Counted from the first letter of the stretch, positions 1-64,000 are shown. The stretch: DNA of 64,000 nt from Planctomycetota bacterium (GCA_965223845.1 CBDCXR010000004.1:6912001-6976000), one strand, 5' to 3'. The notes: a model not told the origin generated them from the sequence alone. Program-made: numbers and translations.

Positions 1-1592
1 TTGCGCGTTACCAGGACGAGCTCCGTGCGGGGAGCGACGTCGAGGGAGCGATCGTTCGATCGCTCTCGACGACCGGCGCGGGAATCTTCACCGGCGGGGT
101 GACGACGGCCGGCGCGTTCTACACGGCGGTGCTCGTCGAGTTCAAAGGCCTCCGCGAGCTCGGCTTCGTCGCGGGGACGGGGGTCTTGATCTGCCTGGGC
201 ACCATGCTCGTTCTCCTGCCGGCGCTGATCGCGGCGACCGACCGCCGCCGCGCGCAGCGCCGCCGGCTCGAACCGGCGCGTCGGATCCGCGTCCCCGGGC
301 TCGTCGCGCTCCTCCGGTTTCGCTGGGGCGTGCTCGCAGTGCTCGCGCTCTTTACCGGTGTGGGAGCCTATTGGTTTCCCGGTGTCGCGTTCAACTTCAA
401 CTTGCTCGAGCTGCAGGCAGAGGGACTCGAGTCCGTGCGCTACGAGCTCCTCGTCGCGGAGAAGTCGAGTGCGTCGACGTGGCAGGCGGTCTACGTGGTC
501 GACAGCCTCGAGGAGGTCGACGACGTGATCGCGAAGCTAGGAGACGGCCGCGCGGCCGGCGTGATCGGCGCGGTCGAAAGCGTCCGCGATTCCGTCGCGC
601 GCGACCAGCCGGAGCGACGCGCCATCCTCGCGCCCGCGGCTCAGCTCGTCGAGTCTCTCCCCGAAGCCGAGCGGGCTCCCTTCGACCGGGAACTCCTCGC
701 CGAAGCGCTCGAGGCGCTCCTCGACCGACTCGACACCGGCCAGAGTCAACTCGCCCTCAGCACGGAGCCGGGCCGAGAGGAGAAGATCGCGACGCTCGAC
801 CGCTGGATCGGCGATCTCGAGTCGGTGATCGACGGACTCGAGAACGAGGAGACGCTCGCTCGCGTGCGCGCGTACGAGGAGTCGTGGCTGAACGAAGTCG
901 CCGAGCTTCGTCGCAGCGCCGTCCGCATCCTTCGTCCGCCCGAGCTCCGGCCGGACGACCTGCCGGCGGTCGTCCGCGATCGCTTCGTGTCGGAGTCGGG
1001 AAAGTTCGTCGTGTTCGCGTCGCCTCAGAAGGACATCTGGCGCGAAGACAATATGCTCGAGTTCGTTCAAGTTACCCGCGCGGTTCGCCCGGGCGTGACG
1101 GGAACACCGATCGAGGTCTACGAATCGACGAAGATCATGCGCGACGATTTCATTCGGGCCGCACTCTACTCGGCCGCGCTCGTCTTCGCGTTTCTTCTGT
1201 TCGATTTTCGTCACGTGGGCCACGCGCTGCTCGCGATGGTGCCGGTGGTGGTCGGGCTCGTCTGGCTCCTCGAGCTCATGCCGCACTTCGGTCTGTCGTT
1301 GAATCTCGCGAACTTTTTCGCGCTCCCCATCCTCATCGGCTGCGGCGTCGACGGCGGCGTGCACATGGTGCACCGCTACCGTGAGGCACCGGATCCTCGG
1401 GAAGTCGCGCGAACGGCGGCTTCCGCCGTCACGCTTTCCTTCATCACGACGATCGCGGGATTCGGCGCGCTTTCGATCGCGAGTCACCGCGGCGTCTCGA
1501 GCCTTGGTCTCGTGATGGCGCTCGGTTGCATCACCGTGCTCGTCGCAACCGTCGTGCTTCTTCCGGCGCTTCTCCCTTCGCGCCGTGCGTAG
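1..1592 (+). CDS. RND/MMPL-family lipid transporter (HpnN/BstA-like), 5' end outside the window
   Basis: The frame is open from position 3 (ARYQDELRAG...TGAGIFTGGVTTAGAF). It has many TM helices, a large periplasmic loop, the MMPL motif PILIGCGVDGGVHMVHRYRE, the HpnN-like FNFNLLELQAEGLESV and VTGTPIEVYES, and lies near shc. Confidence 0.85.
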   Translation, partial: ARYQDELRAGSDVEGAIVRSLSTTGAGIFTGGVTTAGAFYTAVLVEFKGLRELGFVAGTGVLICLGTMLVLLPALIAATDRRRAQRRRLEPARRIRVPGLVALLRFRWGVLAVLALFTGVGAYWFPGVAFNFNLLELQAEGLESVRYELLVAEKSSASTWQAVYVVDSLEEVDDVIAKLGDGRAAGVIGAVESVRDSVARDQPERRAILAPAAQLVESLPEAERAPFDRELLAEALEALLDRLDTGQSQLALSTEPGREEKIATLDRWIGDLESVIDGLENEETLARVRAYEESWLNEVAELRRSAVRILRPPELRPDDLPAVVRDRFVSESGKFVVFASPQKDIWREDNMLEFVQVTRAVRPGVTGTPIEVYESTKIMRDDFIRAALYSAALVFAFLLFDFRHVGHALLAMVPVVVGLVWLLELMPHFGLSLNLANFFALPILIGCGVDGGVHMVHRYREAPDPREVARTAASAVTLSFITTIAGFGALSIASHRGVSSLGLVMALGCITVLVATVVLLPALLPSRRA

Positions 1593-1793
1593 TGCGATTG
1601 GACGCCGCCGACCGACGCTCGGTGTGCGGCGGAATTCGCGCGTCTCTCTTCGTCGCTCTCCTCGCTCCCCGAGCGATCGGACGCGGGAGATCGTGACAAG
1701 ACCGGGGTGGGAAGAGGAACGGAGATGGAGCGCGCTCGAGGTAGACTGAGAGTTCCTTAGTTCCCCGCCGTCGACCCCGCCGAGAGGAGAGCT

Positions 1794-2915
1794 GTGTTGT
1801 CCCTGCGATCTCGTCGTCCCGCGGAAGGCTGCTTAGCCTCGCTCTCGTCTCGTCTCGCCGCGCCGATCCTCGCGCTAGCTTGTCTCTCGCCCTGGGCGGC
1901 CGCGCAAGACGAGAACGGTGACGCCAGCGCCTCCGCCTCGATCGACTCGCCGAACTGGGTCGTCGTTCAACCCGGCTACCCGGGTTCCACCGAAGAGGCC
2001 GCCGGCTTCATGGAGACGTTTTCCGAGTTCGTCGGAACCGCGGCCGAGCTTCCGCGCCTCCGGGGGAGCTATTACAACGTGCCGAAGCTCGCGCGCGAGG
2101 CGATCCGCCGCGGCGGGCCGGCCTTCGGCATCGTGAGCCTCGGGTTCTACCTCGAACGGCGTCGCGAGCTCGGGCTCACCGCTCTCCTCGAGGCCGAACC
2201 CGCAGATCGATTCTTCGCCGTGGCACCGGAGGGGGCGGTACCGAAGCCGGCAGAGCTCGCCGGCGCTGCGGTCGCGGGCGGACCGCTCTACGAGCCGCTC
2301 TTTCTCGAGCGCGTCGCGTTCGCCGAGAAGCTTCCGGTCGCCGAGTGGCGCGGCGAGCCGGTGCTTCGTACGACTCGCGCGCTCCGTCGACTCGTTCGCG
2401 GGCGGTACCGCGCCGTCGTCTTGACGGGACGTGAGCTCAGCGCGCTCCGCGGGGTCTACCGGGGGAAAAAACTGGAGAACATCGCGGTGTCGGACTACTA
2501 TCCACCCGCTTTGCTCGTTGTTTTCGGAACTTCCGCGCGACCGCCGGACGACGAGAACGCGCGCAAGAGCGGGCTCGGCGACGAGCCGGAGCCCGCGAGT
2601 GGAGAGACGGAGAATCGAGCGGGCGGTGGGAACGTGAAGAGCGGAGGCGCCGCAGCGAGCGGAGCATCCGAGAGGAGCACGACAGCCGATCCGGACGGGG
2701 ACGGCGGAGGCGGGACGCCTGCTGCGCGTTCGTCCGCGGAGAGGTTGTCGAAAGAGGAGACCGAGCGGGTCCGCGCGGCCTTTGCGGGCATGGCCGACGA
2801 TCCACGCGGTAGGGAGTTACTCCAGAAGATGGGAGCGCGCGGCTTTCGTCCGGTGCGCGCGGAGTGGCTGAAGTCCACGGAGAGGACCTTCGATGCCTAC
2901 GAGAAAAAGAAGTGA
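1794..2915 (+). CDS. Periplasmic substrate-binding protein, PhnD/phosphonate-binding-like fold (BstB-like)
   Basis: GAGGAG SD precedes the GTG start. It has a signal peptide (LALACLSPWAAA-Q), an N-terminal VVQPGYPGSTEEA...YY...AFGIVSLGFYL segment, and a C-terminal RVRAAFAGMADDPRGRELLQKMGARGF segment typical of PhnD-like SBPs. A ~70-aa disordered insert is present. Confidence 0.65.
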   Translation: MLSLRSRRPAEGCLASLSSRLAAPILALACLSPWAAAQDENGDASASASIDSPNWVVVQPGYPGSTEEAAGFMETFSEFVGTAAELPRLRGSYYNVPKLAREAIRRGGPAFGIVSLGFYLERRRELGLTALLEAEPADRFFAVAPEGAVPKPAELAGAAVAGGPLYEPLFLERVAFAEKLPVAEWRGEPVLRTTRALRRLVRGRYRAVVLTGRELSALRGVYRGKKLENIAVSDYYPPALLVVFGTSARPPDDENARKSGLGDEPEPASGETENRAGGGNVKSGGAAASGASERSTTADPDGDGGGGTPAARSSAERLSKEETERVRAAFAGMADDPRGRELLQKMGARGFRPVRAEWLKSTERTFDAYEKKK

Positions 2916-3735
2916 CGGGATCTGGGTGTGCGTTGCGGCGGGGTGGATGGTGTTGAGCGGTTGCCAGTTCGTCCAGGACGTCGCGCCGCCGATCGAGGAG
3001 GTCCTCGATCCCGGCCGACTCCAGTACGAGCAGACGGCGCTCGCGGGAACGAGCCTCGAGCGGCGCATGGAGGAGATCGAGCGGTCCTACGCCGAGCCAC
3101 GCAGCCCGGAGAAGGTCGAGTACTCGCTCGAGACGTGCAGCTTCTCGATCTCGCCGGAGAACGACTATGCGGCGCTCCACTGTGGCGCTCGCGCCTGTGT
3201 GTGGCTCGCGGAGAACGCGACGTCACGCGCGGCAAAGGAGCGTTGGGCGCTGAAGGGCGTCTCCTGGGGGAAGGCTGCCGTCGACAAAGCTCAGACGCAG
3301 GCCGAATCGTACTACTACTTGGGTCGGAGTCTCGCGCTCCTCCTCGAAGCGCGCGGAATGAACTCGAAGCGAAACGTCCGGGACGCGCGCGGTCACCTCA
3401 GCATGGCGCGGAACCTCAAGCCCGACCTCGACCACTGCGGGCCGGATCGGTATCTCGGTCGACTCATCATCCGGACGCGGGAGTACCCGACGCTCCAGGC
3501 CGGATCCGTCGCGGAAGGCATCAACCGGCTCGAGCGCGCGGCGCGGGAGTGCCCGACCTACGGGGAGAATCTCGTCGACCTCGCGGAGGGTTTGATCGCG
3601 ATCGAGGACTTCGAGCGGGCGCACCAGGTTCTCGATGCGCTGCAGGAGCTTCCGAGCCCTCCCGGGCATACGGCGGATCACCAGGCTTGGCTCGTCCGGG
3701 CATCCGAGCTGCGGATCGAGCTCCCGGGTTTGTGA
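2893..3735 (+). CDS. TPR lipoprotein resembling the TRAP-T/TatT component family (BstC-like)
   Basis: Lipobox VLSG-C, TPR-like helices (AESYYYLGRSLALL; GINRLERAARECPTYGENLVDLAE) and the TatT-like PDLDHCGPDRYLG motif. It overlaps the upstream stop, which suggests translational coupling. Confidence 0.65.
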   Translation: MPTRKRSDGIWVCVAAGWMVLSGCQFVQDVAPPIEEVLDPGRLQYEQTALAGTSLERRMEEIERSYAEPRSPEKVEYSLETCSFSISPENDYAALHCGARACVWLAENATSRAAKERWALKGVSWGKAAVDKAQTQAESYYYLGRSLALLLEARGMNSKRNVRDARGHLSMARNLKPDLDHCGPDRYLGRLIIRTREYPTLQAGSVAEGINRLERAARECPTYGENLVDLAEGLIAIEDFERAHQVLDALQELPSPPGHTADHQAWLVRASELRIELPGL

Positions 3736-3843
3736 TCTCTTCGCCGCCGTTCCCGATCAGCTTCACCTCGAGATCGCGTACTTGATCGAGGAGCCGTTCG
3801 ACGGCGAGCGTAGGTCTTCGCGTTCTCCCAAGAGGGAGTCCGC

Positions 3844-3976
3844 CACGAAGGACAGAAAGGAAGACGAGGGACTCTGAGCGTAGCTCCAGGCGGCGAGATC
3901 GATCTTCTATCTCGAGCTCTCTACCTCAATTCCCCTCGTCTTCCTTTTCCTGCGTGTCCTTCGCGCTCTTCGTGTG
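3844..3976. repeat. Inverted-repeat REP/MITE-like element (CACGAAG family), copy 1
   Basis: AAAGGAAGACGAGGG (3856-3870) is the reverse complement of CCCTCGTCTTCCTTT (3933-3947). CCTTCGCGCTCTTCGTGTG (3958-3976) is identical to 24233-24251. It lies between convergent genes. Confidence 0.6.
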
Positions 3977-4513
3977 CATCTCTTCATCCGAAAGCGCCGC
4001 CCCCACCTCGACCGCACTCGCGAGAACCCGGTCCGCGTGATCGAATAGCCGATCGACAGTCTCGAGCGCCTCGAGGCCCTCGCGCGAACAAATCGCGCGG
4101 AGCGAACGGATGCGCCGGAGATCGAACCAGCGGCGGCCGATCGCGATCGCGATGAAGATCACGGCGCCGGTCGCCACGCTCGCGGTGAGCCACGTCGCTG
4201 CCGACACCGTAGCCGGGTCGATCACGACCGGGCGGCCCCACGTGATCGCGATCGCGAGTGCCGCTGCGAGAGCGATCCCCATTCCGAGGACTTCCCGCAC
4301 CGTGAGCGCGTGGGCGTCGGCGAGTCGCCGCTCGAACACCTCGAGTCCACGATCGATGCGAACTCGGATCGCGTCGACCTGATCCGTGACCGCGAGATCG
4401 ACGCTTCGTCGGTCGAGGTAGCGAGTGAGATCCGGCGCCAGCATCGCTCGCCGCGCCGCTCGGCCGAGCAGCGGACGCGGAGTCGTCGGACGCGATTCGC
4501 TTTCGTCGTTCAC
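3926..4513 (-). CDS. Hypothetical membrane protein (2 TM helices), downstream of shc and the hpnG-like gene
   Basis: Two hydrophobic segments (VLGMGIALAAALAIAITW; WLTASVATGAVIFIAIAIG). The start is uncertain: GTG 4513 or ATG 4444. The 4654 start in the track overlaps the upstream gene. Confidence 0.55.
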   Translation of the reverse strand: MNDESESRPTTPRPLLGRAARRAMLAPDLTRYLDRRSVDLAVTDQVDAIRVRIDRGLEVFERRLADAHALTVREVLGMGIALAAALAIAITWGRPVVIDPATVSAATWLTASVATGAVIFIAIAIGRRWFDLRRIRSLRAICSREGLEALETVDRLFDHADRVLASAVEVGAALSDEEMHTKSAKDTQEKEDEGN

Positions 4514-4586
4514 GAGCGAAGCGGTTCCTCGATGGACGGACTCGCCGAGGGCGAGGAGTTCGCCGCCGTCGGTCGATCGACGGGCA

Positions 4587-5384
4587 CTACGAGACGAGCG
4601 TCCGGACGAGCTCGGGAACGGTCGCGCCGAGCACGGCGGCCGCCCGCTGGGCACGGCGCGCGAGCGCCGCGATGGATCGCCATCGTTCGGGCCGCGCTCC
4701 GACCTCGACCATCGCTTGAATGGGCCGTGGTCGTCCTTCAGCGGTGAGGATCTTACCGAAATCGACCGGCAACTCGAAATCGCTTTCGTCGAGGATCACG
4801 CGCGCGCACACGGTCGGAACGGAGGCCGCCGTCATCGCCGCGAGAAGCGCGGCGGACTCCATCTCGACCGCGTCGCCACCGAACGAGCGATGGAGCGTGG
4901 CCTTCTCCGCGACGTCGTTGACGACCGAGTCGGTCGAGAGCAGACGACCGTAGCGAGCGACTCCGCGCCCGACTAGCTCGTCGAGGAGCTCGCGGTGGTG
5001 AGCCGAGAGCTCCCAATTTTCGCCTGCGAATCGGAGTGGACCGCGCTCCGACGTACGCGTTGCGAGTGCCGTGGTCGTCTCCGCGATGATGACGTCCTCG
5101 CAGCGCCAAGCCGGAGACAGTCCGCCGGCGAAGCCGGTAGCGAGTGCGACGCGCGGCCGAAACTGAGCGAGAAAGAGGGAGGCGCGCTGGCCGGCGAGTT
5201 CGCCGCCGATTCCCGTCCGGCAGAGAGCGACGCGCGCACCGGCGAGCTCACCGATCGTGTACTTCAGGCCGTCGCGCTTGTGAGAGCTCCGGCGTGCGAG
5301 GGCCGGGACGAGCGGTCGAAGTTCCTCGCGAAGAGCAACGAAGACGACGCAGTCGACGCGGTCCGCCGCGTTCGTGCTCGTCAT
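4587..5384 (-). CDS. hpnG: Nucleoside phosphorylase/MTA-SAH nucleosidase family protein, HpnG-like (adenosylhopane nucleosidase)
   Basis: Motifs VFVALREE, RTGIGG, TGFAGGL, AVEMESAA and RVILD. It begins 12 bp after the shc stop, the usual shc-hpnG synteny. Confidence 0.75.
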   Translation of the reverse strand: MTSTNAADRVDCVVFVALREELRPLVPALARRSSHKRDGLKYTIGELAGARVALCRTGIGGELAGQRASLFLAQFRPRVALATGFAGGLSPAWRCEDVIIAETTTALATRTSERGPLRFAGENWELSAHHRELLDELVGRGVARYGRLLSTDSVVNDVAEKATLHRSFGGDAVEMESAALLAAMTAASVPTVCARVILDESDFELPVDFGKILTAEGRPRPIQAMVEVGARPERWRSIAALARRAQRAAAVLGATVPELVRTLVS

Positions 5385-5396
5385 CGCGCGTCGCCG

Positions 5397-7616
5397 TTAC
5401 GGGGCGGGGCTACGAGCCGCACGACGCTTCGGGAGCGCAACGGTCTTCCCTGGGACGCCGCGAAACGTCTTTCCGGTGCACGCGTTTTTGTAGTACCCGA
5501 GCGCGAAGAGGGGAAACGTCACTCGGTAGTAGTGGTACCGAAGGTAGTAGACGTCCGGAAACCCGGTGCCGGTGAAGTGAGGCTCGTCCCAGGTTCCGTC
5601 CTCATTCTGCGAATCGAGGAGAAAGGCGATGCCGCGCTCGACCTCTGGCGATTCGATCTCGCCGGCCGCGATGAGGCCCATGACGGCCCACGCGGTCTGG
5701 GATGCGGTCGGTTCTCCCTTCCCCTTGAGCGCTGCATCCTTGTAGGAGTCGCAGGATTCACCCCAGCCGCCACTCGGCTGCTGCGTCGATTTCAGCCAGG
5801 ACACCGCGCGCCGGATCGGCGCGGATTTCGGATCGGTCCCGACCGCCATGAGACCCTTCAGCGTCTGCCACGTGCCGTAGACGTAATTGACTCCCCACCG
5901 CGCGTACCACGAGCCATCGTCTTCCTGCTCCTCGAGTAGAAAGGTCACGCCGCGCTCGATCGACGTCCGAACCTCGGGTTCGTCGTGGAGGTGTGGGAAG
6001 CGCCCGAGCATCTCGAGGACGCGACCGGTGATGTCGGCACAGGCCGGATCGAGCATCGCGTTGTGGTCGGCGTAGGGGACGTGATTGAACACTTGATGGT
6101 CGATGTCCGCATCGAACGCGGCCCAGCCGCCGTTCGTGCACTGCATGCGGACGACCCAGTGTACGGCGCGCGAGATCGTCTCGCCGAGCCCGTCGACGGC
6201 GCGAGGATCGCACCGATCGAGCGCGAGAACGACGGCGGCGGTGTCGTCGATATCGGGATAGAACTCGTTCCGAAACTGAAACGGCCAACCGCTTGTCTCC
6301 GCGTCGCGAACGCGGAGCTGCCAATCGCCGGGCTTGCGAACTTCCTTCGTGAGGAGCCAGCGCGTCGCTTCGGCAACTTCGGGCGCGGATGGCGAGCAGC
6401 CCGCTTCGACGAGCGCGTTCAAGATCAACGCCGTGTCCCAAACCGGCGAGAGACACGGCTGGAGACGCGTCGCGCCGTCTTCCTCGACTTCGAGCTCGCG
6501 CACCTTCTCGAGGTTCTTCACGATCGCGGGGTGGTCGACGTCGTGCCCGAGCGACTGGAGCGCTAGCACGCTGTTGACCATCGACGGGAAGATTCCCCCG
6601 AGGCCGTCGGAGTCCTCGGATCGCTTGACGACCCAGTCCTCGGCCTTCTTGAGTGCGATGCTGCGGAGCGGCTTGAGCGGAGTCTTCTCGATGAGTCGCA
6701 GGATGCGGTCGGTGAGCGTAAAGAAGTTGCGCCACGAGAGAAGATTGGGATCGAGCTGGAAGCGCCCGCGGATGCCGTTCCCGCGTTTCTTCCCGTTGCC
6801 GTTGCCGTTCCCGTTTCGTTTTCCGTTCGCTGGGCTCTTCGACGCGGGCTCGTTCTCGTCCCCGCCGCGGAAGATCTCCTCGAGCGTGATCTCTGGATGC
6901 ACCTTCCCTTGCGGCTTCTTCGCGTAGAGGATCGAGAGCGGAATGAGAATCGCGCGCGACCAATACGAAATCTCGTACACGTTGAAGTAGAAGAAGCGCG
7001 GGAGGAGGATGATCTCGGGGGGGATGGCGGGAATCTCGTCCCAATCGAATTGATTGAGGAACGAGAGGTAGATCTTTGTGTAGCTATTCGCCTGCTCGAC
7101 TCCGCCCATCCCGAGGATGGCCTCGCGCGCTCGCAGGAGGCGCTCGTCGTCCGGGGAGAACCCGGCGAGCTTGAGCGCGAAGTATGCCTTCACCGACGCG
7201 CTGATTTCGTCCGGTCCGCCGTGGTAGAGATTCCACCCGCCCGACGGGCTCTGTTCGCGCAGGATGTGCCGAGCGAGACTCTGAATCTTCTCGTGGTGAG
7301 CATCCGCGTCGAGGAAGGAGAGAAAGAGGATGTAGTCCGAACCGACGGTCGTGTCTCCCTCGAGCTCCCCGATCCAGTAGCCCCCCTCGTTCGGCCGAAC
7401 GCGAGTTCGCCCCTCCGCCACCTCGATCGCCGAGGGCCAACGGAGCTGCGACGGGTGGTAGGTGTCACCCGGGACGAACGCCGCGCGGAAAAACCGCAGA
7501 GTCCGATCGATCGCGCCGTCGACGCGCGCGAGATCGCGGCGCGCGACCGCCTGCGGACTCCGCTCGGACTCGGCGAGATCAGCGTTCGACAAGTTCTGCG
7601 ACAATGGAGGGCTCAA
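5397..7616 (-). CDS. shc: Squalene-hopene cyclase
   Basis: Catalytic DXDD motif (YPDIDDTA), which distinguishes SHC from oxidosqualene cyclase (DCTA). QW repeats (QSPSGGW, QCTNGGW, QEDDGSW, QQPSGGW, QNEDGTW), SPVWDTA, ASQTAW, GTGFP. Confidence 0.96.
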   Translation of the reverse strand: MSPPLSQNLSNADLAESERSPQAVARRDLARVDGAIDRTLRFFRAAFVPGDTYHPSQLRWPSAIEVAEGRTRVRPNEGGYWIGELEGDTTVGSDYILFLSFLDADAHHEKIQSLARHILREQSPSGGWNLYHGGPDEISASVKAYFALKLAGFSPDDERLLRAREAILGMGGVEQANSYTKIYLSFLNQFDWDEIPAIPPEIILLPRFFYFNVYEISYWSRAILIPLSILYAKKPQGKVHPEITLEEIFRGGDENEPASKSPANGKRNGNGNGNGKKRGNGIRGRFQLDPNLLSWRNFFTLTDRILRLIEKTPLKPLRSIALKKAEDWVVKRSEDSDGLGGIFPSMVNSVLALQSLGHDVDHPAIVKNLEKVRELEVEEDGATRLQPCLSPVWDTALILNALVEAGCSPSAPEVAEATRWLLTKEVRKPGDWQLRVRDAETSGWPFQFRNEFYPDIDDTAAVVLALDRCDPRAVDGLGETISRAVHWVVRMQCTNGGWAAFDADIDHQVFNHVPYADHNAMLDPACADITGRVLEMLGRFPHLHDEPEVRTSIERGVTFLLEEQEDDGSWYARWGVNYVYGTWQTLKGLMAVGTDPKSAPIRRAVSWLKSTQQPSGGWGESCDSYKDAALKGKGEPTASQTAWAVMGLIAAGEIESPEVERGIAFLLDSQNEDGTWDEPHFTGTGFPDVYYLRYHYYRVTFPLFALGYYKNACTGKTFRGVPGKTVALPKRRAARSPAP

Positions 7617-8078
7617 CGAGAGTGTTTCGCTCGGTTCTCGCAGCGCGCGAGTTCACTGGAGCACTGCCGGTGCGTGGGTATGCGGATGCGGCGATCTTTG
7701 ATAGTCTCGGACTCGCGAGCCGTTCCGAACCAGCGGGCGGGCACCGCCCCCGACTTCGCCGCGTCCGTACGTGAGTGACGATCGGACTTCCGATGGTATC
7801 GGCTGGCGAAGCGTGAATCGCTCGCGCGGACCCGGGATCCCATCGCGTCAGGTCGCAACCGATCGTCCCAACCGACGTATCGCCGCGCCCGCGGCGTCGA
7901 TGCTGATCGAACCACCGCAGTGCCCGCCGCGAGATACGCTCGTTGCAGTTACGAACGTCACGAATACGAAGCTGTGCGAATCAGACCGGGTCGATTCGGG
8001 CGGTATCTTTACGGGCCGTGCTCTCTAACGAGACGTGCTTCGCGGTCGGCTCTACAAACGAACGCGACCCCTTCTGAG

Positions 8079-9587
8079 ATGTGGCCAGAGTGTACCAGAG
8101 GCCCCTGGGTTTTCCAGGTCAATTCGCACCGCCGAGCGGAGCCCGGAGCGCGCGTCGGAAACCGTGCCGCGACGGTTCCGATCCTCGTGATCGGGGTGGC
8201 CTCGCTGCTCGCGCCGGGCGCCTTCGCGGGCGATGAAAACGCGCTGGTTTATCGGAACTGGGGTGCGCTCGATGTGTACGTCGATCCCGCTCCCGGTCGC
8301 GTCGCAATTCTCCGCAGCGGAGAGCCGCTTCTCGCCGAGCGGGCCGGCCGGCGAGGGACATCGTTCGCCGCGCTCACCGCCTCCGGTTGGCTCGCGTTTT
8401 CTCGCGTCGACTCCGTTCGAGATCGAGCCGGCGCGGACGGAAGGCGCGGACTTACGGTCGCGTTCGTCCGGCGGCGCGGGATCGGTGCGGAGCTCCAGCT
8501 CGATTGGGATCCGCGCCAGCCGGCGGTCGTTCGCTGGCGTTGGCGTGCTCACGGCGGAGTGGTGCGGGGGCTTCGGAACGATTTCGTTACGCTCTCGGGT
8601 GAGCAGTTTCAGGGCGACATCTCATCGCGGGTGATCGCCGGTCCCGAGATCGCGGCGCCGCGCGATGCGCTCGAGACCGCGACGATCCTTTCGTCCCGCG
8701 GTCTCGCGGCTCGAGTGAGCGCACGCGACGGCGCGAACGTGCGCGCGTTCCGGCCGGATCCGGACGCGTTCCGCATCCAATCTTCGGGACCGCGTCTCGA
8801 CCTCGTGATCGCCGGGGGGGAGCCGCGGTCCACGCTCGCGGCCGTTCGGTCGGATCGCGTCGCGGCTTCGCCGGCGGTCGAGGGAAGCGTCGTCCTCGGC
8901 GACGTCGCTTCGGATCTCGCGGCGCGGTTGGAGGAGCGCGGCTGGTCGTTCGAAGCGAATCCCGCCCGGCTCCGCGCGCACCTTGCCGCACCGCCGCCGG
9001 AGGATTGGTCCGGTCTCGGCCGGGCGGTCGCGAGGGCGAGGCGAGGCTCGTTCCGCGGCGATCCCGCGTGGCTCTGGGTCGACGCGCGAGCCAACGCTGC
9101 CCTTCGCGCGCGCGCGCTTCACCTCGCGGCGCTCCAGCCCGTGTTCGCGCTCGACGCTCGGGTGGTCGAGAACGCACTCGCTCAGAACGCGCGCGCCGGC
9201 GAGCTCGCCCGCAACCTCGAAGCCGCTGTCGAGACATCGCGCGCCGTGCGCTCACTCGTTCGCGCCCTCGCGGCTGACCCGACGGAGCGACAGCTCCCCG
9301 TGTGGCGCCCCGTCGCCGTCGAGTTTCCCGAGGACGCGCGCTCCTGGGAAGCGGACGCGTGGCTCCTCGGCCCCGACGTCTTCGTCGTTGCCGCGCTCGA
9401 GCGCGGCAACGATCAGCGCATCGTGCACTTTCCGCCGGTCGACTGGATCTCCGTCACGGACGGAGCGCTCCGCCGAGGCGGCGGCAGTCAACTGGTGAAC
9501 CTCGGGCCGACCGGCGTCGCGCTGTTCGAACGCTCGCGTGCGCGGTTCGGACTCCGCGACCGGTTGGCGCGACCCGCGGCGGAGTAG
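8079..9587 (+). CDS. Degenerate glycoside hydrolase family 31-like secreted protein
   Basis: Signal-like ILVIGVASLLAPGAFA. The C-terminus PVWRPVAVEFPED...WLLGPDVFVV...VHFPPVDW...GGG...VALFER matches the GH31 C-terminal region. The catalytic barrel is short and its motifs are not recognisable. The start is uncertain. Confidence 0.6.
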   Translation: MWPECTRGPWVFQVNSHRRAEPGARVGNRAATVPILVIGVASLLAPGAFAGDENALVYRNWGALDVYVDPAPGRVAILRSGEPLLAERAGRRGTSFAALTASGWLAFSRVDSVRDRAGADGRRGLTVAFVRRRGIGAELQLDWDPRQPAVVRWRWRAHGGVVRGLRNDFVTLSGEQFQGDISSRVIAGPEIAAPRDALETATILSSRGLAARVSARDGANVRAFRPDPDAFRIQSSGPRLDLVIAGGEPRSTLAAVRSDRVAASPAVEGSVVLGDVASDLAARLEERGWSFEANPARLRAHLAAPPPEDWSGLGRAVARARRGSFRGDPAWLWVDARANAALRARALHLAALQPVFALDARVVENALAQNARAGELARNLEAAVETSRAVRSLVRALAADPTERQLPVWRPVAVEFPEDARSWEADAWLLGPDVFVVAALERGNDQRIVHFPPVDWISVTDGALRRGGGSQLVNLGPTGVALFERSRARFGLRDRLARPAAE

Positions 9588-9603
9588 ACGTCGACGCGAG
9601 CTC

Positions 9604-11637
9604 TTAGCGCACCGGCGCGTCGTCTTCTGCGTCACAGAGAACGGGACCTGCCGCCGTTCGAAGCGGTTTTCCCGCGTAGCTGACGCGACCACCTTGGACC
9701 GTGAGCGGCGCCTTCTCGAACTCACTTTTCGAGAGCTTCTTCTTCGGCGCGCTCTCGATGCCCTCGACCCCGACCTCGACGCCGATCTCCGCGTCTCCCG
9801 GGTCGACCGGCACGACGGCGCCGTCCTTGCGATCGCTCGCGAGGATCATGCCGCGACTCTCGATGCCGCGAAGCTTCGCCGGCTTCAGGTTGGCGAGGAC
9901 GACCACCATTCGGTCCTGCAGATCCGATGCGGGGAGATACTCACGGAGACCGGCACAGATCGAGCGCGGCTCGTCCTCGCCGAGATCGACCGTCATCGCG
10001 TAGAGGCTATCGGCATCCGGGTGCTCGTTCACCTCGACGATGCGGCCGACTCGGAGCGCGAGCTTCGCGAACGGATCGACGGGGGCGGGGGGACCCTTCT
10101 TCGGCTTGTGTGATTCGTCCATGCGTTTTTCTTTCGTCTTCGGTTCCTTCGCCGTCTCGCGTCGCGGGAAGAGCGGGGGTTTCTCTTCAACGCGGTAGGT
10201 CGACGGTTCGCGTCTCCGTTCACTGAGCGTGCCGAGCGTGAACCCGAGGGAAGAGCCGATGGCTGCGGCGGTCTTCGGCATCGCCGGAGAAAGGAGATGG
10301 GACACCGTTCGCAGCGCTTCGAAGCACTCGGCGAGAACGGCGGTGAACTCGCCGGGATCCTTGAGCTTCCACGGTTCGGTCTCGTTGAGGTACGCGTTGC
10401 TTCGCTTGATGTACGACCAGAGACGCTCCATCGCGCGGTGATGCTCACGGCCGTCGACGAGCGCGAAGAACTCTTCGATGAGCTCCTCGTCTCCGAGCAC
10501 TTCCGGTCGACCAGGAGTCGCGATCTCGCCGCCGAGTCGCGTCGCGATGAGCTTCACCACGCGGAGAACGAGATTCCCGAGCTCGTTGGCGAGCTCGGCG
10601 TGGTAGCGGTCTTCGAGCTCCGCGCGCGAGAACTTGCCGTCGTGGCCGCTCGCGAAGCTCCGGAGAAAGTAGAAACGGAGCACTTCGACCCCGTACTCGC
10701 CGACGATCTCAAGCGGATCGACGACGTTCCCGAGGTGCTTCGCCATCTTTCGGCCGTCTTCGTCGAGGATGAAGCCGTGCACGTAGACTTGTGCGGGAAG
10801 CTCTTCGCCGGCCGAGAGCAACATTGCCGGCCAGATCACGCTGTGGAACCAGTTGATGTCCTTCCCGATGACGTGGCAGCTCGCCGGCCAGAACGTCGCC
10901 GAGAGGTCTTCGGGCGCGTGGAGGGCGGAGAGATAATTCTCGAGCGCGTCGAACCAGACGTAGAGCACGTGTCCCGGATCGTCGGGAACGGGGATGCCCC
11001 AGTCGAACGTCGAGCGGGATATCGACAGGTCGCGTACGTCTTCACGAAGACGTGCGACGATTTCGTTGCGGCGCTCCCGCGGGTAGACGAACGCCGGATT
11101 CGCCTCGATGTGCCGGAGGATCGCCTCGCGGTACTTGCTGAGACGGAAGAAATAAGACTCTTCCTTGACCGGCGTCGTCGGCCGCTCGTGGATCGGGCAG
11201 CGGCCGTCGACGAGCTCCGACGCGGTGTAGAACTTCTCGCAGGATATGCAGTAATCGCCCTCGTAGAATCCCTTGTACACGTCGCCGGCGTCGCGGATTC
11301 GCTCGTAAAACCGCTGGCAGAATTCGCGGTGTCGGGGTTCCGAGGTGCGGACGAAATCGTCGTACGAGATGTCGAGGAGCGCGTAGAGTTCGCGAAACGC
11401 GGTGGCTTTCTCGTCGACGAACTCCTGCGGTGACAGACCGCCCTGCTCGGCGGCTTCCTGAATCTTCTGGCCGTGCTCATCGAGTCCGATGAGAAAGCGC
11501 GTCGGCACGCCGCGAAGGCGACTCGCACGCGCGTAAAAATCGGCGACCACCTTCTCGTACGCGTGCCCCATATGGGGGACACTGTTCGGATAATCGATCG
11601 CTGTCGTGATGTAGAAGGGCGCCGGATTCTCGTTCAT
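9604..11637 (-). CDS. metG: Methionyl-tRNA synthetase with C-terminal tRNA-binding (Trbp111/EMAP-like) domain
   Basis: YITTAIDYPN, HIGH-type HMGH, GLDEHGQKI, one Zn knuckle (CISC...CPIH), LYVWFDAL, KMSKS-type KMAKH, and C-terminal LRVGRI...ANLKPAKLRGIESRGM. The likely start is ATG 11637, not 12303. Confidence 0.96.
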   Translation of the reverse strand: MNENPAPFYITTAIDYPNSVPHMGHAYEKVVADFYARASRLRGVPTRFLIGLDEHGQKIQEAAEQGGLSPQEFVDEKATAFRELYALLDISYDDFVRTSEPRHREFCQRFYERIRDAGDVYKGFYEGDYCISCEKFYTASELVDGRCPIHERPTTPVKEESYFFRLSKYREAILRHIEANPAFVYPRERRNEIVARLREDVRDLSISRSTFDWGIPVPDDPGHVLYVWFDALENYLSALHAPEDLSATFWPASCHVIGKDINWFHSVIWPAMLLSAGEELPAQVYVHGFILDEDGRKMAKHLGNVVDPLEIVGEYGVEVLRFYFLRSFASGHDGKFSRAELEDRYHAELANELGNLVLRVVKLIATRLGGEIATPGRPEVLGDEELIEEFFALVDGREHHRAMERLWSYIKRSNAYLNETEPWKLKDPGEFTAVLAECFEALRTVSHLLSPAMPKTAAAIGSSLGFTLGTLSERRREPSTYRVEEKPPLFPRRETAKEPKTKEKRMDESHKPKKGPPAPVDPFAKLALRVGRIVEVNEHPDADSLYAMTVDLGEDEPRSICAGLREYLPASDLQDRMVVVLANLKPAKLRGIESRGMILASDRKDGAVVPVDPGDAEIGVEVGVEGIESAPKKKLSKSEFEKAPLTVQGGRVSYAGKPLRTAAGPVLCDAEDDAPVR

Positions 11638-11673
11638 GGCGGACAGTATGACAGGTTCGACTTCGGGTTGGAA
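11638..11673 (-). promoter_or_regulatory. Candidate sigma70 promoter for a leaderless metG transcript
   Basis: Minus strand reads TTCCAA-17 bp-CATACT (with TG-n extended -10) followed by 7 nt and then the ATG. No SD sequence is present. Confidence 0.45.
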
Positions 11674-14600
11674 GCGGAGCGCGATCGCGGGTGCAGTGCT
11701 CGTCGTGCTCGCGCTTGTCGCGTGGCGAGCGATCGAACGCGGTGAAGATGTCGATCGAAACTCCGCGCAAACTCCAGACGATGCCGCTGCGATCGATGCG
11801 GGCGAACGTTCGACGGGGAGCGGTACGTCGTCCGACGGGGAGACGCCCGGAGAAGCATCCGCGAGCGGGCCGGCGAACGATCGAGTCGACGGGATCTCTC
11901 GGCTCGTCAGCGGCCGCGTCCTCGGGGAGGGCGCGCCGATTGCGGCCGCCGAGGTGTTGCTGATCGACTTCGAGTTCTCCGCGGAGCTCCTTCGTTTGTT
12001 CGACTCGATCGAGGAGGATCCGCGGCACGGCTCCATTCCAAACATCGAAGCGCTCATTCCTCGCCTTCGATCGATCGTCGCTCGCGCGCGTGAGACCGCA
12101 CCTCGCGCGAAGGCCGACGCCGACGGACGATTCGCGTTCTCCGCCGTCGAGCCGGGCGCGTACCGACTTCTCGCGCACCGCGCCGGCTGGCAGTTTCGCC
12201 TCGGTGACGGACTGCTCGTTCGGCGCGGAACCCCGGTCGAGCGCGATGTCGAGCTCGTTCGTGGGGCCACGATAGCGGGACGCGTCATCGCGGCCGGAAA
12301 CACACCGGTCGCGGGTCGCGTCGTTCGAGCCGAGATTTCCGCGGGTTCCTCGATGTACGGCTTCCTCGTCGAACAGTTCCGCTCGCTGTTCGACGGCGCG
12401 GCCTTTCGGGGTGATCTCGAGGCGACGACCGACGCCGAGGGTCGATTCGTCTTCGATACGCTCGCTCCGGGGCGCTACGACTTGCTGACCCGCGACCGCG
12501 GCGGAGTCATCGTGCGCGCGGGCGGCGTCGCGACGGGATCGAACGACGTTCTCCTCGCGGCCCGCGCTCCGGGCTCGGTCGAAGGTACGCTGCTCGATGA
12601 ACTCGATGCGCCGCTCGTCGGGATCGTCGTCGAACTCGCGCCGAGTCAAGGCACCGAAGGCCTCGGACCGTTCGGCGCCGACTTCGGCACACTGTTCGAG
12701 CGGGCCCGGGTCGCTCTCGAAGGAAGCTCCGTCCGCGTGAAGACGAATCGCGGCGGCGAGTTTCGCCTGGGTCCGCTTGCGCCGGGTTCGTATCGAATGA
12801 ACATCGAGTCGCCCGAGATCCGCACCGTGGACCGCCGCGTCGACGTCCCGAGTGGAGAGCCGGTGCGACTCGGAGTCCTTCGCGCCTCGCGGGGCGGTAC
12901 GATCCGCGGACGCGTTTCGTCCCCCGAAGGTGCGCCGATCGCCGGGGCCGCGGTGGTGAGTGTTCCGGAGAATTCCGCGTCCGAGTGGGCGGTGTTCTCC
13001 GAAGGCGAAGTCCGTCGAGCGACGACCGACGCGAACGGCGAGTTCATCCTCGCGGGGCTCGCCGGCGGTACTCAGCGGTTGCTCGTTCGCGCGCGAGGTC
13101 GGTATCCCTTTCGAATCGATGCCGACCCGGGCGCGACGCTGGACGACATCCGACTCGAGCCCGGGATCACGGTCTCGGGGCGCGTTCGTTCGGCCGCCAC
13201 GGACGGGCCGATCGCCGGGGCGCGCGTGCGCGGCGGAAACTCGAGCGTCGAGACCGACGGGGAGGGGCGGTTTCGTCTCGACGGCTTCGTCTCATGGTTC
13301 GCCTCCGACGTGGAGCTCGCCTCGAGTCCGGTCGAGGTGGTCGCTGCGGGAGCGAACGGAATCGATGACTCGGACCGCTGGTTCGTCAAGGTGTCGGCGA
13401 GAGGGTTCGAATCGACGATGGTGCACTTCGAAGCCCGCGCGTCGGGCGAGCTGGACATCGTTCTCTCCCCGTCGAGGTTCGTTCGCGGGCGGCTGCTCGC
13501 GCCGAGCGGTGAGCCGGTCTCGGGCGTTCCCGTACGGCTGGCTCGATCGCTCGATGAAGCAGAGGCGCTGTTCGACCTCGCGCTTCTCACCGAGCGCGTG
13601 ACTTTGAGCGGCGATGAAGGTCGTTTCCGAATCTCGACGGAAGGACTCGTCTCCTCGGCCTACCGCGTCCTCGCGGACCACCGAGAGTTCGCCCGCGCGG
13701 AGGAGCGGATCTACGTGCCGCTCGAGAACGACGAGGCAGAGCTCGAGCTCCGCTTTCGTCCCGGATCCATCGTCCGGGGTGTCGTTCGAGTCGGAGCGCA
13801 TCCCTACGCGGGCGCGAAAGTTGTTCTCGCGCGTATCAACAAGGAGGCGCGCGACGATCCGGCGGAGATCGTGACGCGGATGATGGGGTTCGCTCGCCAG
13901 GGACGCGTCGTGGTTTCGGGCGCCGAAGGGAAGTTCGAGATCCCGCGCGTCGGAGAGGGCGACTACGTGATCCGTGCGGATGCGTTCGACATCGGCGAGT
14001 CGCGCGAGCTGGAGGTGCGGGTGCATCCCGGTGAGGACAGCGAGGTCGAGCTCGTACTCACCCCCGGCGGCGAAATCGGCGGCGAAGTGGTCGATGACTC
14101 GGGCGCTCCGATCGAGGGGGCGACGATAAAGCTCTTTCGCGAGGAGAGCGTCGACCCGGAGGACGAACTCGACGTGTCGCGCGAGGAAGCGCTCGCTCAG
14201 CGCCTCACGTTCGGAGTTCCGGCGAAGACCACGACGACCGACCGAGCGGGAGTGTTTCTCTTCGAAGGTGTCCCCGCGGGGAGCTTCTCGCTCGTGGCCG
14301 GAAAGCCGAGCTACTCACGCGCGGTCGTCAACGGAACCGAGGCCGGCGATGAAGACGTCGAAATCATGCTCGCCGCGCTCGGTGGGATCGCGGGGCAAGT
14401 GCTCGCGCGGGATTCGGGTGACGCTTTGGGCGAGTTTCGCGTGCTCTACACCCGAACCGATCCGTCCCCTGAAGATCTCGCCGATTTGGTGGCGACGGAC
14501 AACTCGCTCGTCGGTGCGGTCGACGGCGGTTCCCTCGATGGGAGATTCGTCGTGCGCGGACTCTCGGCCGGCGACTACGAGATCGAAGTCCACGCACCTG

Positions 14601-15277
14601 GGTTCGTCTCGCAACAAAGGACGGTCTTCGTCGAGCCCGGACGCATCCACGAGGCTGATTTCGAGCTCGATCGCGCGGCGCGCGTCACCGGAACCGTGCT
14701 CGACAAGGTGACCGGTGCTCCCGTCTCGGGCGCGAGCGTCCATTACGCCGAGCAGGGAGACGGGCCGGTCTGGTCGTTTCCGCGGGCGGACGCCACCACG
14801 ACCGGCCCGGACGGTCGCTTCTCGCTGTGGGCGGACCCGAAATCGTTGCGGATCTTCGTCCACAGCTCGGCGTTTCTTCCGCTCGAAGTGACGGTCGAGC
14901 TGAGCGTGGCGACACCGCTCGAGCTTCGTCTCGAGCTCGATCCAGGGATCTCCGCCGCGGGGCTCGTGCGCGATGCGAACGGTCGTCCGTATGCGCACCG
15001 CCACCTCCTGATCATCGGTGAAGAGACGAAACGGAGTTCCTCGACGCTGAAGGCCGTGATCACCGACGAGAACGGAAAGTTCAGTGTCGGTGGACTCGTC
15101 CCGGGTTCCTACGTCCTCCGCGACCCACGCATGGGCGTCGAGCCGGGTGAAGTCCCCGAGTTCGAGCCGCCAACGGACCAGGAAGGGCTCGAATCGTTTT
15201 GGGCGCGGCGCGACATTCGGCTCGAGCTTCGCGAAAGTCGGAGTGACTGGGACTTGACGTTTCCTAGCGGGAGTTGA
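11648..15277 (+). CDS. Large membrane-anchored protein with tandem carboxypeptidase-regulatory-like (transthyretin-like) beta-sandwich repeats, paralog 1
   Basis: N-terminal TM (AIAGAVLVVLALVAW). About 11-12 repeats of the pattern I-x-GRV...G-x-PI-x-GA-x-V...TD-x-x-GRF-x-F-x-x-L-x-PG-x-Y. Start is ATG 11648 or 11636. Confidence 0.8.
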   Translation: MTGSTSGWKRSAIAGAVLVVLALVAWRAIERGEDVDRNSAQTPDDAAAIDAGERSTGSGTSSDGETPGEASASGPANDRVDGISRLVSGRVLGEGAPIAAAEVLLIDFEFSAELLRLFDSIEEDPRHGSIPNIEALIPRLRSIVARARETAPRAKADADGRFAFSAVEPGAYRLLAHRAGWQFRLGDGLLVRRGTPVERDVELVRGATIAGRVIAAGNTPVAGRVVRAEISAGSSMYGFLVEQFRSLFDGAAFRGDLEATTDAEGRFVFDTLAPGRYDLLTRDRGGVIVRAGGVATGSNDVLLAARAPGSVEGTLLDELDAPLVGIVVELAPSQGTEGLGPFGADFGTLFERARVALEGSSVRVKTNRGGEFRLGPLAPGSYRMNIESPEIRTVDRRVDVPSGEPVRLGVLRASRGGTIRGRVSSPEGAPIAGAAVVSVPENSASEWAVFSEGEVRRATTDANGEFILAGLAGGTQRLLVRARGRYPFRIDADPGATLDDIRLEPGITVSGRVRSAATDGPIAGARVRGGNSSVETDGEGRFRLDGFVSWFASDVELASSPVEVVAAGANGIDDSDRWFVKVSARGFESTMVHFEARASGELDIVLSPSRFVRGRLLAPSGEPVSGVPVRLARSLDEAEALFDLALLTERVTLSGDEGRFRISTEGLVSSAYRVLADHREFARAEERIYVPLENDEAELELRFRPGSIVRGVVRVGAHPYAGAKVVLARINKEARDDPAEIVTRMMGFARQGRVVVSGAEGKFEIPRVGEGDYVIRADAFDIGESRELEVRVHPGEDSEVELVLTPGGEIGGEVVDDSGAPIEGATIKLFREESVDPEDELDVSREEALAQRLTFGVPAKTTTTDRAGVFLFEGVPAGSFSLVAGKPSYSRAVVNGTEAGDEDVEIMLAALGGIAGQVLARDSGDALGEFRVLYTRTDPSPEDLADLVATDNSLVGAVDGGSLDGRFVVRGLSAGDYEIEVHAPGFVSQQRTVFVEPGRIHEADFELDRAARVTGTVLDKVTGAPVSGASVHYAEQGDGPVWSFPRADATTTGPDGRFSLWADPKSLRIFVHSSAFLPLEVTVELSVATPLELRLELDPGISAAGLVRDANGRPYAHRHLLIIGEETKRSSSTLKAVITDENGKFSVGGLVPGSYVLRDPRMGVEPGEVPEFEPPTDQEGLESFWARRDIRLELRESRSDWDLTFPSGS

Positions 15278-15342
15278 GGGAACGTCGGGAGGTCGTACGA
15301 CGTCGCGTCTGCGGCGTCTTCCACTGTCGTCGGAGAGTTGTC

Positions 15343-18300
15343 ATGAGCTCAGCCGAAGACTCTATGTCGCGAGCGGTGTCATGCGCCGCCGTGGCAGCGT
15401 TCGCACTCGCAGCCTGTTCGATGACGGAGTCTGTTGTCGCTCCGGAGCCGCTCGTCGAGCCGGTGAACGAATCGAGCCGACCCGGAGGAACGATCGTCCA
15501 CGGTCGAATCGAAGGGGAAGGCGCTGGGCTCGCGGGGATCGAGGTCCTGCTTGTTCCTACGAGCTACCAGCGCGACCTTCTGCGTATTCTCGATTCGGCC
15601 CAGGGGCTCCGGTCGTCGACTCACGAGCCGGAGATCGAGGACACACTACGTGCTATACAAGATCTCGTCGACCGAACGCGCGCGTCGGCACCTCGAACCA
15701 CGACCGGGGCAGACGGGAGATTCCGATTCGGTGGAGTCGCGCCGGGAACCTACCGAGCCCTCGCCTTCGGCGCCGGCTGGCGACTTGATTTCGGCGCACC
15801 GGTCTTCGCGGATCGCGCGAAGTCGTTCGAGCTCCGAATTGCGCTAATCCGCGCCGAGCGCATCTCCGGTCAAGTGATCTCAGTCGACGGATCACCCGCC
15901 GCGAACGTCTCAGTACGCGCGCGAGTATTCTACGTTGGTTCTTTCGGGTTTAGCCTCGAAGCCAGTCTTCGCGAACTTTTCGACGGCTCGGCGCTCCGGG
16001 GTCCCCTCGAAACACGGACGGACGCGACGGGACGTTTCGAGTTCGATGCACTCAGTCCCGGACGCTGGAGCGTCCGTGCATCTTCGGCCGATCAATCCGT
16101 GGCGCGGGTCCACGAGATCGACGCGGGCTCGGAGGGCCTCGTGCTCGAGCTTCAGGCTCCAGGCGAGATCTTCGGTACGCTCGAAGACGATCTCGGATCC
16201 CCGATCGCCGACGCTTCCCTAGCGCTCGAGCCGGAGAGGTATCAAATCACGCTCGGTCGATTTCTGGGCATCTACGGCGGCGGTGATTGGAGGCGGCGGG
16301 CGAGAGAGGGACTTACGCTCACCGGTGCGCGTCTCGCGACGGATGAACAGGGGCGATTTCGGTTCGGGTCCGTGGCGCCGGGTGACTACCGGCTCACCAT
16401 CCGCACTCCGTTCGCGCGCACGATCGAGGAGCGATTCCAAGTCGGGCCGGGGGAAGTCGTCGACTTCGGTGTGCTTCGAGCGGCGCGCGGTGACTCGATC
16501 AGGGGGCGCGTCGAGTCGCCGGACGGTACGCCGATCGCTAACGCTCGCTTGACCGCGTCGCTCGAGGGCTCGATGGCCGAATACTTTAAGACGTCGCGTT
16601 TGGATCGACGGCGATCTACGAACACCCGAGACGACGGCACGTTTGCCGTTCACGGAATAGTGCCGGGAGAACACTCCGTGCGAGTTTTCGCCGCGAGTTG
16701 GGAGCCACGGAATGTCCGGGTGAAGTCGGGGGAGAGCGCAACCAACATCACCTTGGAACCGGGGAAGACAATCGCGGGAACGGTTCTCGACGCGGAGACC
16801 GGCGTACCGATCCCGGGGGCGACGATCGCGGGCGGTGGTGTGTCAGCGACCGCCGATGAATCGGGGCGCTTCCGGCTGGTTGGCTTCGTCGCGGAGCACA
16901 TCGACAACGTGTTGTTCGCGGCGCAACTCGCGTCGCCGACGGACGACGGAGCGTTTGTGTGGGACGACGATACCACCACCGCGTTTCTTGAGGCGAGAGC
17001 AGAGGGATTCGGGCCGAGTATCGTCGAAGTGCCGGACTTTGACCGCGTCCGCGACGTTGCGATTCGACTCAAGGAAGTCTCGGTTGTCCGCGGTCGAGTG
17101 TTCTCTCCAAGTGGAGAACCACTGCGTGCCGCGACCGTCCAGCTCGCGCTGTCCAGTGATCCGATCGAAGAGGGTTTTGGGGCCGTCACCGTGGGCGTGC
17201 GGCTCGGGCGGACCGACGAACAGGGCGTATTCGAGTTCACGGGTGCAGGCTTGTTCGATCGGGAATACGTGGCGTACGCCGATCACCCTCAGTTTGGAGA
17301 TGTGAGGAGCGAAAGATCCTCGCTCCGGCGCGGCGAATTGCCGGAGCTCGAGCTTCGCCTGCCGGGCCTTGAAGACCTTAGGGGAATCGTGCGCACCGGC
17401 GACCGAACAGTCGCGGGAGCGAAGATCGTTCTTCGCCGACCGCACGGCCGCGAAAGAACGGTACGTTCGGATTCCGAGGGGAGGTTTGCGTTCGAGGACG
17501 TACCGATCGGCGCCCACCGAATCCAGGCTTTGGCTACCGGCCTCGGCGAGTCACGGGCACGCGGAATCCTGATCGAAGAGGGACGGGAGAACGCCGTTGA
17601 GCTCGAGCTCGACGAGGGGAGGGATCTTCACGTCGAGGTCGTCGACTCTTCCGGAAAACCAGTGGAAGGCGCCTCGGTGAGACTCTATCGAGAAGAGTCC
17701 GCGCGGAAGAGTCGTTGGGACCGAGTACGTTCCCGAATCGCGAACGGGACTCCGTGGCGGGCACGAACGACCGGCCGAGACGGTGCATGTCGCTTTGCTC
17801 AGTTGCCTCCCGTTCTCTTCACCGTTCTCGTTTCTCGCGCCGGCTACTCGGCTTGGTGCGTCTCCGGGCAGCGGGCGTCCGAAACACTCGTTCGGATTCG
17901 CATCGATAAGCTCGCGAGAATCGCGGGGCGATTCGTCTCGAAGGCGACCGGGCAGCCGATTCGTTCGTTCTTCGTCTTGGGGGCTCACCGCGAGCTGTTC
18001 GACAACAAGGGGGCGCACGACCTTGCACGGTTCTCTGTTGGTATCGACGGCGTGGCCGCGGATGGCCGATTCGCGGCCGCCGAGCTCATGCCCGGCCCCT
18101 ACGATTTCTGGTTCGTCCCGCGCGGTTTCGTCGGGCGACGCATGCGCGTTGATCTCGAGCCGGGGGAGGAACGGGTGTTCGATCTCGAGCTAGATCCGGC
18201 GGCAGTCGTACGCGGAGTCATCGTCGATGCGGACACCGGACGACCAGTGCCCGAGGTGGAAGTCGAACTTCGGGTGGAGGGTGACGAGGAGGGCGAACCT

Positions 18301-18774
18301 GAGCCTGAGCCCGATCCGGACGGAGATTTGCTTCTGCGTCGGTGGCGATCCGACAAGTTCGGTCGCTTCGATCTCTCCGCTCGCTCGCTACCGGTCGAGT
18401 TGGTCGTTCGCAGCGAGGAGCACGTTCCGTATCGTCGAACGATCGAGTCCGGAGATCGAGAGACCACCGAGGATCTCCGGGTCGAGCTTCGGGCGGGACT
18501 GTCGCTGTCCGGTCGACTCCTAGATGCCGGCGGCGTGCCGCTAGCGCGAGAGCACTGTTATCTGACGCCGCGAAACGGCACGGCGCCCGACGATTCTCGT
18601 CGGGTCGATACCGAAGGTGACGGGAGCTTTCGATTCGCTGGGCTTCTCCCGGGAGAATACCGTTTCTCTACGCGGCTGTCGTTTCCGGAGAACCCTCACA
18701 CGGCCCGTAGCACCTTCGAATTCTCACTATCTGAAAGTCGAGACGACGTCGAGATCCGCCTGCCGAAGAGATGA
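15343..18774 (+). CDS. Large lipoprotein with tandem carboxypeptidase-regulatory-like repeats, paralog 2
   Basis: GGAGA SD precedes ATG 15343 and there is a lipobox ALAA-C. It has the same repeat pattern as 11648-15277 and is colinear with it (e.g. LFDGAAFRGDLEATTDAEGRF vs LFDGSALRGPLETRTDATGRF). Confidence 0.8.
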   Translation: MSSAEDSMSRAVSCAAVAAFALAACSMTESVVAPEPLVEPVNESSRPGGTIVHGRIEGEGAGLAGIEVLLVPTSYQRDLLRILDSAQGLRSSTHEPEIEDTLRAIQDLVDRTRASAPRTTTGADGRFRFGGVAPGTYRALAFGAGWRLDFGAPVFADRAKSFELRIALIRAERISGQVISVDGSPAANVSVRARVFYVGSFGFSLEASLRELFDGSALRGPLETRTDATGRFEFDALSPGRWSVRASSADQSVARVHEIDAGSEGLVLELQAPGEIFGTLEDDLGSPIADASLALEPERYQITLGRFLGIYGGGDWRRRAREGLTLTGARLATDEQGRFRFGSVAPGDYRLTIRTPFARTIEERFQVGPGEVVDFGVLRAARGDSIRGRVESPDGTPIANARLTASLEGSMAEYFKTSRLDRRRSTNTRDDGTFAVHGIVPGEHSVRVFAASWEPRNVRVKSGESATNITLEPGKTIAGTVLDAETGVPIPGATIAGGGVSATADESGRFRLVGFVAEHIDNVLFAAQLASPTDDGAFVWDDDTTTAFLEARAEGFGPSIVEVPDFDRVRDVAIRLKEVSVVRGRVFSPSGEPLRAATVQLALSSDPIEEGFGAVTVGVRLGRTDEQGVFEFTGAGLFDREYVAYADHPQFGDVRSERSSLRRGELPELELRLPGLEDLRGIVRTGDRTVAGAKIVLRRPHGRERTVRSDSEGRFAFEDVPIGAHRIQALATGLGESRARGILIEEGRENAVELELDEGRDLHVEVVDSSGKPVEGASVRLYREESARKSRWDRVRSRIANGTPWRARTTGRDGACRFAQLPPVLFTVLVSRAGYSAWCVSGQRASETLVRIRIDKLARIAGRFVSKATGQPIRSFFVLGAHRELFDNKGAHDLARFSVGIDGVAADGRFAAAELMPGPYDFWFVPRGFVGRRMRVDLEPGEERVFDLELDPAAVVRGVIVDADTGRPVPEVEVELRVEGDEEGEPEPEPDPDGDLLLRRWRSDKFGRFDLSARSLPVELVVRSEEHVPYRRTIESGDRETTEDLRVELRAGLSLSGRLLDAGGVPLAREHCYLTPRNGTAPDDSRRVDTEGDGSFRFAGLLPGEYRFSTRLSFPENPHTARSTFEFSLSESRDDVEIRLPKR

Positions 18775-18806
18775 CGCACCATCCTTCGGCCAGACGCGAC
18801 GAGACC

Positions 18807-18840
18807 CACACTTGTGCCGAAAGTGTGTGGCGCGTACACT
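18807..18840 (+). promoter_or_regulatory. Sigma70-type promoter with overlapping inverted-repeat operator
   Basis: TTGTGC (18812-17), 17 bp spacer, TACACT (18835-40), directly upstream of the riboswitch P1. The inverted repeat CACACTT (18807-13)/AAGTGTG (18821-27) straddles the -35. Confidence 0.65.
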
Positions 18841-18854
18841 CCTCCCCAATTGGA

Positions 18855-19146
18855 GCTCAGGTGTCCCCCCGAGCCAGCAACTCGGTGGGACGGCAAGAGG
18901 GAAGCCGGTGTACGAGGCTTCGATACGCGGCCGCCGCTGTGAGCGGTGATCGCGAGCCGAAGCGTCCGAGTCCGGCGCGGGCCCCGCCACTGTGACTGGG
19001 GACTGCTTCTCCTCCCGGCGCGACAACGCGCGCCGGTACGCGAACGCCACTGAGGTTTGCGATCGCCCGCATGCGCGGACGGTTGGTTCCTTGGGAAGGC
19101 GCGAGGAGAGGCGGGACGATCCAGGAGCCAGGAGACCTGCCTGAGC
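18855..19146 (+). ncRNA. Cobalamin (AdoCbl, class I-type) riboswitch
   Basis: P1 GCTCAGG (18855-61)/CCTGAGC (19140-46). Conserved blocks AAGAGGGAAGCCGGTG, AGTCCGGC, CCCCGCCACTGTGA, GCCACTG, GGGAAGGC and the B12-box GAGCCAGGAGACCTGCC occur in the canonical order. Confidence 0.92.
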
Positions 19147-19365
19147 GGTTTCTTCCGAGAAGCGTCTTCGGACGCAGAACGGAGCCTTCGGGGACGGAGG
19201 CGAAACGAGACGCGGAAGCACACGCGAGAGCGCGTGGCGTCGCCGCGACTCTCTCGCTCTCGTCGTCGATGCGAGGCTGGTAGCGGACGATCCATCGCCG
19301 CCCCGACTTCGATCCGTCCTGCGTTCGAGGCGCGGTCCCCTTTGCGGTGAGAAAGGGAGTTCTCT

Positions 19366-20673
19366 ATGTCTCGTTCGTTTCCCGCCAGCCCCGAGTCCGC
19401 CTCTCGGACCCGTTCCCGTTCTCGTTCCCGACAAACCTCTTCTCTTCCTTCTCTGCTTGCTCTCCCTCCATCGCCCCAGCTCCAACGCATTCTCACCCTC
19501 GCCGCCTTCTTTTTCTGCGGAACCTCCACCTCCCGCGCCACCGAGCCCGTCGTCGTCTCACCCGACTGCTTCGTTGCCCGCGACGTCACGACCTTTGCCG
19601 CGAGCGCCGGGGGCGCTCAAGGGATGGCAATCTCACCGGACGGCGAGCTCATCGCTCACGAGAGCGGATCCGTTCGCGAGATTCGGACGGATCGGGAGCT
19701 CTTTCGATTTAGCGAAGACACCTTCGGCTCGTTCGTCGTCGTCCATCCGGACCACGAGCGCATCTTCGTCGGGGAGAGCTCGCGCGGAACGATCCGCTCC
19801 GTTCCGATCGCCGGCGGCGACGCGACACTCGTCGACTCGATCGTCTTCAATTACGACCTCGCCTTCGACGAGGATGGAAACGGTTACGTCTCCGCGCCGG
19901 ACCCCGAGTTCGTCTTCAATCAGGTCTATCTCGTCGACGGCGATCCTTCGACACCGAGCCCCGCGATCGTGATCGGCATCCCGGGCTTCTCGGGGCCACT
20001 AGCGATGCACGATGGATTTCTTTACTACGGAACGGCGCGAGGCGACGGCGGTGCGGAAGCGCTCGCGCGGTTTTCCCCCGCGCAGCTCGCCGCGGCGCGG
20101 GGCGGAACTCCGATCGCTTACGTCGATGGCCAAGAGATCTTCGCCGAGGCTTCCGGGTTCAATTCCTTCGCGTTCGTCGGCGGCACCCTCTACTACTCCG
20201 ACCTCGGTTTCAACGCGACACCGTCGATCGGACGGATCTGGTCGCTCGACGTCACGAAGAGCGATGCGCCGAGCGCGTTCGTCGACTTTCCGATCGCGGG
20301 CGGAGTGCTCTCCCCGACGTACCTCGCGTTTCGCCCGGGAACGCACGACTTCGCCGGTGGCGTCGGGCCGGACGGCGGCAGTCTCTTCGTCGCGTACTCA
20401 GACTTTGCGTCCGTCGCCGCGGTCGCGGCGATTCGCCCGGGCGAAATGTTCGTCCGCGGTGAGACGAACGGCGACGGGTCCGTCGACATCGCCGATGCTC
20501 TCACCGTGCTCAACTTCCTCTTCGCCGACGGCGCGGAGCCGAGTCCGCGCATCGCTGCGGACATCAACGGAGACGATCGACTCGATATCTCCGACGCGAT
20601 CTATCTGCTCGAGTTTCTCTTCGGCGACGGGCCCGACGTCCCGGAGCCGCACTCGGCACCGGGCTGCGGATAG
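19366..20673 (+). CDS. Secreted beta-propeller-like protein with C-terminal dockerin-like double EF-hand tag, cobalamin-riboswitch controlled
   Basis: GAAAGGGAG SD and a hydrophobic leader ILTLAAFFFCG. Propeller-like blades (GMAISPDG, DLAFDEDGNGYV, PLAMHDGFLYY, SFAFVGGTLYY) are followed by FVRGETNGDGSVDIADAL...AADINGDDRLDISDAIYLL. Confidence 0.75.
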   Translation: MSRSFPASPESASRTRSRSRSRQTSSLPSLLALPPSPQLQRILTLAAFFFCGTSTSRATEPVVVSPDCFVARDVTTFAASAGGAQGMAISPDGELIAHESGSVREIRTDRELFRFSEDTFGSFVVVHPDHERIFVGESSRGTIRSVPIAGGDATLVDSIVFNYDLAFDEDGNGYVSAPDPEFVFNQVYLVDGDPSTPSPAIVIGIPGFSGPLAMHDGFLYYGTARGDGGAEALARFSPAQLAAARGGTPIAYVDGQEIFAEASGFNSFAFVGGTLYYSDLGFNATPSIGRIWSLDVTKSDAPSAFVDFPIAGGVLSPTYLAFRPGTHDFAGGVGPDGGSLFVAYSDFASVAAVAAIRPGEMFVRGETNGDGSVDIADALTVLNFLFADGAEPSPRIAADINGDDRLDISDAIYLLEFLFGDGPDVPEPHSAPGCG

Positions 20674-20792
20674 TTTCGCTAGGGAAATCTTTTCTCCGCG
20701 AGCGTCTCAGGTCTCGTCCGCGCGCGTTCCGCCGAGCGCGGACGAGTCCTTTTTCCTTGCTCGCTTTTCCTCGCTCCAAGAGACTCGGCGGC

Positions 20793-23360
20793 ATGACGCC
20801 TGGTGACGATCGAGATCGAGTCAGCCGAAGGGGCGACGGAGCGGACGAACCGGCCGGATCCGGCGCCGAGACCGAGATCACGGACGGTCGGGACGCGATC
20901 GATGCGGACGCTTCGGAAGCTCGCGCCGAGTTCGTGCCGTCGACATCCCCCTCGGACTGCACGGTGATCTCACGCCTCCGCGACGTTCTCGGTTATGAGC
21001 CCGCGATCGATCTTCGCACTCTTTCCTCCGAGCACGACGTCTCGGTCGGCGCCGAGGGGACGCAAGGGAAGTACGTGATCGAGCGCGTGATCGGCGAGGG
21101 CGGCATGGGAAAGGTCTACCTCGCCGTCGATCGCGATCTTCGTCGTCCCGTCGCTCTCAAGGTCATCAAGGATCACCTCGCCCGCGATTCCGATCACCTC
21201 GCTCGGTTCGTCGAAGAAGCGCAGGTCACGGGGCAGCTCGAGCATCCGGGGATTCCCCCGGTGCACGAGATCGCGATGAATCAGAACGGCGAGGTGTTCT
21301 TCACGCTGAAGCTGCTTCGGGGACGCACGCTCAAGGAGGTGATTCACGACGTTCACGTCGGCCGGCGGGAAACGCGCGAACGGTTCACGCGAAAGCGCCT
21401 TCTTCAGGTGGTCGTTGCGGTCGCGAACGCGGTTCACTTCGCGCACGAGAAGGGCGTCGTCCACCGCGACATCAAGCCGGCGAACATCATGATCGGCGAC
21501 TTCGGCGAAGTTCAGCTCATGGACTGGGGACTCGCGAAGGTGATCGGCGAACGCCGGGAGGAAGTGGTCGTCGAGCCCGTCGAGACGGTTCGCTCCGAGC
21601 AGCAGATGTCGACCCTCCACGGGCAGGTGCGGGGGACGCTCCAATACATGGCTCCCGAGCAGGCACAGGGGCGCGTCGAGTTCATCGACCGGCGGAGCGA
21701 CGTCTACTCGCTCGGCGCGACGCTCTACGAAGTGCTCACCATGCTTCCGCCGAAGACGGGTGGTTCGCTCGAGGAGATTCTCGAGGAGTCGCGCCTCGGT
21801 CTCGTGATTCCGCCGACGGTTCGCGCGCCGAAGCAGCGGATACCGTCCGAGCTCGAAGAGATCTGCGTGCGCGCGCTCGAATACCATCCGGACGATCGCT
21901 ACGAGACCGCGCTAGAGTTCGCCGAGTCGATCCAGGTTTACCTCGACGGGACGCTCGAAGAGGAGCGCCGCCGCGCCGAGTCGGAGCGGCTCCTCAAAGA
22001 GGCGCTCCAGGTTCTCCGCGAGCACGAGATCGAGAAGGGGCGACAGCAAAAGGCGGCGGCGAGGCTCGAAGATCTCGAGCGCACCTCGGGGCACTACCCG
22101 TCGCCCGAGACGAAGCGCGAGCTTCTTCGCGCGCGTGGCGAACTCGACGAGGCGGAGCTCTCCGTCGCTCGGCTCGGGGCGCGCGCTCAGTCGCTTCTCT
22201 CGGCGTCGCTCACCGCGCACGCAGAGAACGCGCGCGCCCGACGCACGCTCGGCGACCTCTACCTCGAGCGATTCCTGCGCGCCGAACGCGAGCGAAACCA
22301 AACGGACATGATCTTCTATCAGGGCCTCATCGAGCAGGTGAACGACGGGAGCTTCGATCGCGTCCTCAAGGGCGACGGCGCGCTCGTGCTCGCGTCGGAG
22401 CCGCGGAACGCGCGGCTCGTCCTCAGGCCCGTCGAGGAGCGCGACGGTCGATTGCTTCCCGGAGACGCCATCGCGGAGGCGACCGATCGCCTCGAGCTCC
22501 CCGATCTCGCGATGGGAAGCTACTGCGTCGAGCTAACCGCCGATAATCGCTGTCCCACACTCTATCCGGTCTTCGTCGAGCGAAATCAAACGACGCGCGA
22601 CCGCATCGAGCTCCACACGCGGGATCGTGTGCCGGAGCGCTTCGTCTACATCCCGCGCGGAAGCTTCATCATGTACGGCGATCCGAACGTCGTCTCGACG
22701 TTTCAGAGTCGAGCGCGCGTTCAGGTCGAAGGCTTCGCGATCGGACGCTATCCCGTAACTTGCGGAGAGTACCTCGAGTTCTTGAGCGATCTTCACCGGC
22801 GCGATCCGGACGAAGCCGAGCGGCGGGCCCCCCGCGAGTCCGAGGCGGCGGGGATCTTCTGGTCCGCCGGCGCCGATGGCTACTCCCTCCCGGAGGCGGA
22901 CCGTTACCCCTGGTCGACCGAGCTTCCGATCTTCGGCGTATCGTTCGCCGATGCCCTCGCTTACTGCGCGTACATCGGCGCGCGCGACGGTCGAACTTAC
23001 GATCTACCGACCGAGGCCGAGTGGGAAAAGGCCGCGAAGGGCGTCGACGGCCGGTACTACAGTTGGGGAAACGTGTTCGACAACGAGTTCGCTAACAACC
23101 TTTACGCACGCGAGCACGAGCACGGGGTGCAGCCCGTCGACAGCTACCCCGCAGACTGTTCGCCCTACGGTGTGCGTGGTATGGTGGGGAACGTCGCCGA
23201 TTGGTGTTACTTCGAGGGGGCGGAGCCGACCGACATGGTCGCGGTGCGCGGCGGCAACTGGGCGCTCACGGGCGACCCGTGTCGACTCTCCGTTCGCCGG
23301 AGCACGACGGATCGGTACGTGTCCGATCGCATCGGTTTCCGCGTGAAGCTCGTTTTGTAG
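20793..23360 (+). CDS. Hanks-type Ser/Thr kinase fused to a formylglycine-generating enzyme (SUMF1/FGE-sulfatase) domain
   Basis: Kinase motifs IGEGGMGKVY, VALK, HRDIKPAN, DWGLAK, GTLQYMAPEQ and DVYSLG. FGE motifs LPTEAEWEKAAKG, SPYGVRGMVGNVADW, RGGNW and IGFRV. No TM segment is visible. Confidence 0.9.
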   Translation: MTPGDDRDRVSRRGDGADEPAGSGAETEITDGRDAIDADASEARAEFVPSTSPSDCTVISRLRDVLGYEPAIDLRTLSSEHDVSVGAEGTQGKYVIERVIGEGGMGKVYLAVDRDLRRPVALKVIKDHLARDSDHLARFVEEAQVTGQLEHPGIPPVHEIAMNQNGEVFFTLKLLRGRTLKEVIHDVHVGRRETRERFTRKRLLQVVVAVANAVHFAHEKGVVHRDIKPANIMIGDFGEVQLMDWGLAKVIGERREEVVVEPVETVRSEQQMSTLHGQVRGTLQYMAPEQAQGRVEFIDRRSDVYSLGATLYEVLTMLPPKTGGSLEEILEESRLGLVIPPTVRAPKQRIPSELEEICVRALEYHPDDRYETALEFAESIQVYLDGTLEEERRRAESERLLKEALQVLREHEIEKGRQQKAAARLEDLERTSGHYPSPETKRELLRARGELDEAELSVARLGARAQSLLSASLTAHAENARARRTLGDLYLERFLRAERERNQTDMIFYQGLIEQVNDGSFDRVLKGDGALVLASEPRNARLVLRPVEERDGRLLPGDAIAEATDRLELPDLAMGSYCVELTADNRCPTLYPVFVERNQTTRDRIELHTRDRVPERFVYIPRGSFIMYGDPNVVSTFQSRARVQVEGFAIGRYPVTCGEYLEFLSDLHRRDPDEAERRAPRESEAAGIFWSAGADGYSLPEADRYPWSTELPIFGVSFADALAYCAYIGARDGRTYDLPTEAEWEKAAKGVDGRYYSWGNVFDNEFANNLYAREHEHGVQPVDSYPADCSPYGVRGMVGNVADWCYFEGAEPTDMVAVRGGNWALTGDPCRLSVRRSTTDRYVSDRIGFRVKLVL

Positions 23361-23406
23361 GCGCGCGACGGAATCGAATCCGGAGCGGGTTGGAAGCGGT
23401 GGTGGA

Positions 23407-24009
23407 ATGGACAAGACCGGGCGGATCACCGTCGAGATCATCGAGCGCATCCGGACGGAGGGAGAGTCCGGAATCGACGAGTTCGTCCGGCACTACGGTC
23501 CGCGGCTGCTCGTCTTCGTGCGCTACAAGCTCGGCGCAAAACTCGCGAAGAAGGTCGATCCGGAGGACGTCCTCCAAGACTTCTTCAGCACGCTCGTCGC
23601 AAACCCCGAGAGCTTCATCGAGAAGGTCGACGCGCGAGGGGTTCACCGCGCGGTGTTCCGCATGATCGAGAACCGCATCAAGGATCTCTACGAGCACTTC
23701 TACCGAACGGCGAAGCGGGATGCGGGTCGCGAGATCCGCGAGGGGACCGGGAGCGCACGGTTCTCGTTCTCCCAGGTCGGGGGATCGGCGTCGTTCAGCC
23801 GTCGCATCTCGAACCTCGACGAGTACCGGAGCCTCAGTCGACTCGTCGACCAGCTCGACGAGGAATCGCGGCAGCTCTTCGTGCTCAAGTTCGTCGAGGA
23901 GCTGACGAACCAGGAAATCGCGGACGAGCTCGGAGTCTCGCTGAGTACGGTGAAGCGGTCGAATGCCGACCTCGTACGGGCGATCCAGCGTGTTCGGCGG
24001 GGGGCGTAG
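23407..24009 (+). CDS. ECF sigma-70 factor (planctomycete-type)
   Basis: Region 2 (YGPRLLVFVRYKL...VDPEDVLQD) and region 4 HTH (LTNQEIADELGVSLSTVKR). Confidence 0.88.
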   Translation: MDKTGRITVEIIERIRTEGESGIDEFVRHYGPRLLVFVRYKLGAKLAKKVDPEDVLQDFFSTLVANPESFIEKVDARGVHRAVFRMIENRIKDLYEHFYRTAKRDAGREIREGTGSARFSFSQVGGSASFSRRISNLDEYRSLSRLVDQLDEESRQLFVLKFVEELTNQEIADELGVSLSTVKRSNADLVRAIQRVRRGA

Positions 24010-24072
24010 TCTTCGCGCGGGGCGGGGGTGGGACTATTCGTGAGCCTTCTTCCGGCCTAGGGGAAGAGTTTT

Positions 24073-24250
24073 ACACGAAGAGCGCGAAGGGGACGCGAAG
24101 GAAGACGAAGGAAAGAGAAAGAGTGATCGAAAAGAAAGATAGACAGAGTTGTCTTTGGGGAGTGCGAGCGACAACTGAACAGCCCGAGAGCTTACACTTT
24201 CAATCCACTCTTCTTCGTCTTTCTTCGCGTCCCCTTCGCGCTCTTCGTGT
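24073..24250. repeat. MITE/REP-like element with 28-bp perfect terminal inverted repeats, copy 2
   Basis: ACACGAAGAGCGCGAAGGGGACGCGAAG (24073-24100) is the exact reverse complement of 24223-24250. The interior is lower in GC, and the element lies between convergent genes. Confidence 0.8.
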
Positions 24251-24257
24251 GAAGTTC

Positions 24258-27200
24258 TCACTCGAGCCCACACACCTCGTCATCCGCCGTAGGATCGACC
24301 CCGAAGCTCACGGGACTCGAAGGCGGCAGCGGCGGAGGTCCGTCCTCGAAGATGAATTCGAGGATGTACACGGAGTCCGCGATGTCGATCTCTCCCGAGT
24401 CGTCCGCGTCCGCCGCGTCGCGGCACGGCGGCTCGGTGCCGTCTCCGAAGAGGTAGAGGAGCCCGGCGATCGCGTCGGAGATGTCGAAGCTCCGATCATT
24501 GTTCACGTCCCCACGGTCGAAGCCGTAGATGTAGCCGATCGGCGCGATATCGAACCCGAGTGAGTTCTCGACTCGGACGTCGATCTCCCGCTGAGTATCG
24601 ATCTGCGGCGCGAGGACCGTGACCGTACCCGCGCCCGCGTCGAAGTCTTGAATCTCCACCTCGACATCGTCGAATCCGACCCACACGTCGGAGACCGCCG
24701 CGCCGAGGTTATCGACCGTGATCACGACGGACTGTTCTTCGTCCCACGGCCCTGAGCTCGGGTCGATCGAGGTGATGCGCGGCGCGGCGGGAAGGCCGGA
24801 GTCGACGACCACCAGTCGCTTCGCGCTGCGATCGATCACGGCGACGGAACCGCCGGGAATGTACGCGAAGTCGGCGATGTCGTCCGAGCCCAACCCGCCG
24901 AGCGGTGTCGTCGCGCCGCCGTCTCCGAAGTCCGTGTCGAGCTTTCTGATCTCAGTGATCGTCGTCGTTCCCGGAGCCCCGACGCCGACGAGCAGCGTGT
25001 TGTCGACCGGGAATCGGGCGACTCCGATCGAGTGGTCGATCAGCATGCCGAGGTTGGCGCTCAGTGACTCGTCGACGTCCGGCGCGCCGTCCTCGATGCG
25101 AAATCCGATGAGGCACTCGACACCCGGTCCGCCGAGCGCGAAGAAAAGATCGTCGCGGATCGCGAGTCCACTGTAGCCCGCGGGATCGGGCGGCTCCGGG
25201 AGATCGATGAATGGCGCGGGGTCAGCGGCGCCGAGCCGGGCAAAGATCCGCCCATCCGCGAGGAGAAGGAAGAGGCGATTCGAATCGGCCGGGTCGACCG
25301 CCAGGCCGCGAACTTGCGTCGCGGCGAACGGATCATCCGGAAGAAGCGCGGCGTCGGCGAGATCGAGGTTCCCGTCGAAGAAGAGAAGCTCGCCGCCGCT
25401 CAGCGCGACGATGATCTCGCCCGTAGCCTCGCGAAACGCGACCGCGTCGGGCGCGATATCGAGCGGCGTCTCGTCTTCGATCGCACCTTCGCCGATCGAT
25501 ACCTGGCTCTCCGATGGAAGTGAAAACGGTTCCTCGATCTCGTCTTCATCGAACTCGATCCCGCCGGCGCCGCCGTCCGTCACGCCTTGGCCGATGACGC
25601 GATAGGTGTGAGTGCCGCCGGGAACGCCGGTGTCGCGGAATCCGCTCGGATTCTCGTCGAAGGGAAAGGGGCTCCCTCGAAGCTGCCGACCGTTCCGCAG
25701 AATGTAGAGCTGCCGGAACGCGATCGGGCTCGTCCAGCGAAGCTCGATCGTATCCCCGGCTGCGCGCGCGTCGAACGCGAGAACCGGGGGAAGGCGCTCC
25801 GCCGGTGGCGGATCGAGCGGATCGAACGGCGAGAAGACGGCGTTCGTTTCGGCGCCGTTCAAGATCCCGTCGCCGTCGCTGTCGAAGCGGCGCGCACTGA
25901 CGCTCGCCGCGGGGAACCCCGAGCCGTCGCCGTGGAGCTGATCGGCCAGAACGCGCGGTACGGCGAGGCGCACATCGAGTCTCTCCGCGGCCGGATCGAT
26001 GCGCGAAATCGCCGTCCCGCCCTCGAGGAGAGCGTGGACGCGTCCGCGTCCGTCGAACATGAGGTGCCCGGTGCGGTCGAGCGATCCGCCGTGAGCACGG
26101 CGGAGAAAGCGCGCGCCGGCAGGATCGAATCCGACGATGTCATCGCCGCTGATGACGAAGCTGTTCCCCACTCCGTCGATCGCGAGCCCATCGCCGCGAA
26201 TCGCGCGTCGCCAGACGATCCCGCCGGCGCGCGACAAGCGGACGAGCTCAGCCGAGCTGCGCGCGAAGAGATCGCCGCGCGGACCGGCCGCGATCTGGTC
26301 GACTTGCTCCGCGAATTCGCCGCCGATCCGAAACGTGAAGACGTGCTGCACCGAGAGGGTGCGCGTCAGCTTGCGCAGAGCGAACGTCGTCGTGTGATCG
26401 GTACCGAACCAGAGGCTCCCGAACGGATCGAGCGCGAGCGTCGCGCGCGCCGGCGTCGTTCGCAGCTGCAGTCGGCCGTCGACACCGGTCGCCGTGACTC
26501 GCGTGACCGCGCCGTCGTGAGCGACCCACGCAACACCGCGCGAGGCGGCGAGGTGGTGGAGCGTATTTAGGGGAAACGTCGCGAGCGGAGCTCGGTCGAC
26601 GAGGGAAAGGTCGCTCGCGCGGAGGCGCTGGACGGTGCCTTGAGAAAGCGCTACCCAGAGCACGTTCGACTCCTCGACGGCGAATGCCGCTTCCGTGCCG
26701 GCGGGAATCGCGAACGAGTTGTCGGTGACGTCGCCGTCGGGTGAGAGCTGGCGGAGGGCGCTCGCGTCGGCGAAGACGATTCCGTCCATCGGAGGCTCGA
26801 TCGCGGCTGCACCCGGAACGAGATCGACCTGGAAGATCTGCCTGACTCCTCCGGTCGGACCGGCGAGGTTCTCCGCCGCCGAAGCGAGCGCGGCCGACGT
26901 TCCATCGCGATTCAGTGACGCGTCCGTCGTCGCGGCGTCGCCGATTCCTCCCGGGATCCGCGCGAGGGGAGTCGTCGTCCCGAGAACACGGTCCCGGATG
27001 TAGACGTCGAAGGCGCCGTTCGTGTCGATGGCGTCGACCGCGATGTCGGTTGCGAACGCGACGAACCGCCCGTCCGCGGAGATGTCCCGGAGCGAAATCG
27101 TCCGCGCGGCGCGAGTCGCAGAAATCTCGCCGCCGTCCGAATCGACGCTCACCCGCTCGGTCGTTCCGGCGACGAGATCACGAACGAAGACGTCACCGAT

Positions 27201-28163
27201 TCCGTTCGTGTCCGCCGCGACCAGGTTCGACGCGTCGCTGTCGAACCCGACCCAGCGCCCGTCGTCGCTGATGCGTACATTCGTGCTCGCGCCGTTCCCT
27301 TCCGCGCCTCGGAGCCCCACGCTCACGCGCTCGACGACGCCGGTACCGCGGCGGTAGAGATAGATGTCCGAGGCGCCGTTGGTGTCGCCGGCGACGAAAC
27401 TGCTCACCGTCGACTGGAACGCGACGAGCTTCCCGTCTCCGCTGACGCGCGGCGCGGAGCTGTCGCCGTTCGGCTCCCGGCCCGCGCCGATCGGCGGAAC
27501 CTCGAACGCGTTTCCCCGGTCGAGCGTACGGGTGAGATCGCGGACGAAGATGCGCTGGCGCTTCGCGATCCCCTGGTCGGCGTCGAGATCGCTTGCGGCC
27601 GAGTCGAAGACGACGGTGGTTCCGTCCGCCGAGATCGCCGGCCGACTCGAGGCCGCGTCCGCCGCCGTCGCGTCGCCATCCGACTGACTGAGGAGGAACA
27701 ACACCGGTCCTGCTGCGCCGGTCGCGTCGCGGAGGAAGATGTCGCTCGAGCCGTTCGCATCGGTTCGCGGCGGCGCGAGATTGGTCGCCTGACTTTCGAA
27801 GACTAGGCGCGTGCCGGCGTCGTCGATCGACGCGTGAACGCTCGCGCGATTCCCCTTGGTCGCGCCCCGCGCGCTCGCGATTACGAGCGTCCCGCCTTCC
27901 GCGAGGAGAATGTCCGAGATCGCGTCGGCATCCGTGCGGAGGAGATTGGACGCGATCGTTTCGAAGGCGATCGTGTCACCGGCGGCGTCGACCGTCGGCC
28001 CGATCGACGCGCCATTGCCGAAGTTGCCGCCCGGGACACCGCTCACGAGCGAGTAGTTCTGGCCGATCGCGTCCGTTTGACCGAGCAGGACCGCGAGCGC
28101 GAGCGCCGAGGCGGCGATCGAGCGGCGAGTTCGAGTGGTTGCGGCGGAGCGGTGGAGCGGCAT
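24258..28163 (-). CDS. Large secreted multi-domain protein: TolB/PD40-like propeller, further propellers, FN3-like, IPT/TIG-like and dockerin-like tag
   Basis: GAAAGG SD before ATG 28163, with TACAAT -10 at 28204-09. Signal peptide; repeats DANGSSDIFL, DTNGASDIYL, DTNGIGDVFV and DTNGAFDVYI; ISADG motifs; DSDGDGILNGAE; PRITSIDPSSGP; C-terminal FDRGDVNND...IADSVYIL. Confidence 0.8.
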   Translation of the reverse strand: MPLHRSAATTRTRRSIAASALALAVLLGQTDAIGQNYSLVSGVPGGNFGNGASIGPTVDAAGDTIAFETIASNLLRTDADAISDILLAEGGTLVIASARGATKGNRASVHASIDDAGTRLVFESQATNLAPPRTDANGSSDIFLRDATGAAGPVLFLLSQSDGDATAADAASSRPAISADGTTVVFDSAASDLDADQGIAKRQRIFVRDLTRTLDRGNAFEVPPIGAGREPNGDSSAPRVSGDGKLVAFQSTVSSFVAGDTNGASDIYLYRRGTGVVERVSVGLRGAEGNGASTNVRISDDGRWVGFDSDASNLVAADTNGIGDVFVRDLVAGTTERVSVDSDGGEISATRAARTISLRDISADGRFVAFATDIAVDAIDTNGAFDVYIRDRVLGTTTPLARIPGGIGDAATTDASLNRDGTSAALASAAENLAGPTGGVRQIFQVDLVPGAAAIEPPMDGIVFADASALRQLSPDGDVTDNSFAIPAGTEAAFAVEESNVLWVALSQGTVQRLRASDLSLVDRAPLATFPLNTLHHLAASRGVAWVAHDGAVTRVTATGVDGRLQLRTTPARATLALDPFGSLWFGTDHTTTFALRKLTRTLSVQHVFTFRIGGEFAEQVDQIAAGPRGDLFARSSAELVRLSRAGGIVWRRAIRGDGLAIDGVGNSFVISGDDIVGFDPAGARFLRRAHGGSLDRTGHLMFDGRGRVHALLEGGTAISRIDPAAERLDVRLAVPRVLADQLHGDGSGFPAASVSARRFDSDGDGILNGAETNAVFSPFDPLDPPPAERLPPVLAFDARAAGDTIELRWTSPIAFRQLYILRNGRQLRGSPFPFDENPSGFRDTGVPGGTHTYRVIGQGVTDGGAGGIEFDEDEIEEPFSLPSESQVSIGEGAIEDETPLDIAPDAVAFREATGEIIVALSGGELLFFDGNLDLADAALLPDDPFAATQVRGLAVDPADSNRLFLLLADGRIFARLGAADPAPFIDLPEPPDPAGYSGLAIRDDLFFALGGPGVECLIGFRIEDGAPDVDESLSANLGMLIDHSIGVARFPVDNTLLVGVGAPGTTTITEIRKLDTDFGDGGATTPLGGLGSDDIADFAYIPGGSVAVIDRSAKRLVVVDSGLPAAPRITSIDPSSGPWDEEQSVVITVDNLGAAVSDVWVGFDDVEVEIQDFDAGAGTVTVLAPQIDTQREIDVRVENSLGFDIAPIGYIYGFDRGDVNNDRSFDISDAIAGLLYLFGDGTEPPCRDAADADDSGEIDIADSVYILEFIFEDGPPPLPPSSPVSFGVDPTADDEVCGLE

Positions 28164-28490
28164 GACGGCCTTTCGACGCGGGGAAGTCTCCATCGTACCG
28201 GCGATTGTACGTCGGGCTGCGCCCTTGCGGCAGGGCCGGGGACGGAAGGGGCACCGGTGCGGTCTTTGTTCGCGTGAGAGACGACGCGTGCACCCCGCGA
28301 GGTCTCTCTACCAGTCGGGGGAGATTCCCGCCGGGTCGGCTCACCGGGTCGTGGTGGTTCTTCTCGATTTCCCGCCCCCGCCTCGACGGCGCGGTTGATC
28401 CGAGCGCCGTGTGTCGTCAGAGTGAGTCGTTCGCGGCTTGGCGGGCGCATTCGCTCGCGCGCAAACGGACCGGTGAATGAGGAGACCGAA

Positions 28491-29696
28491 GTGAGCGAGA
28501 CCGAAGGCTTTTCCTTGGCGGCGGTTCAGGCGGCAGTTCAGGCGGCCGGGGTCGACGGTTGGCTCTCGTACGACTTTCGCGGGAGCGATCCCATCGCGCG
28601 GAAGATCCTCCGCCTCGAGGGCGGTCGGCCGTCGACCCGTCGCTGGTTCTACTACGTTCCGGCCGACGGGGAGCCCGTGCGCATCGTCCACGGCATCGAG
28701 CCCGCGAAGCTCGACTCCCTCCCCGGGCGGTCGGTTCCGTACGTGAGCTGGCCGTCGCTCGAAGATGCGCTCCGCAGCGCGCTCGCCGGGGCGTCGACGG
28801 TCGCCATGCAGTACTCCCCGCGCGGTGAGGTGCCGTACGTCTCGAAAGTCGACGCGGGTACGGTCGAGCTCGTGCGGTCGCTCGGCGTCGAGGTCGTCTC
28901 GAGCGCGGACCTCGTCCAGGAGTTCGACGCGACCCTCACGCCCGCGCAGCTCGAATCGCACCGGCGAACCGCCGCGGTGCTGCGCTCCCTCATCGATGAA
29001 GTCTTCGGACACGTGCGCGAACGCGTCGGTAGCGGCAGCCGGCTCACGGAGCGTGATCTCCAGCTTTTCCTCATGGGCCGGCTCGACGATCACGAGCTCT
29101 TCTACGATCACGAGCCGATCATCGCGGTCGACGAGAACGCGGCCGATCCGCATTTCGCCGTCCCCGAGGCGGATTCCGCGGAGATCCGCGATGGCCGTCT
29201 TCTCCTCGTCGACGTTTGGGCGAAGGAGAAGGCGCCGAAGAGTATCTACGCCGATATCAGCTGGACCGCATTCGTCGGCGCCGAGGTCCCCGAGGAAGTC
29301 GAGAAGGTCTTTCGCGCGGTGATCGCCGCGCGCGACGCGACGATCGCCCGCGCCCGCGAAGCGTTTCGTTCGGGAACGCCGGTACGGGGATTCGAGCTCG
29401 ACCGAGCGGCGCGCGAAGTGATCGACGCGGCGGGTTACGGCGAGTTCTTCATCCATCGAACGGGCCACTCGATCCACGAGGAAGGCCACGGTAACGGCGC
29501 GAATCTCGACGATCTCGAGACGCACGACACGCGTCGGATGATGCCCCGGACGCTGTTCAGCGTCGAACCGGGCATCTATCTCCCGGGCCGCTTCGGGATC
29601 CGGAGTGAGGTCGATGTCTACCACACCGGGAGCGACGCCGAGGTGACGGGCCCCCCGCACCAGACCGAAATCGAGGCCTTGCTCGCCGGGGCCTGA
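28491..29696 (+). CDS. M24 family Xaa-Pro aminopeptidase
   Basis: GAGGAG SD before GTG 28491. Metal-site motifs ADPH, LVDVW, YADIS, HRTGHSI, SVEPGIY and GIRSE. Confidence 0.92.
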   Translation: MSETEGFSLAAVQAAVQAAGVDGWLSYDFRGSDPIARKILRLEGGRPSTRRWFYYVPADGEPVRIVHGIEPAKLDSLPGRSVPYVSWPSLEDALRSALAGASTVAMQYSPRGEVPYVSKVDAGTVELVRSLGVEVVSSADLVQEFDATLTPAQLESHRRTAAVLRSLIDEVFGHVRERVGSGSRLTERDLQLFLMGRLDDHELFYDHEPIIAVDENAADPHFAVPEADSAEIRDGRLLLVDVWAKEKAPKSIYADISWTAFVGAEVPEEVEKVFRAVIAARDATIARAREAFRSGTPVRGFELDRAAREVIDAAGYGEFFIHRTGHSIHEEGHGNGANLDDLETHDTRRMMPRTLFSVEPGIYLPGRFGIRSEVDVYHTGSDAEVTGPPHQTEIEALLAGA

Positions 29697-29912
29697 GACC
29701 GTGGCCGCGGGATGCGAGCCGGGAACTGCGGGGCACGAATCCGGCCGCGCGTCGGCCGGCCGTTCGGGCGGGAGGGCGGCCTTTCAGCGGCGACCGTGGG
29801 GCCCGAGTCCCTGACCGTGTCCGTCGACCGGCCAATCCCGCCCTAAGAAACCGGCGCCCGGCACCGTCTCGAAGGGTGGACAGTCGTTCAATCCCAGCTG
29901 GAAACGACCTCA

Positions 29913-30449
29913 GTGACCGATCGAGAGCTCCTGGACCGCTACCGCGGCGGTGACATCTCGGCGTTCGACGCTCTGATGGCCCGCTTCGAGGGACCGCTCC
30001 TCCGCTTCGTGTCGCGTTACCGCGCACACGCCGCGCAGGATCTCGTCCAGGAGGTATTCCTCCGCCTCATCCGCGAATCGGATTCCGGCGGTCTCGCGGA
30101 GGTGAACAACCTCTCGGCCTGGCTATATCGGGTCGCTCGCAACCTTGCGATCGACGACGCGCGGAAGGAGGAGCGCATGGAAGCGAGACATCAGTTCGCG
30201 GCGGCACCGGAGGCGCAGCCTGCGTCGTCGGTCTCCGTCGAAACGAAGGAGATCGCCGAAGTGGTGACCGAGAAGATCCTCGGTCTGCCGCAGAAGCAGC
30301 GCGATGTCCTGGTGCTCAAGCTCCAGGAAGAGCGGAGCTACAAGGAGATCAGCGCGATCACCGGGCTGACGGTCTCCAACGTCGGCTACCTCATCCACCA
30401 GGGGCTGAAAGGACTCGCCGGAGAACTCAAGCGAGCGGGCGTCGTTTGA
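29913..30449 (+). CDS. ECF sigma-70 factor
   Basis: AQDLVQEVFLRL, AWLYRVARNLAID and SYKEISAITGLTVSNV. Confidence 0.92.
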   Translation: MTDRELLDRYRGGDISAFDALMARFEGPLLRFVSRYRAHAAQDLVQEVFLRLIRESDSGGLAEVNNLSAWLYRVARNLAIDDARKEERMEARHQFAAAPEAQPASSVSVETKEIAEVVTEKILGLPQKQRDVLVLKLQEERSYKEISAITGLTVSNVGYLIHQGLKGLAGELKRAGVV

Positions 30450-30540
30450 TCGCCCGAAGCGGGCAGTTTGGCTTAGGACGAAACGAGCGACAACGAACTC
30501 GAGCCCGAAAGGGAGCGGCACCCCGAAAGGGAGAACTACG

Positions 30541-33500
30541 ATGACGACCGAACGAAACGAGCCGTCGGGCGACGAGCGCCCTGCGGACTGCGAACGCCTG
30601 AACGAGAACCTGAGCGCTTGGGTGCTCGGCGAGAGCGAGTTCCTCAGCTCCGAGGAGGCGAGCGAGATCGAGGCGCACGTCGCATCGTGCGATGCGTGTC
30701 GAGACGAGGTCGACCTTCTGCGCCGGACGGTGGCCGTCGTCGCCGCGACGGCTCCGGCGGACGGTGCGCTCGAGGGAAGCCGCCGGAGCGCGGTGTTGAC
30801 CGACGCGGCCAAAGCTGTCAGCGCTGCGGCGGGAACTCCGCCGGGAGGACCCGGCAGTGTCATTCTCTGGCGATTGAGTCTTCTCGCGGCTGCCGCCGTG
30901 CTGGTCGGCTGTCTCGTCCCGTTCCTCGCTCCCGAGGAAGGAGGCGACGACGCAATCGAGTCGGGAATCTCGCTGTCGGCGAACGCGAAGCGCGACGCGG
31001 CGAACGTCGAGGTCGACGTCGACGCGGCGCCGCCGGAGCTGGCGGTCGCGACCGCGCGACCGGCGGCGACGGATGAAGAGCGCCGGGCCGCGAACTTCGA
31101 AGAAGAGAGCGAATCGATCGCGGGGCCGAGCAGCGGCGGCGTTGCGGCTCGCCCTGAGCGCAGCTCCCGCGTCCGGGCGAGGGGCACCAGTGCGCTCGTC
31201 GCAGAGTCCGGCTCGGAAGCCAATCAGCTCGCCGATCGTACTCTGGCGGCGCGTGGCGGCCTCGCCCCGGCCGATGCCGGGGAGACGCAGCTCAGCGAAG
31301 AGTCCGTATTTCGCGACTATGCGGGAGCGGAGCTCGTGCTCGAGGGCGCCGTTCCCACGAATGACGACGGAGCGGGCGCATCCTCCGCTCGGCCGGGATT
31401 CGGGGCCGCGACACCGACGCCGGACGCGGCGAGTGCGGGGGGAGGGATCGCGGGCTCGGGACGCGATCCGAACAAGGCCCTCAAGCTCTCCGAGTCGGTC
31501 GAACTCTACAAGACCGTCATCGATCAGTCGGTGGATGCGTCGACGCTCGCTCGGTCTCCCGAGCGCGGTGAAGAACTGGCGAGGCTCGCGGGAATCGAGG
31601 CGAATCGAGGCGCCTACCGGCGAGCGAACGAGGCCGCACGCGAATCCGTCGAGAATCTCCACAGGCTCGATGGCAAGCAGGCTCCGCGTTTTTCCTCGAA
31701 GTGGGCGGCCGACAGGCGAGCGCTGATGGGCGATCGAGAGGTGGAGCTCGCCAAAGCGGAGCTCGAGACGAAAACTCGGCTCTTCCTCCACACAAACGGG
31801 AAGGCCTCGCGGGAGGAAGCGGACTCCGGTGTGGTGAGCGATAAGGATTTCTATTATGCGCTCGCGACGGGGTCTCCGCAGCCAGAGGCCGAGCGTGCGA
31901 GAAAGAGAGCGAAGTCTGCCTCGAAGAAGCGGAACGCTGAGCAGCTCGCCGGTGAACCGGAGTTCGCGGGGAGGCAGAAGTCGATCACCTCTCTCAATTC
32001 TGCCGTCCGTCGCCGCGTGGAGTCCCGCGGGCGCACGGCCGACGGCGCCGAGGTCGCCGACGCCCTCCGCGCTGCCGCGGACGCGGCTGCACGCACGGCG
32101 GCGCCGACCGCGACGGAAGAGACGCGCGGACAGGCGAATGAGACCGCGGTGCCGAACGCCCAGCAACAGGGACAGCAGCAGGCGGCAAAGGAGCCCGTGT
32201 CCGCGTTCGCCGGTAAGCCGCTCGGCGAGACCGCATCTCAGCCCGCCGAAGCGGAAGCGGTCGAGGGCATCGCGGACAGTCTGGCGGTGGATGGCGAGCC
32301 GGGCGAGGACGCCGTCTCGGCGAGTGAGGGGACCGCCGCCGAGGAGCCGGCGAAGCGCGCGACGGTGGCAGCCGTTTCCGCTCCCGCTCCCGTTCAGGAG
32401 GTGACCGGCGCGCGGGCGGCGACTCCGGCGAGCGGAAGCACCGAAACGAAGCCGGTCGTCGACGCGAAGGCGCTCGTCGACGAGTTTTGCCGCCGGATCG
32501 CGCCGCGCTCCGGGGAAGCGCCCGATCTCATGTTCTTCCGCTACTGGGGAACGAATCCGTTCGTCGAGGCGATCGTCGATCCGCTCTCGACGTTCGCCGT
32601 CGACACGGACTCGGCGAGCTACACGCTTCTTCGAAAGTACCTCATGGACCGTGGGCTGCTCCCGCCGACCCAGGCGATTCGTACCGAGGAATTCATCAAC
32701 TACTTCCGCAATGGCTACGAACCGCCGAGCGGAGGCGACGCGTTCGCGATCCACACCGAGATGGCGCCGAGCCCCTTCGGTCACGAGCCGGAGTATCAAC
32801 TCCTCAAGGTCGGGATCAAGGGACGCGAGGTGAGCCGCGACGAGCGGAAGGGAAGCTCACTCGTCTTCGTCGTCGACACGTCGGGTTCGATGCGGCGCGA
32901 GAATCGTCTCGAGCTCGTCAAGGACGCGCTTCGGCTCCTCGTGAAGGAGCTCGACGAGGGCGACTCGATCGGCATCGTCGCATTCGATCGCGAGTCGCGC
33001 GTCGTTCTCGAACCGACGCCGGCCGATCAGCGAGAGAAGATCCTGAACGGGATCGGCCTCCTCGAGTCGCGCCGGAACACGAACGTCGACGCCGGACTGC
33101 GCGCGGGCTACGCGATGTCCGAGAAGGTGTTCGATGCGAACGCCAACAATCGCGTGATCCTCCTTTCCGACGGTGTCGCGAACACCGGCGTCACCGATGT
33201 GAACGGCATGCTCGAGAACACGAAGGCGCAGCGCGCGAAGGGGATCTACCTCACGTGCGTCGGCGTCGGCATGGGGAACCACAACGACACCCTGCTCGAG
33301 CAGCTCGCCGATCGCGGAGACGGTCAGTGCGTCTACGTCGATCGCATCGAGGAAGCGCGCAAGGTGTTCGTCGAGAGCCTCGTCGGAACACTCGAGACGA
33401 TCGCCCGCGACGTCAAGATCCAGGTCGAATTCGACAAGGAGAAGGTGATCCGCTACCGTCTCCTCGGCTACGAGAACCGCGCGATCGCCGACAGCGCCTT

Positions 33501-34095
33501 CCGCGACAACACAGTCGACGCGGGCGAAATCGGCGCCGGCCACGAAGTGACCGCTCTCTACGAGCTCAAGCTCTCGCCCGGAGCGAACGGCAAGCTCGCG
33601 ACGGTGCGCGTCCGTCATCTCAAGGTCGACGACGGCTCGGCGGTCGAGGTCGAGCGTCTCGTCGACGATGCGAGCCGCCGGGGGACGATCGCCGACTCGT
33701 CTGCGCGCTTCCGTCTGAGCGCTTACGTCGCGGAGTTCGCGGAGGTCTTGCGCGACAGCTACTGGGCGCGGGGGAGTGATCTCAGTCGCGTCGCCGGTCT
33801 GACGCGGGATCTCCTCGCCGACGTTCCGGGGGCGCTCGGACCGGATCCGGAAGTCGCGGAGCTCGTCGCACTGATGCTGCGCGCGGCACCGCTCGTCGAA
33901 AAGCGCCACGCGGGTCACGGCGAGGTAGCGGAGGTCATGGACGCGCTCCGCGAGAATACTTACCACCGCACCCGGGCCGAGCAGGTCCAGAGCGAAGGTG
34001 AGCAGCGCGCTGAGTATCTCGAAGAGATCCAGCGCCAGAACGAGCAGCTTCGCCGGCGGCTCGAGAGTCTGATCGAGCAGTCTTACCGTCAGTAG
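30541..34095 (+). CDS. Zinc-finger (ZAS) anti-sigma factor fused to a YfbK-like von Willebrand A module
   Basis: HVASCDAC (HxxxCxxC), one TM helix and a long A/E/S-rich linker. The vWA module shows STFAVDTDSASY, IRTEEFINYF, MIDAS DTSGSM, LSDGVAN, and DUF3520-like YRLLGYENR and DAGEIGAGH. Confidence 0.88.
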   Translation: MTTERNEPSGDERPADCERLNENLSAWVLGESEFLSSEEASEIEAHVASCDACRDEVDLLRRTVAVVAATAPADGALEGSRRSAVLTDAAKAVSAAAGTPPGGPGSVILWRLSLLAAAAVLVGCLVPFLAPEEGGDDAIESGISLSANAKRDAANVEVDVDAAPPELAVATARPAATDEERRAANFEEESESIAGPSSGGVAARPERSSRVRARGTSALVAESGSEANQLADRTLAARGGLAPADAGETQLSEESVFRDYAGAELVLEGAVPTNDDGAGASSARPGFGAATPTPDAASAGGGIAGSGRDPNKALKLSESVELYKTVIDQSVDASTLARSPERGEELARLAGIEANRGAYRRANEAARESVENLHRLDGKQAPRFSSKWAADRRALMGDREVELAKAELETKTRLFLHTNGKASREEADSGVVSDKDFYYALATGSPQPEAERARKRAKSASKKRNAEQLAGEPEFAGRQKSITSLNSAVRRRVESRGRTADGAEVADALRAAADAAARTAAPTATEETRGQANETAVPNAQQQGQQQAAKEPVSAFAGKPLGETASQPAEAEAVEGIADSLAVDGEPGEDAVSASEGTAAEEPAKRATVAAVSAPAPVQEVTGARAATPASGSTETKPVVDAKALVDEFCRRIAPRSGEAPDLMFFRYWGTNPFVEAIVDPLSTFAVDTDSASYTLLRKYLMDRGLLPPTQAIRTEEFINYFRNGYEPPSGGDAFAIHTEMAPSPFGHEPEYQLLKVGIKGREVSRDERKGSSLVFVVDTSGSMRRENRLELVKDALRLLVKELDEGDSIGIVAFDRESRVVLEPTPADQREKILNGIGLLESRRNTNVDAGLRAGYAMSEKVFDANANNRVILLSDGVANTGVTDVNGMLENTKAQRAKGIYLTCVGVGMGNHNDTLLEQLADRGDGQCVYVDRIEEARKVFVESLVGTLETIARDVKIQVEFDKEKVIRYRLLGYENRAIADSAFRDNTVDAGEIGAGHEVTALYELKLSPGANGKLATVRVRHLKVDDGSAVEVERLVDDASRRGTIADSSARFRLSAYVAEFAEVLRDSYWARGSDLSRVAGLTRDLLADVPGALGPDPEVAELVALMLRAAPLVEKRHAGHGEVAEVMDALRENTYHRTRAEQVQSEGEQRAEYLEEIQRQNEQLRRRLESLIEQSYRQ

Positions 34096-34193
34096 GCGCT
34101 GCGACTATCCCCTGCCGGGCGAAGATCGCTCGATCCGATTCGCGCTCGCGCGGCTGTTCGAAGGAACAGGCGCGCGAGCGCGTTTCGATCGGT

Positions 34194-34676
34194 TCAGGAG
34201 CGTTCCCACTCGGCGTCGGTGACGTACTCGACGACTCCCGTCGCGGCGTCGAGGATCGCGACGACTTCGCCCGATCCGGAGTACGCTTCGAGGCGACCCG
34301 TCCCCCCGCGCCACTCGGCAGTCACGACGAAAAGGATGAATCTCTCGTCGAGAAACTCGTAAGTGCCTTCGTAGACGCCGGAGATCGTGGAGCCGTCGGC
34401 TGCCGTCGTCTCGAACGCGCCGACGAGCGTTCCGTCGAGGAAGAAGTCGTGGCCGCCGACTTGCGTGTAGCGACCGATGTGCGTGCCGCGACCGATCGCG
34501 ACGAAATCCTGCCGGCCGACCGGGAGCTCGGGGGTCGGATCGCGCTGGAAGATGACCTGGCCTTCCGCGCTTTCTCGATGCGGGATCGAGCTCGGTGCGT
34601 CGGCCCGCCCGGGCAGAACGGGAGCAAGCGCGGCGCACAGTCCGACGAACAGCGTGAGTCTGCGGAAAGACTGCAT
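34194..34676 (-). CDS. Small secreted beta-rich hypothetical protein
   Basis: GAAAGGA SD before ATG 34676 and a signal peptide. G-x-G-THIG and GGTGRL-x-x-x-SGSG motifs recall dirigent/AOC-like barrels. Confidence 0.65.
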   Translation of the reverse strand: MQSFRRLTLFVGLCAALAPVLPGRADAPSSIPHRESAEGQVIFQRDPTPELPVGRQDFVAIGRGTHIGRYTQVGGHDFFLDGTLVGAFETTAADGSTISGVYEGTYEFLDERFILFVVTAEWRGGTGRLEAYSGSGEVVAILDAATGVVEYVTDAEWERS

Positions 34677-34877
34677 GGCGAGTCCTTTCATTGGCGCTCG
34701 GAGAAGAGCGCGGGGTGGAAGCCGCCGCGGACGCGCCGCGCCGACCGAGGGGCAAGAGACACCTAGCCTGTGAGAAACGCGGGCTAGCCTCTCGAGCGCT
34801 GTAGTTCTTGGACCGAGGCGAGCGGCCAGGCGGGCTCGTTCGTGCGCTCGAGCCTCGAGCTCGCGGCCGATCGCGAG

Positions 34878-37010
34878 CTAACGCGTCCGGCACCCGACCG
34901 GCGTGGCGCAGCCGAGTTTGAGATCCTCGGTGGTCCCGCTGATCGCGCACTCGCCGAAGGGGTGCGGCGGCGGGGGGCCGCCCCCGAAGGCGTAGTTGAG
35001 CAGGTAGATCGCGTCCGAGATCGCGTCGAGCTCGCCGCTTCCGTTCGAGTCGCAGGCCGCGGGACACTCCGGGGCCGGACCGCCAAGGAATGCGTAGCCG
35101 AGCGTGAAGATCGCATCGGCGATGTTGACCGACCCGTCGCCGTTGCAATCGCCTCGGGCGAACACGACGAACGGGAAGGGCCGAACGACTTGATCGAGCT
35201 TGACGACTCGGAGTACGGAGTCGCGCTCCGGTCCGAGGGGAATGTGATTCACGTTTCGGGTCGATCGCACGACCATGCGATCGCCGTCGAGCGCGACGAC
35301 GTCGCCCGGGAAGCCGAGGTCGCTCGTGACGTCCGTCGAGAGGTCGTGAATGAAGAGGGACGCATCCTCGAGATCGCCGTCGCCGGTCAGGTCCTGCCCG
35401 CGGAACTGTTCGTTTTGCTCGGCGACGATCCAGCGTCCTTCTCCGAGCGCGTCGACCGGTCCCAACATCCCCGAAGGAAGAAGCGACCCGGTCGCGAGAT
35501 GGAGGGTGAAGTGCACCCAGTCACGGGCATCGCCGTCACCGTTGAGATCGCGTCCACCGTGGGCTTCACGCGCGACCACGCTCGCCCAGTGATCGCTCAG
35601 GATTCGACTCGACCCAGCGACGCCGGGCCGGACTTGCCGACCCGAGGCGAGATCGAGGAACACGGAGACGAAATCGAGCTGGTCGCCGTCGCCGTTCTCG
35701 TCGCTCTCATGCTGTTCCTCGGAGACTTCGACTCGCAGCCAGCGGCCGAAGATCTGTGCGTGACCGCCCGGTAGCCCGGTGTTTCGAACTTCTCCCGCAT
35801 CGGCATCGAACACGTGGACGACCAGATCACTTCGGTCGCGGTCTGCGTTGAGGTCGGCTCCCTGAGCAGATTCGCTCACGTGGATCGGGGTGTATCGCGG
35901 GACGTCGTCCCTGCCGCAGACCGAAGCGCCGCCCGCGTGGTGCAGTTCGCAGGGCGGCGCGTCTCCGACGCGAACCGCCGCAATTTCGAGGGAGCGCGAC
36001 TCGAGCGTCTCGAGGTGCAGCGCGTGGAGGGCGGTGCTTTCAGGCGGGAAGTAGAGGAGGTGGTTTCCGGCGAATCCAAAGAGCTCCTTCCCCCCGAGTC
36101 GACGGGTCGTTCCGGCTTCCAGATCGCGCAGATGAAGCACGTGATCGTCGGCGAATCCGTCCCCGTCGAGATCGATTCCCCCGTGATCGCGCTCGGAGAC
36201 CTCCTCGACGAGGAATCCCTGAGAGAGGGGAGGGCGGCCGTCTCCCGCGTAAACTGCGAGGCCCAGATTCTCGAGCTCACCGCGCTCGAGATCGAAGACG
36301 TGATCGACGTGATCGAGTCGGTCTCCGTCTCCGTTCAGGTCGCGTTCGGCGCTCGCCTCCGCGACACGAACGACCAGCCAGCGACCGTCGAGCCACGAAC
36401 GTGCACCGGCGAACGGAACGATTCGTGTCGCGCCCGTGTCGAGATCGAGCACGAGCAACACCTCGTCGTCTTCGTCGCGGTCTTCGTTCAGGTCTCGGCT
36501 TTGGTGCTCCTCGGCGACGCGGAGCACGACCCAGCGTCCGAGTTGGCGAGCCTCCGGCGAATCGGAGCCCGGACGGTGGACCGCAACGCCGGTGTTCCGG
36601 ATCTCACCCGCCTCGATGGCGAGGTGATGGAGCACCGTATCGCGGCGATCGCCGTCGCCGTTCAGGTCCTCTCCCTGATCGGACTCGTACACGTAGAACG
36701 CGAGTCCGTCACCGTGGACGGGGCCGCTCACTGCCGCGAGACCGGTGCGTCGCTCCTCGAACGACGTGAGATGAAAGAGCTCGAGGACCGCATCGTCCCG
36801 ATCCCCGTCGCCGTTCAGATCGGTGGAGAGTCGCTCGCTGCGGGAGAAGATGAACCAGTCGCCGTGCAGGTCCGCGTGGTCGGCGTCGAAGTCGATGTAC
36901 GGCCCAGGGACGACGATCGCCGCGACGGGGGCAAAGAACATCGCTGCTCCGAGGGGTAGAAAGAACCTCGTCGCGAAGACGATCCGGAGCGTAGATGAGG
37001 TGCGCTTCAT
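34878..37010 (-). CDS. Secreted protein with nine DLNGDGD-x-x-D calcium-blade repeats and a dockerin-like tag
   Basis: Signal peptide. Repeats spaced about 50 aa apart (DLNGDGDRDD, DLNGDGDRRD, DLNEDRDEDD, DLNGDGDRLD, DLDGDGFADD, DLNADRDRSD, DENGDGDQLD, DLNGDGDARD, DLTGDGDLED). C-terminal FARGDCNGDGSVNIADAI. Confidence 0.8.
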   Translation of the reverse strand: MKRTSSTLRIVFATRFFLPLGAAMFFAPVAAIVVPGPYIDFDADHADLHGDWFIFSRSERLSTDLNGDGDRDDAVLELFHLTSFEERRTGLAAVSGPVHGDGLAFYVYESDQGEDLNGDGDRRDTVLHHLAIEAGEIRNTGVAVHRPGSDSPEARQLGRWVVLRVAEEHQSRDLNEDRDEDDEVLLVLDLDTGATRIVPFAGARSWLDGRWLVVRVAEASAERDLNGDGDRLDHVDHVFDLERGELENLGLAVYAGDGRPPLSQGFLVEEVSERDHGGIDLDGDGFADDHVLHLRDLEAGTTRRLGGKELFGFAGNHLLYFPPESTALHALHLETLESRSLEIAAVRVGDAPPCELHHAGGASVCGRDDVPRYTPIHVSESAQGADLNADRDRSDLVVHVFDADAGEVRNTGLPGGHAQIFGRWLRVEVSEEQHESDENGDGDQLDFVSVFLDLASGRQVRPGVAGSSRILSDHWASVVAREAHGGRDLNGDGDARDWVHFTLHLATGSLLPSGMLGPVDALGEGRWIVAEQNEQFRGQDLTGDGDLEDASLFIHDLSTDVTSDLGFPGDVVALDGDRMVVRSTRNVNHIPLGPERDSVLRVVKLDQVVRPFPFVVFARGDCNGDGSVNIADAIFTLGYAFLGGPAPECPAACDSNGSGELDAISDAIYLLNYAFGGGPPPPHPFGECAISGTTEDLKLGCATPVGCRTR

Positions 37011-37213
37011 GGTCGGAGCCTCGAGCCGGGGGACGAAACGATCGAGCCGGGGAACAGGACGCGAACGTCGGTCGCTTTCCCGGTCCTCCGGCCACTAGTG
37101 CGGAAAGCGGCCGCCGAACCGGTCACGGCTTCAGCGGATTTTTTCCGACTCGGCCGAGGGCCGATTGCCGACAATGAAGTTCGTTTCGGAGCACGACTGG
37201 GAGTCGAGAATCG

Positions 37214-37798
37214 ATGGCGCATCCTCCTTCGCGCGATGTCACGCAGCTCTTACGAGCCTGGGGCGACGGCGACGAGTCCGCGGCCGGCGACCTCGTTCCG
37301 CTCGTCTACGACGAGCTCCACCGGCTCGCGAAGTCGTACCGCCGACGGGAGCGCACGGACCTCGTGCTTCAGACGACGGCGATCATCAACGAGGCCTACA
37401 TCCGTCTGGTGGATGCGCGCGCGGCGGGGTGGCAGAGTCGTCGTCACTTCTACGCCACCGCGGCGCGCGTGATGCGCCGGATCCTCGTCGACCTCGCGCG
37501 AGAACGCGACAGCGCGAAGCGAGGGAAGGGCGTTCGGTCGTTGCCGCTCGACGCGGGCTGCGCGGTCGCTCCGGAGCGAGACGCAAGTCTGCTGGAGCTC
37601 GATGAAGCTCTCGAAAGTCTCGCCGAGCTCGACGAGAGAAAAGGTCGTGTCGTCGAGCTCCGTTTTTTTGGCGGACTCACCGAGGAGGAGGTGGCGAAGG
37701 TGCTCGAGGTGTCCCCCGAGACGATCCGCCGCGACTGGCGGTTCGCGAAATCCTGGCTGCAGCGCTATCTGAGCGAGAGCCGGCCGAATGAACCCTGA
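37214..37798 (+). CDS. ECF sigma-70 factor, kinase-associated (TIGR02999-like)
   Basis: DVTQLLRAW, PLVYDELHRLA, LQTTAIINEAYIRL, MRRILVDLAR, VELRFFGGL and RDWRFAKSWL. Confidence 0.93.
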   Translation: MAHPPSRDVTQLLRAWGDGDESAAGDLVPLVYDELHRLAKSYRRRERTDLVLQTTAIINEAYIRLVDARAAGWQSRRHFYATAARVMRRILVDLARERDSAKRGKGVRSLPLDAGCAVAPERDASLLELDEALESLAELDERKGRVVELRFFGGLTEEEVAKVLEVSPETIRRDWRFAKSWLQRYLSESRPNEP

Positions 37799-40700
37799 GC
37801 GGTGGGCGAGAGTCGAGGAGCTCTATCACGCCGCGCTCGAGCTCGATCCGACGAAGCGAGACGCGTATCTCGCTGAGGCGTGCGGCGACGACGCGGCGCT
37901 ACGCCGCGAGGTGGTCGAGCTCCTCTTTCACGATAGCGACGGAGATTCGCTCTTCGAGGCCCCCGCGATTCACGTCGCCGCGCGCTACTTTCTGGAATCT
38001 GAAGACGGCGGGAGTGGCGCCGGAGAGAGAGCGGGCGACGCTGACACCGCGCCGGCGCGACGCGCTCCCCTTCCGATCGCCCCCGGCGAGACGATCTCCC
38101 ACTACCGGGTTCGCGAGCACCTGGGCGACGGCGGCATGGGCATCGTGTACCGCGCCACCGATTCCCGCCTCGGGCGAGATGTTGCGCTGAAGCTACTCCC
38201 CGAAGGCTTCGCGCGCGATTCCGGCCGCATGCGTCGCTTCGAGCGTGAAGCCCGCACCGCGTCAGCGCTCAATCATCCGCACATCTGTACGATCCACGAC
38301 TGGGACGAACACGAGGGCTCACCGTTCATCGTGATGGAGCTCGTCGACGGTCGCACCCTTCGCGACATGATCGACGCCACTGCACCGTTCGACACTCTCC
38401 TCCGCTACGCCGCAGACGTCGCCAAGGCGCTCCGCGCCGCTCACGACGCCGGCATCGTTCATCGCGACGTCAAGCCGGAGAACATCATGGTGCGTCGCGA
38501 CGGAATCGTGAAGGTCCTAGACTTCGGCTTGGCTCGACCGGTGGCCGAGAGGTCGCGTTCGAGTCACGACGACGGGCGGAGTCCACCGCTCGATTCGAGG
38601 GGCACGGCGGCGACGGACGCCGGGACGATTCTCGGCACCGTGCGCTACATGTCTCCCGAGCAGACGCGCGGCGAGCCCGCCAGCGTCGCGAGTGACATCT
38701 TCGCGTTCGGAATCGTCCTCTACGAGATGGTGGCTCGAGTCCATCCCTTCAAGGCAGAGACGCAGCGCTCCACGCTCGACGCGATTCGCCGCTGCTCGAT
38801 CGGTCCGCCGTCGCAGCGATTTCCCGGCGCGCCGCTTTCGCTCGACGACTTGATCGTATCGATGCTGGCGAAGGATCCCTCGGCGCGACCGACGGCGTCG
38901 GAAGTCGCGGAGAAGCTCGATTCACTCGCCGCGCTTCTTCCCCGCGTTCGCGAGCCGTCCGCCGGACGCGCTCCGCGGCGTACGGTCGGACGGCAGACCG
39001 AGCTCGCTCGACTCCACGCCGCGTTTGGCAGCGCGGCGTCCGGCAACGGGGAGTTCGTCGCGGTCGTCGGCGAACCGGGAATCGGCAAGACGACGCTCGT
39101 CGGCGAGTTCCTGCGTGACGTCGGCGCGGTCTCGGCCCGAGGGCGGTGTTCGGAGCGTCTCGCCGGATCGGAAGCGTATCTGCCGATCCTCGAGCTCCTC
39201 GACGATCTCGTCCGGAGCGACGGGCACGGTCTTGTGGAGCCCGCTTTGGCCGCGGCGGCCCCGTCCTGGTGGGCGGAGATCGCGCCGGCGACGGATGAAA
39301 AGTCCCCGCGCGCCGAGTCGAGCGCGAGCGTAATCGCCGTCTCGCAGGAGCGACTGAAACGAGAGTTTGTCGCGTTCCTCGCGGAGTTGCTGCGCACCCA
39401 TCCACTGGTCCTTTTCATCGACGATCTCCATTGGTCGGATCTTTCGACCGTCGACCTCCTCTCGTACGTCGGCACTCGGTTGCGCGACCTACGACTCCTC
39501 GTCGTCGTGACGTATCGACCGACCGAAATGCGAGTCCGCCAGCATCCCTTTCTGGCGATCCAATCGGAGCTGCAAGGACGCGGAGTTTGTCACGAGTTGT
39601 CCCTCGGTTTTCTCCGTCACGAAGATGTCCGGCACTACCTCGAGATCGAGTTCCCCGATCACCGCGTTCCCGAGGAGCTCGTGGATATCATTCTCGAGCG
39701 GACGGAGGGAAACGCCCTCTTCATGGTCGATCTGGTCGAGCACCTTCGCGAACGGAGCATGCTCGTCGAAGAGGGGGACGCGTGGATTCTCGATCGATCG
39801 CGCGTCCGCCTCGAGCACGAGCTCCCCGAATCGACGCGCGGAATGATTCAGCGAAAGAGCGAGCAGCTCGGTGAGGACGAGCGTCATCTGCTTTCCCTCG
39901 CGAGCGTGCAGGGGTACGAGTTCGACACCGCGGTCCTCGCTCGCGCACTCGGGTCGGATCCCGCCGAGATCGAGGAGAGATTGGCCGAGCTCGAGCGAGT
40001 CCACGGTTTCGTCGAGCGAGAATCAGAGCGGGAGCTTCCCGACGGAACTCTCACCGTCCGCTACCGGTTCGTCCACGTTCTGTATCAGAACTTGCTTCAT
40101 TCGGAGCTTCAGCCGTCTCGGCGCGTGTCGTGGAGTGCGGCGGTGGCGGAGGCTCTCGCTCGGTTCCACGAACGGCAAGCTACGGGCGTTGCCCACGAGC
40201 TCGCGGTGCTTCTCGAAGCGGCTCGCGAATTCGACCGTGCCGCCGAGCAGTTTCTGCTCGCGGCGAAGCACGCGCTCGACGTTTTCGCCTACCGCGAGGC
40301 CTCCCTCCTTGCCGAGAGGGGACTCGGCGCACTCGGTCGAAGCGCGGAGGGAGGTGGACGGGAGAGCCTTCGGTTGATCCTCCGGCTCGTTCTCAGCACC
40401 GCTCTCACGGCCGCAAAGGGCTACGCGGCGCCCGATACGGCGGCGAGCTGGACGACGACACGCCGGCTAGCGGAAGAGATGGGAGAGAAGCGACTCGCCT
40501 ATCTGGGTACCTTCGGCCTCGGCGTGGGGCACATGGTGGCGGACGAGCTCGGCGCCGCGCGCAGATCCGCCGATCGCTTGCTCGAGATGGCCGCCGAGCT
40601 CGACGACCCCGTACTCGAGATGGGCGGCCACTCGCTCAAGGGCTACGCGGTCGAGTTCATGGGCGAGTTCGACTTGGCGCGAACGCATCTCGAGCGAGCG

Positions 40701-41528
40701 AGCGCACTTCACGATCCACAGCAGCACGGCGCGTACTATTCGTTCTTCGGATACGATCCCGGCGCATTCGCCGAGATCGAGAGGAGCCGTGTGCTCGCCG
40801 CGCTCGGGTTCCTCGACCAGGCGAAGCGTCGACTCGATGAAGCGTTCGCGTGGGCACGGGCCTTCGGCCATCCGCAGACGGTCTCGAACTCGTACCACAA
40901 CGCCGTGATCGTCCACTGCCTCCGCGGCGAGCACCATCGCGTGAAGGAGCTCGCCGAAGCGGGTCTCGCTTATTGCGAGGAGTACGGAATCGCGAATGAT
41001 CGCGGCTGGCTCATCGTCACGCATGGCGCGGCTCTCGTCGCTCTCGGGCGGGCCGAGGAAGGGATCACCGAGATGCGAGACGCGATCGCGGCGCTGCGCG
41101 CAATGCGGGCGGAGGTCGTGTTCTCGTACTACCTCGGTCTTCTCGGCGACGGGCTCTTTCGGTGCGGACGAATTCGCGAAGCCGACGAGGTGGTCGCCGA
41201 GGCGCTCGCGATCGTGAACGAGAGGGACGATCACTTTTACGAGGCCGAATTGCTGCGTCTTCGCGGAGAGCTACTTCTCGCCCGGTCCACGACAAATCGA
41301 GCTGCGGCGAAGGAATGGTTCGGGCGAGCCATGGCCGTCGCTGGGCGTCAGGAGTCGAGGCTGTTCGAGCTTCGCGCCGCGGTGAGTGAAGCTCGAGTTC
41401 TCTGCGACGAGAGGGATCGCGACGGCGCTCGGTCGGTTCTCGCTCCGCGCTTCAAATGGTTCACCGAGGGATTCGATACCGCGGATCTCTCCGCGGCGAA
41501 GGGCTTGCTCGACGCCCTGGAGTCGTAG
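37788..41528 (+). CDS. Ser/Thr kinase - AAA_16/STAND ATPase - TPR fusion protein
   Basis: Overlaps the sigma stop. N-terminal ERWARVEELYHAAL; kinase motifs GDGGMG, HRDVKPEN and DFGLA; Walker A GEPGIGKT; Walker B FIDDLHW; TEGNALF; C-terminal TPR ending WFTEGFDTADL. Confidence 0.92.
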   Translation: MNPERWARVEELYHAALELDPTKRDAYLAEACGDDAALRREVVELLFHDSDGDSLFEAPAIHVAARYFLESEDGGSGAGERAGDADTAPARRAPLPIAPGETISHYRVREHLGDGGMGIVYRATDSRLGRDVALKLLPEGFARDSGRMRRFEREARTASALNHPHICTIHDWDEHEGSPFIVMELVDGRTLRDMIDATAPFDTLLRYAADVAKALRAAHDAGIVHRDVKPENIMVRRDGIVKVLDFGLARPVAERSRSSHDDGRSPPLDSRGTAATDAGTILGTVRYMSPEQTRGEPASVASDIFAFGIVLYEMVARVHPFKAETQRSTLDAIRRCSIGPPSQRFPGAPLSLDDLIVSMLAKDPSARPTASEVAEKLDSLAALLPRVREPSAGRAPRRTVGRQTELARLHAAFGSAASGNGEFVAVVGEPGIGKTTLVGEFLRDVGAVSARGRCSERLAGSEAYLPILELLDDLVRSDGHGLVEPALAAAAPSWWAEIAPATDEKSPRAESSASVIAVSQERLKREFVAFLAELLRTHPLVLFIDDLHWSDLSTVDLLSYVGTRLRDLRLLVVVTYRPTEMRVRQHPFLAIQSELQGRGVCHELSLGFLRHEDVRHYLEIEFPDHRVPEELVDIILERTEGNALFMVDLVEHLRERSMLVEEGDAWILDRSRVRLEHELPESTRGMIQRKSEQLGEDERHLLSLASVQGYEFDTAVLARALGSDPAEIEERLAELERVHGFVERESERELPDGTLTVRYRFVHVLYQNLLHSELQPSRRVSWSAAVAEALARFHERQATGVAHELAVLLEAAREFDRAAEQFLLAAKHALDVFAYREASLLAERGLGALGRSAEGGGRESLRLILRLVLSTALTAAKGYAAPDTAASWTTTRRLAEEMGEKRLAYLGTFGLGVGHMVADELGAARRSADRLLEMAAELDDPVLEMGGHSLKGYAVEFMGEFDLARTHLERASALHDPQQHGAYYSFFGYDPGAFAEIERSRVLAALGFLDQAKRRLDEAFAWARAFGHPQTVSNSYHNAVIVHCLRGEHHRVKELAEAGLAYCEEYGIANDRGWLIVTHGAALVALGRAEEGITEMRDAIAALRAMRAEVVFSYYLGLLGDGLFRCGRIREADEVVAEALAIVNERDDHFYEAELLRLRGELLLARSTTNRAAAKEWFGRAMAVAGRQESRLFELRAAVSEARVLCDERDRDGARSVLAPRFKWFTEGFDTADLSAAKGLLDALES

Positions 41529-41584
41529 CGCGGTCCTCGACGAGAGCCGCTCCGCGCGGGGTCGAGCGAGCCGCCGCTCGGGCG

Positions 41585-42880
41585 TCAGAATCGCAGACCG
41601 GTGTCGTCCGGTACGGCCACGGCTTCGACGGTGATCGACCGTCGCCCGAGTTGCCCCTCGCCGTAGGCGGCCACGGCGAACGAGTACTTCCGTCCCGGCA
41701 CCAGGTTCCCGACGGTGTAGGTGAGCGCAGCGCCGGCGTCCGTGTCGATCGTGTGCTCGCCGTCGTCGTCTGCCCCGAAGATGCGGTAGCCGTCGACGAC
41801 CATCGGCCGACCGTCGCCGTCGGCGATGACCGGATCCCAACGGAGGATCACGATGCCGGTGGTTCGGGGAGCGGTTCGCGGCGCGACGAGAGTCAGCTTC
41901 TCGTCGCTCCCCTGCGGGCTCGGCTCCGTGCCGCCTCGCTTGTCGTCGCCTGCACCGAGCGGAGCGGTCTCCGTGGGTACGGTGTCGACCGAGATCGTGT
42001 GCGCCGTTGAAGCGGCGCCCCCGTCCCGCGACGGCGTTCCGTCGAGAGTTGGACTCGCCGCGCTGTCGGTGTCGTCGGGCGCTGCATCGTGATCCGCAAA
42101 GAGTGGACTCGCCGAGCGAGCGGTGAGCCCACTGCCGTCCGGTTGTGAACCGTTTCCCGGCGAAGCGGGGATCGTCGGCGGCGAATCGAGCTCGAGGACG
42201 GTCGGGCGACGCGGTTCATCTTCGCTCCTCGAGCCGATCGGCGCGGCGTCGATCGCCGGAGCCGAGGTCGGCCAGAGATCGGCGACGACACCGCGGGCGG
42301 CGTTTCGCACGAGCTTGTTCCGAACTTGGGCGAGCGATTCGACCGTTCGTCGCACGCCTTTCGCCGAGCTCGCGCGCTCTCCCGACGCCCCGATGAGGCG
42401 GAGCGCTTGGAGCACCTGGTCGGTGCGCTTGCTCTCGAGGCGTGCCGCGAGAGACGGCGGAACGGAGTCCGCGCAAGCGACGAAGGCGCGCTCGACGGAT
42501 CGTCTCGCTTCGCGATCGGGATCGTCGAGTCGTGCGACGATCGCCTCGCTCGCTCGTGCCGCCCGCGGGCCGAGGGTCTCGAGATTCCGCGCACTCATAC
42601 GACGGACGTACGGATTGCGGTCGTGGAGACAATCGACGAGGAGCTCGACCACACGATCGATCGTCGCCGCGTCCACTTTGTCTTCGCCTTCGAGAACGGC
42701 GAGTCGCTGGATTCCGGTGAGCGCGCGCCACCGTTCCTGCGATGTTCCGTTGGAAATCTGGTGGAGGTAATGGGCGAACCACTCCTGGTCCGTCCTCGGT
42801 TCGGGCTGCTGGACGCAACCGACGAAGATCGCCGCGGAAACGATCGCCGCAGCCGTGCGGAAGATCGAGAGATGAGCCAT
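41585..42880 (-). CDS. Lipoprotein with HEAT repeats, P/S/T linker and C-terminal FN3 domain
   Basis: Lipobox IFVG-C after ATG 42880. HEAT-like LHDRNPYVRRMSARNL and LDDPDREARRSV; FN3-like LRWDP...GYRI...NLVPGRKYSFAVAAY. Confidence 0.75.
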   Translation of the reverse strand: MAHLSIFRTAAAIVSAAIFVGCVQQPEPRTDQEWFAHYLHQISNGTSQERWRALTGIQRLAVLEGEDKVDAATIDRVVELLVDCLHDRNPYVRRMSARNLETLGPRAARASEAIVARLDDPDREARRSVERAFVACADSVPPSLAARLESKRTDQVLQALRLIGASGERASSAKGVRRTVESLAQVRNKLVRNAARGVVADLWPTSAPAIDAAPIGSRSEDEPRRPTVLELDSPPTIPASPGNGSQPDGSGLTARSASPLFADHDAAPDDTDSAASPTLDGTPSRDGGAASTAHTISVDTVPTETAPLGAGDDKRGGTEPSPQGSDEKLTLVAPRTAPRTTGIVILRWDPVIADGDGRPMVVDGYRIFGADDDGEHTIDTDAGAALTYTVGNLVPGRKYSFAVAAYGEGQLGRRSITVEAVAVPDDTGLRF

Positions 42881-43275
42881 TCGGTGCGCTCCTGGTGTCG
42901 TAGCGAATGAGGGGGGCGGGCGCTGCGAGCGCGAACCTTCGACGAGACGAAACGCCAGCCCGGCGCGAATCCCGACCCGACCGTCGCCTCGGTCGAACCC
43001 GATTCGATCGACGATCGGTGCCCCTCCGAGTGCGTGCAACTCGCGTGCTCAAACGGCGGAGAACGGCTCCCGCCGGGCGATCTCTTTCCCCTCGATCGCG
43101 GACCGATCAGTATACCACCGCTTTCGCGTCCTCCATGGGGGTCGTCACGCCCGGCGCGGTGGGGCTCGGAAGTCCAAGCGTTGGATTCTCGGGCGCGATT
43201 TGGTACTCGGGAGGGGCCGCCCGCGATTTCGGCGGACCGGCCGTGCGCGATTCCTTTGGTAGAGAGGAGAACGGT

Positions 43276-43788
43276 GTGTCGAGGCGAACCCTGTTCGAAG
43301 GCCGATACCTTCGCTTCGTCGACTCGGATACTTGGGAGTATGTCGAGCGACTCGGATCGAGCGGAATCGTGCTCATCCTCGCCGTGACCGACGACGGGCG
43401 GATCCTTCTCGTCGAGCAGATGCGTCCGGCGGTCGGGACGTCCGTGATCGAGCTGCCGGCGGGCCTCGCGGGTGATCTCGTCGGGCGGGAGGACGAGGAG
43501 TTCGAAACCGCCGCGCGTCGCGAGCTCCTCGAGGAGACCGGATATGCGGCGCGAGAGTTCGAGTTGCTCGCGAGCGGAGTGCCGTCGGCCGGAGCCACTT
43601 CCGAGCGCGTGCACCTCTATCGCGCGTCGGGGCTCACCCGCGAGGGGCCGGGCGGCGGTGACCGCACGGAAGAGATCGCGGTGCACGAGGTGCCCGTCGA
43701 TGGACTCCTCGAGTGGCTCGAGGAACAGCGCCGGAGCGGGAAGGAAATCGACTTCAAGATCTATTGCGGGCTCTACTTCATCCGTTGA
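43276..43788 (+). CDS. NUDIX hydrolase (ADP-ribose pyrophosphatase-like)
   Basis: GAGGAG SD before GTG 43276. Nudix box ELPAGL...AARRELLEETGY and upstream LVEQMRP. Confidence 0.9.
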   Translation: MSRRTLFEGRYLRFVDSDTWEYVERLGSSGIVLILAVTDDGRILLVEQMRPAVGTSVIELPAGLAGDLVGREDEEFETAARRELLEETGYAAREFELLASGVPSAGATSERVHLYRASGLTREGPGGGDRTEEIAVHEVPVDGLLEWLEEQRRSGKEIDFKIYCGLYFIR

Positions 43789-43842
43789 GGCTTCGCCGGC
43801 GCACGGCGATCGAGTGCGAGCACACGCACGAAAGGAGCGGGA

Positions 43843-44286
43843 ATGACCGATGCGGAACGACTCGAGCATGTCCGCGCGCAGCTTCGGCAAGACGTGAGCC
43901 CGGAGCTCTACCGCGAGATCCTCGCCTTGTGGAAGGCGCATTCGATCGCCGAGGATGCGCGCGACATCCCCGGACTCATCGCGACGCTGACGCCGGACTG
44001 CGTGTACGAGCTCGCGACGACGGGCGATACGTGGCGCGGTCACGAGGGCGCGGAAGCGTTCTACCGCGGATTCTTGGGGGCGTTTCCCGACGTGAAGTTT
44101 CACCTGACCGACATCGTTATCGGCCCGCAGGGGGTCTTCGAGGAGGCGATCGCCCGCGGCACGCACGAAGGCGAGTGGGCGGGCCGGGCACCGAGCGGGA
44201 AGCTCGAGGAGTTCCGCGTCCTCATCCTCTTTCCGTGGGATGCGGACGCGCGGCTCTTTCGGGGAGAGCGCATCTATACCTTCTAG
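43843..44286 (+). CDS. SnoaL/NTF2-like ester cyclase family protein
   Basis: AAGGAG SD. Motifs GAEAFYRGFLGAFPD and GTHEGEWAGRAPSGK. Confidence 0.85.
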   Translation: MTDAERLEHVRAQLRQDVSPELYREILALWKAHSIAEDARDIPGLIATLTPDCVYELATTGDTWRGHEGAEAFYRGFLGAFPDVKFHLTDIVIGPQGVFEEAIARGTHEGEWAGRAPSGKLEEFRVLILFPWDADARLFRGERIYTF

Positions 44287-44324
44287 GCTCGAGTTCCGTT
44301 CGGACGGTTCGAGAACGCGTTTCG

Positions 44325-46733
44325 CTAGAAGCTCACCCCGAGAGTGATGCCGAACAGACGATCGCGGTCGCCTCGCTCACGAGCGAGCGCTTCGACGAAG
44401 AAGATGTCTGCCGTACCGAAGCCCGGCAGGCGGACTTCGATGCCGCCGCCCGCCGCCGTCCGGAACCGATTCGGTGAGAGGCGTGAGATTCGGGGTTCGA
44501 GTGTCCCCCAGTCGAAGAGCGCCATGCCCCGCACTTCGCGCCAAACGAGCGGAAACGAATAGCGCACCGTGCCGTGGAGCGCGGCTTCTCCGCCGATTGG
44601 CGTCACGCCGCCGTGCGGACCGAGGCGACGATAGGCGAAACCGCGAAAGTCGCGCGGACCGCCGAGAAAGAACCGTTCCGCGATATGCGTCCCGTCGCCG
44701 AGGCCGTCCGTGAGCGACAGCCGCGCTCCGAAGTGAAGGCGATGCGCGAGATCGATCCGCCGATCGAAGAGGTGGACTGAGTACTCGGCGCTCGCCTCGG
44801 CACGCCAGAACTCCCACTCGGAACCCGTCGCGTCGCCGGCGACGGCTCCGCGCAGCTCGGCGGCGAGGCCGCGACGACCCGAGAAGAAATTGAACTTCGT
44901 GTCGTCCCAGCGGAGCGAGAGCTCGGGATACGCGAACCAAGTCGTTCCGCGATCGCGTCGAACGGCGAGGGGCGCGTCGTCCTCGAGATCTTCGATCCGC
45001 ACGCGATCGACCACGAAGGCGAGCGCACTCGAGAGACGATGGTCCTCGAGCAAGAATCGGCGCAGTTCGACGTCCGCGCGAACATGAGTCTCGTCGTAGC
45101 TTCGCCGCGAAAAGACGTCGCCACCGAAGCGCAGGCGAAGGGCGAGATCGCGGCTGCCGAGGTACGGCTCCGAAAAGAGAAGCTGGTAGCTCGATTCGCG
45201 GTTTCCGGGGAGCGCCGTGAGTTCGATGCTCTGACCGCCGCCGACGAACGCGCCGCGCCAGTCGCGCCATCCCGCGGGGAGGCGAAAGAGGTCGAAGTTC
45301 TCGTGCGCGAGGCGGAAGAAGCCCACCTCGCCCGCTCCCGTCGTCGCGCCGCCGCCCGCTTCGATGATGCCGGGACGATCCTTCTCCGTCACGACGACGT
45401 CGACGATCTTGCGTCCGGGCTCCGAACCGTCGAGGACTTCGACCGCGGCGTCGGCGAAGATCCCGCGCTCGGCGATTCGCTCGAGTGTCAGCTTCAGTCG
45501 TTCCGCCGTGAAGGGCTCTCCGGGACGGAGGGCGACGTCCTGGCGAACGACACGGTCGCGAGTGAGGCGGTTTCCCGTCACACGGAGTTCCTCGACGACG
45601 ATCGGTGCGCGCTCGGCTACGTCGAGGACGAGGACGAGCTCCGCCGTCTCGGGAAAGAGTACGGGTCGAGGCTCGATCTGAGGAATTCGCTGCGAGACCG
45701 TCTGATAGAACCGTGAGAGCCGTTCCCGCGCCTCCTCGGCTTCTTCGGCGTCGTAGAAACCGCCGCTCTCGAAGCCGGCCGCTCGCTCGAGCACCGCGGT
45801 CGGAAACAATCGGTGTCCCTCGATGCGAAGGCCGCGGACCTTCCAGCGTCGACCTTCATCGACGCGAAATGCGAGACGGACTCCAGTCCGCGCGCGATTG
45901 AACTCGATCCCCTCGTACGCCGCGCGCGCGGTGACCCAGCCGTGGCGCCGGTAGTATCGCTCGAGCCGGGCGACGTCGGCGGCGACTTCGCGCGGGACGT
46001 AGTACCCCTTAGCCGCGAGCCCGAAGAGACGACGGGGCTGATTGACGAGAATGGTGTGCAGCTCGCGCGCGGGGATCGACCGGGCCCCGCGGATCTCGAC
46101 ATCGATCAGATGCACGCGGTGCCCTTCGCGTATCGAGAACGTAAGCACGTGATGTCCCGGCGCGGGCTCGGAGAGGTCGGGATGGATCGTCGCGAGGAGA
46201 AAACCGTCTCGCGCGTACGCGTCTTCGAGGTTCGCGCGCGCCAGCGAGACCATGTCCGAAACGATCGGATCGCCGACGCGAACGAGCGAGTGGATCGCTC
46301 CGGCGACGATCGGGTCGCTGAGCGCGTCGTTCCCGCTCCACTCGATCGCGCGAAGGATCGGAGCCTCGACGAGCTCGAACGTCACGCGCACGCCGGAGCG
46401 GTCGGCGAACTCCGGATCGTCGACCGGTTCGACCTGTGGGGCGCCCACCGCGCTCAACGCCGGCCAGTTCCGCAGCCGCTCGTGGGCGCGTCGGCCCACG
46501 TCGTCGCTCCACGGAGACCCGAGGCTCAGTCCCGCGACGCTCGCGAGAGCCTCCGGAGCGATCGTTCGATTGCCGCGAAACTCGAGCTCGACGAGCACTC
46601 GATCGAGAACCGTACCGGCCGGGTCGGACGTCGCGTCGGGCTGCGCTAAGATCGTCGGTGCCGCAGCGATCGCCGCCACGAGCGTGAGCGTCCGGCGAAT
46701 GACGTCGCGTTCGGCGGCGAGAAACGAGTTCAA
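44325..46733 (-). CDS. Omp85/BamA-family outer membrane protein with five POTRA-like domains
   Basis: POTRA starts FRGN, WSGN, IRGA, IEGH and VTGN(RLTRDRVV). ENFDLFRLP...AFVGGGQ loop, FSEPY, lid motif DFRGF and terminal Phe. Confidence 0.85.
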   Translation of the reverse strand: MNSFLAAERDVIRRTLTLVAAIAAAPTILAQPDATSDPAGTVLDRVLVELEFRGNRTIAPEALASVAGLSLGSPWSDDVGRRAHERLRNWPALSAVGAPQVEPVDDPEFADRSGVRVTFELVEAPILRAIEWSGNDALSDPIVAGAIHSLVRVGDPIVSDMVSLARANLEDAYARDGFLLATIHPDLSEPAPGHHVLTFSIREGHRVHLIDVEIRGARSIPARELHTILVNQPRRLFGLAAKGYYVPREVAADVARLERYYRRHGWVTARAAYEGIEFNRARTGVRLAFRVDEGRRWKVRGLRIEGHRLFPTAVLERAAGFESGGFYDAEEAEEARERLSRFYQTVSQRIPQIEPRPVLFPETAELVLVLDVAERAPIVVEELRVTGNRLTRDRVVRQDVALRPGEPFTAERLKLTLERIAERGIFADAAVEVLDGSEPGRKIVDVVVTEKDRPGIIEAGGGATTGAGEVGFFRLAHENFDLFRLPAGWRDWRGAFVGGGQSIELTALPGNRESSYQLLFSEPYLGSRDLALRLRFGGDVFSRRSYDETHVRADVELRRFLLEDHRLSSALAFVVDRVRIEDLEDDAPLAVRRDRGTTWFAYPELSLRWDDTKFNFFSGRRGLAAELRGAVAGDATGSEWEFWRAEASAEYSVHLFDRRIDLAHRLHFGARLSLTDGLGDGTHIAERFFLGGPRDFRGFAYRRLGPHGGVTPIGGEAALHGTVRYSFPLVWREVRGMALFDWGTLEPRISRLSPNRFRTAAGGGIEVRLPGFGTADIFFVEALARERGDRDRLFGITLGVSF

Positions 46734-46789
46734 ATCGGCTTCCTGACTGCGACCATCGTTCGGGCGCGCGGCCGTCGCTCGCGGGCGGC

Positions 46790-46818
46790 TTGAAGCGCGT
46801 CCGAGCCTGTCTTACAAT
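46790..46818 (+). promoter_or_regulatory. Sigma70-type promoter
   Basis: TTGAAG (46790-95), 17 bp spacer, TACAAT (46813-18), upstream of the gene at 46894. Confidence 0.65.
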
Positions 46819-46893
46819 CCCCGCCCCTCGCCGTCGATAGCGCGGTTTCGAATTCGTTCGAGGAGTCTCCGACCAACGCAGCGCTCGATCCCG

Positions 46894-47436
46894 ATGTCCC
46901 CGCGCTTTCTCATCGTTCGCGATCACAAAGAAAACAAGCGAAAGTGCACGCTCTCGGCTCTCGTTGATCATCCGAGGTTCGAGTTCGTCGACTTGCCGCA
47001 TCCAGATCGTGGCCCGTCGGTGGTCGAGATCGAAGGCGGTATTCTTCTCTCGCCCGATGGTCCCGAGCTCACGCCGCACGATCGCGCGGTGACGGCGACT
47101 CAGCGCATCGTCGTGATCGATTCGACTTGGGCGCGAGTCCCGCGCGTTGTCGAACGTTTACGGCTCGCCGAGGGAAGCTCGCTCGAGCCGCGCTCGCTTC
47201 CCCGGTCTCTCGTCACCGCGTATCCGCGAACGTCGAAACTCTACGACGATCCGAAGCGCGGGCTCGCTAGTGTCGAAGCCGTATTCGCGGCGACGGTTCT
47301 TCTCGGTGAGCCCGATCCATCCATTCTCACCGAGTATCGGTGGGCGCGAGCGTTTCTCGATCTCAACGTCTTGACATGGACGAGCTCCGGATGGGATCCT
47401 CGACGCCCTCGCGGTGCGTCCTCTTCCATCTCTTGA
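46894..47436 (+). CDS. Tsr3/DTW (TDD superfamily) putative RNA aminocarboxypropyltransferase
   Basis: HKENKRKCT, LLSPDG, VVIDSTW (DTW motif), RSLP, GLASVEA and the Tsr3-like YRWARAFLDLN. Confidence 0.75.
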   Translation: MSPRFLIVRDHKENKRKCTLSALVDHPRFEFVDLPHPDRGPSVVEIEGGILLSPDGPELTPHDRAVTATQRIVVIDSTWARVPRVVERLRLAEGSSLEPRSLPRSLVTAYPRTSKLYDDPKRGLASVEAVFAATVLLGEPDPSILTEYRWARAFLDLNVLTWTSSGWDPRRPRGASSSIS

Positions 47437-47463
47437 CCGCTCGACGGGCGTGTGCTCTGTCTC

Positions 47464-47685
47464 ATGCACGAAGACGAGATCCTGACGATCGAAGAAGTCG
47501 CCGCGTACTTGAAACTGAAGCCCCAGACGATTTACCGCTGGGCGCACACGGGGAAAATTCCCGGCGCGAAGCTCGGAAAAGAGTGGCGGTTTCGGCGCTC
47601 GTCCATCGAGGCATGGATCGACCAGCGCATCGACGAGCAAGCGCGCGAAGGGTCGAAGTCGCGCGATGGCGTCTCGAGGAACTAA
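47464..47685 (+). CDS. Excisionase-family (HTH_17) DNA-binding protein
   Basis: ILTIEEVAAYLKL...TIYRW...GKIPGAKLGKEWRFRRSSIEAWI. Confidence 0.9.
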   Translation: MHEDEILTIEEVAAYLKLKPQTIYRWAHTGKIPGAKLGKEWRFRRSSIEAWIDQRIDEQAREGSKSRDGVSRN

Positions 47686-47734
47686 GAGTCCATCAAGCGC
47701 GCCGCGCTTGATGGACTCTTAGTTCTTCTTTTTT
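47679..47734 (+). terminator. 47-bp perfect palindrome followed by a T-tract, probable intrinsic terminator
   Basis: GAACTAAGAGTCCATCAAGCGCG (47679-701), then C, then CGCGCTTGATGGACTCTTAGTTC (47703-725), followed by TTCTTTTTT. It includes the HTH stop codon. Confidence 0.65.
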
Positions 47735-48102
47735 GAGGGGGCTTTCGCGAAGCCCTCTCGCCGCCGCGTCGAAGCCGCGTCGGCTCACCTAAGCGGGCGC
47801 GAGCCGTTCGGCTCGCGTGGGCTGTCCTAGCGCCGCGCTTGATGGACTCTTAGTTCTTCTTTTTTGAGGGGGCTTTCGCGAAGCCCCCTCGCCGCCGCGT
47901 CGAAGCCGCGTCGGCTCACCTAAGCGGGCGCGAGCCGTTCGGCTCGCGTGGGCTGTCCTAGCGCCGCGCTTGATGGACTCTTAGTTCTTCTTTTTTGAGG
48001 GGGCTTTCGCGAAGCCCCCTCGCCGCCGCGTCGAAGCCGCGTCGGCTTCACCTAAGCGAGCGCGAGCCGTTCGGCTCGCGTGGGCTGTCCTGGCGCCGCG
48101 CT
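47699..48102. repeat. Tandem direct repeat, 3 x 131 bp, hairpin-rich
   Basis: Units start at 47699, 47830 and 47961 (period 131; the third has a 1-bp insertion). A partial fourth start is at 48093 and a relic is near 48153-48170. Internal hairpins are GAGGGGGCTTTCGCGAAGCCCCCTC and CGCGAGCCGTTCGGCTCGCG. Confidence 0.95.
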
Positions 48103-48246
48103 CGTCCGGGGATGAGCTCGAGTTTTCTTGCGGGCATTCGCGGGCTTTCTTTCCTGGCGCCGCGCTTGTCTGTGGGGGGGCGCGATTCTGACTCTTCTTC
48201 CTTCGTTCTCTTCGCGAGCTTCTCAACTCCCTCATCTCCGCGCAGC

Positions 48247-50274
48247 TCAACGAATGTACTTTTGCGCGTAGCTCCGCACCGGCTTCCCGTTCAGAACGTG
48301 AAACCGCCGGAGCTTTTCGAGCGTGCTCCCGCTGAACCCCGAGAGCGGGAGGTAAACGAGGCGCCGGCCCACTTTCTCCGCGTACGTCTTCATCCGGCGC
48401 GTGGGCGCGTTCGGCGCGACGTAGGCTACGAATCTCTCGCGCGAATGAAGCAGCGCGGCGAATACGAGTCGCTCGGCGTCGTCTCGGGCCAAATCGAAAG
48501 TGGGATCGCTCCAGACGTCGACGATGAAACGCGGCGGGTAGAGGAAGAGCTGTCCGCCGTAAAGCGCCCGGCCGATCCCCGGTCCGACGATGTCGCGCCG
48601 GTAGTCGGTCGCGTAGAAGCTGAGCGTGCTCTCCCACTCCTGTTCGGAGAACCACGTGAGTCGCCACGGATACTTCTTCGGATCCGGTTTGTCGTAGACG
48701 ACGACCACCGCGCCGACCTGACCGCGAACGGTGGGAACCTCTCGCACGATGATCTTGCCGAGATGCAAGTTGCGGATGGTCTCTCGGAGATGGAGGCCAT
48801 CCTTCATCGAGGTCGAGAATTCCTCGAGCCGCTCCTCCGCGAGACCGCTCTCGGCGAGCGCGCGGTGCCGGACCTGACCGGCGAACGACTCGATGAGCCG
48901 ATCTTCCGGTTCCCAGGAGCACGACTCGAGAGGATTCCACGCGCTCTGCCAGCGCGCCCGCTCCTCGTCCCGCGGCGGCACCGGGAGTCGGATGCGCTTC
49001 CACTCCTTTTGTTCGTCGATGTAGCGCTTGCGCGCCGGCACGACACGGTCGTCGATCTGCATTCGATTTTCGGCAACGTCGATCGGTGCGTAGGGATCGA
49101 GACCGAACGGGCCGAACGTCGACGCGCTGCCCGGTTCCGAATCGCCGAACTCGGGAGCTGAGTCGCTGGATTCCTCGTCTCCATCGGCGGGTGGTCGGTC
49201 GAGAGAAGCGCTATCGTCCTCGCTGGGTTCGGGCGTCATCGGCGGGTAGGTTCGCGCGAGACGAACGACCTCGAGCGCGAAGGCACCTCCCCCGATTCCC
49301 TTTGCCGCGAGCACGATCTCGTAGAGTTGGGGCGTAAGACGCCGCCCGAGCAGCGAGAGGTTCCGAATGAGCTTGAGGAGCTGCTCGAACGCCATCGTCG
49401 AGATTCGTTCAAAGTCCTCGGCCGTTTCGTGATAGCGATCGCGCGCGTCGAGAAGCAACTGAGTGAGCTCGTCGGTGAGCTCGAACTCGTCGAGCGTGAT
49501 CTCCCCACGGCGTTTCTCCCACAGCCAAGTGAGATACGGGATCTCGCCGAGAAGGTGAACGAGCGACGCCGCGGTAGCGGGCCGAACGATCACGTCGTTC
49601 GGCGGAAGCGCTTCGAGGAGCGCTCGGCGTTCGTCGTCCCGGGGCGACGAGTCCACCGCCGAGCCGCTTTCGATCTCTGCGGCGAGCCGCTCGAGCCGCC
49701 GCGTGACTCCGGCGAGATGAGAAAGGCCGAGCACACAGAGGACCCGCGCGTCCGGGCGTTCGCGGCTCACCGCGAACAGACGATCGGCCATCGCCCGTTC
49801 CCGCGCGTCGTCCTGACTGCCGGGGGCGGTCGGCGGAAGCGCCGGCCGGACTGCCCGGTAGTACGACGCGAGCTGGATCACCTGAACCGAGTACGGGTCC
49901 GGGAGAATCACCTCGACGCGTTCGAAGTTTTCGACTTCGGCGTCGATCCACTCGAGCTGGCACGATTCCGCGACCGCGAGTCGAACGGCCTCCACGATCG
50001 AATCGCAGGGGTCGATCGGAAAGTAGCAGCGTGTCCCGTCGGTGTCTTCGTAGGAAACGACGGAGATCCGCGGCAGCTCGAGGACTCCTTCGAGCGTGGC
50101 GTCTCGTAGCGACGGAGGAAGCTCGACCGCGACCGTCGCGAACCGATCGGAAAGAAACAGCCGGCGGGTTTCGCGCGCGAACGCCACTCGGCCGTGGAGC
50201 GACGGAACGAACGCGATGTTCCGCCACCAAAGCGTTCCGTCGCGATCCTCGAGGCCATCGCGCGGGAGTTTCAT
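48247..50274 (-). CDS. Conserved hypothetical MoxR partner, YehM/DUF5682 (TraB-like) N-terminus
   Basis: SLHG...VAVELP...YFP...EAVRLA...WID...RERAMA...VLCVLGLSH pattern. Its start overlaps the MoxR stop (ATGA). Confidence 0.7.
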   Translation of the reverse strand: MKLPRDGLEDRDGTLWWRNIAFVPSLHGRVAFARETRRLFLSDRFATVAVELPPSLRDATLEGVLELPRISVVSYEDTDGTRCYFPIDPCDSIVEAVRLAVAESCQLEWIDAEVENFERVEVILPDPYSVQVIQLASYYRAVRPALPPTAPGSQDDARERAMADRLFAVSRERPDARVLCVLGLSHLAGVTRRLERLAAEIESGSAVDSSPRDDERRALLEALPPNDVIVRPATAASLVHLLGEIPYLTWLWEKRRGEITLDEFELTDELTQLLLDARDRYHETAEDFERISTMAFEQLLKLIRNLSLLGRRLTPQLYEIVLAAKGIGGGAFALEVVRLARTYPPMTPEPSEDDSASLDRPPADGDEESSDSAPEFGDSEPGSASTFGPFGLDPYAPIDVAENRMQIDDRVVPARKRYIDEQKEWKRIRLPVPPRDEERARWQSAWNPLESCSWEPEDRLIESFAGQVRHRALAESGLAEERLEEFSTSMKDGLHLRETIRNLHLGKIIVREVPTVRGQVGAVVVVYDKPDPKKYPWRLTWFSEQEWESTLSFYATDYRRDIVGPGIGRALYGGQLFLYPPRFIVDVWSDPTFDLARDDAERLVFAALLHSRERFVAYVAPNAPTRRMKTYAEKVGRRLVYLPLSGFSGSTLEKLRRFHVLNGKPVRSYAQKYIR

Positions 50275-51251
50275 CCCCGCGGTCCTTCGTCGCCGCGGTC
50301 GTCTTCGTCGCCGTCGTCGAGCTCCATCTCGTCGAGCGTCTCGAAGAACTGGCGGAAATCGACCAACCCCGGCAGCTCGGAGTCGAGAGTCTGCCGTTTG
50401 AAATCGCCCGCATCGGGTCCCAGGATCTGGTCGACTGCTCGTCGGAACTCGTCCGACCAGTTGTCTCCGGGTTCTGCCGCGCCGCCGGGTGTCCCGCGCT
50501 GCGCGCGGCGTTTCAGGGTGTAGCGGACGATATTGATGCCGTCGCGCACCGAGTACGGAAGCCCGTGCTCGTGCCCGCCCTGGAGAAAGTCCACCGTCAA
50601 GTTCAGCACTTCCTGCGGAGCGAACGGCAGATGGTACTTCAGAATGCGCAACTCCTCGGCGCGCTCCGGAAAGCCCAGCTCGATCGTCGGCTGGATGCGC
50701 GAGAGCATGTAGTCCGGAACTTCGAACGTCGACGCGTCGTCATTCATCGTGACGCAGGCGCGAAACGAAGCGTGCGCGGAGATGCGAATTCCCGCGACGA
50801 TGCTGTCGATGTAACGGCGGTGGTCGAAGAGCGGCGCGAGCGAAGCCCACGACTTCTCGCTCATCCGGTTCGCCTCGTCGAGGATCACTGCGCCGCCTCG
50901 CACCATCGCCGATACGAGCGGACTCGCGTGATAGCTGATCGTCTTGTCGCGCGCGAGTACCGGCGTGACCAGGAGATCTTCGGGGCGCGTGTCGACGGTG
51001 CACTGGTGAATGTACACCGGGAGGCCCACCGAGCGGGCGGCGCAGTAGGCGAGCGTGGTCTTCCCGACGCCCGGCCGACCGACGAGGCGGGGGCAGAGGG
51101 GGACGTCGTCATCGCTCACCACGAGCCACGACGCGAGAAGCTGATCCATGAGCTCCTGTTGTCCCTCCCACCGTTGGTCTTGGTCGACGGGCGAAGAGAG
51201 GACGAGCTCGATGTCGTCGATCGTTACGGTCTTGGACGGAGGATTGGTCAT
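50271..51251 (-). CDS. MoxR-family AAA+ ATPase (AAA_5; CbbQ/NirQ/YehL-like)
   Basis: Walker A GRPGVGKT, Walker B VILDEAN, ACVTMN, LSRI and YSVRDG. Start is ATG 51251. Confidence 0.9.
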   Translation of the reverse strand: MTNPPSKTVTIDDIELVLSSPVDQDQRWEGQQELMDQLLASWLVVSDDDVPLCPRLVGRPGVGKTTLAYCAARSVGLPVYIHQCTVDTRPEDLLVTPVLARDKTISYHASPLVSAMVRGGAVILDEANRMSEKSWASLAPLFDHRRYIDSIVAGIRISAHASFRACVTMNDDASTFEVPDYMLSRIQPTIELGFPERAEELRILKYHLPFAPQEVLNLTVDFLQGGHEHGLPYSVRDGINIVRYTLKRRAQRGTPGGAAEPGDNWSDEFRRAVDQILGPDAGDFKRQTLDSELPGLVDFRQFFETLDEMELDDGDEDDRGDEGPRG

Positions 51252-51639
51252 CGGGCCTCGGCGTTCGGGCTGCGAGCACCGCAGCGCGATCCTCGCTCGG
51301 GGAAGGCGCGAGACGCGCCTCGGGCCCCCCTCTTCTACCACAATTCCCGCCCGGCGCCGGTCACTGGAGGTGAATTCAGCGGCGGAGCTACCCCGCCACT
51401 TTGCATCGTAGCGATCCGTTCGGGGAGAACGGGTGAAATCGAAGCGTCGCCGGCGCGTCTTCTCTAGGAGCTAAGCGGCGGTCCCGGATCGTCGGCGCCC
51501 CAAAACGGTCCGAACGACACGCGAGACTCGGGTTCCATCTCGATGGGCGCCGCGGCACGATGGCGCGCTCGTGTGCTCGGGTGTCCGAGGGCGCCGGGGA
51601 CGAGATCGTGAATCGGGGCGAACAAGCGGAGCGAACGGA

Positions 51640-52653
51640 ATGGAGACCGAGGCGTCGGTGGCCGCCCCCCGGGGCGAGATTCGAGACGAACTTCCCGATG
51701 CGGGCCGTGAGGACGACGGGGAAATCGTCGTGCGGCTCCGTGGCGTCAGCAAGCACTTCGATACGAAGGCGGCGGTGGATCGCATCGACCTCGATGTTCC
51801 ACGCCGGAGCATCTTCGGTCTCATCGGACCGAACGGCGCGGGGAAAACGACGACGCTCAAGATGATCGCGACGCTCATCAAGCCGGACGAGGGCACGATC
51901 GAGCTCTGCGGTGAGGATCTCGAGTCGAACGTCGGCTCGCTTCGTCCGCGGCTCGGCTATATGCCCGATCAGTTCGGCCTCTTCCGCGGCCTCGGCTGCA
52001 AGGAATACCTCGAGTTTTTTGGCCGCATCCACGGCTACCACGGCGCCGATCTCGAGCGGAGAATCGCCGACGTCTTCACGCTCACCGAGCTTCACCGGGT
52101 GAGCGAAGAGCTCACGACCGCGCTTTCGACCGGCATGCGGCAGAGGCTGTCCCTCGCCAAGACCCTACTTCACGATCCCGACATCCTCGTTCTCGATGAA
52201 CCGGCGAGCGGGCTCGACCCGCGCGCGCGGATCGAGATTCGATCGCTCCTTCAGGAGCTCGGGACGATGGGGAAGACCATTCTCATCTCGAGCCACATTC
52301 TCGCGGATCTCGAAGAGATCTGTACCGACGTCGCGATCATCGAACAGGGGAAGGTCGTCTGGAGCGGTTCCCTCCGCGACGTCCAAGATTTCGACCGCAC
52401 GCGGGTCGAGGTCGCGATTCGAGTGAGCGAAAAAGACGGCGACCGCGCGAAGGAAGTGCTGAGCTCTCTCGAATGCGTCCACGATGTCCGCTCGTCTCAA
52501 GACGGCCGCCTCGACGCGCAGATCGATCCCGGATCGGGGAACGGAGTCCTTCGCGCGCTCATCGATGCGGACATCGACGTGCTCCTCTTCAAGCTCGAGG
52601 CGGTCGACCTCGAGGCTCTCTTTCTCGAACGTACGAAGGGGATCGTCTCCTGA
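51640..52653 (+). CDS. ABC-2-type transporter ATP-binding protein
   Basis: GPNGAGKTT, LSTGMRQR, LDEPASGLDP and ISSHIL. Confidence 0.95.
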   Translation: METEASVAAPRGEIRDELPDAGREDDGEIVVRLRGVSKHFDTKAAVDRIDLDVPRRSIFGLIGPNGAGKTTTLKMIATLIKPDEGTIELCGEDLESNVGSLRPRLGYMPDQFGLFRGLGCKEYLEFFGRIHGYHGADLERRIADVFTLTELHRVSEELTTALSTGMRQRLSLAKTLLHDPDILVLDEPASGLDPRARIEIRSLLQELGTMGKTILISSHILADLEEICTDVAIIEQGKVVWSGSLRDVQDFDRTRVEVAIRVSEKDGDRAKEVLSSLECVHDVRSSQDGRLDAQIDPGSGNGVLRALIDADIDVLLFKLEAVDLEALFLERTKGIVS

Positions 52654-52763
52654 CGGAACGAGATCGGAAACGAGCGAATCGTCCCGACTCGTTTTGCGGC
52701 GCCCGCCCGGGCGCGCGCGAGCTGCCCTCGACACGACGCCATCTGCGAAACGGACCGCCAAGA

Positions 52764-55700
52764 ATGTTTCAGACCCTTCGCCGCCGCTTTCTCGAAAATC
52801 CGCTCATCGGCCGCGAGCTCTCGACCTCCCTCACCTCCTACCGCATCGGGATGATCAGCCTGATTGTCGCGGCCGCCTATCTCGTCGCCGACCTCATCTG
52901 CTACTTCTTCTTCTCCGAAGTCTCGAACTACCAGACGCTGCCGTTCGAGGCGGGCGCGTTCCTCCACCTCGCGCACACCATCGTCGCGTACGGGTCCGTC
53001 GGAATCTTCGTCCCGATCCGGCTCATGGGGCACATCGAGTCGGCGCGAACCGGGAAGGCATTCGATCAAGTCGTCGTGACCGGAGTCTCGCCGCTTCGCC
53101 TAGTGCTGGGGAATTGGGGCCTCACGCTCGCTTACGCAGGCGTCGTCCTGATGATCGGTCTCCCGTTCCAAGTCCTCGCCCTCTCTTTCGGCGGCGTCGG
53201 GTGGACGGAGATTTTTTCGACGTACGTGATTCTCTGGATCTATACGAATGTGATCATCGCGGTCACTCTCGGCGTGTCCGTCCTGGTCCGCGACTGGCAA
53301 GCGATTCCGGCCGGCATCGCGTTCGCCGCGATCGTCGGCATCGTATCGATGGTCCCCGTGATTCCCGCTGAGCTGGGCGACGTCGGTCCCCTCAGGATGT
53401 TCTGGCGCTACGGTATGCCCGAGGCGTTCATCGACGCGTCGGGGATGCCGACCGGAGTGTCGAGCTTGCTTTTTGGCGAGCCGAGACTGCTCCATGCGAC
53501 CGTCCCGCATTGGCTCTACGCACCGCTCCTTTGGGCGGTGATCGCGGCGCCCTTCGTGGTGCTCGTCGTTTTCGGTCCTCACCACCGCTTCACGCCCGGC
53601 CTCAATGTGTTCGGTACGGTCGTCCTTCCCGGGGACGTCGCGCTCCGGTTCGCGCGGCGGCTCCGGGCAAACCTCGTCCGTCGCGTCGAGATGGCGTTCT
53701 TCTACGAGAATCGGCCACGGTGGTGCGGCGGCTGGGATTTTCCCGCGCGGCTCGTCTCGATGCTCGCCTTCCTCGCTCTCGCGTGGGGTATCTGCATGGG
53801 GGTCGTCTACGACTTCGAGCCGCGCGCGCGACCGTTTCGCCGCGACGAAGCGTTCCTCGCCGGGATCACGATCAGCCTCATGCTTCTCTTCGCTTGGTTT
53901 CTCTACAACGGACACACTAGGCGCCACGCCGACGTGACCGAGCGCATCGGTCCGCTGCGAATCTCGCACCGAAGCGCGGTGACGATCGCGTTTGCGCTGG
54001 GTCTCGGCGCCTTCGTGCTCACGCAGTATCTGTCCCATCTTGATGCGGTGAGTTCGTTTCAATCGTTGACCATCCGCAAGGACCAGACCTTCGATCTCGC
54101 CGAGTACGAGATCGATTGGGCGCGCGCGCTGAAACTCTGGACGATCTTTGCGGTCAACGTGTTTCTCGTGGGGCAAGTGCTCGGCTGCCTGATCTCGTCC
54201 GTCTTCGCGTGGCGCTGGCTCATGACCATGGCGACCGTGGCGCTTCTCGCCGGCCCAGCGATCGCCTGGGGACTCTACCAAGAGGGCCTCGTTCCCCAGG
54301 ACGTGGGCGATGTGGGCGCGTTCTCTCCGTTCGCACGATACTTCTACCCTTCCCGGTTTCCGTCGGCGCCGCTCCACGCGAACGGCATGTTTCTCAATTG
54401 GTGGTTCTTCGCCGTGATGGTGTTCACGCTCGGAATGATTCTCTTCACTCGAAAGATTCGGAAGGGGGCACGGCGGCAGCTCGCGGCCGCCACCGCGGTG
54501 TTGGTCGTCGCGTCCTTCGGTGGCGTGGATCGGGTCGCGGCGCAGGGCGGCGACGCGGTCGACGTTCCGGATGAGGCCGCGCTCGATGCCGGCGCGGACG
54601 TTGCGACGTCAGAGTTCGAGGGTGACGACGAAGACACGCTCGATCTAGAGATCGTCGAAGTCGTCCGTGGCTTCGAAGGCCGTACGTTCAGTCACACCGC
54701 GCAGTTCCTGACTCTACGCGTGCGGAACTCGACCTCGGAGCCGTACACCGGAAAGTTGCGGACGTCTCACCGAGTTTCACCCGTCGTGCTTCCCTTCGAG
54801 CTCGGGGCGGAAACAACGAAGATCTTCCGCGTCGGACTCGAGGGATCGTGGGGAGGCGGTGATCAATTCGTAGTCGAGTTCGCTCTCCACGACGGACGAA
54901 CGAAAACTCTGACGCTCGATCCCATCGTCGTCGCCGCGCCTTCGACTCAGCCGGGCCAGTCGCACGAGGGTGGAAGATTCCTCTTCGTCGGAGAGGATCG
55001 TCCGCCGACGCCGCTTCGCTGGGCGCAGGCGCTCGTCGACGGACGAATGTCGATCGTGCGTGCGCGTGCGTTCGTGCTCCCGGAAGATCCGGTCGGATAC
55101 ACCGGCTGTTCGACGGTGTTCTTCGGACCGGGGGATTACACGCGGCTCACGGAGGAGCAGCGACTCGCACTTTTCGATTTCGTGCGGCTAGGCGGCTCCG
55201 TCGTCTTCTACGGCCGCCACGAGTGGTCCGCGATCGCTCAGCTCGAGCCGTGGTCCGCGTGGTTCGAAGGGGCGGAGTTTCCGCGCGTCGGCGAACTGGC
55301 CATTCCGCGGCTGAAGGGCGGAAGGACGATTTTCGAGTGGGAGGACGGAAACGACTCTCGCCTGGCTGCACGTACGTGGGGACCGGGGCGAGTCGGCGTC
55401 GCAAACGTCGATTTTGCCTCGGAGTCGCTACCGCGCTCGCGTTCGCTCTGGGCGTCGTTCACGGCGGCGGTCCCGAAGAGCGTCTACCCGGCCATCCCGC
55501 TCGGCGATCGATGGGATCGCGATCTGAGCGGCTTCGGGAGCCTGGGGGGCATCCTGGTGTACTTCGGCCTCTACGCGCTAGTCGTCGGGCCGATCTTGAT
55601 GGTGCTTCACCGAAAGAAATCGCGTCGCAAGTATCTCTGGCCGTTTCTCGGCGCGTCGATCCTCGTCTTCTGCTGTGCGATTCCGATCCTCGACTGGGCG

Positions 55701-56516
55701 ATCCATATCCGACCGAGCCTGGGACGCTTTCGACGCGTCGTCTACATCGGGGCCGACTCGGAATCCGCGGTGTCGCTCGCCCACGTGCGGGTCCGATCAT
55801 CGGGGCGCCAAAGACACGCTCTCGATCTCAAAGGAAACACCGCGATCCTCGGGAATTCCTGGTTCGGTCCCTCCGGCGTCGTCGCGCGTGTCCCGCGCTC
55901 ACCGGGCGCTGAGGGCGGCGCTCCGTTCAGCGCGATCACTCCGCCGTGGGGGAGCCTCGATCTTTACGTGGTCGACGACGGCCCACCACCGGTCACTCCG
56001 ATCAAGGCGAGCGCGACCTTCGACGCGAAGACGCGAGTCCTGTCGTACGAAGTCGAGTTCGATCGGCCTCCCACCTTTCCGATGGCGATGGTGTTCTACA
56101 ATTTTTCGGGAGAGGGAGAACTCGAGGCGAAGCGCATCGTGTCGAAGGCCGATCGCAGGTTCCGCGGCAAGCTCACGGTGAGGAAGGGCGGTTCCGGATC
56201 GAATCGAAACATCGTCGGCCGCGGTTGGAGTTCCCTCGACGAGTTTTCGCACGACATCCCGATCGTTTACGGTACGCGCCTCGCCATGTATCCGGGAGAC
56301 GGCCCGCGACTCGGTCTCGTTTGGGTGCCGCCCGAAGAGATTCCCCTTCCGCTCGAGACTTCCGACATCGAGTTTTGGACGGAGATGACCTCCGACAATC
56401 AGCGTCGATTCACCGGATTGCGGCGACCGCTTCGGTTGGTCGAGAAGGACGGAAAGCCGTACCTTTCGCGCGTGATCACGACGATCTTTCAGGAAATCCC
56501 CCTCGCGATCGAGTAG
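52764..56516 (+). CDS. ABC-2-type permease fused to a large extracytoplasmic domain
   Basis: NPLIGREL, a permease core with IESARTGKAFDQVVVTGVSPLRLVLG and many TM helices. It continues into a soluble region with LPEDPVGYTG...FVRLGGSVV and GPGRVGV, then YALVVGP...YLW TM helices. Start is ATG 52764. Confidence 0.75.
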   Translation: MFQTLRRRFLENPLIGRELSTSLTSYRIGMISLIVAAAYLVADLICYFFFSEVSNYQTLPFEAGAFLHLAHTIVAYGSVGIFVPIRLMGHIESARTGKAFDQVVVTGVSPLRLVLGNWGLTLAYAGVVLMIGLPFQVLALSFGGVGWTEIFSTYVILWIYTNVIIAVTLGVSVLVRDWQAIPAGIAFAAIVGIVSMVPVIPAELGDVGPLRMFWRYGMPEAFIDASGMPTGVSSLLFGEPRLLHATVPHWLYAPLLWAVIAAPFVVLVVFGPHHRFTPGLNVFGTVVLPGDVALRFARRLRANLVRRVEMAFFYENRPRWCGGWDFPARLVSMLAFLALAWGICMGVVYDFEPRARPFRRDEAFLAGITISLMLLFAWFLYNGHTRRHADVTERIGPLRISHRSAVTIAFALGLGAFVLTQYLSHLDAVSSFQSLTIRKDQTFDLAEYEIDWARALKLWTIFAVNVFLVGQVLGCLISSVFAWRWLMTMATVALLAGPAIAWGLYQEGLVPQDVGDVGAFSPFARYFYPSRFPSAPLHANGMFLNWWFFAVMVFTLGMILFTRKIRKGARRQLAAATAVLVVASFGGVDRVAAQGGDAVDVPDEAALDAGADVATSEFEGDDEDTLDLEIVEVVRGFEGRTFSHTAQFLTLRVRNSTSEPYTGKLRTSHRVSPVVLPFELGAETTKIFRVGLEGSWGGGDQFVVEFALHDGRTKTLTLDPIVVAAPSTQPGQSHEGGRFLFVGEDRPPTPLRWAQALVDGRMSIVRARAFVLPEDPVGYTGCSTVFFGPGDYTRLTEEQRLALFDFVRLGGSVVFYGRHEWSAIAQLEPWSAWFEGAEFPRVGELAIPRLKGGRTIFEWEDGNDSRLAARTWGPGRVGVANVDFASESLPRSRSLWASFTAAVPKSVYPAIPLGDRWDRDLSGFGSLGGILVYFGLYALVVGPILMVLHRKKSRRKYLWPFLGASILVFCCAIPILDWAIHIRPSLGRFRRVVYIGADSESAVSLAHVRVRSSGRQRHALDLKGNTAILGNSWFGPSGVVARVPRSPGAEGGAPFSAITPPWGSLDLYVVDDGPPPVTPIKASATFDAKTRVLSYEVEFDRPPTFPMAMVFYNFSGEGELEAKRIVSKADRRFRGKLTVRKGGSGSNRNIVGRGWSSLDEFSHDIPIVYGTRLAMYPGDGPRLGLVWVPPEEIPLPLETSDIEFWTEMTSDNQRRFTGLRRPLRLVEKDGKPYLSRVITTIFQEIPLAIE

Positions 56517-56609
56517 AGCGCGCGAGCTTACCTTGACGTCACGGCGCCGGATGGTTTTTCTTGAGGCGCTCACGGGCATGTGGGGGCGACCTCACCCGGC
56601 GGAGAATCT

Positions 56610-58232
56610 ATGGCGCTCTTTCTCGGATTTGATTCCAGCACGCAGAGCCTCACCGCGATGCTCATCGAGGTGTCGGCTGAGGATGATCGACGCGTCGTGT
56701 TCGAGCACTCGATCCGGTTCGACGAGGGCTTGGCGGAGTACGGCACTCAAAACGGCGTCCTGCCTCACGATGACCCTCTAGTCGCGCACTCGTCGCCGCT
56801 CCTCTGGGCGGATGCGCTCGACCGGATGATGGGAATCGTCACCCGAGAGAGCGGCCACGACCCGAGCGAGATCAAGGCGATCGCTGGATCGGGGCAGCAA
56901 CACGGAAGCGTGTACTTTCGCGCAGGACTCGAAACGAGGCTGCGCGCGCTCGATCCCTCCCGCGCACTCGTCGATCAGCTCGGGGGCGTCTTCTCGCGTG
57001 CGACGTCCCCGATCTGGATGGACTCGAGCACGGGGACTCAGTGCGCCGAGATCACGCGAGCGGTCGGCGGTGACGAGCGGCTCACCCAGATCACCGGCTC
57101 GCGCGCCTTCGAGCGCTTCACCGGTCCGCAGATCCGAAAGTTTTTCGCGGAAGCGCCGGAGGCGTACGCCGCGACCGATCGGATCCATCTCGTCAGCTCC
57201 TACCTCGCGACGCTCCTCGCGGGAAGGCACGCCCCGATCGACCCGGGCGACGGAGCGGGGATGAACCTGATGGATCTCGCGGCGAAAGCGTGGTCGGACG
57301 ACGCGCTCGAAGCGACGGCGCCGGATCTCCGATCGAAACTACCTGGGATCGCCGACTCGTGGTCGATCGTCGGTCCGCCGGCCGCGTACTGGTGCGAGCG
57401 CTACGGAGTCGCGCGCGACGCTCGTGTGGTGACGTGGTCCGGGGACAATCCGTGCAGCTTGATCGGCGTCGGACTCGTCGCACCAGGCCGGATCGCGATC
57501 TCGCTCGGGACGAGCGACACGCTCTTCGGGTTCATGCCGGACCTCGCGGTCGACCCGCTCGGACGCGGACACGTGTTCGGCGCGCCGACGGGTCACTTCA
57601 TGAGTCTGATCTGCTTTAAGAACGGCTCGCTCGCGCGAGAGCGCGTCCGTCGCTCGGCCGGTTATTCGTGGGACGAGTTTTCTCGCGCGCTGCGGGAGAC
57701 GAATCCGGGCAATCGCGGCCGGGTGCTCCTCCCGTGGTTCGAATCCGAGATCACCCCGCACGTTCCGATTCCGGGCGAGCGGCGCTACCGCCTCGACCCC
57801 GACGACGCGCCGGCGAACGTGCGCGCAGTCATCGAGGCGCAGATGCTCTCGACGGCAATTCACTCCGAATGGATGGGCGTCGCGGTCGACACGATCTACG
57901 CGACGGGGGGTGCTGCACGCAACCGGGAGATCCTCCAGGTGATGAGCGACGTCCACGGCGCGGATGTCTACCAGCTCGAAGTCGGGAACTCTGCCTGTCT
58001 CGGTGCTGCGCTCCGGGCGTTCCACGCGCATGCAAAGGCCGAGGGCACGGAACCGTCCTGGGACAACGTGACGCGCGACTTTGTCGAGCCGCTCGCGGAG
58101 AGTCGAATCCAGCCGCAGTCGGGAGCTCGCGAGATCTACGATCGATTCCGTCCTCTCTACGCGCGGTGCGAAGCGCACGCTCTAGGTCGTGGCGAGGACC
58201 CGGCCGACGCGCTCGCGCGCGAGCTCGATTGA
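56610..58232 (+). CDS. FGGY carbohydrate kinase, eukaryote-type xylulokinase (XYLB/Xks1-like)
   Basis: LGFDSSTQS, GSGQQHGSVY, PIWMDSST, TGSRAFERFTGPQIRK, HLVSS, GDNP, SLGTSDT, CFKNGSLARE and ATGGA. GGAG SD before ATG 56610. Confidence 0.88.
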   Translation: MALFLGFDSSTQSLTAMLIEVSAEDDRRVVFEHSIRFDEGLAEYGTQNGVLPHDDPLVAHSSPLLWADALDRMMGIVTRESGHDPSEIKAIAGSGQQHGSVYFRAGLETRLRALDPSRALVDQLGGVFSRATSPIWMDSSTGTQCAEITRAVGGDERLTQITGSRAFERFTGPQIRKFFAEAPEAYAATDRIHLVSSYLATLLAGRHAPIDPGDGAGMNLMDLAAKAWSDDALEATAPDLRSKLPGIADSWSIVGPPAAYWCERYGVARDARVVTWSGDNPCSLIGVGLVAPGRIAISLGTSDTLFGFMPDLAVDPLGRGHVFGAPTGHFMSLICFKNGSLARERVRRSAGYSWDEFSRALRETNPGNRGRVLLPWFESEITPHVPIPGERRYRLDPDDAPANVRAVIEAQMLSTAIHSEWMGVAVDTIYATGGAARNREILQVMSDVHGADVYQLEVGNSACLGAALRAFHAHAKAEGTEPSWDNVTRDFVEPLAESRIQPQSGAREIYDRFRPLYARCEAHALGRGEDPADALARELD

Positions 58233-58931
58233 GCACGACGCGAGAGGGGGCGCGCGGGGGTGTCGCCGGGACTCGTTGCGTGAGACGAATGGCTGAGCAT
58301 CCTCGCTCGAGGAGCGAGTCGGCGGCGCCGGGCGGCGTCTCCGCGGGACGGCTCGACGAGGAACCGATAAACGGAGCGAATCACCGCGGAAATCGCAGAA
58401 TTTTAACTTTACAGATGCGGGGCGTTCGTGAAGATTCTCGACGCAGTTGAGAAGCTCGGAGCGTGTCCGTGCGGCACGTCTCGAGTGGTGAGCGAGTCGA
58501 GTGCGGCGTAGTGCTCGGCTCATGTGTGGACAGGGATCTTCGCGCGTGCGAACTCGCACTCATCGCCGTAGCGGGCGAGAGTCGGTACGCGCAACGAGGA
58601 GGAGACACTCCGCGAGGATCCAGTACGGGAACGTGAGTCTGTGCGGGGAGGGACGAGTTCGCTCCGAACCGTACCCGGCGATCGCTTCCCAGATTCGTTG
58701 AACGGGTCAGCACACGTTGGGAACCTGCGCACTCTTGCGTAGTGTCCCGAGTTCCCGCGACTAGTGACGGTTCCTCCAACGGGGCCGTTTCGAGGCGCGA
58801 GAACGGCTCCAGTCCGCAGCATGCGCGTGAGTCTTCACCGGTGTGCAGTGCGGGGATAGTCGAGAGAATGACCTCGCCGGCACTGGGCGCGCAGAGGTTC
58901 GACCCGTAGAGAAAACGATAGGAGGACGTCG

Positions 58932-60254
58932 ATGCGACGCTTTTTCATCGTCGGGGCAGCACTTTCGTTGGCGATCTCGCCGGTCGTCGCCGAAGACGCG
59001 GGCACCACGGAACTCGATCGTGAGTTCTCGCTCACGCGTCTCGCTCAGCTCGAGCAGGAGCTCGGCAACGGCGGCCAGGACTCCAGCTCGCCGATCGTCG
59101 CGGGCTGGGACAAGAAGGACGGTTTCTACCTGAAGGACGCCGACGACAACTTCAAGCTGAGAATCGGCGGCCGCGGCCAGTTCCGCTACGTGTTCGTCGG
59201 TCGCGACAACCGGGGAAACTCCGGGACGACGACGCGCGACTCGAGCTACTTCGACGTCGAGCGCCTGCGCTTCCGCTTCCGCGGTCACGTCCTCACCGAC
59301 CGCCTCACCTACGACTTCCAGTTCGACGGTGACACCGATCGCGGCGGCGGCGTGACGACGCTCGACGCACTCGCGATGTACGAAGTCGCCGAGGACACGC
59401 TCAAGGTCGGAGTCGGTCAGTACAAGGCCCACTTCCTCCGCCAGGAGAAGACCTCGTCCTCGAAGCTTCAGATGATCGATCGTTCGATCGCGAACGAATT
59501 CTTCAACATCGATCGCGTGCTCGGCGTCGTCGCACAGGGTGAGCTCGCCGACGGGTTCATCTTCTACGCCGCCGGAGTCAACAACGGCTTCCGGAGCCTC
59601 AACCGGGGCGCCGGTGCGGTCGATCAGATCCCGGCGTTCGTCGGAAAGCTGGATTTCAATCTTCTCGGCGACTACGGCTACGGCGAGAGTGACATCAAGC
59701 GCAGCGAGGATCCGAATCTCGTGTTCGGCGTGTCGTTCGCGTCCGATCAGAACAACGGGACGTCCGGCTTCTCGCCCCAGTACAAGGTCTATCAGGCCGG
59801 CGTGGACACCGGCTTCAAGCTCGGTGGATTCTCCCTGCAGGGCGAATACATGGGCCGCTGGCTCGACTACGAGACGACGGCCGGTGCCGGAGACCCAGAC
59901 GTCGCCGGTGGCCGCAGCATCTTCTCGCACGGCTGGTACGTGCAGGGTGGCTTCATGGTCACGGACTCCGTCGAAATCGCCGGGCGCGCGAGCGTCGTCT
60001 ACGGCAACGAAGGCGCTAATGACGGCACTGCGACCGAGTTCGGTCCGGGGATCAACTGGTTCTTCAACGGCCACAAGGTGAAGCTCTCAACGGACGTCAT
60101 CTTCTTCGACATCCCGTCGGACATGCCGCGTCCGAGCACGAACCTCGAGCGTTCGAGCCCGCTTGCTTCGCCGTCGAGCGGCTTCTCGTCGGTCGGCCTC
60201 CGCGAGGGTGAACAGGGCATCATGGTTCGCACTCAGCTTCAGGTCTCGTTCTGA
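58932..60254 (+). CDS. Outer-membrane porin, phosphate-selective OprO/OprP-like
   Basis: AGGAGG SD and signal peptide. GFYL...FKLRIGGRGQFRY, RLRFRFRG, VGQYKAHF...TSSSKLQMIDRS, GINWFFNGHKVK and terminal Phe. Codon use is strongly biased. Confidence 0.85.
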   Translation: MRRFFIVGAALSLAISPVVAEDAGTTELDREFSLTRLAQLEQELGNGGQDSSSPIVAGWDKKDGFYLKDADDNFKLRIGGRGQFRYVFVGRDNRGNSGTTTRDSSYFDVERLRFRFRGHVLTDRLTYDFQFDGDTDRGGGVTTLDALAMYEVAEDTLKVGVGQYKAHFLRQEKTSSSKLQMIDRSIANEFFNIDRVLGVVAQGELADGFIFYAAGVNNGFRSLNRGAGAVDQIPAFVGKLDFNLLGDYGYGESDIKRSEDPNLVFGVSFASDQNNGTSGFSPQYKVYQAGVDTGFKLGGFSLQGEYMGRWLDYETTAGAGDPDVAGGRSIFSHGWYVQGGFMVTDSVEIAGRASVVYGNEGANDGTATEFGPGINWFFNGHKVKLSTDVIFFDIPSDMPRPSTNLERSSPLASPSSGFSSVGLREGEQGIMVRTQLQVSF

Positions 60255-60534
60255 TCGAGACGGTTGTCCTCCGTTCGCGCCCGCTCTGTCGGGCATGAGC
60301 GGAGAGAGTCTGCTCCCGAAGGCGGAGCCGGTGCACCTCGCGCCGGCTCCGCCTTTGTGCTTGTCCGTCGATCGGAGATTGATTCTCGCGAGGGGTCTCG
60401 GCCCGCATTTATCTGGTGAGCGATGCGGGTTAGGATACGATTCCGACGCGAGACTCCGCTCCGTCGATCTCGCGCGCCCAAGGTGCATACGGGAGGCGCG
60501 GCAGCGAAGAGACTCGCTCTCCGGGAATCAGCGG

Positions 60535-63500
60535 ATGAATCGACAGGGAGTGACGAGGGTGCTCGGCGTCGCGCTGGCGGCAATCGTCGCCGGACCGGCG
60601 ACAGCAGACGAGGCGTCGCGAATTCCGCTGCCGGCTAGCGCCGGCATCGAGCTCCGATTCGAGCTCAGTCGCGGGCGGGAACGACTCGCTCTCTCTTGGC
60701 CCGGTCGGATCCCCGCGTCGACGCGCGTCGAGCTCTCACCGGCGGACGGAATCGTCGTCAGTCTGTTGTGGACCGCCACGGGCGGTCGCCTCGCCGCCAC
60801 TCGTCTCGACTCTCGGGCGAAAGACGCGGAGCGACTCCGAGCGACGATCCGAGCCGCGGACCCGTCTGAGTCGAGCCGCCGGACGGCTCGACCCGCTCGC
60901 CACTCGGGGTCTTCTCGTCCCGGCTTTTTCTATCTGTCCCGAGACCAGCTCGGAATGGAGCTCGCGCGTGGGCTCGTCTTCTCGCGCTCGAGTAGCGGAT
61001 TCGACTTTTCCTTCACCGATCGCGCGATGTCGTTTCGACTCGACGCGGATCGCGACGGCGCGTGGGTCGTGACCGCGGCGGGAGAGGTGCCGCGGGGGAG
61101 GGAGACCGTTCTCTTCGCGTGGGAATCCGTTGCGCTTCCGCACGCGAGCTCGGCGGCGAGCCCGCCGAGGCTCTGGGGTTGGCACACGGAAGGACTCGGC
61201 AGTGATCGGCTCCGAAAGCTCGTGGCCGAGCTCGCTCTCCCCGCGTCACCCGGCCGCTACCTCGAACTCGGCGACGGCTGGCAAACGTCGCGTGATCCTT
61301 CGCCGTTTCGCTCGCCGGCCCGCGACTGGTGGGACGCGCTCGGCGCATCCTTCGGCCCCGACGCCACGCCCGTCCCCGCGTCTGCGGTCGACCCCGAGAC
61401 CGAGTCCGAGCGTGCCCGCGGAGACGGGTCGAGTCGAAAACGGCATGAACGCTCTGGCGAGGGCGGAGAAGCGGGGGAAGCGGAGCCCGCGGCGATCGTC
61501 GAGATCGTGAACGCCCTTGAGGCGCGCGGATGGGACGTCGGGCTCTGGATCGCACCGCTCGGGGCGAGCTCGAAGGATGTGTACCGGGCCGAGCCCCGCG
61601 CGTTCTTCTCGCTCGAACGGCGCGACGACGGCGAAGTGAAGCGCCGTCCGATTCCCGGCGGCGCGCTCGGTCGCTACGTCGTCGATCCGACCTCGCCGGC
61701 GGGGCAGCGTTACCTCGAGCGACTCGCCGCTGCCGTCGTGGGGGCCGGGCCGCGAATCCTGCGTCTAGCCGGACTCGGTGATGCTTACGCGCTCTACCGC
61801 CGCGATGAGGAGCAACTCGCCGACCCGGCCGTCGGCGCGCTCGGAGCGCTACGTCTCGCGGTGCGTTCGCTCCGGCGCGGCGCGGGCGATTCGATCGTTC
61901 TTCTCGGCGCTCGAGGAACGCCTCGCGAGCTCGCGCCGGAGCTCGAATCGATGCGACCGTGGGACGAGTCTGCGCTCGCGCTCGCTCCTCTCGCGGCGGA
62001 AAGCGATCTCTTCCGGCGGTGGTGGCCGCGCGTCGCGGGAGCGTGCGGAATCGAGGCGACGCCGCTCGCCGTGCGCCCGGAGGGACGCGAGATCGGTCCT
62101 CCCGATCGGAGCGCCGCTCAGATTGCGTATGCGCTGCTGACCGGACGGGATACTCAGATCGCCGTCGGCAGAACGCTCCCGGATGAGACTCTCGCGCTTC
62201 TCCGACAGGTGCCCGGGTTTGCGGTTCGGCCGCTCGACTGGTTCGAGCGCGAGATCGCGCCCAACGTGTGGGTGTTCCACGGCGCCGACCGAGCGGCGAG
62301 CACCGTGGGACTCTTCGCGTGGGATGAGCATCGCGTGCGGCGGGTCCGTTTCAATCCGGAAGACCTCGGGCTCGAGCGGCGGACGCCCCGCGAGACGGTT
62401 CTCTGGTACGACCTCACCGCGCGTCGTCTGGTCGGAGTCGGCCGGGGGGAGCAGGAGTTCTCCCTTCTTCCGACGGAGGTGCGGCTCCTCGTCGCCGTCG
62501 CGGTCGAGCAGAATCGTCCCACCGTGCTGTCGATCGCAGGACGTCTCTTCGGGCGCGAGGAGGATCGGCTGCGCGAAGACTGGGATGCGAACCGGCGCGA
62601 GCTCCGACTTCACGTACGCCTCGGCTTAGCCGGCGATTCCGATCGACGGGCCACGTCGATCGATCTCGCCGTCCCGCCGACACTCGACGTCGCGCGGGTC
62701 GACGTGAGCGATGCGAACGTTCGAGTCAAGCCCGCGGCTGGAGGCGTCGCGCGGATCGAAGTCGACTCGGAGCGAAGCGAACTCGAGCTCGCGGTGACGT
62801 TCACCGCGAGCGCGTCGAGTGCCGGTGCGGTCCTTCCTCGCGACGTTACGGTTCGTCCGTCGGCTCCGGGATCGGCTCCTCTCGTCGAGTGGCGCATCGA
62901 TGCGGCTGTCTGGCCGACGGCGCCGGCTCGATTCGAGGTCTCGCGGAGCGGGGCGGTCGTCGGGATCGTCAGCGGGACGCGCTTCATCGATTCCACCGCG
63001 ACCCCCGGTGCCGTAGAGGAGTACGCGGTGAGGCCCGTCGGCGACGACCGAGCCCCCTCGATCGCGAAGGCGGATCCGGGTGAATTCGCCGCGACGGAGC
63101 CTCTCGATCTCTCCGCCGCGATTCCCTCGCGAACCGACGAACGCGCGGGCGCTCCGCGCCGCGATCGCGCCGCAACGGGTCGGCCTCTCATCGTCGACGG
63201 CGTCAGCTACGCGCGCGGATGGGGCGTGCGATCTCCGTCGATGCTCGAGTTTCGGCTCGCCCGACACGCCGAGCGCTTCACCGCGCACGTCGGCATCGAC
63301 GACTCCTCGCGCTTTCGCGGTCGAGTGGAGTTCATCGTGGAGGCGGACGGCCGCGAGGTGTTCCGCACCGGCGCGATCCGCGGGGGCGTGCCCGCCGAGG
63401 CGATCGATCTCGACGTGCGCGCGGTTGAGCGACTGCGACTCATCGTCGAGGATGGCGGCGACGGGACGGACGGCGACTTCGCGAACTGGTGCAATCCTGT

Positions 63501-63555
63501 CGTGACGCACACGGCGCATCGAGACGAAGAGTCGCCGCGCCCTGCGAGTGAGTGA
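60535..63555 (+). CDS. Secreted degenerate GH36/GH27-like protein with FN3-like and C-terminal NPCBM/NEW2 domain
   Basis: Signal peptide after ATG 60535. Barrel remnants WGWHT, LGDGWQ, GLWIAP and VDPTSP. NPCBM-like YARGWGV...FTAHVGIDD...VEFIVEADG...LDVRAVERLRLIV...DFANW. Confidence 0.7.
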   Translation: MNRQGVTRVLGVALAAIVAGPATADEASRIPLPASAGIELRFELSRGRERLALSWPGRIPASTRVELSPADGIVVSLLWTATGGRLAATRLDSRAKDAERLRATIRAADPSESSRRTARPARHSGSSRPGFFYLSRDQLGMELARGLVFSRSSSGFDFSFTDRAMSFRLDADRDGAWVVTAAGEVPRGRETVLFAWESVALPHASSAASPPRLWGWHTEGLGSDRLRKLVAELALPASPGRYLELGDGWQTSRDPSPFRSPARDWWDALGASFGPDATPVPASAVDPETESERARGDGSSRKRHERSGEGGEAGEAEPAAIVEIVNALEARGWDVGLWIAPLGASSKDVYRAEPRAFFSLERRDDGEVKRRPIPGGALGRYVVDPTSPAGQRYLERLAAAVVGAGPRILRLAGLGDAYALYRRDEEQLADPAVGALGALRLAVRSLRRGAGDSIVLLGARGTPRELAPELESMRPWDESALALAPLAAESDLFRRWWPRVAGACGIEATPLAVRPEGREIGPPDRSAAQIAYALLTGRDTQIAVGRTLPDETLALLRQVPGFAVRPLDWFEREIAPNVWVFHGADRAASTVGLFAWDEHRVRRVRFNPEDLGLERRTPRETVLWYDLTARRLVGVGRGEQEFSLLPTEVRLLVAVAVEQNRPTVLSIAGRLFGREEDRLREDWDANRRELRLHVRLGLAGDSDRRATSIDLAVPPTLDVARVDVSDANVRVKPAAGGVARIEVDSERSELELAVTFTASASSAGAVLPRDVTVRPSAPGSAPLVEWRIDAAVWPTAPARFEVSRSGAVVGIVSGTRFIDSTATPGAVEEYAVRPVGDDRAPSIAKADPGEFAATEPLDLSAAIPSRTDERAGAPRRDRAATGRPLIVDGVSYARGWGVRSPSMLEFRLARHAERFTAHVGIDDSSRFRGRVEFIVEADGREVFRTGAIRGGVPAEAIDLDVRAVERLRLIVEDGGDGTDGDFANWCNPVVTHTAHRDEESPRPASE

Positions 63556-63690
63556 CGCGCTCGAGGCCTCGATCGTCGAACGGTTCGGCCGCGCACACTT
63601 CGTACACGTTCACTCTGCTTCCTACTTATCTGTCCTCCCGCGCGTCCGTTCGGTGCCGTTTTTTCCGCGCGCAACTCCAGGTCCGAAATC

Positions 63691-64000
63691 GTGACCACAG
63701 CTCCGACTAAGATCACGCCGATCGCGTTTGCCTTCGTGCTCGCAGCCGCGACCACGATCCTCGCCGCCCCCGAACCCGCGCTCCGCGTCGGAGCGGCGTC
63801 CGTGGCGCTCGCCGCTCGGGACGATATGGTGATCGCGGGAGGCATCGCTCCCGGTCGCGCCCGTGGTCAGGAGGGCGAGCTTCGCGTCTCGGCGACCGTC
63901 GTCGAGGACGGAGCGCGCGCTCGAGTCGCCATCGTCGCCTGCGACATCTTGATGATGCGCCGCGATTTCTTCGATGCCGCCGGCAAGCGAATCGAGCGCG
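63691..64000 (+). CDS. Secreted neutral/alkaline ceramidase-like protein, truncated by the window end
   Basis: Own translation from GTG 63691: signal peptide, then LRVGAASV...MVIAGG...GELRVSATVVE...VAIVACDIL. The frame is open to the window edge. Confidence 0.6.
   Translation, partial: MTTAPTKITPIAFAFVLAAATTILAAPEPALRVGAASVALAARDDMVIAGGIAPGRARGQEGELRVSATVVEDGARARVAIVACDILMMRRDFFDAAGKRIER

Follow-up and report, generated by a model that had tools for sequence, protein, structure and literature searches.

A BstABC-like transporter cluster converging on a squalene-hopene cyclase gene in Planctomycetota: a possible trans-envelope shuttle for hopanoids

A 64,000-nucleotide stretch of DNA from a Planctomycetota bacterium (GCA_965223845.1, CBDCXR010000004.1:6912001-6976000), called the window below, begins with three genes homologous, part by part, to bstA, bstB and bstC of Methylococcus capsulatus, and these genes face a squalene-hopene cyclase gene. 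We read the cluster as a three-component lipid shuttle of the BstABC type that spans the envelope and most likely carries hopanoids, and give this reading a probability of roughly 0.55. Hopanoid export is the reading that best suits the locus; the proposed cargo is inferred from gene neighbourhood and homology. We found no published description of this system. Over positions 3-7616, RND, B-like and C-like genes on the plus strand converge on shc, an hpnG-like gene and a small membrane ORF on the minus strand, as follows.

3..1592, plus strand: HpnN-like MMPL/RND inner-membrane transporter, C-terminal 529 aa (Pfam MMPL, NCBIfam)
1794..2915, plus strand: BstB-like periplasmic substrate-binding protein, 373 aa, with signal peptide (NCBIfam BstB, 7t1m)
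2893..3735, plus strand: BstC-like TPR lipoprotein, 280 aa, lipobox LSGC at Cys24 (NCBIfam BstC, 7t1s)
3846..3963, no strand: inverted repeat between the convergent operons (repeat search)
3926..~4480, minus strand: orfX, conserved small ORF, ~170-185 aa (tblastx/tblastn conservation)
4587..5384, minus strand: hpnG-like nucleosidase/phosphorylase, PNP_UDP_1 (Pfam, NCBIfam)
5397..7616, minus strand: squalene-hopene cyclase, shc (TIGR01507, DIDDTA)

All five genes named in the first-pass annotation (RND, B-like, C-like, hpnG-like and shc) lie where it had placed them, with Pfam and NCBIfam E-values far beyond chance. The 5' end of the RND gene is outside the window, where only the C-terminal 529 aa are read. 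The B-like and C-like genes overlap by 23 nt. A BamA gene is also present in the window, and the organism can therefore be taken to be diderm.

The N-terminus of the binding protein is a signal peptide, a hydrophobic core followed by AAA/QD, and nine orthologues have a signal peptide as well; a low-complexity insert occupies approximately aa 250-315. Its sole NCBIfam match is BstB (59 bits, E 3.9e-16) and its sole PDB sequence match is the BstB structure 7t1m (E 1.1e-12), while BstB is the sole or best NCBIfam match, at 60-85 bits, for seven of seven orthologues. A family profile, A1, finds 7t1m with an E-value of 1.8e-32 and ArrX/AioX/PtxB-like chains with E-values of 0.04-0.5 over 40-50 C-terminal residues; up to E 10, no chain named PhnD was found among solved structures. 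The fold is one that the protein has in common with the PhnD/PtxB/AioX superfamily, and Pfam Phosphonate-bd matches the C-terminal 43 aa only, scoring 26 bits (cut-off 27). Identification as a PhnD-type ABC phosphonate-binding protein was rejected on the basis of this subthreshold score, the absence of a TIGR03431 match in NCBIfam, and the absence of adjoining ABC genes. Every BstB score given above for the window protein and its seven orthologues falls far below the equivalog cut-off of 350 bits (NF045601), which among 124 BstB-like representatives is cleared only by P0097, with 408 bits. In a phylogenetic tree, the B-like proteins form their own clade, apart from true BstB. The BstB-like superfamily as a whole includes 398 representatives at E <=1e-10, whose named members are from Myxococcota, "Deltaproteobacteria", and Acidobacteria MAGs.

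For the lipoprotein, BstC is the sole NCBIfam match (55 bits, E 7.4e-15) and the BstC structure 7t1s the top PDB match (E 1.5e-8). BstC is again the sole or best NCBIfam match in seven of seven orthologues (44-70 bits), although these scores too are far under the equivalog cut-off (NF045602, 350 bits). The lipobox Cys is invariant in all 11 C-like sequences. The family profile, A2, matches 7t1s over a single 141-aa stretch with 76 bits (E 1.8e-20), whereas the TatT-type structures 8g52/8g53 reach 30-32 bits. The TatT superfamily fold is common to the C-like protein, to which TPR/RMD1-3 labels apply, but the neighbourhood has no TRAP genes, and a TatT (TPAT/TRAP T-component) identity was rejected on these two grounds. 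Neither true PhnD nor generic TPR proteins outscore BstB or BstC in profile searches. The homology of the trio to BstA, BstB and BstC that the first-pass annotation proposed is borne out; among solved structures, 7T1M and 7T1S rank first in single-sequence and profile searches alike.

The RND transporter resembles HpnN more than it does BstA. The window fragment matches Pfam MMPL with 86 bits and, among NCBIfam models, HpnN TIGR03480 with 314 bits, HpnN NF052374 with 192 bits, and BstA NF045600 with 183 bits. HpnN is ahead in eight of eight full-length orthologues, scoring 486-522 bits by TIGR03480 versus 250-317 for BstA, and the closest solved structures for the L006 orthologue are of HpnN (6wu0/5khn, 181/176 bits), followed by MmpL4 at 65 bits. 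By family score and among solved structures alike, HpnN (Burkholderia multivorans 5KHN/5KHS) is thus the nearest relative, but the eight orthologues fall below both of its curated cut-offs (752 for TIGR03480; 304-344 bits versus 1100 for NF052374). The BstA scores are far under their own equivalog cut-off of 1400 bits.

The cyclase is an SHC rather than an OSC, as first claimed. It scores 681 bits against TIGR01507 (cut-off 431) and only 271 bits against the OSC model TIGR03463 (cut-off 851), and it has DIDDTA at aa 455 and five QW motifs; a motif scan found no VxDC in the window Shc. The motif DxDDTA is present in nine of nine Shc orthologues. The hpnG-like protein matches Pfam PNP_UDP_1 with 99 bits. 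In the window it scores 86.5 bits for HpnG (TIGR03468) versus 87.2 for MTA/SAH nucleosidase, and HpnG is the best match for three of three orthologues, at 116-123 bits, under the cut-off of 187.

Downstream of the hpnG-like gene we observed a small ORF, orfX, that the first-pass annotation had overlooked. Its start codon is uncertain, the ORF being open up to 4654. Searches by tblastx/tblastn show conservation in eight of the ten loci that extend there (L001, L002, L004, and L006-L010), with a motif, AP(E/D)L.R(Y/L)L..VDL..TD..(E/D)A..VR, followed by hydrophobic segments (alignment A3); no Pfam or NCBIfam model matches it. The inverted repeat has a 15-nt perfect core and 22-nt arms spaced 62-74 nt apart, and may serve to terminate transcription. 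A search of 1400-8000 yielded neither a canonical terminator nor a sigma-70 promoter.

Gene order was surveyed in 12 related loci, all from Planctomycetota MAGs, collected with two clade-specific peptide patterns; because they represent one phylum and were found with such patterns, the survey can show linkage within this clade only. The three transporter genes lie together on one strand in the window (3-3735) and in related loci, with the RND gene 5' of the B-like gene in 11 of 11 loci extending upstream and the C-like gene 3' of it in 11 of 11 extending downstream. L002 is an exception to strict adjacency, having three unrelated transporter genes inserted between RND and B-like genes. The genes for Shc and the HpnG-like protein converge on the trio in the window and in all ten loci that extend that far, so the link of trio to shc is kept in related genomes. 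In L002 and L012, hpnA lies directly upstream of the RND gene on the same strand (TIGR03466, 433 and 416 bits, cut-off 368), and the second-best NCBIfam match for these two HpnA proteins is the sterol demethylase SdmB. Together with the preference of the RND proteins for HpnN over BstA, the placement of hpnA lends support to the suggested evolutionary link between HpnN and Bst systems. The loci include close and distant relatives: RND sequences of L006-L009 and L011 form a group of five with 90-95% identity, L010 is about 71% identical to that group, and the remaining lineages show only 37-51%. The gene ribBA, which has no lipid link, adjoins RND or hpnA in nine of ten loci. It is as syntenic as shc, and adjacency alone is therefore weak evidence in this lineage, where a conserved neighbourhood can be inherited synteny. 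Genes for MetRS, an M24 peptidase, and BamA recur nearby at very different distances in each genome, while the six-gene core stays together across loci.

In its three protein types, their order, and their placement on one strand, the locus agrees with BstABC (BstA an RND protein, BstB 7T1M, BstC 7T1S); the signal peptide and lipobox fit the BstABC envelope layout, and both loci belong with a triterpenoid cyclase pathway. The host differs, being a member of the Planctomycetota and not of the Methylococcaceae, and so do the neighbours, which are shc, hpnG-like and hpnA genes instead of osc, sdmA and sdmB. Co-location with osc, smo, or sdmA/sdmB was not seen. Among ORFs scanned in the 64-kb window, part of a 7.87-Mb contig, and in the DNA covered by the 12 loci, we found no OSC, squalene epoxidase (squalene monooxygenase), or sdmA, and no OSC-type cyclase or sdm gene passing its cut-off. 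We also compared the 43 cavity or ligand residues of BstB, as given in PMC10942540, across 30 B family members. Most of the pocket stays hydrophobic, with 33 of these 43 positions at least 70% hydrophobic or small. The polar part is partly kept, Glu118 being Asp/Glu in 29 of 30 and Asn192 being Thr/Ser/Asn in 30 of 30. The residues contacting the sterol hydroxyl are not kept. The Tyr120 position of BstB has 22 Phe, 3 Ile, 3 Leu, 1 Val, 1 Trp and no Tyr among the 30, versus Tyr in six of seven members of the BstB clade, and the BstC Glu86 column has 7 Leu and one each of Glu, Ala, Gly and gap in 11 sequences, although the window protein does have Glu107.

These residues bear on whether the machine is instead a true transporter of sterols or other oxidosqualene-derived triterpenoids, with an OSC encoded elsewhere in the genome as in some planctomycetes. 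For the single BstB and BstC that have been characterised, the ligands are sterols (PMC10942540, PMC11713862), the planctomycete Gemmata makes sterols (PMC6606645), and the scan for an OSC covered 64 kb of a much longer contig. We nevertheless regard a sterol cargo as improbable, given the loss of both 3-OH contacts, the separate clade, scores of 59 and 55 bits where the equivalogs require 350, and a neighbourhood of hopanoid genes with no sterol gene in the DNA scanned. Fold alone does not predict hopanoid binding, however, because the M. capsulatus Bst proteins took sterols, not hopanoids, from a mixed extract (PMC10942540).

A stronger competitor, although still an unlikely one, is that the trio moves hydrophobic molecules of some other kind, for example fatty acids, a phospholipid, or isoprenoids such as carotenoids or another member of that class, and sits beside shc only by inherited order. 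The equal synteny of ribBA, the recurrence of MetRS, M24 peptidase and BamA genes, the interruption of the operon in L002, and ligand-contacting residues unlike those of BstB and BstC are all compatible with this, as is fatty acid binding by TatT relatives of BstC (PMC11713862). It fits poorly with an RND protein that is specifically HpnN-like and not generic, with a C-like family that scores 76 bits to BstC and 30-32 bits to TatT-type structures, with hpnA immediately upstream and in the same direction in two deep lineages, and with a six-gene core that remains intact while distances to MetRS, BamA and M24 genes vary widely. Least probable of all, in our estimation, is that the same machinery runs inwards, taking up polycyclic lipids from outside the cell or serving retrograde transport. 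Import is the classical role of PhnD-type binding proteins and of TatT/TRAP partners (PMC10942540, PMC11713862), and no direction has been demonstrated even for BstABC. Yet the cell makes its own hopanoids through the adjoining shc, and the genes flanking the trio include no importer of the ABC or TRAP type. HpnN, moreover, is said to have been described by Doughty and coworkers in 2011 as required for localisation of hopanoids to the outer membrane.

Distant Bst relatives adjoining hopanoid genes suggest a so far undescribed route for hopanoids to the outer membrane. In the shuttle that we favour, SHC would make C30 hopanoids at the inner membrane and the hpnG-like enzyme would contribute to assembly of the extended (C35) side chain. 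Using proton-motive force, the HpnN-like RND pump would draw hopanoid out of the inner membrane and into its own periplasmic domain. The secreted, bilobed BstB-like protein would then ferry the lipid across the periplasm in a hydrophobic pocket, and the lipid-anchored, all-helical BstC-like protein, predicted to sit at the outer membrane, would take it over there. The outward direction and each hand-over between parts are predictions.

The same job has been proposed for other proteins in Proteobacteria, where HpnM/HpnS (MlaC-/MlaA-like) and HpnT (a DUF2147 lipocalin) are put forward as hopanoid carriers (Lawrence et al. 2025 preprint, PMC12324291). Like the shuttle proposed here, that scheme combines a soluble periplasmic carrier and an outer-membrane lipoprotein with HpnN, and its members, too, were found through microsynteny with shc and hpnN. 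The folds are unrelated, PhnD-type bilobed and TPR/TatT-type here versus MlaC, MlaA and lipocalin there, and no MlaC, MlaA or DUF2147 match was found among the scanned window ORFs. The planctomycete RND gene adjoins shc and hpn genes, as an HpnN gene would, but has BstB-like and BstC-like genes as its partners; HpnN loci of Proteobacteria are not so described in the accessible text of the preprint, in which we found no relevant mention of Bst, PhnD, TPR or TatT.

A more far-reaching version, which we offer tentatively, is that the locus constitutes a complete, previously unrecognised trans-envelope hopanoid pathway of Planctomycetota, sharing ancestry with Bst within a superfamily of lipid carriers. 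If so, it would be a third solution beside those proposed for Proteobacteria with HpnM/HpnS and with HpnT. The operon of hpnA, HpnN-like RND, BstB-like and BstC-like genes would correspond, for hopanoids, to the sdmB/bstA/bstB/bstC sterol operon of methanotrophs, and the bacterial machines for sterol and hopanoid trafficking would share one ancestor, with the cargo switched. The much larger BstB-like superfamily would then represent general carriers of polycyclic lipids.

Two convergent gene groups lie within the first 7.6 kb of the window, whose G+C content is 64-70% in 2-kb windows. Gene calls, domain scores, a signal peptide and a lipobox together confirm the gene cluster that the first-pass annotation had placed at the start of the window. 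On the plus strand is a trio encoding an RND transporter resembling the hopanoid pump HpnN, a binding protein resembling BstB, and a lipoprotein resembling BstC, the last two named by reference to BstABC, the sterol transporter of Methylococcus capsulatus. On the minus strand are a squalene-hopene cyclase gene (shc), an hpnG-like gene, and a conserved small ORF, orfX, absent from the first-pass list.

Features of the two convergent gene groups.
3-1592, plus strand: MMPL/RND transporter, C-terminal 529 aa, cut by the window edge
1794-2915, plus strand: BstB-like protein, 373 aa, with an N-terminal signal peptide
2893-3735, plus strand: BstC-like protein, 280 aa, with a canonical lipobox LSGC (Cys24); 23-nt overlap with the preceding gene
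3846-3870 and 3933-3963: inverted repeat between the convergent groups, 15-nt perfect core, 22-nt arms at 77%
3926 to about 4480, minus strand: orfX, with the ORF open to 4654
4587-5384, minus strand: hpnG-like PNP_UDP_1 nucleosidase/phosphorylase, scoring to both HpnG and MTA/SAH nucleosidase
5397-7616, minus strand: squalene-hopene cyclase, with a TIGR01507 match, DIDDTA and QW motifs

The orfX product carries the motif AP(E/D)L.R(Y/L)L..VDL..TD..(E/D)A..VR, followed by hydrophobic segments, and has no match in Pfam or NCBIfam. It is detectable in eight of the ten related loci that extend through shc (not in L003 or L012), and is therefore probably the third gene of the shc operon. One arm of the inverted repeat is contained in the 3' end of orfX, and the repeat may terminate transcription in both directions. 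A promoter and terminator scan of 1400-8000 returned 0 sites of either kind and is uninformative, and an Rfam scan of 1-12500 found no family. Divergent from shc, the gene at 7920-9587 (plus strand) has a weak match to a GH31 C-terminal domain as its only match; its product is conserved at L002:13497-14789 (plus strand) and absent from the other loci. Farther along are two giant proteins of about 1220 and 1170 aa with many CarboxypepD_reg/transthyretin-like repeats (11615-18774, plus strand), and several genes for ECF sigma factors and Ser/Thr kinases (20463-41528). Four large ORFs of 738-1438 aa with coding-type GC3, at 24258-28307 (minus), 34878-37094 (minus), 48247-50739 (minus) and 52200-56516 (plus), match no Pfam family at E <=1e-5. 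A BamA gene at 44325-46811 marks the organism as a diderm.

HMM scores and PDB ranking were used to judge the kinship of the transporter to HpnN versus BstA. The window fragment scores 314 bits to HpnN model TIGR03480, 192 bits to HpnN model NF052374 and 183 bits to BstA, and eight full-length orthologues score 486-522, 304-344 and 250-317 bits, respectively, all below the respective curated cut-offs (752, 1100 and 1400 bits). For the transporter of related locus L006, the closest solved structure is HpnN (6wu0, 181 bits; 5khn, 176 bits), with MmpL4 next at 65 bits. A plasmid collection yielded two weak matches to the transporter, one of them (L013) from Methylobacterium bullatum, and no relative of the BstB-like protein.

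The BstB-like protein of the window has BstB as its sole NCBIfam match (59 bits) and the solved BstB structure 7t1m as its sole PDB match at E <=10 (E 1.1e-12). A profile of 30 family members reaches 7t1m at E 1.8e-32 (116 bits) versus E 0.04-0.5, over 40-50 C-terminal residues only, for ArrX, AioX and PtxB-like proteins, a ranking that rules out membership in the PhnD type. A low-complexity insert rich in Gly, Ala, Asp, Glu and Ser, at about residues 250-315, separates the main BstB-like match from a C-terminal Phosphonate-bd match; its length differs among orthologues, which range from 284 to 401 aa. At E <=1e-3 the protein has only 40 relatives in a 90%-clustered collection, those with names being Planctomycetes MAGs. 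Its own contig is 7.87 Mb long.

For the BstC-like protein, the sole NCBIfam match is BstC (55 bits) and the top PDB match is the solved BstC structure 7t1s (E 1.5e-8). When a profile of 11 members is aligned to 7t1s, one 141-residue stretch scores 76 bits. Totals that exceed or come close to this are reached by designed consensus-TPR proteins only as the sum of many stretches of <=18.5 bits each, and every one of these stretches falls on the same TPR unit (profile positions 218-273). At 30-32 bits versus 76 for 7t1s, the TatT-type structures 8g52 and 8g53 lie well behind, and membership in TatT is rejected; 8g52 is Es_TatT with palmitate, according to the accessible portion of PMC11713862. 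The family is small, with 23 proteins at E <=1e-5, pre-labelled PF21033 (RMD1-3). The first-pass annotation had allowed that true PhnD or generic TPR proteins might prove the better matches; because the profile and PDB rankings favour 7t1m and 7t1s, they are not. Homology, export signals and linkage of the trio are all directly observed, and BstA, BstB and BstC have no equivalog among its proteins.

A search of 1.84 billion representatives with the BstB-like profile found 626 proteins at E <=1e-3, 398 at 1e-10 and 79 at 1e-30. Scores are at least 195 bits in 45 of the proteins, and a long tail of 270-300-aa proteins follows at 100-166 bits, its named members coming from 'Deltaproteobacteria', Myxococcales/Myxococcota and Acidobacteria MAGs. 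BstB is the top NCBIfam match in all 124 representatives scanned, among which only P0097 (408 bits) passes the BstB cut-off, with six more at 256-286 bits. In a FastTree phylogeny of 147 rows, from which fragments <230 aa and the metagenomic protein P0164 were left out, ten shc-linked proteins fall within one 51-row clade and seven BstB-type rows form another, each with SH-like support of 100. P0164 (871 aa) consists of a truncated HpnN/BstA-like RND followed in frame by a BstB-like part. It was rejected as a true fusion, since the BstB-like part retains its own signal-peptide-like segment after the truncated RND, and it probably represents two neighbouring genes that a frameshift or gene-calling error has joined. 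It is an instance of RND-to-BstB-like adjacency outside the planctomycete clade.

Scanning GTDB species genomes with two clade-specific peptide patterns gave 12 loci, 11 assigned to Planctomycetota/Planctomycetia/Planctomycetes and one to an 'uncultured bacterium'; gene order was established by tblastn and ORF mapping. The RND gene lies upstream of the BstB-like gene in 11/11 loci reaching upstream (L004 starts at the BstB-like gene), and a BstC-like gene follows in 11/11 reaching downstream (L011 ends inside the BstB-like gene). The hpnG-like gene and shc converge on the trio in all ten loci that reach so far, L005 and L011 ending earlier, so that the linkage to shc proposed in the first-pass annotation holds across this clade-specific planctomycete survey. 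In two loci hpnA sits directly upstream of the RND gene on the same strand (L002:1299-2429 and L012:1171-2394, both plus), scoring 433 and 416 bits to TIGR03466 (cut-off 368), with sterol demethylase SdmB as second-best match at 223 and 193 bits (cut-off 600). The window itself starts inside the RND gene, downstream of the position that hpnA occupies there.

For pocket residues, BstB numbering was transferred through P0097 at an offset of +2 that is constant over the five anchors compared, and 43 cavity or ligand residues were taken from the accessible portion of PMC10942540. Among the 30 family members, hydrophobic or small residues make up at least 70% at 33 of the 43 positions, and three positions lie in a deletion. 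The Tyr120 position holds Phe in 22/30 and never Tyr (Tyr in 6/7 of the BstB clade), Cys254 is Leu in 28/30 (Cys in 7/7), and Phe257 is Met in 29/30 (Phe in 7/7). Gly221 is replaced by Leu in 23/30, Ile217 by Tyr in 28/30, Gln194 by Arg in 26/30 and Gln195 by Asp or Glu in 28/30. Glu118 is still Asp or Glu in 29/30 and Asn192 still Thr, Ser or Asn in 30/30, which argues against a complete change of the head-group site. BstC residues were mapped by hand from the alignment of the window protein to 7t1s (offset +14) in 11 members. The column of Glu86, a residue whose replacement in BstC weakens sterol binding according to the part of PMC10942540 available, holds Leu in seven, Glu in one (the window protein), and Ala, Gly and a gap in one each. 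His83 is Trp in 10/11 and Arg132 is Asp or Glu in 10/11; Tyr121 (11/11), Tyr122 (10/11), Asp160 (10/11), Arg166 (11/11) and Leu171 (11/11) are retained. Judged by this sequence proxy, the residues fit a hydrophobic carrier pocket that is retained with an altered polar-group site, whatever its ligand.

The reading we favour, at a probability of about 0.55, is that the trio forms a trans-envelope hopanoid shuttle. Hopanoids made by the cyclase and side-chain enzymes would be pulled out of the inner membrane by the HpnN-like pump, ferried through the periplasm by the secreted BstB-like protein, and taken up at the outer membrane by the BstC-like lipoprotein; the cargo, the direction, the hand-over and the lipoprotein's final membrane are what we infer. 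Alternatively, the trio may carry another hydrophobic cargo and owe its adjacency to shc to inherited synteny, an explanation we consider unlikely but deserving of weight. In this lineage synteny is partly inherited, and ribBA (DHBP synthase/GTP cyclohydrolase II) is a warning: it adjoins the RND gene or hpnA in nine of ten loci reaching upstream (L001, L002, L003, L006-L010, L012). MetRS, M24 peptidase and BamA genes also recur in the wider neighbourhood, and in L002 genes for VTT-domain, Vut_1 and sodium:solute symporter proteins stand between the RND and BstB-like genes; conserved adjacency alone therefore does not establish a common function here. On the other side is the divergence of the loci. 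RND identity is 90-95% among L006-L009 and L011, and about 71% between these and L010, versus 37-51% for the other loci and the window, so about nine deep lineages keep the cluster.

That the trio belongs to a sterol pathway whose OSC, a sterol-type cyclase, is encoded elsewhere in the genome seems improbable to us. To our knowledge BstABC has been described for sterols only, which is the analogy in its favour. The window cyclase scores 681 bits to TIGR01507 (cut-off 431) versus 271 bits to the OSC model (cut-off 851), with DIDDTA at residue 455, five QW motifs and no VxDC, in agreement with its earlier designation as an SHC rather than an OSC, and DxDDTA is present in 9/9 orthologous cyclases examined. 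The hpnG-like protein of the window scores nearly alike to HpnG (86.5 bits) and MTA/SAH nucleosidase (87.2 bits); in 3/3 orthologues HpnG is the best NCBIfam match, at 116-123 bits under a cut-off of 187. Inward transport by the same three proteins we hold to be very improbable.

We know of no characterised component of hopanoid transport other than inner-membrane HpnN. Our literature search, covering main texts and few subscription journals, found no published description of a Bst-like trio with hopanoid genes, and among the 15 best-ranked of 128 papers a Bst term occurs alongside hopanoid only in the three Bst papers. The accessible portions of PMC10942540 and PMC11713862 describe clusters of 16 BstB and 13 BstC sequences, mostly from Methylococcaceae, with Deltaproteobacteria also in the BstC set. 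HpnM (MlaC-like), HpnS (MlaA-like) and HpnT (DUF2147) are proposed hopanoid carriers, in Proteobacteria only, in the available part of a 2025 preprint (PMC12324291), which contains no relevant mention of Bst, PhnD, TPR or TatT. The loci with hpnA, whose second-best match is SdmB, directly upstream of the RND gene (L002, L012) resemble the methanotroph sdm-bst operon.

In a planctomycete lineage, hopanoid genes are linked to a conserved trio of Bst-like type, whose pump resembles HpnN and which would function in hopanoid transport. The trio is of interest because it supplies specific candidates, amenable to cloning, for the missing periplasmic and outer-membrane steps of hopanoid transport in another diderm phylum, and because it links hopanoid and sterol machineries. 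With a hopanoid cargo, the BstB and BstC folds would extend beyond sterols, and the replacement of Tyr120 by Phe, Cys254 by Leu, Phe257 by Met, Glu86 by Leu and Arg132 by Asp/Glu may serve as hypotheses for sterol versus hopanoid selectivity. The parallels of HpnA with SdmB, of HpnN with BstA, and of the BstB-like and BstC-like proteins with BstB and BstC suggest how hopanoid and sterol transport may be connected in evolution, a connection that can be tested.
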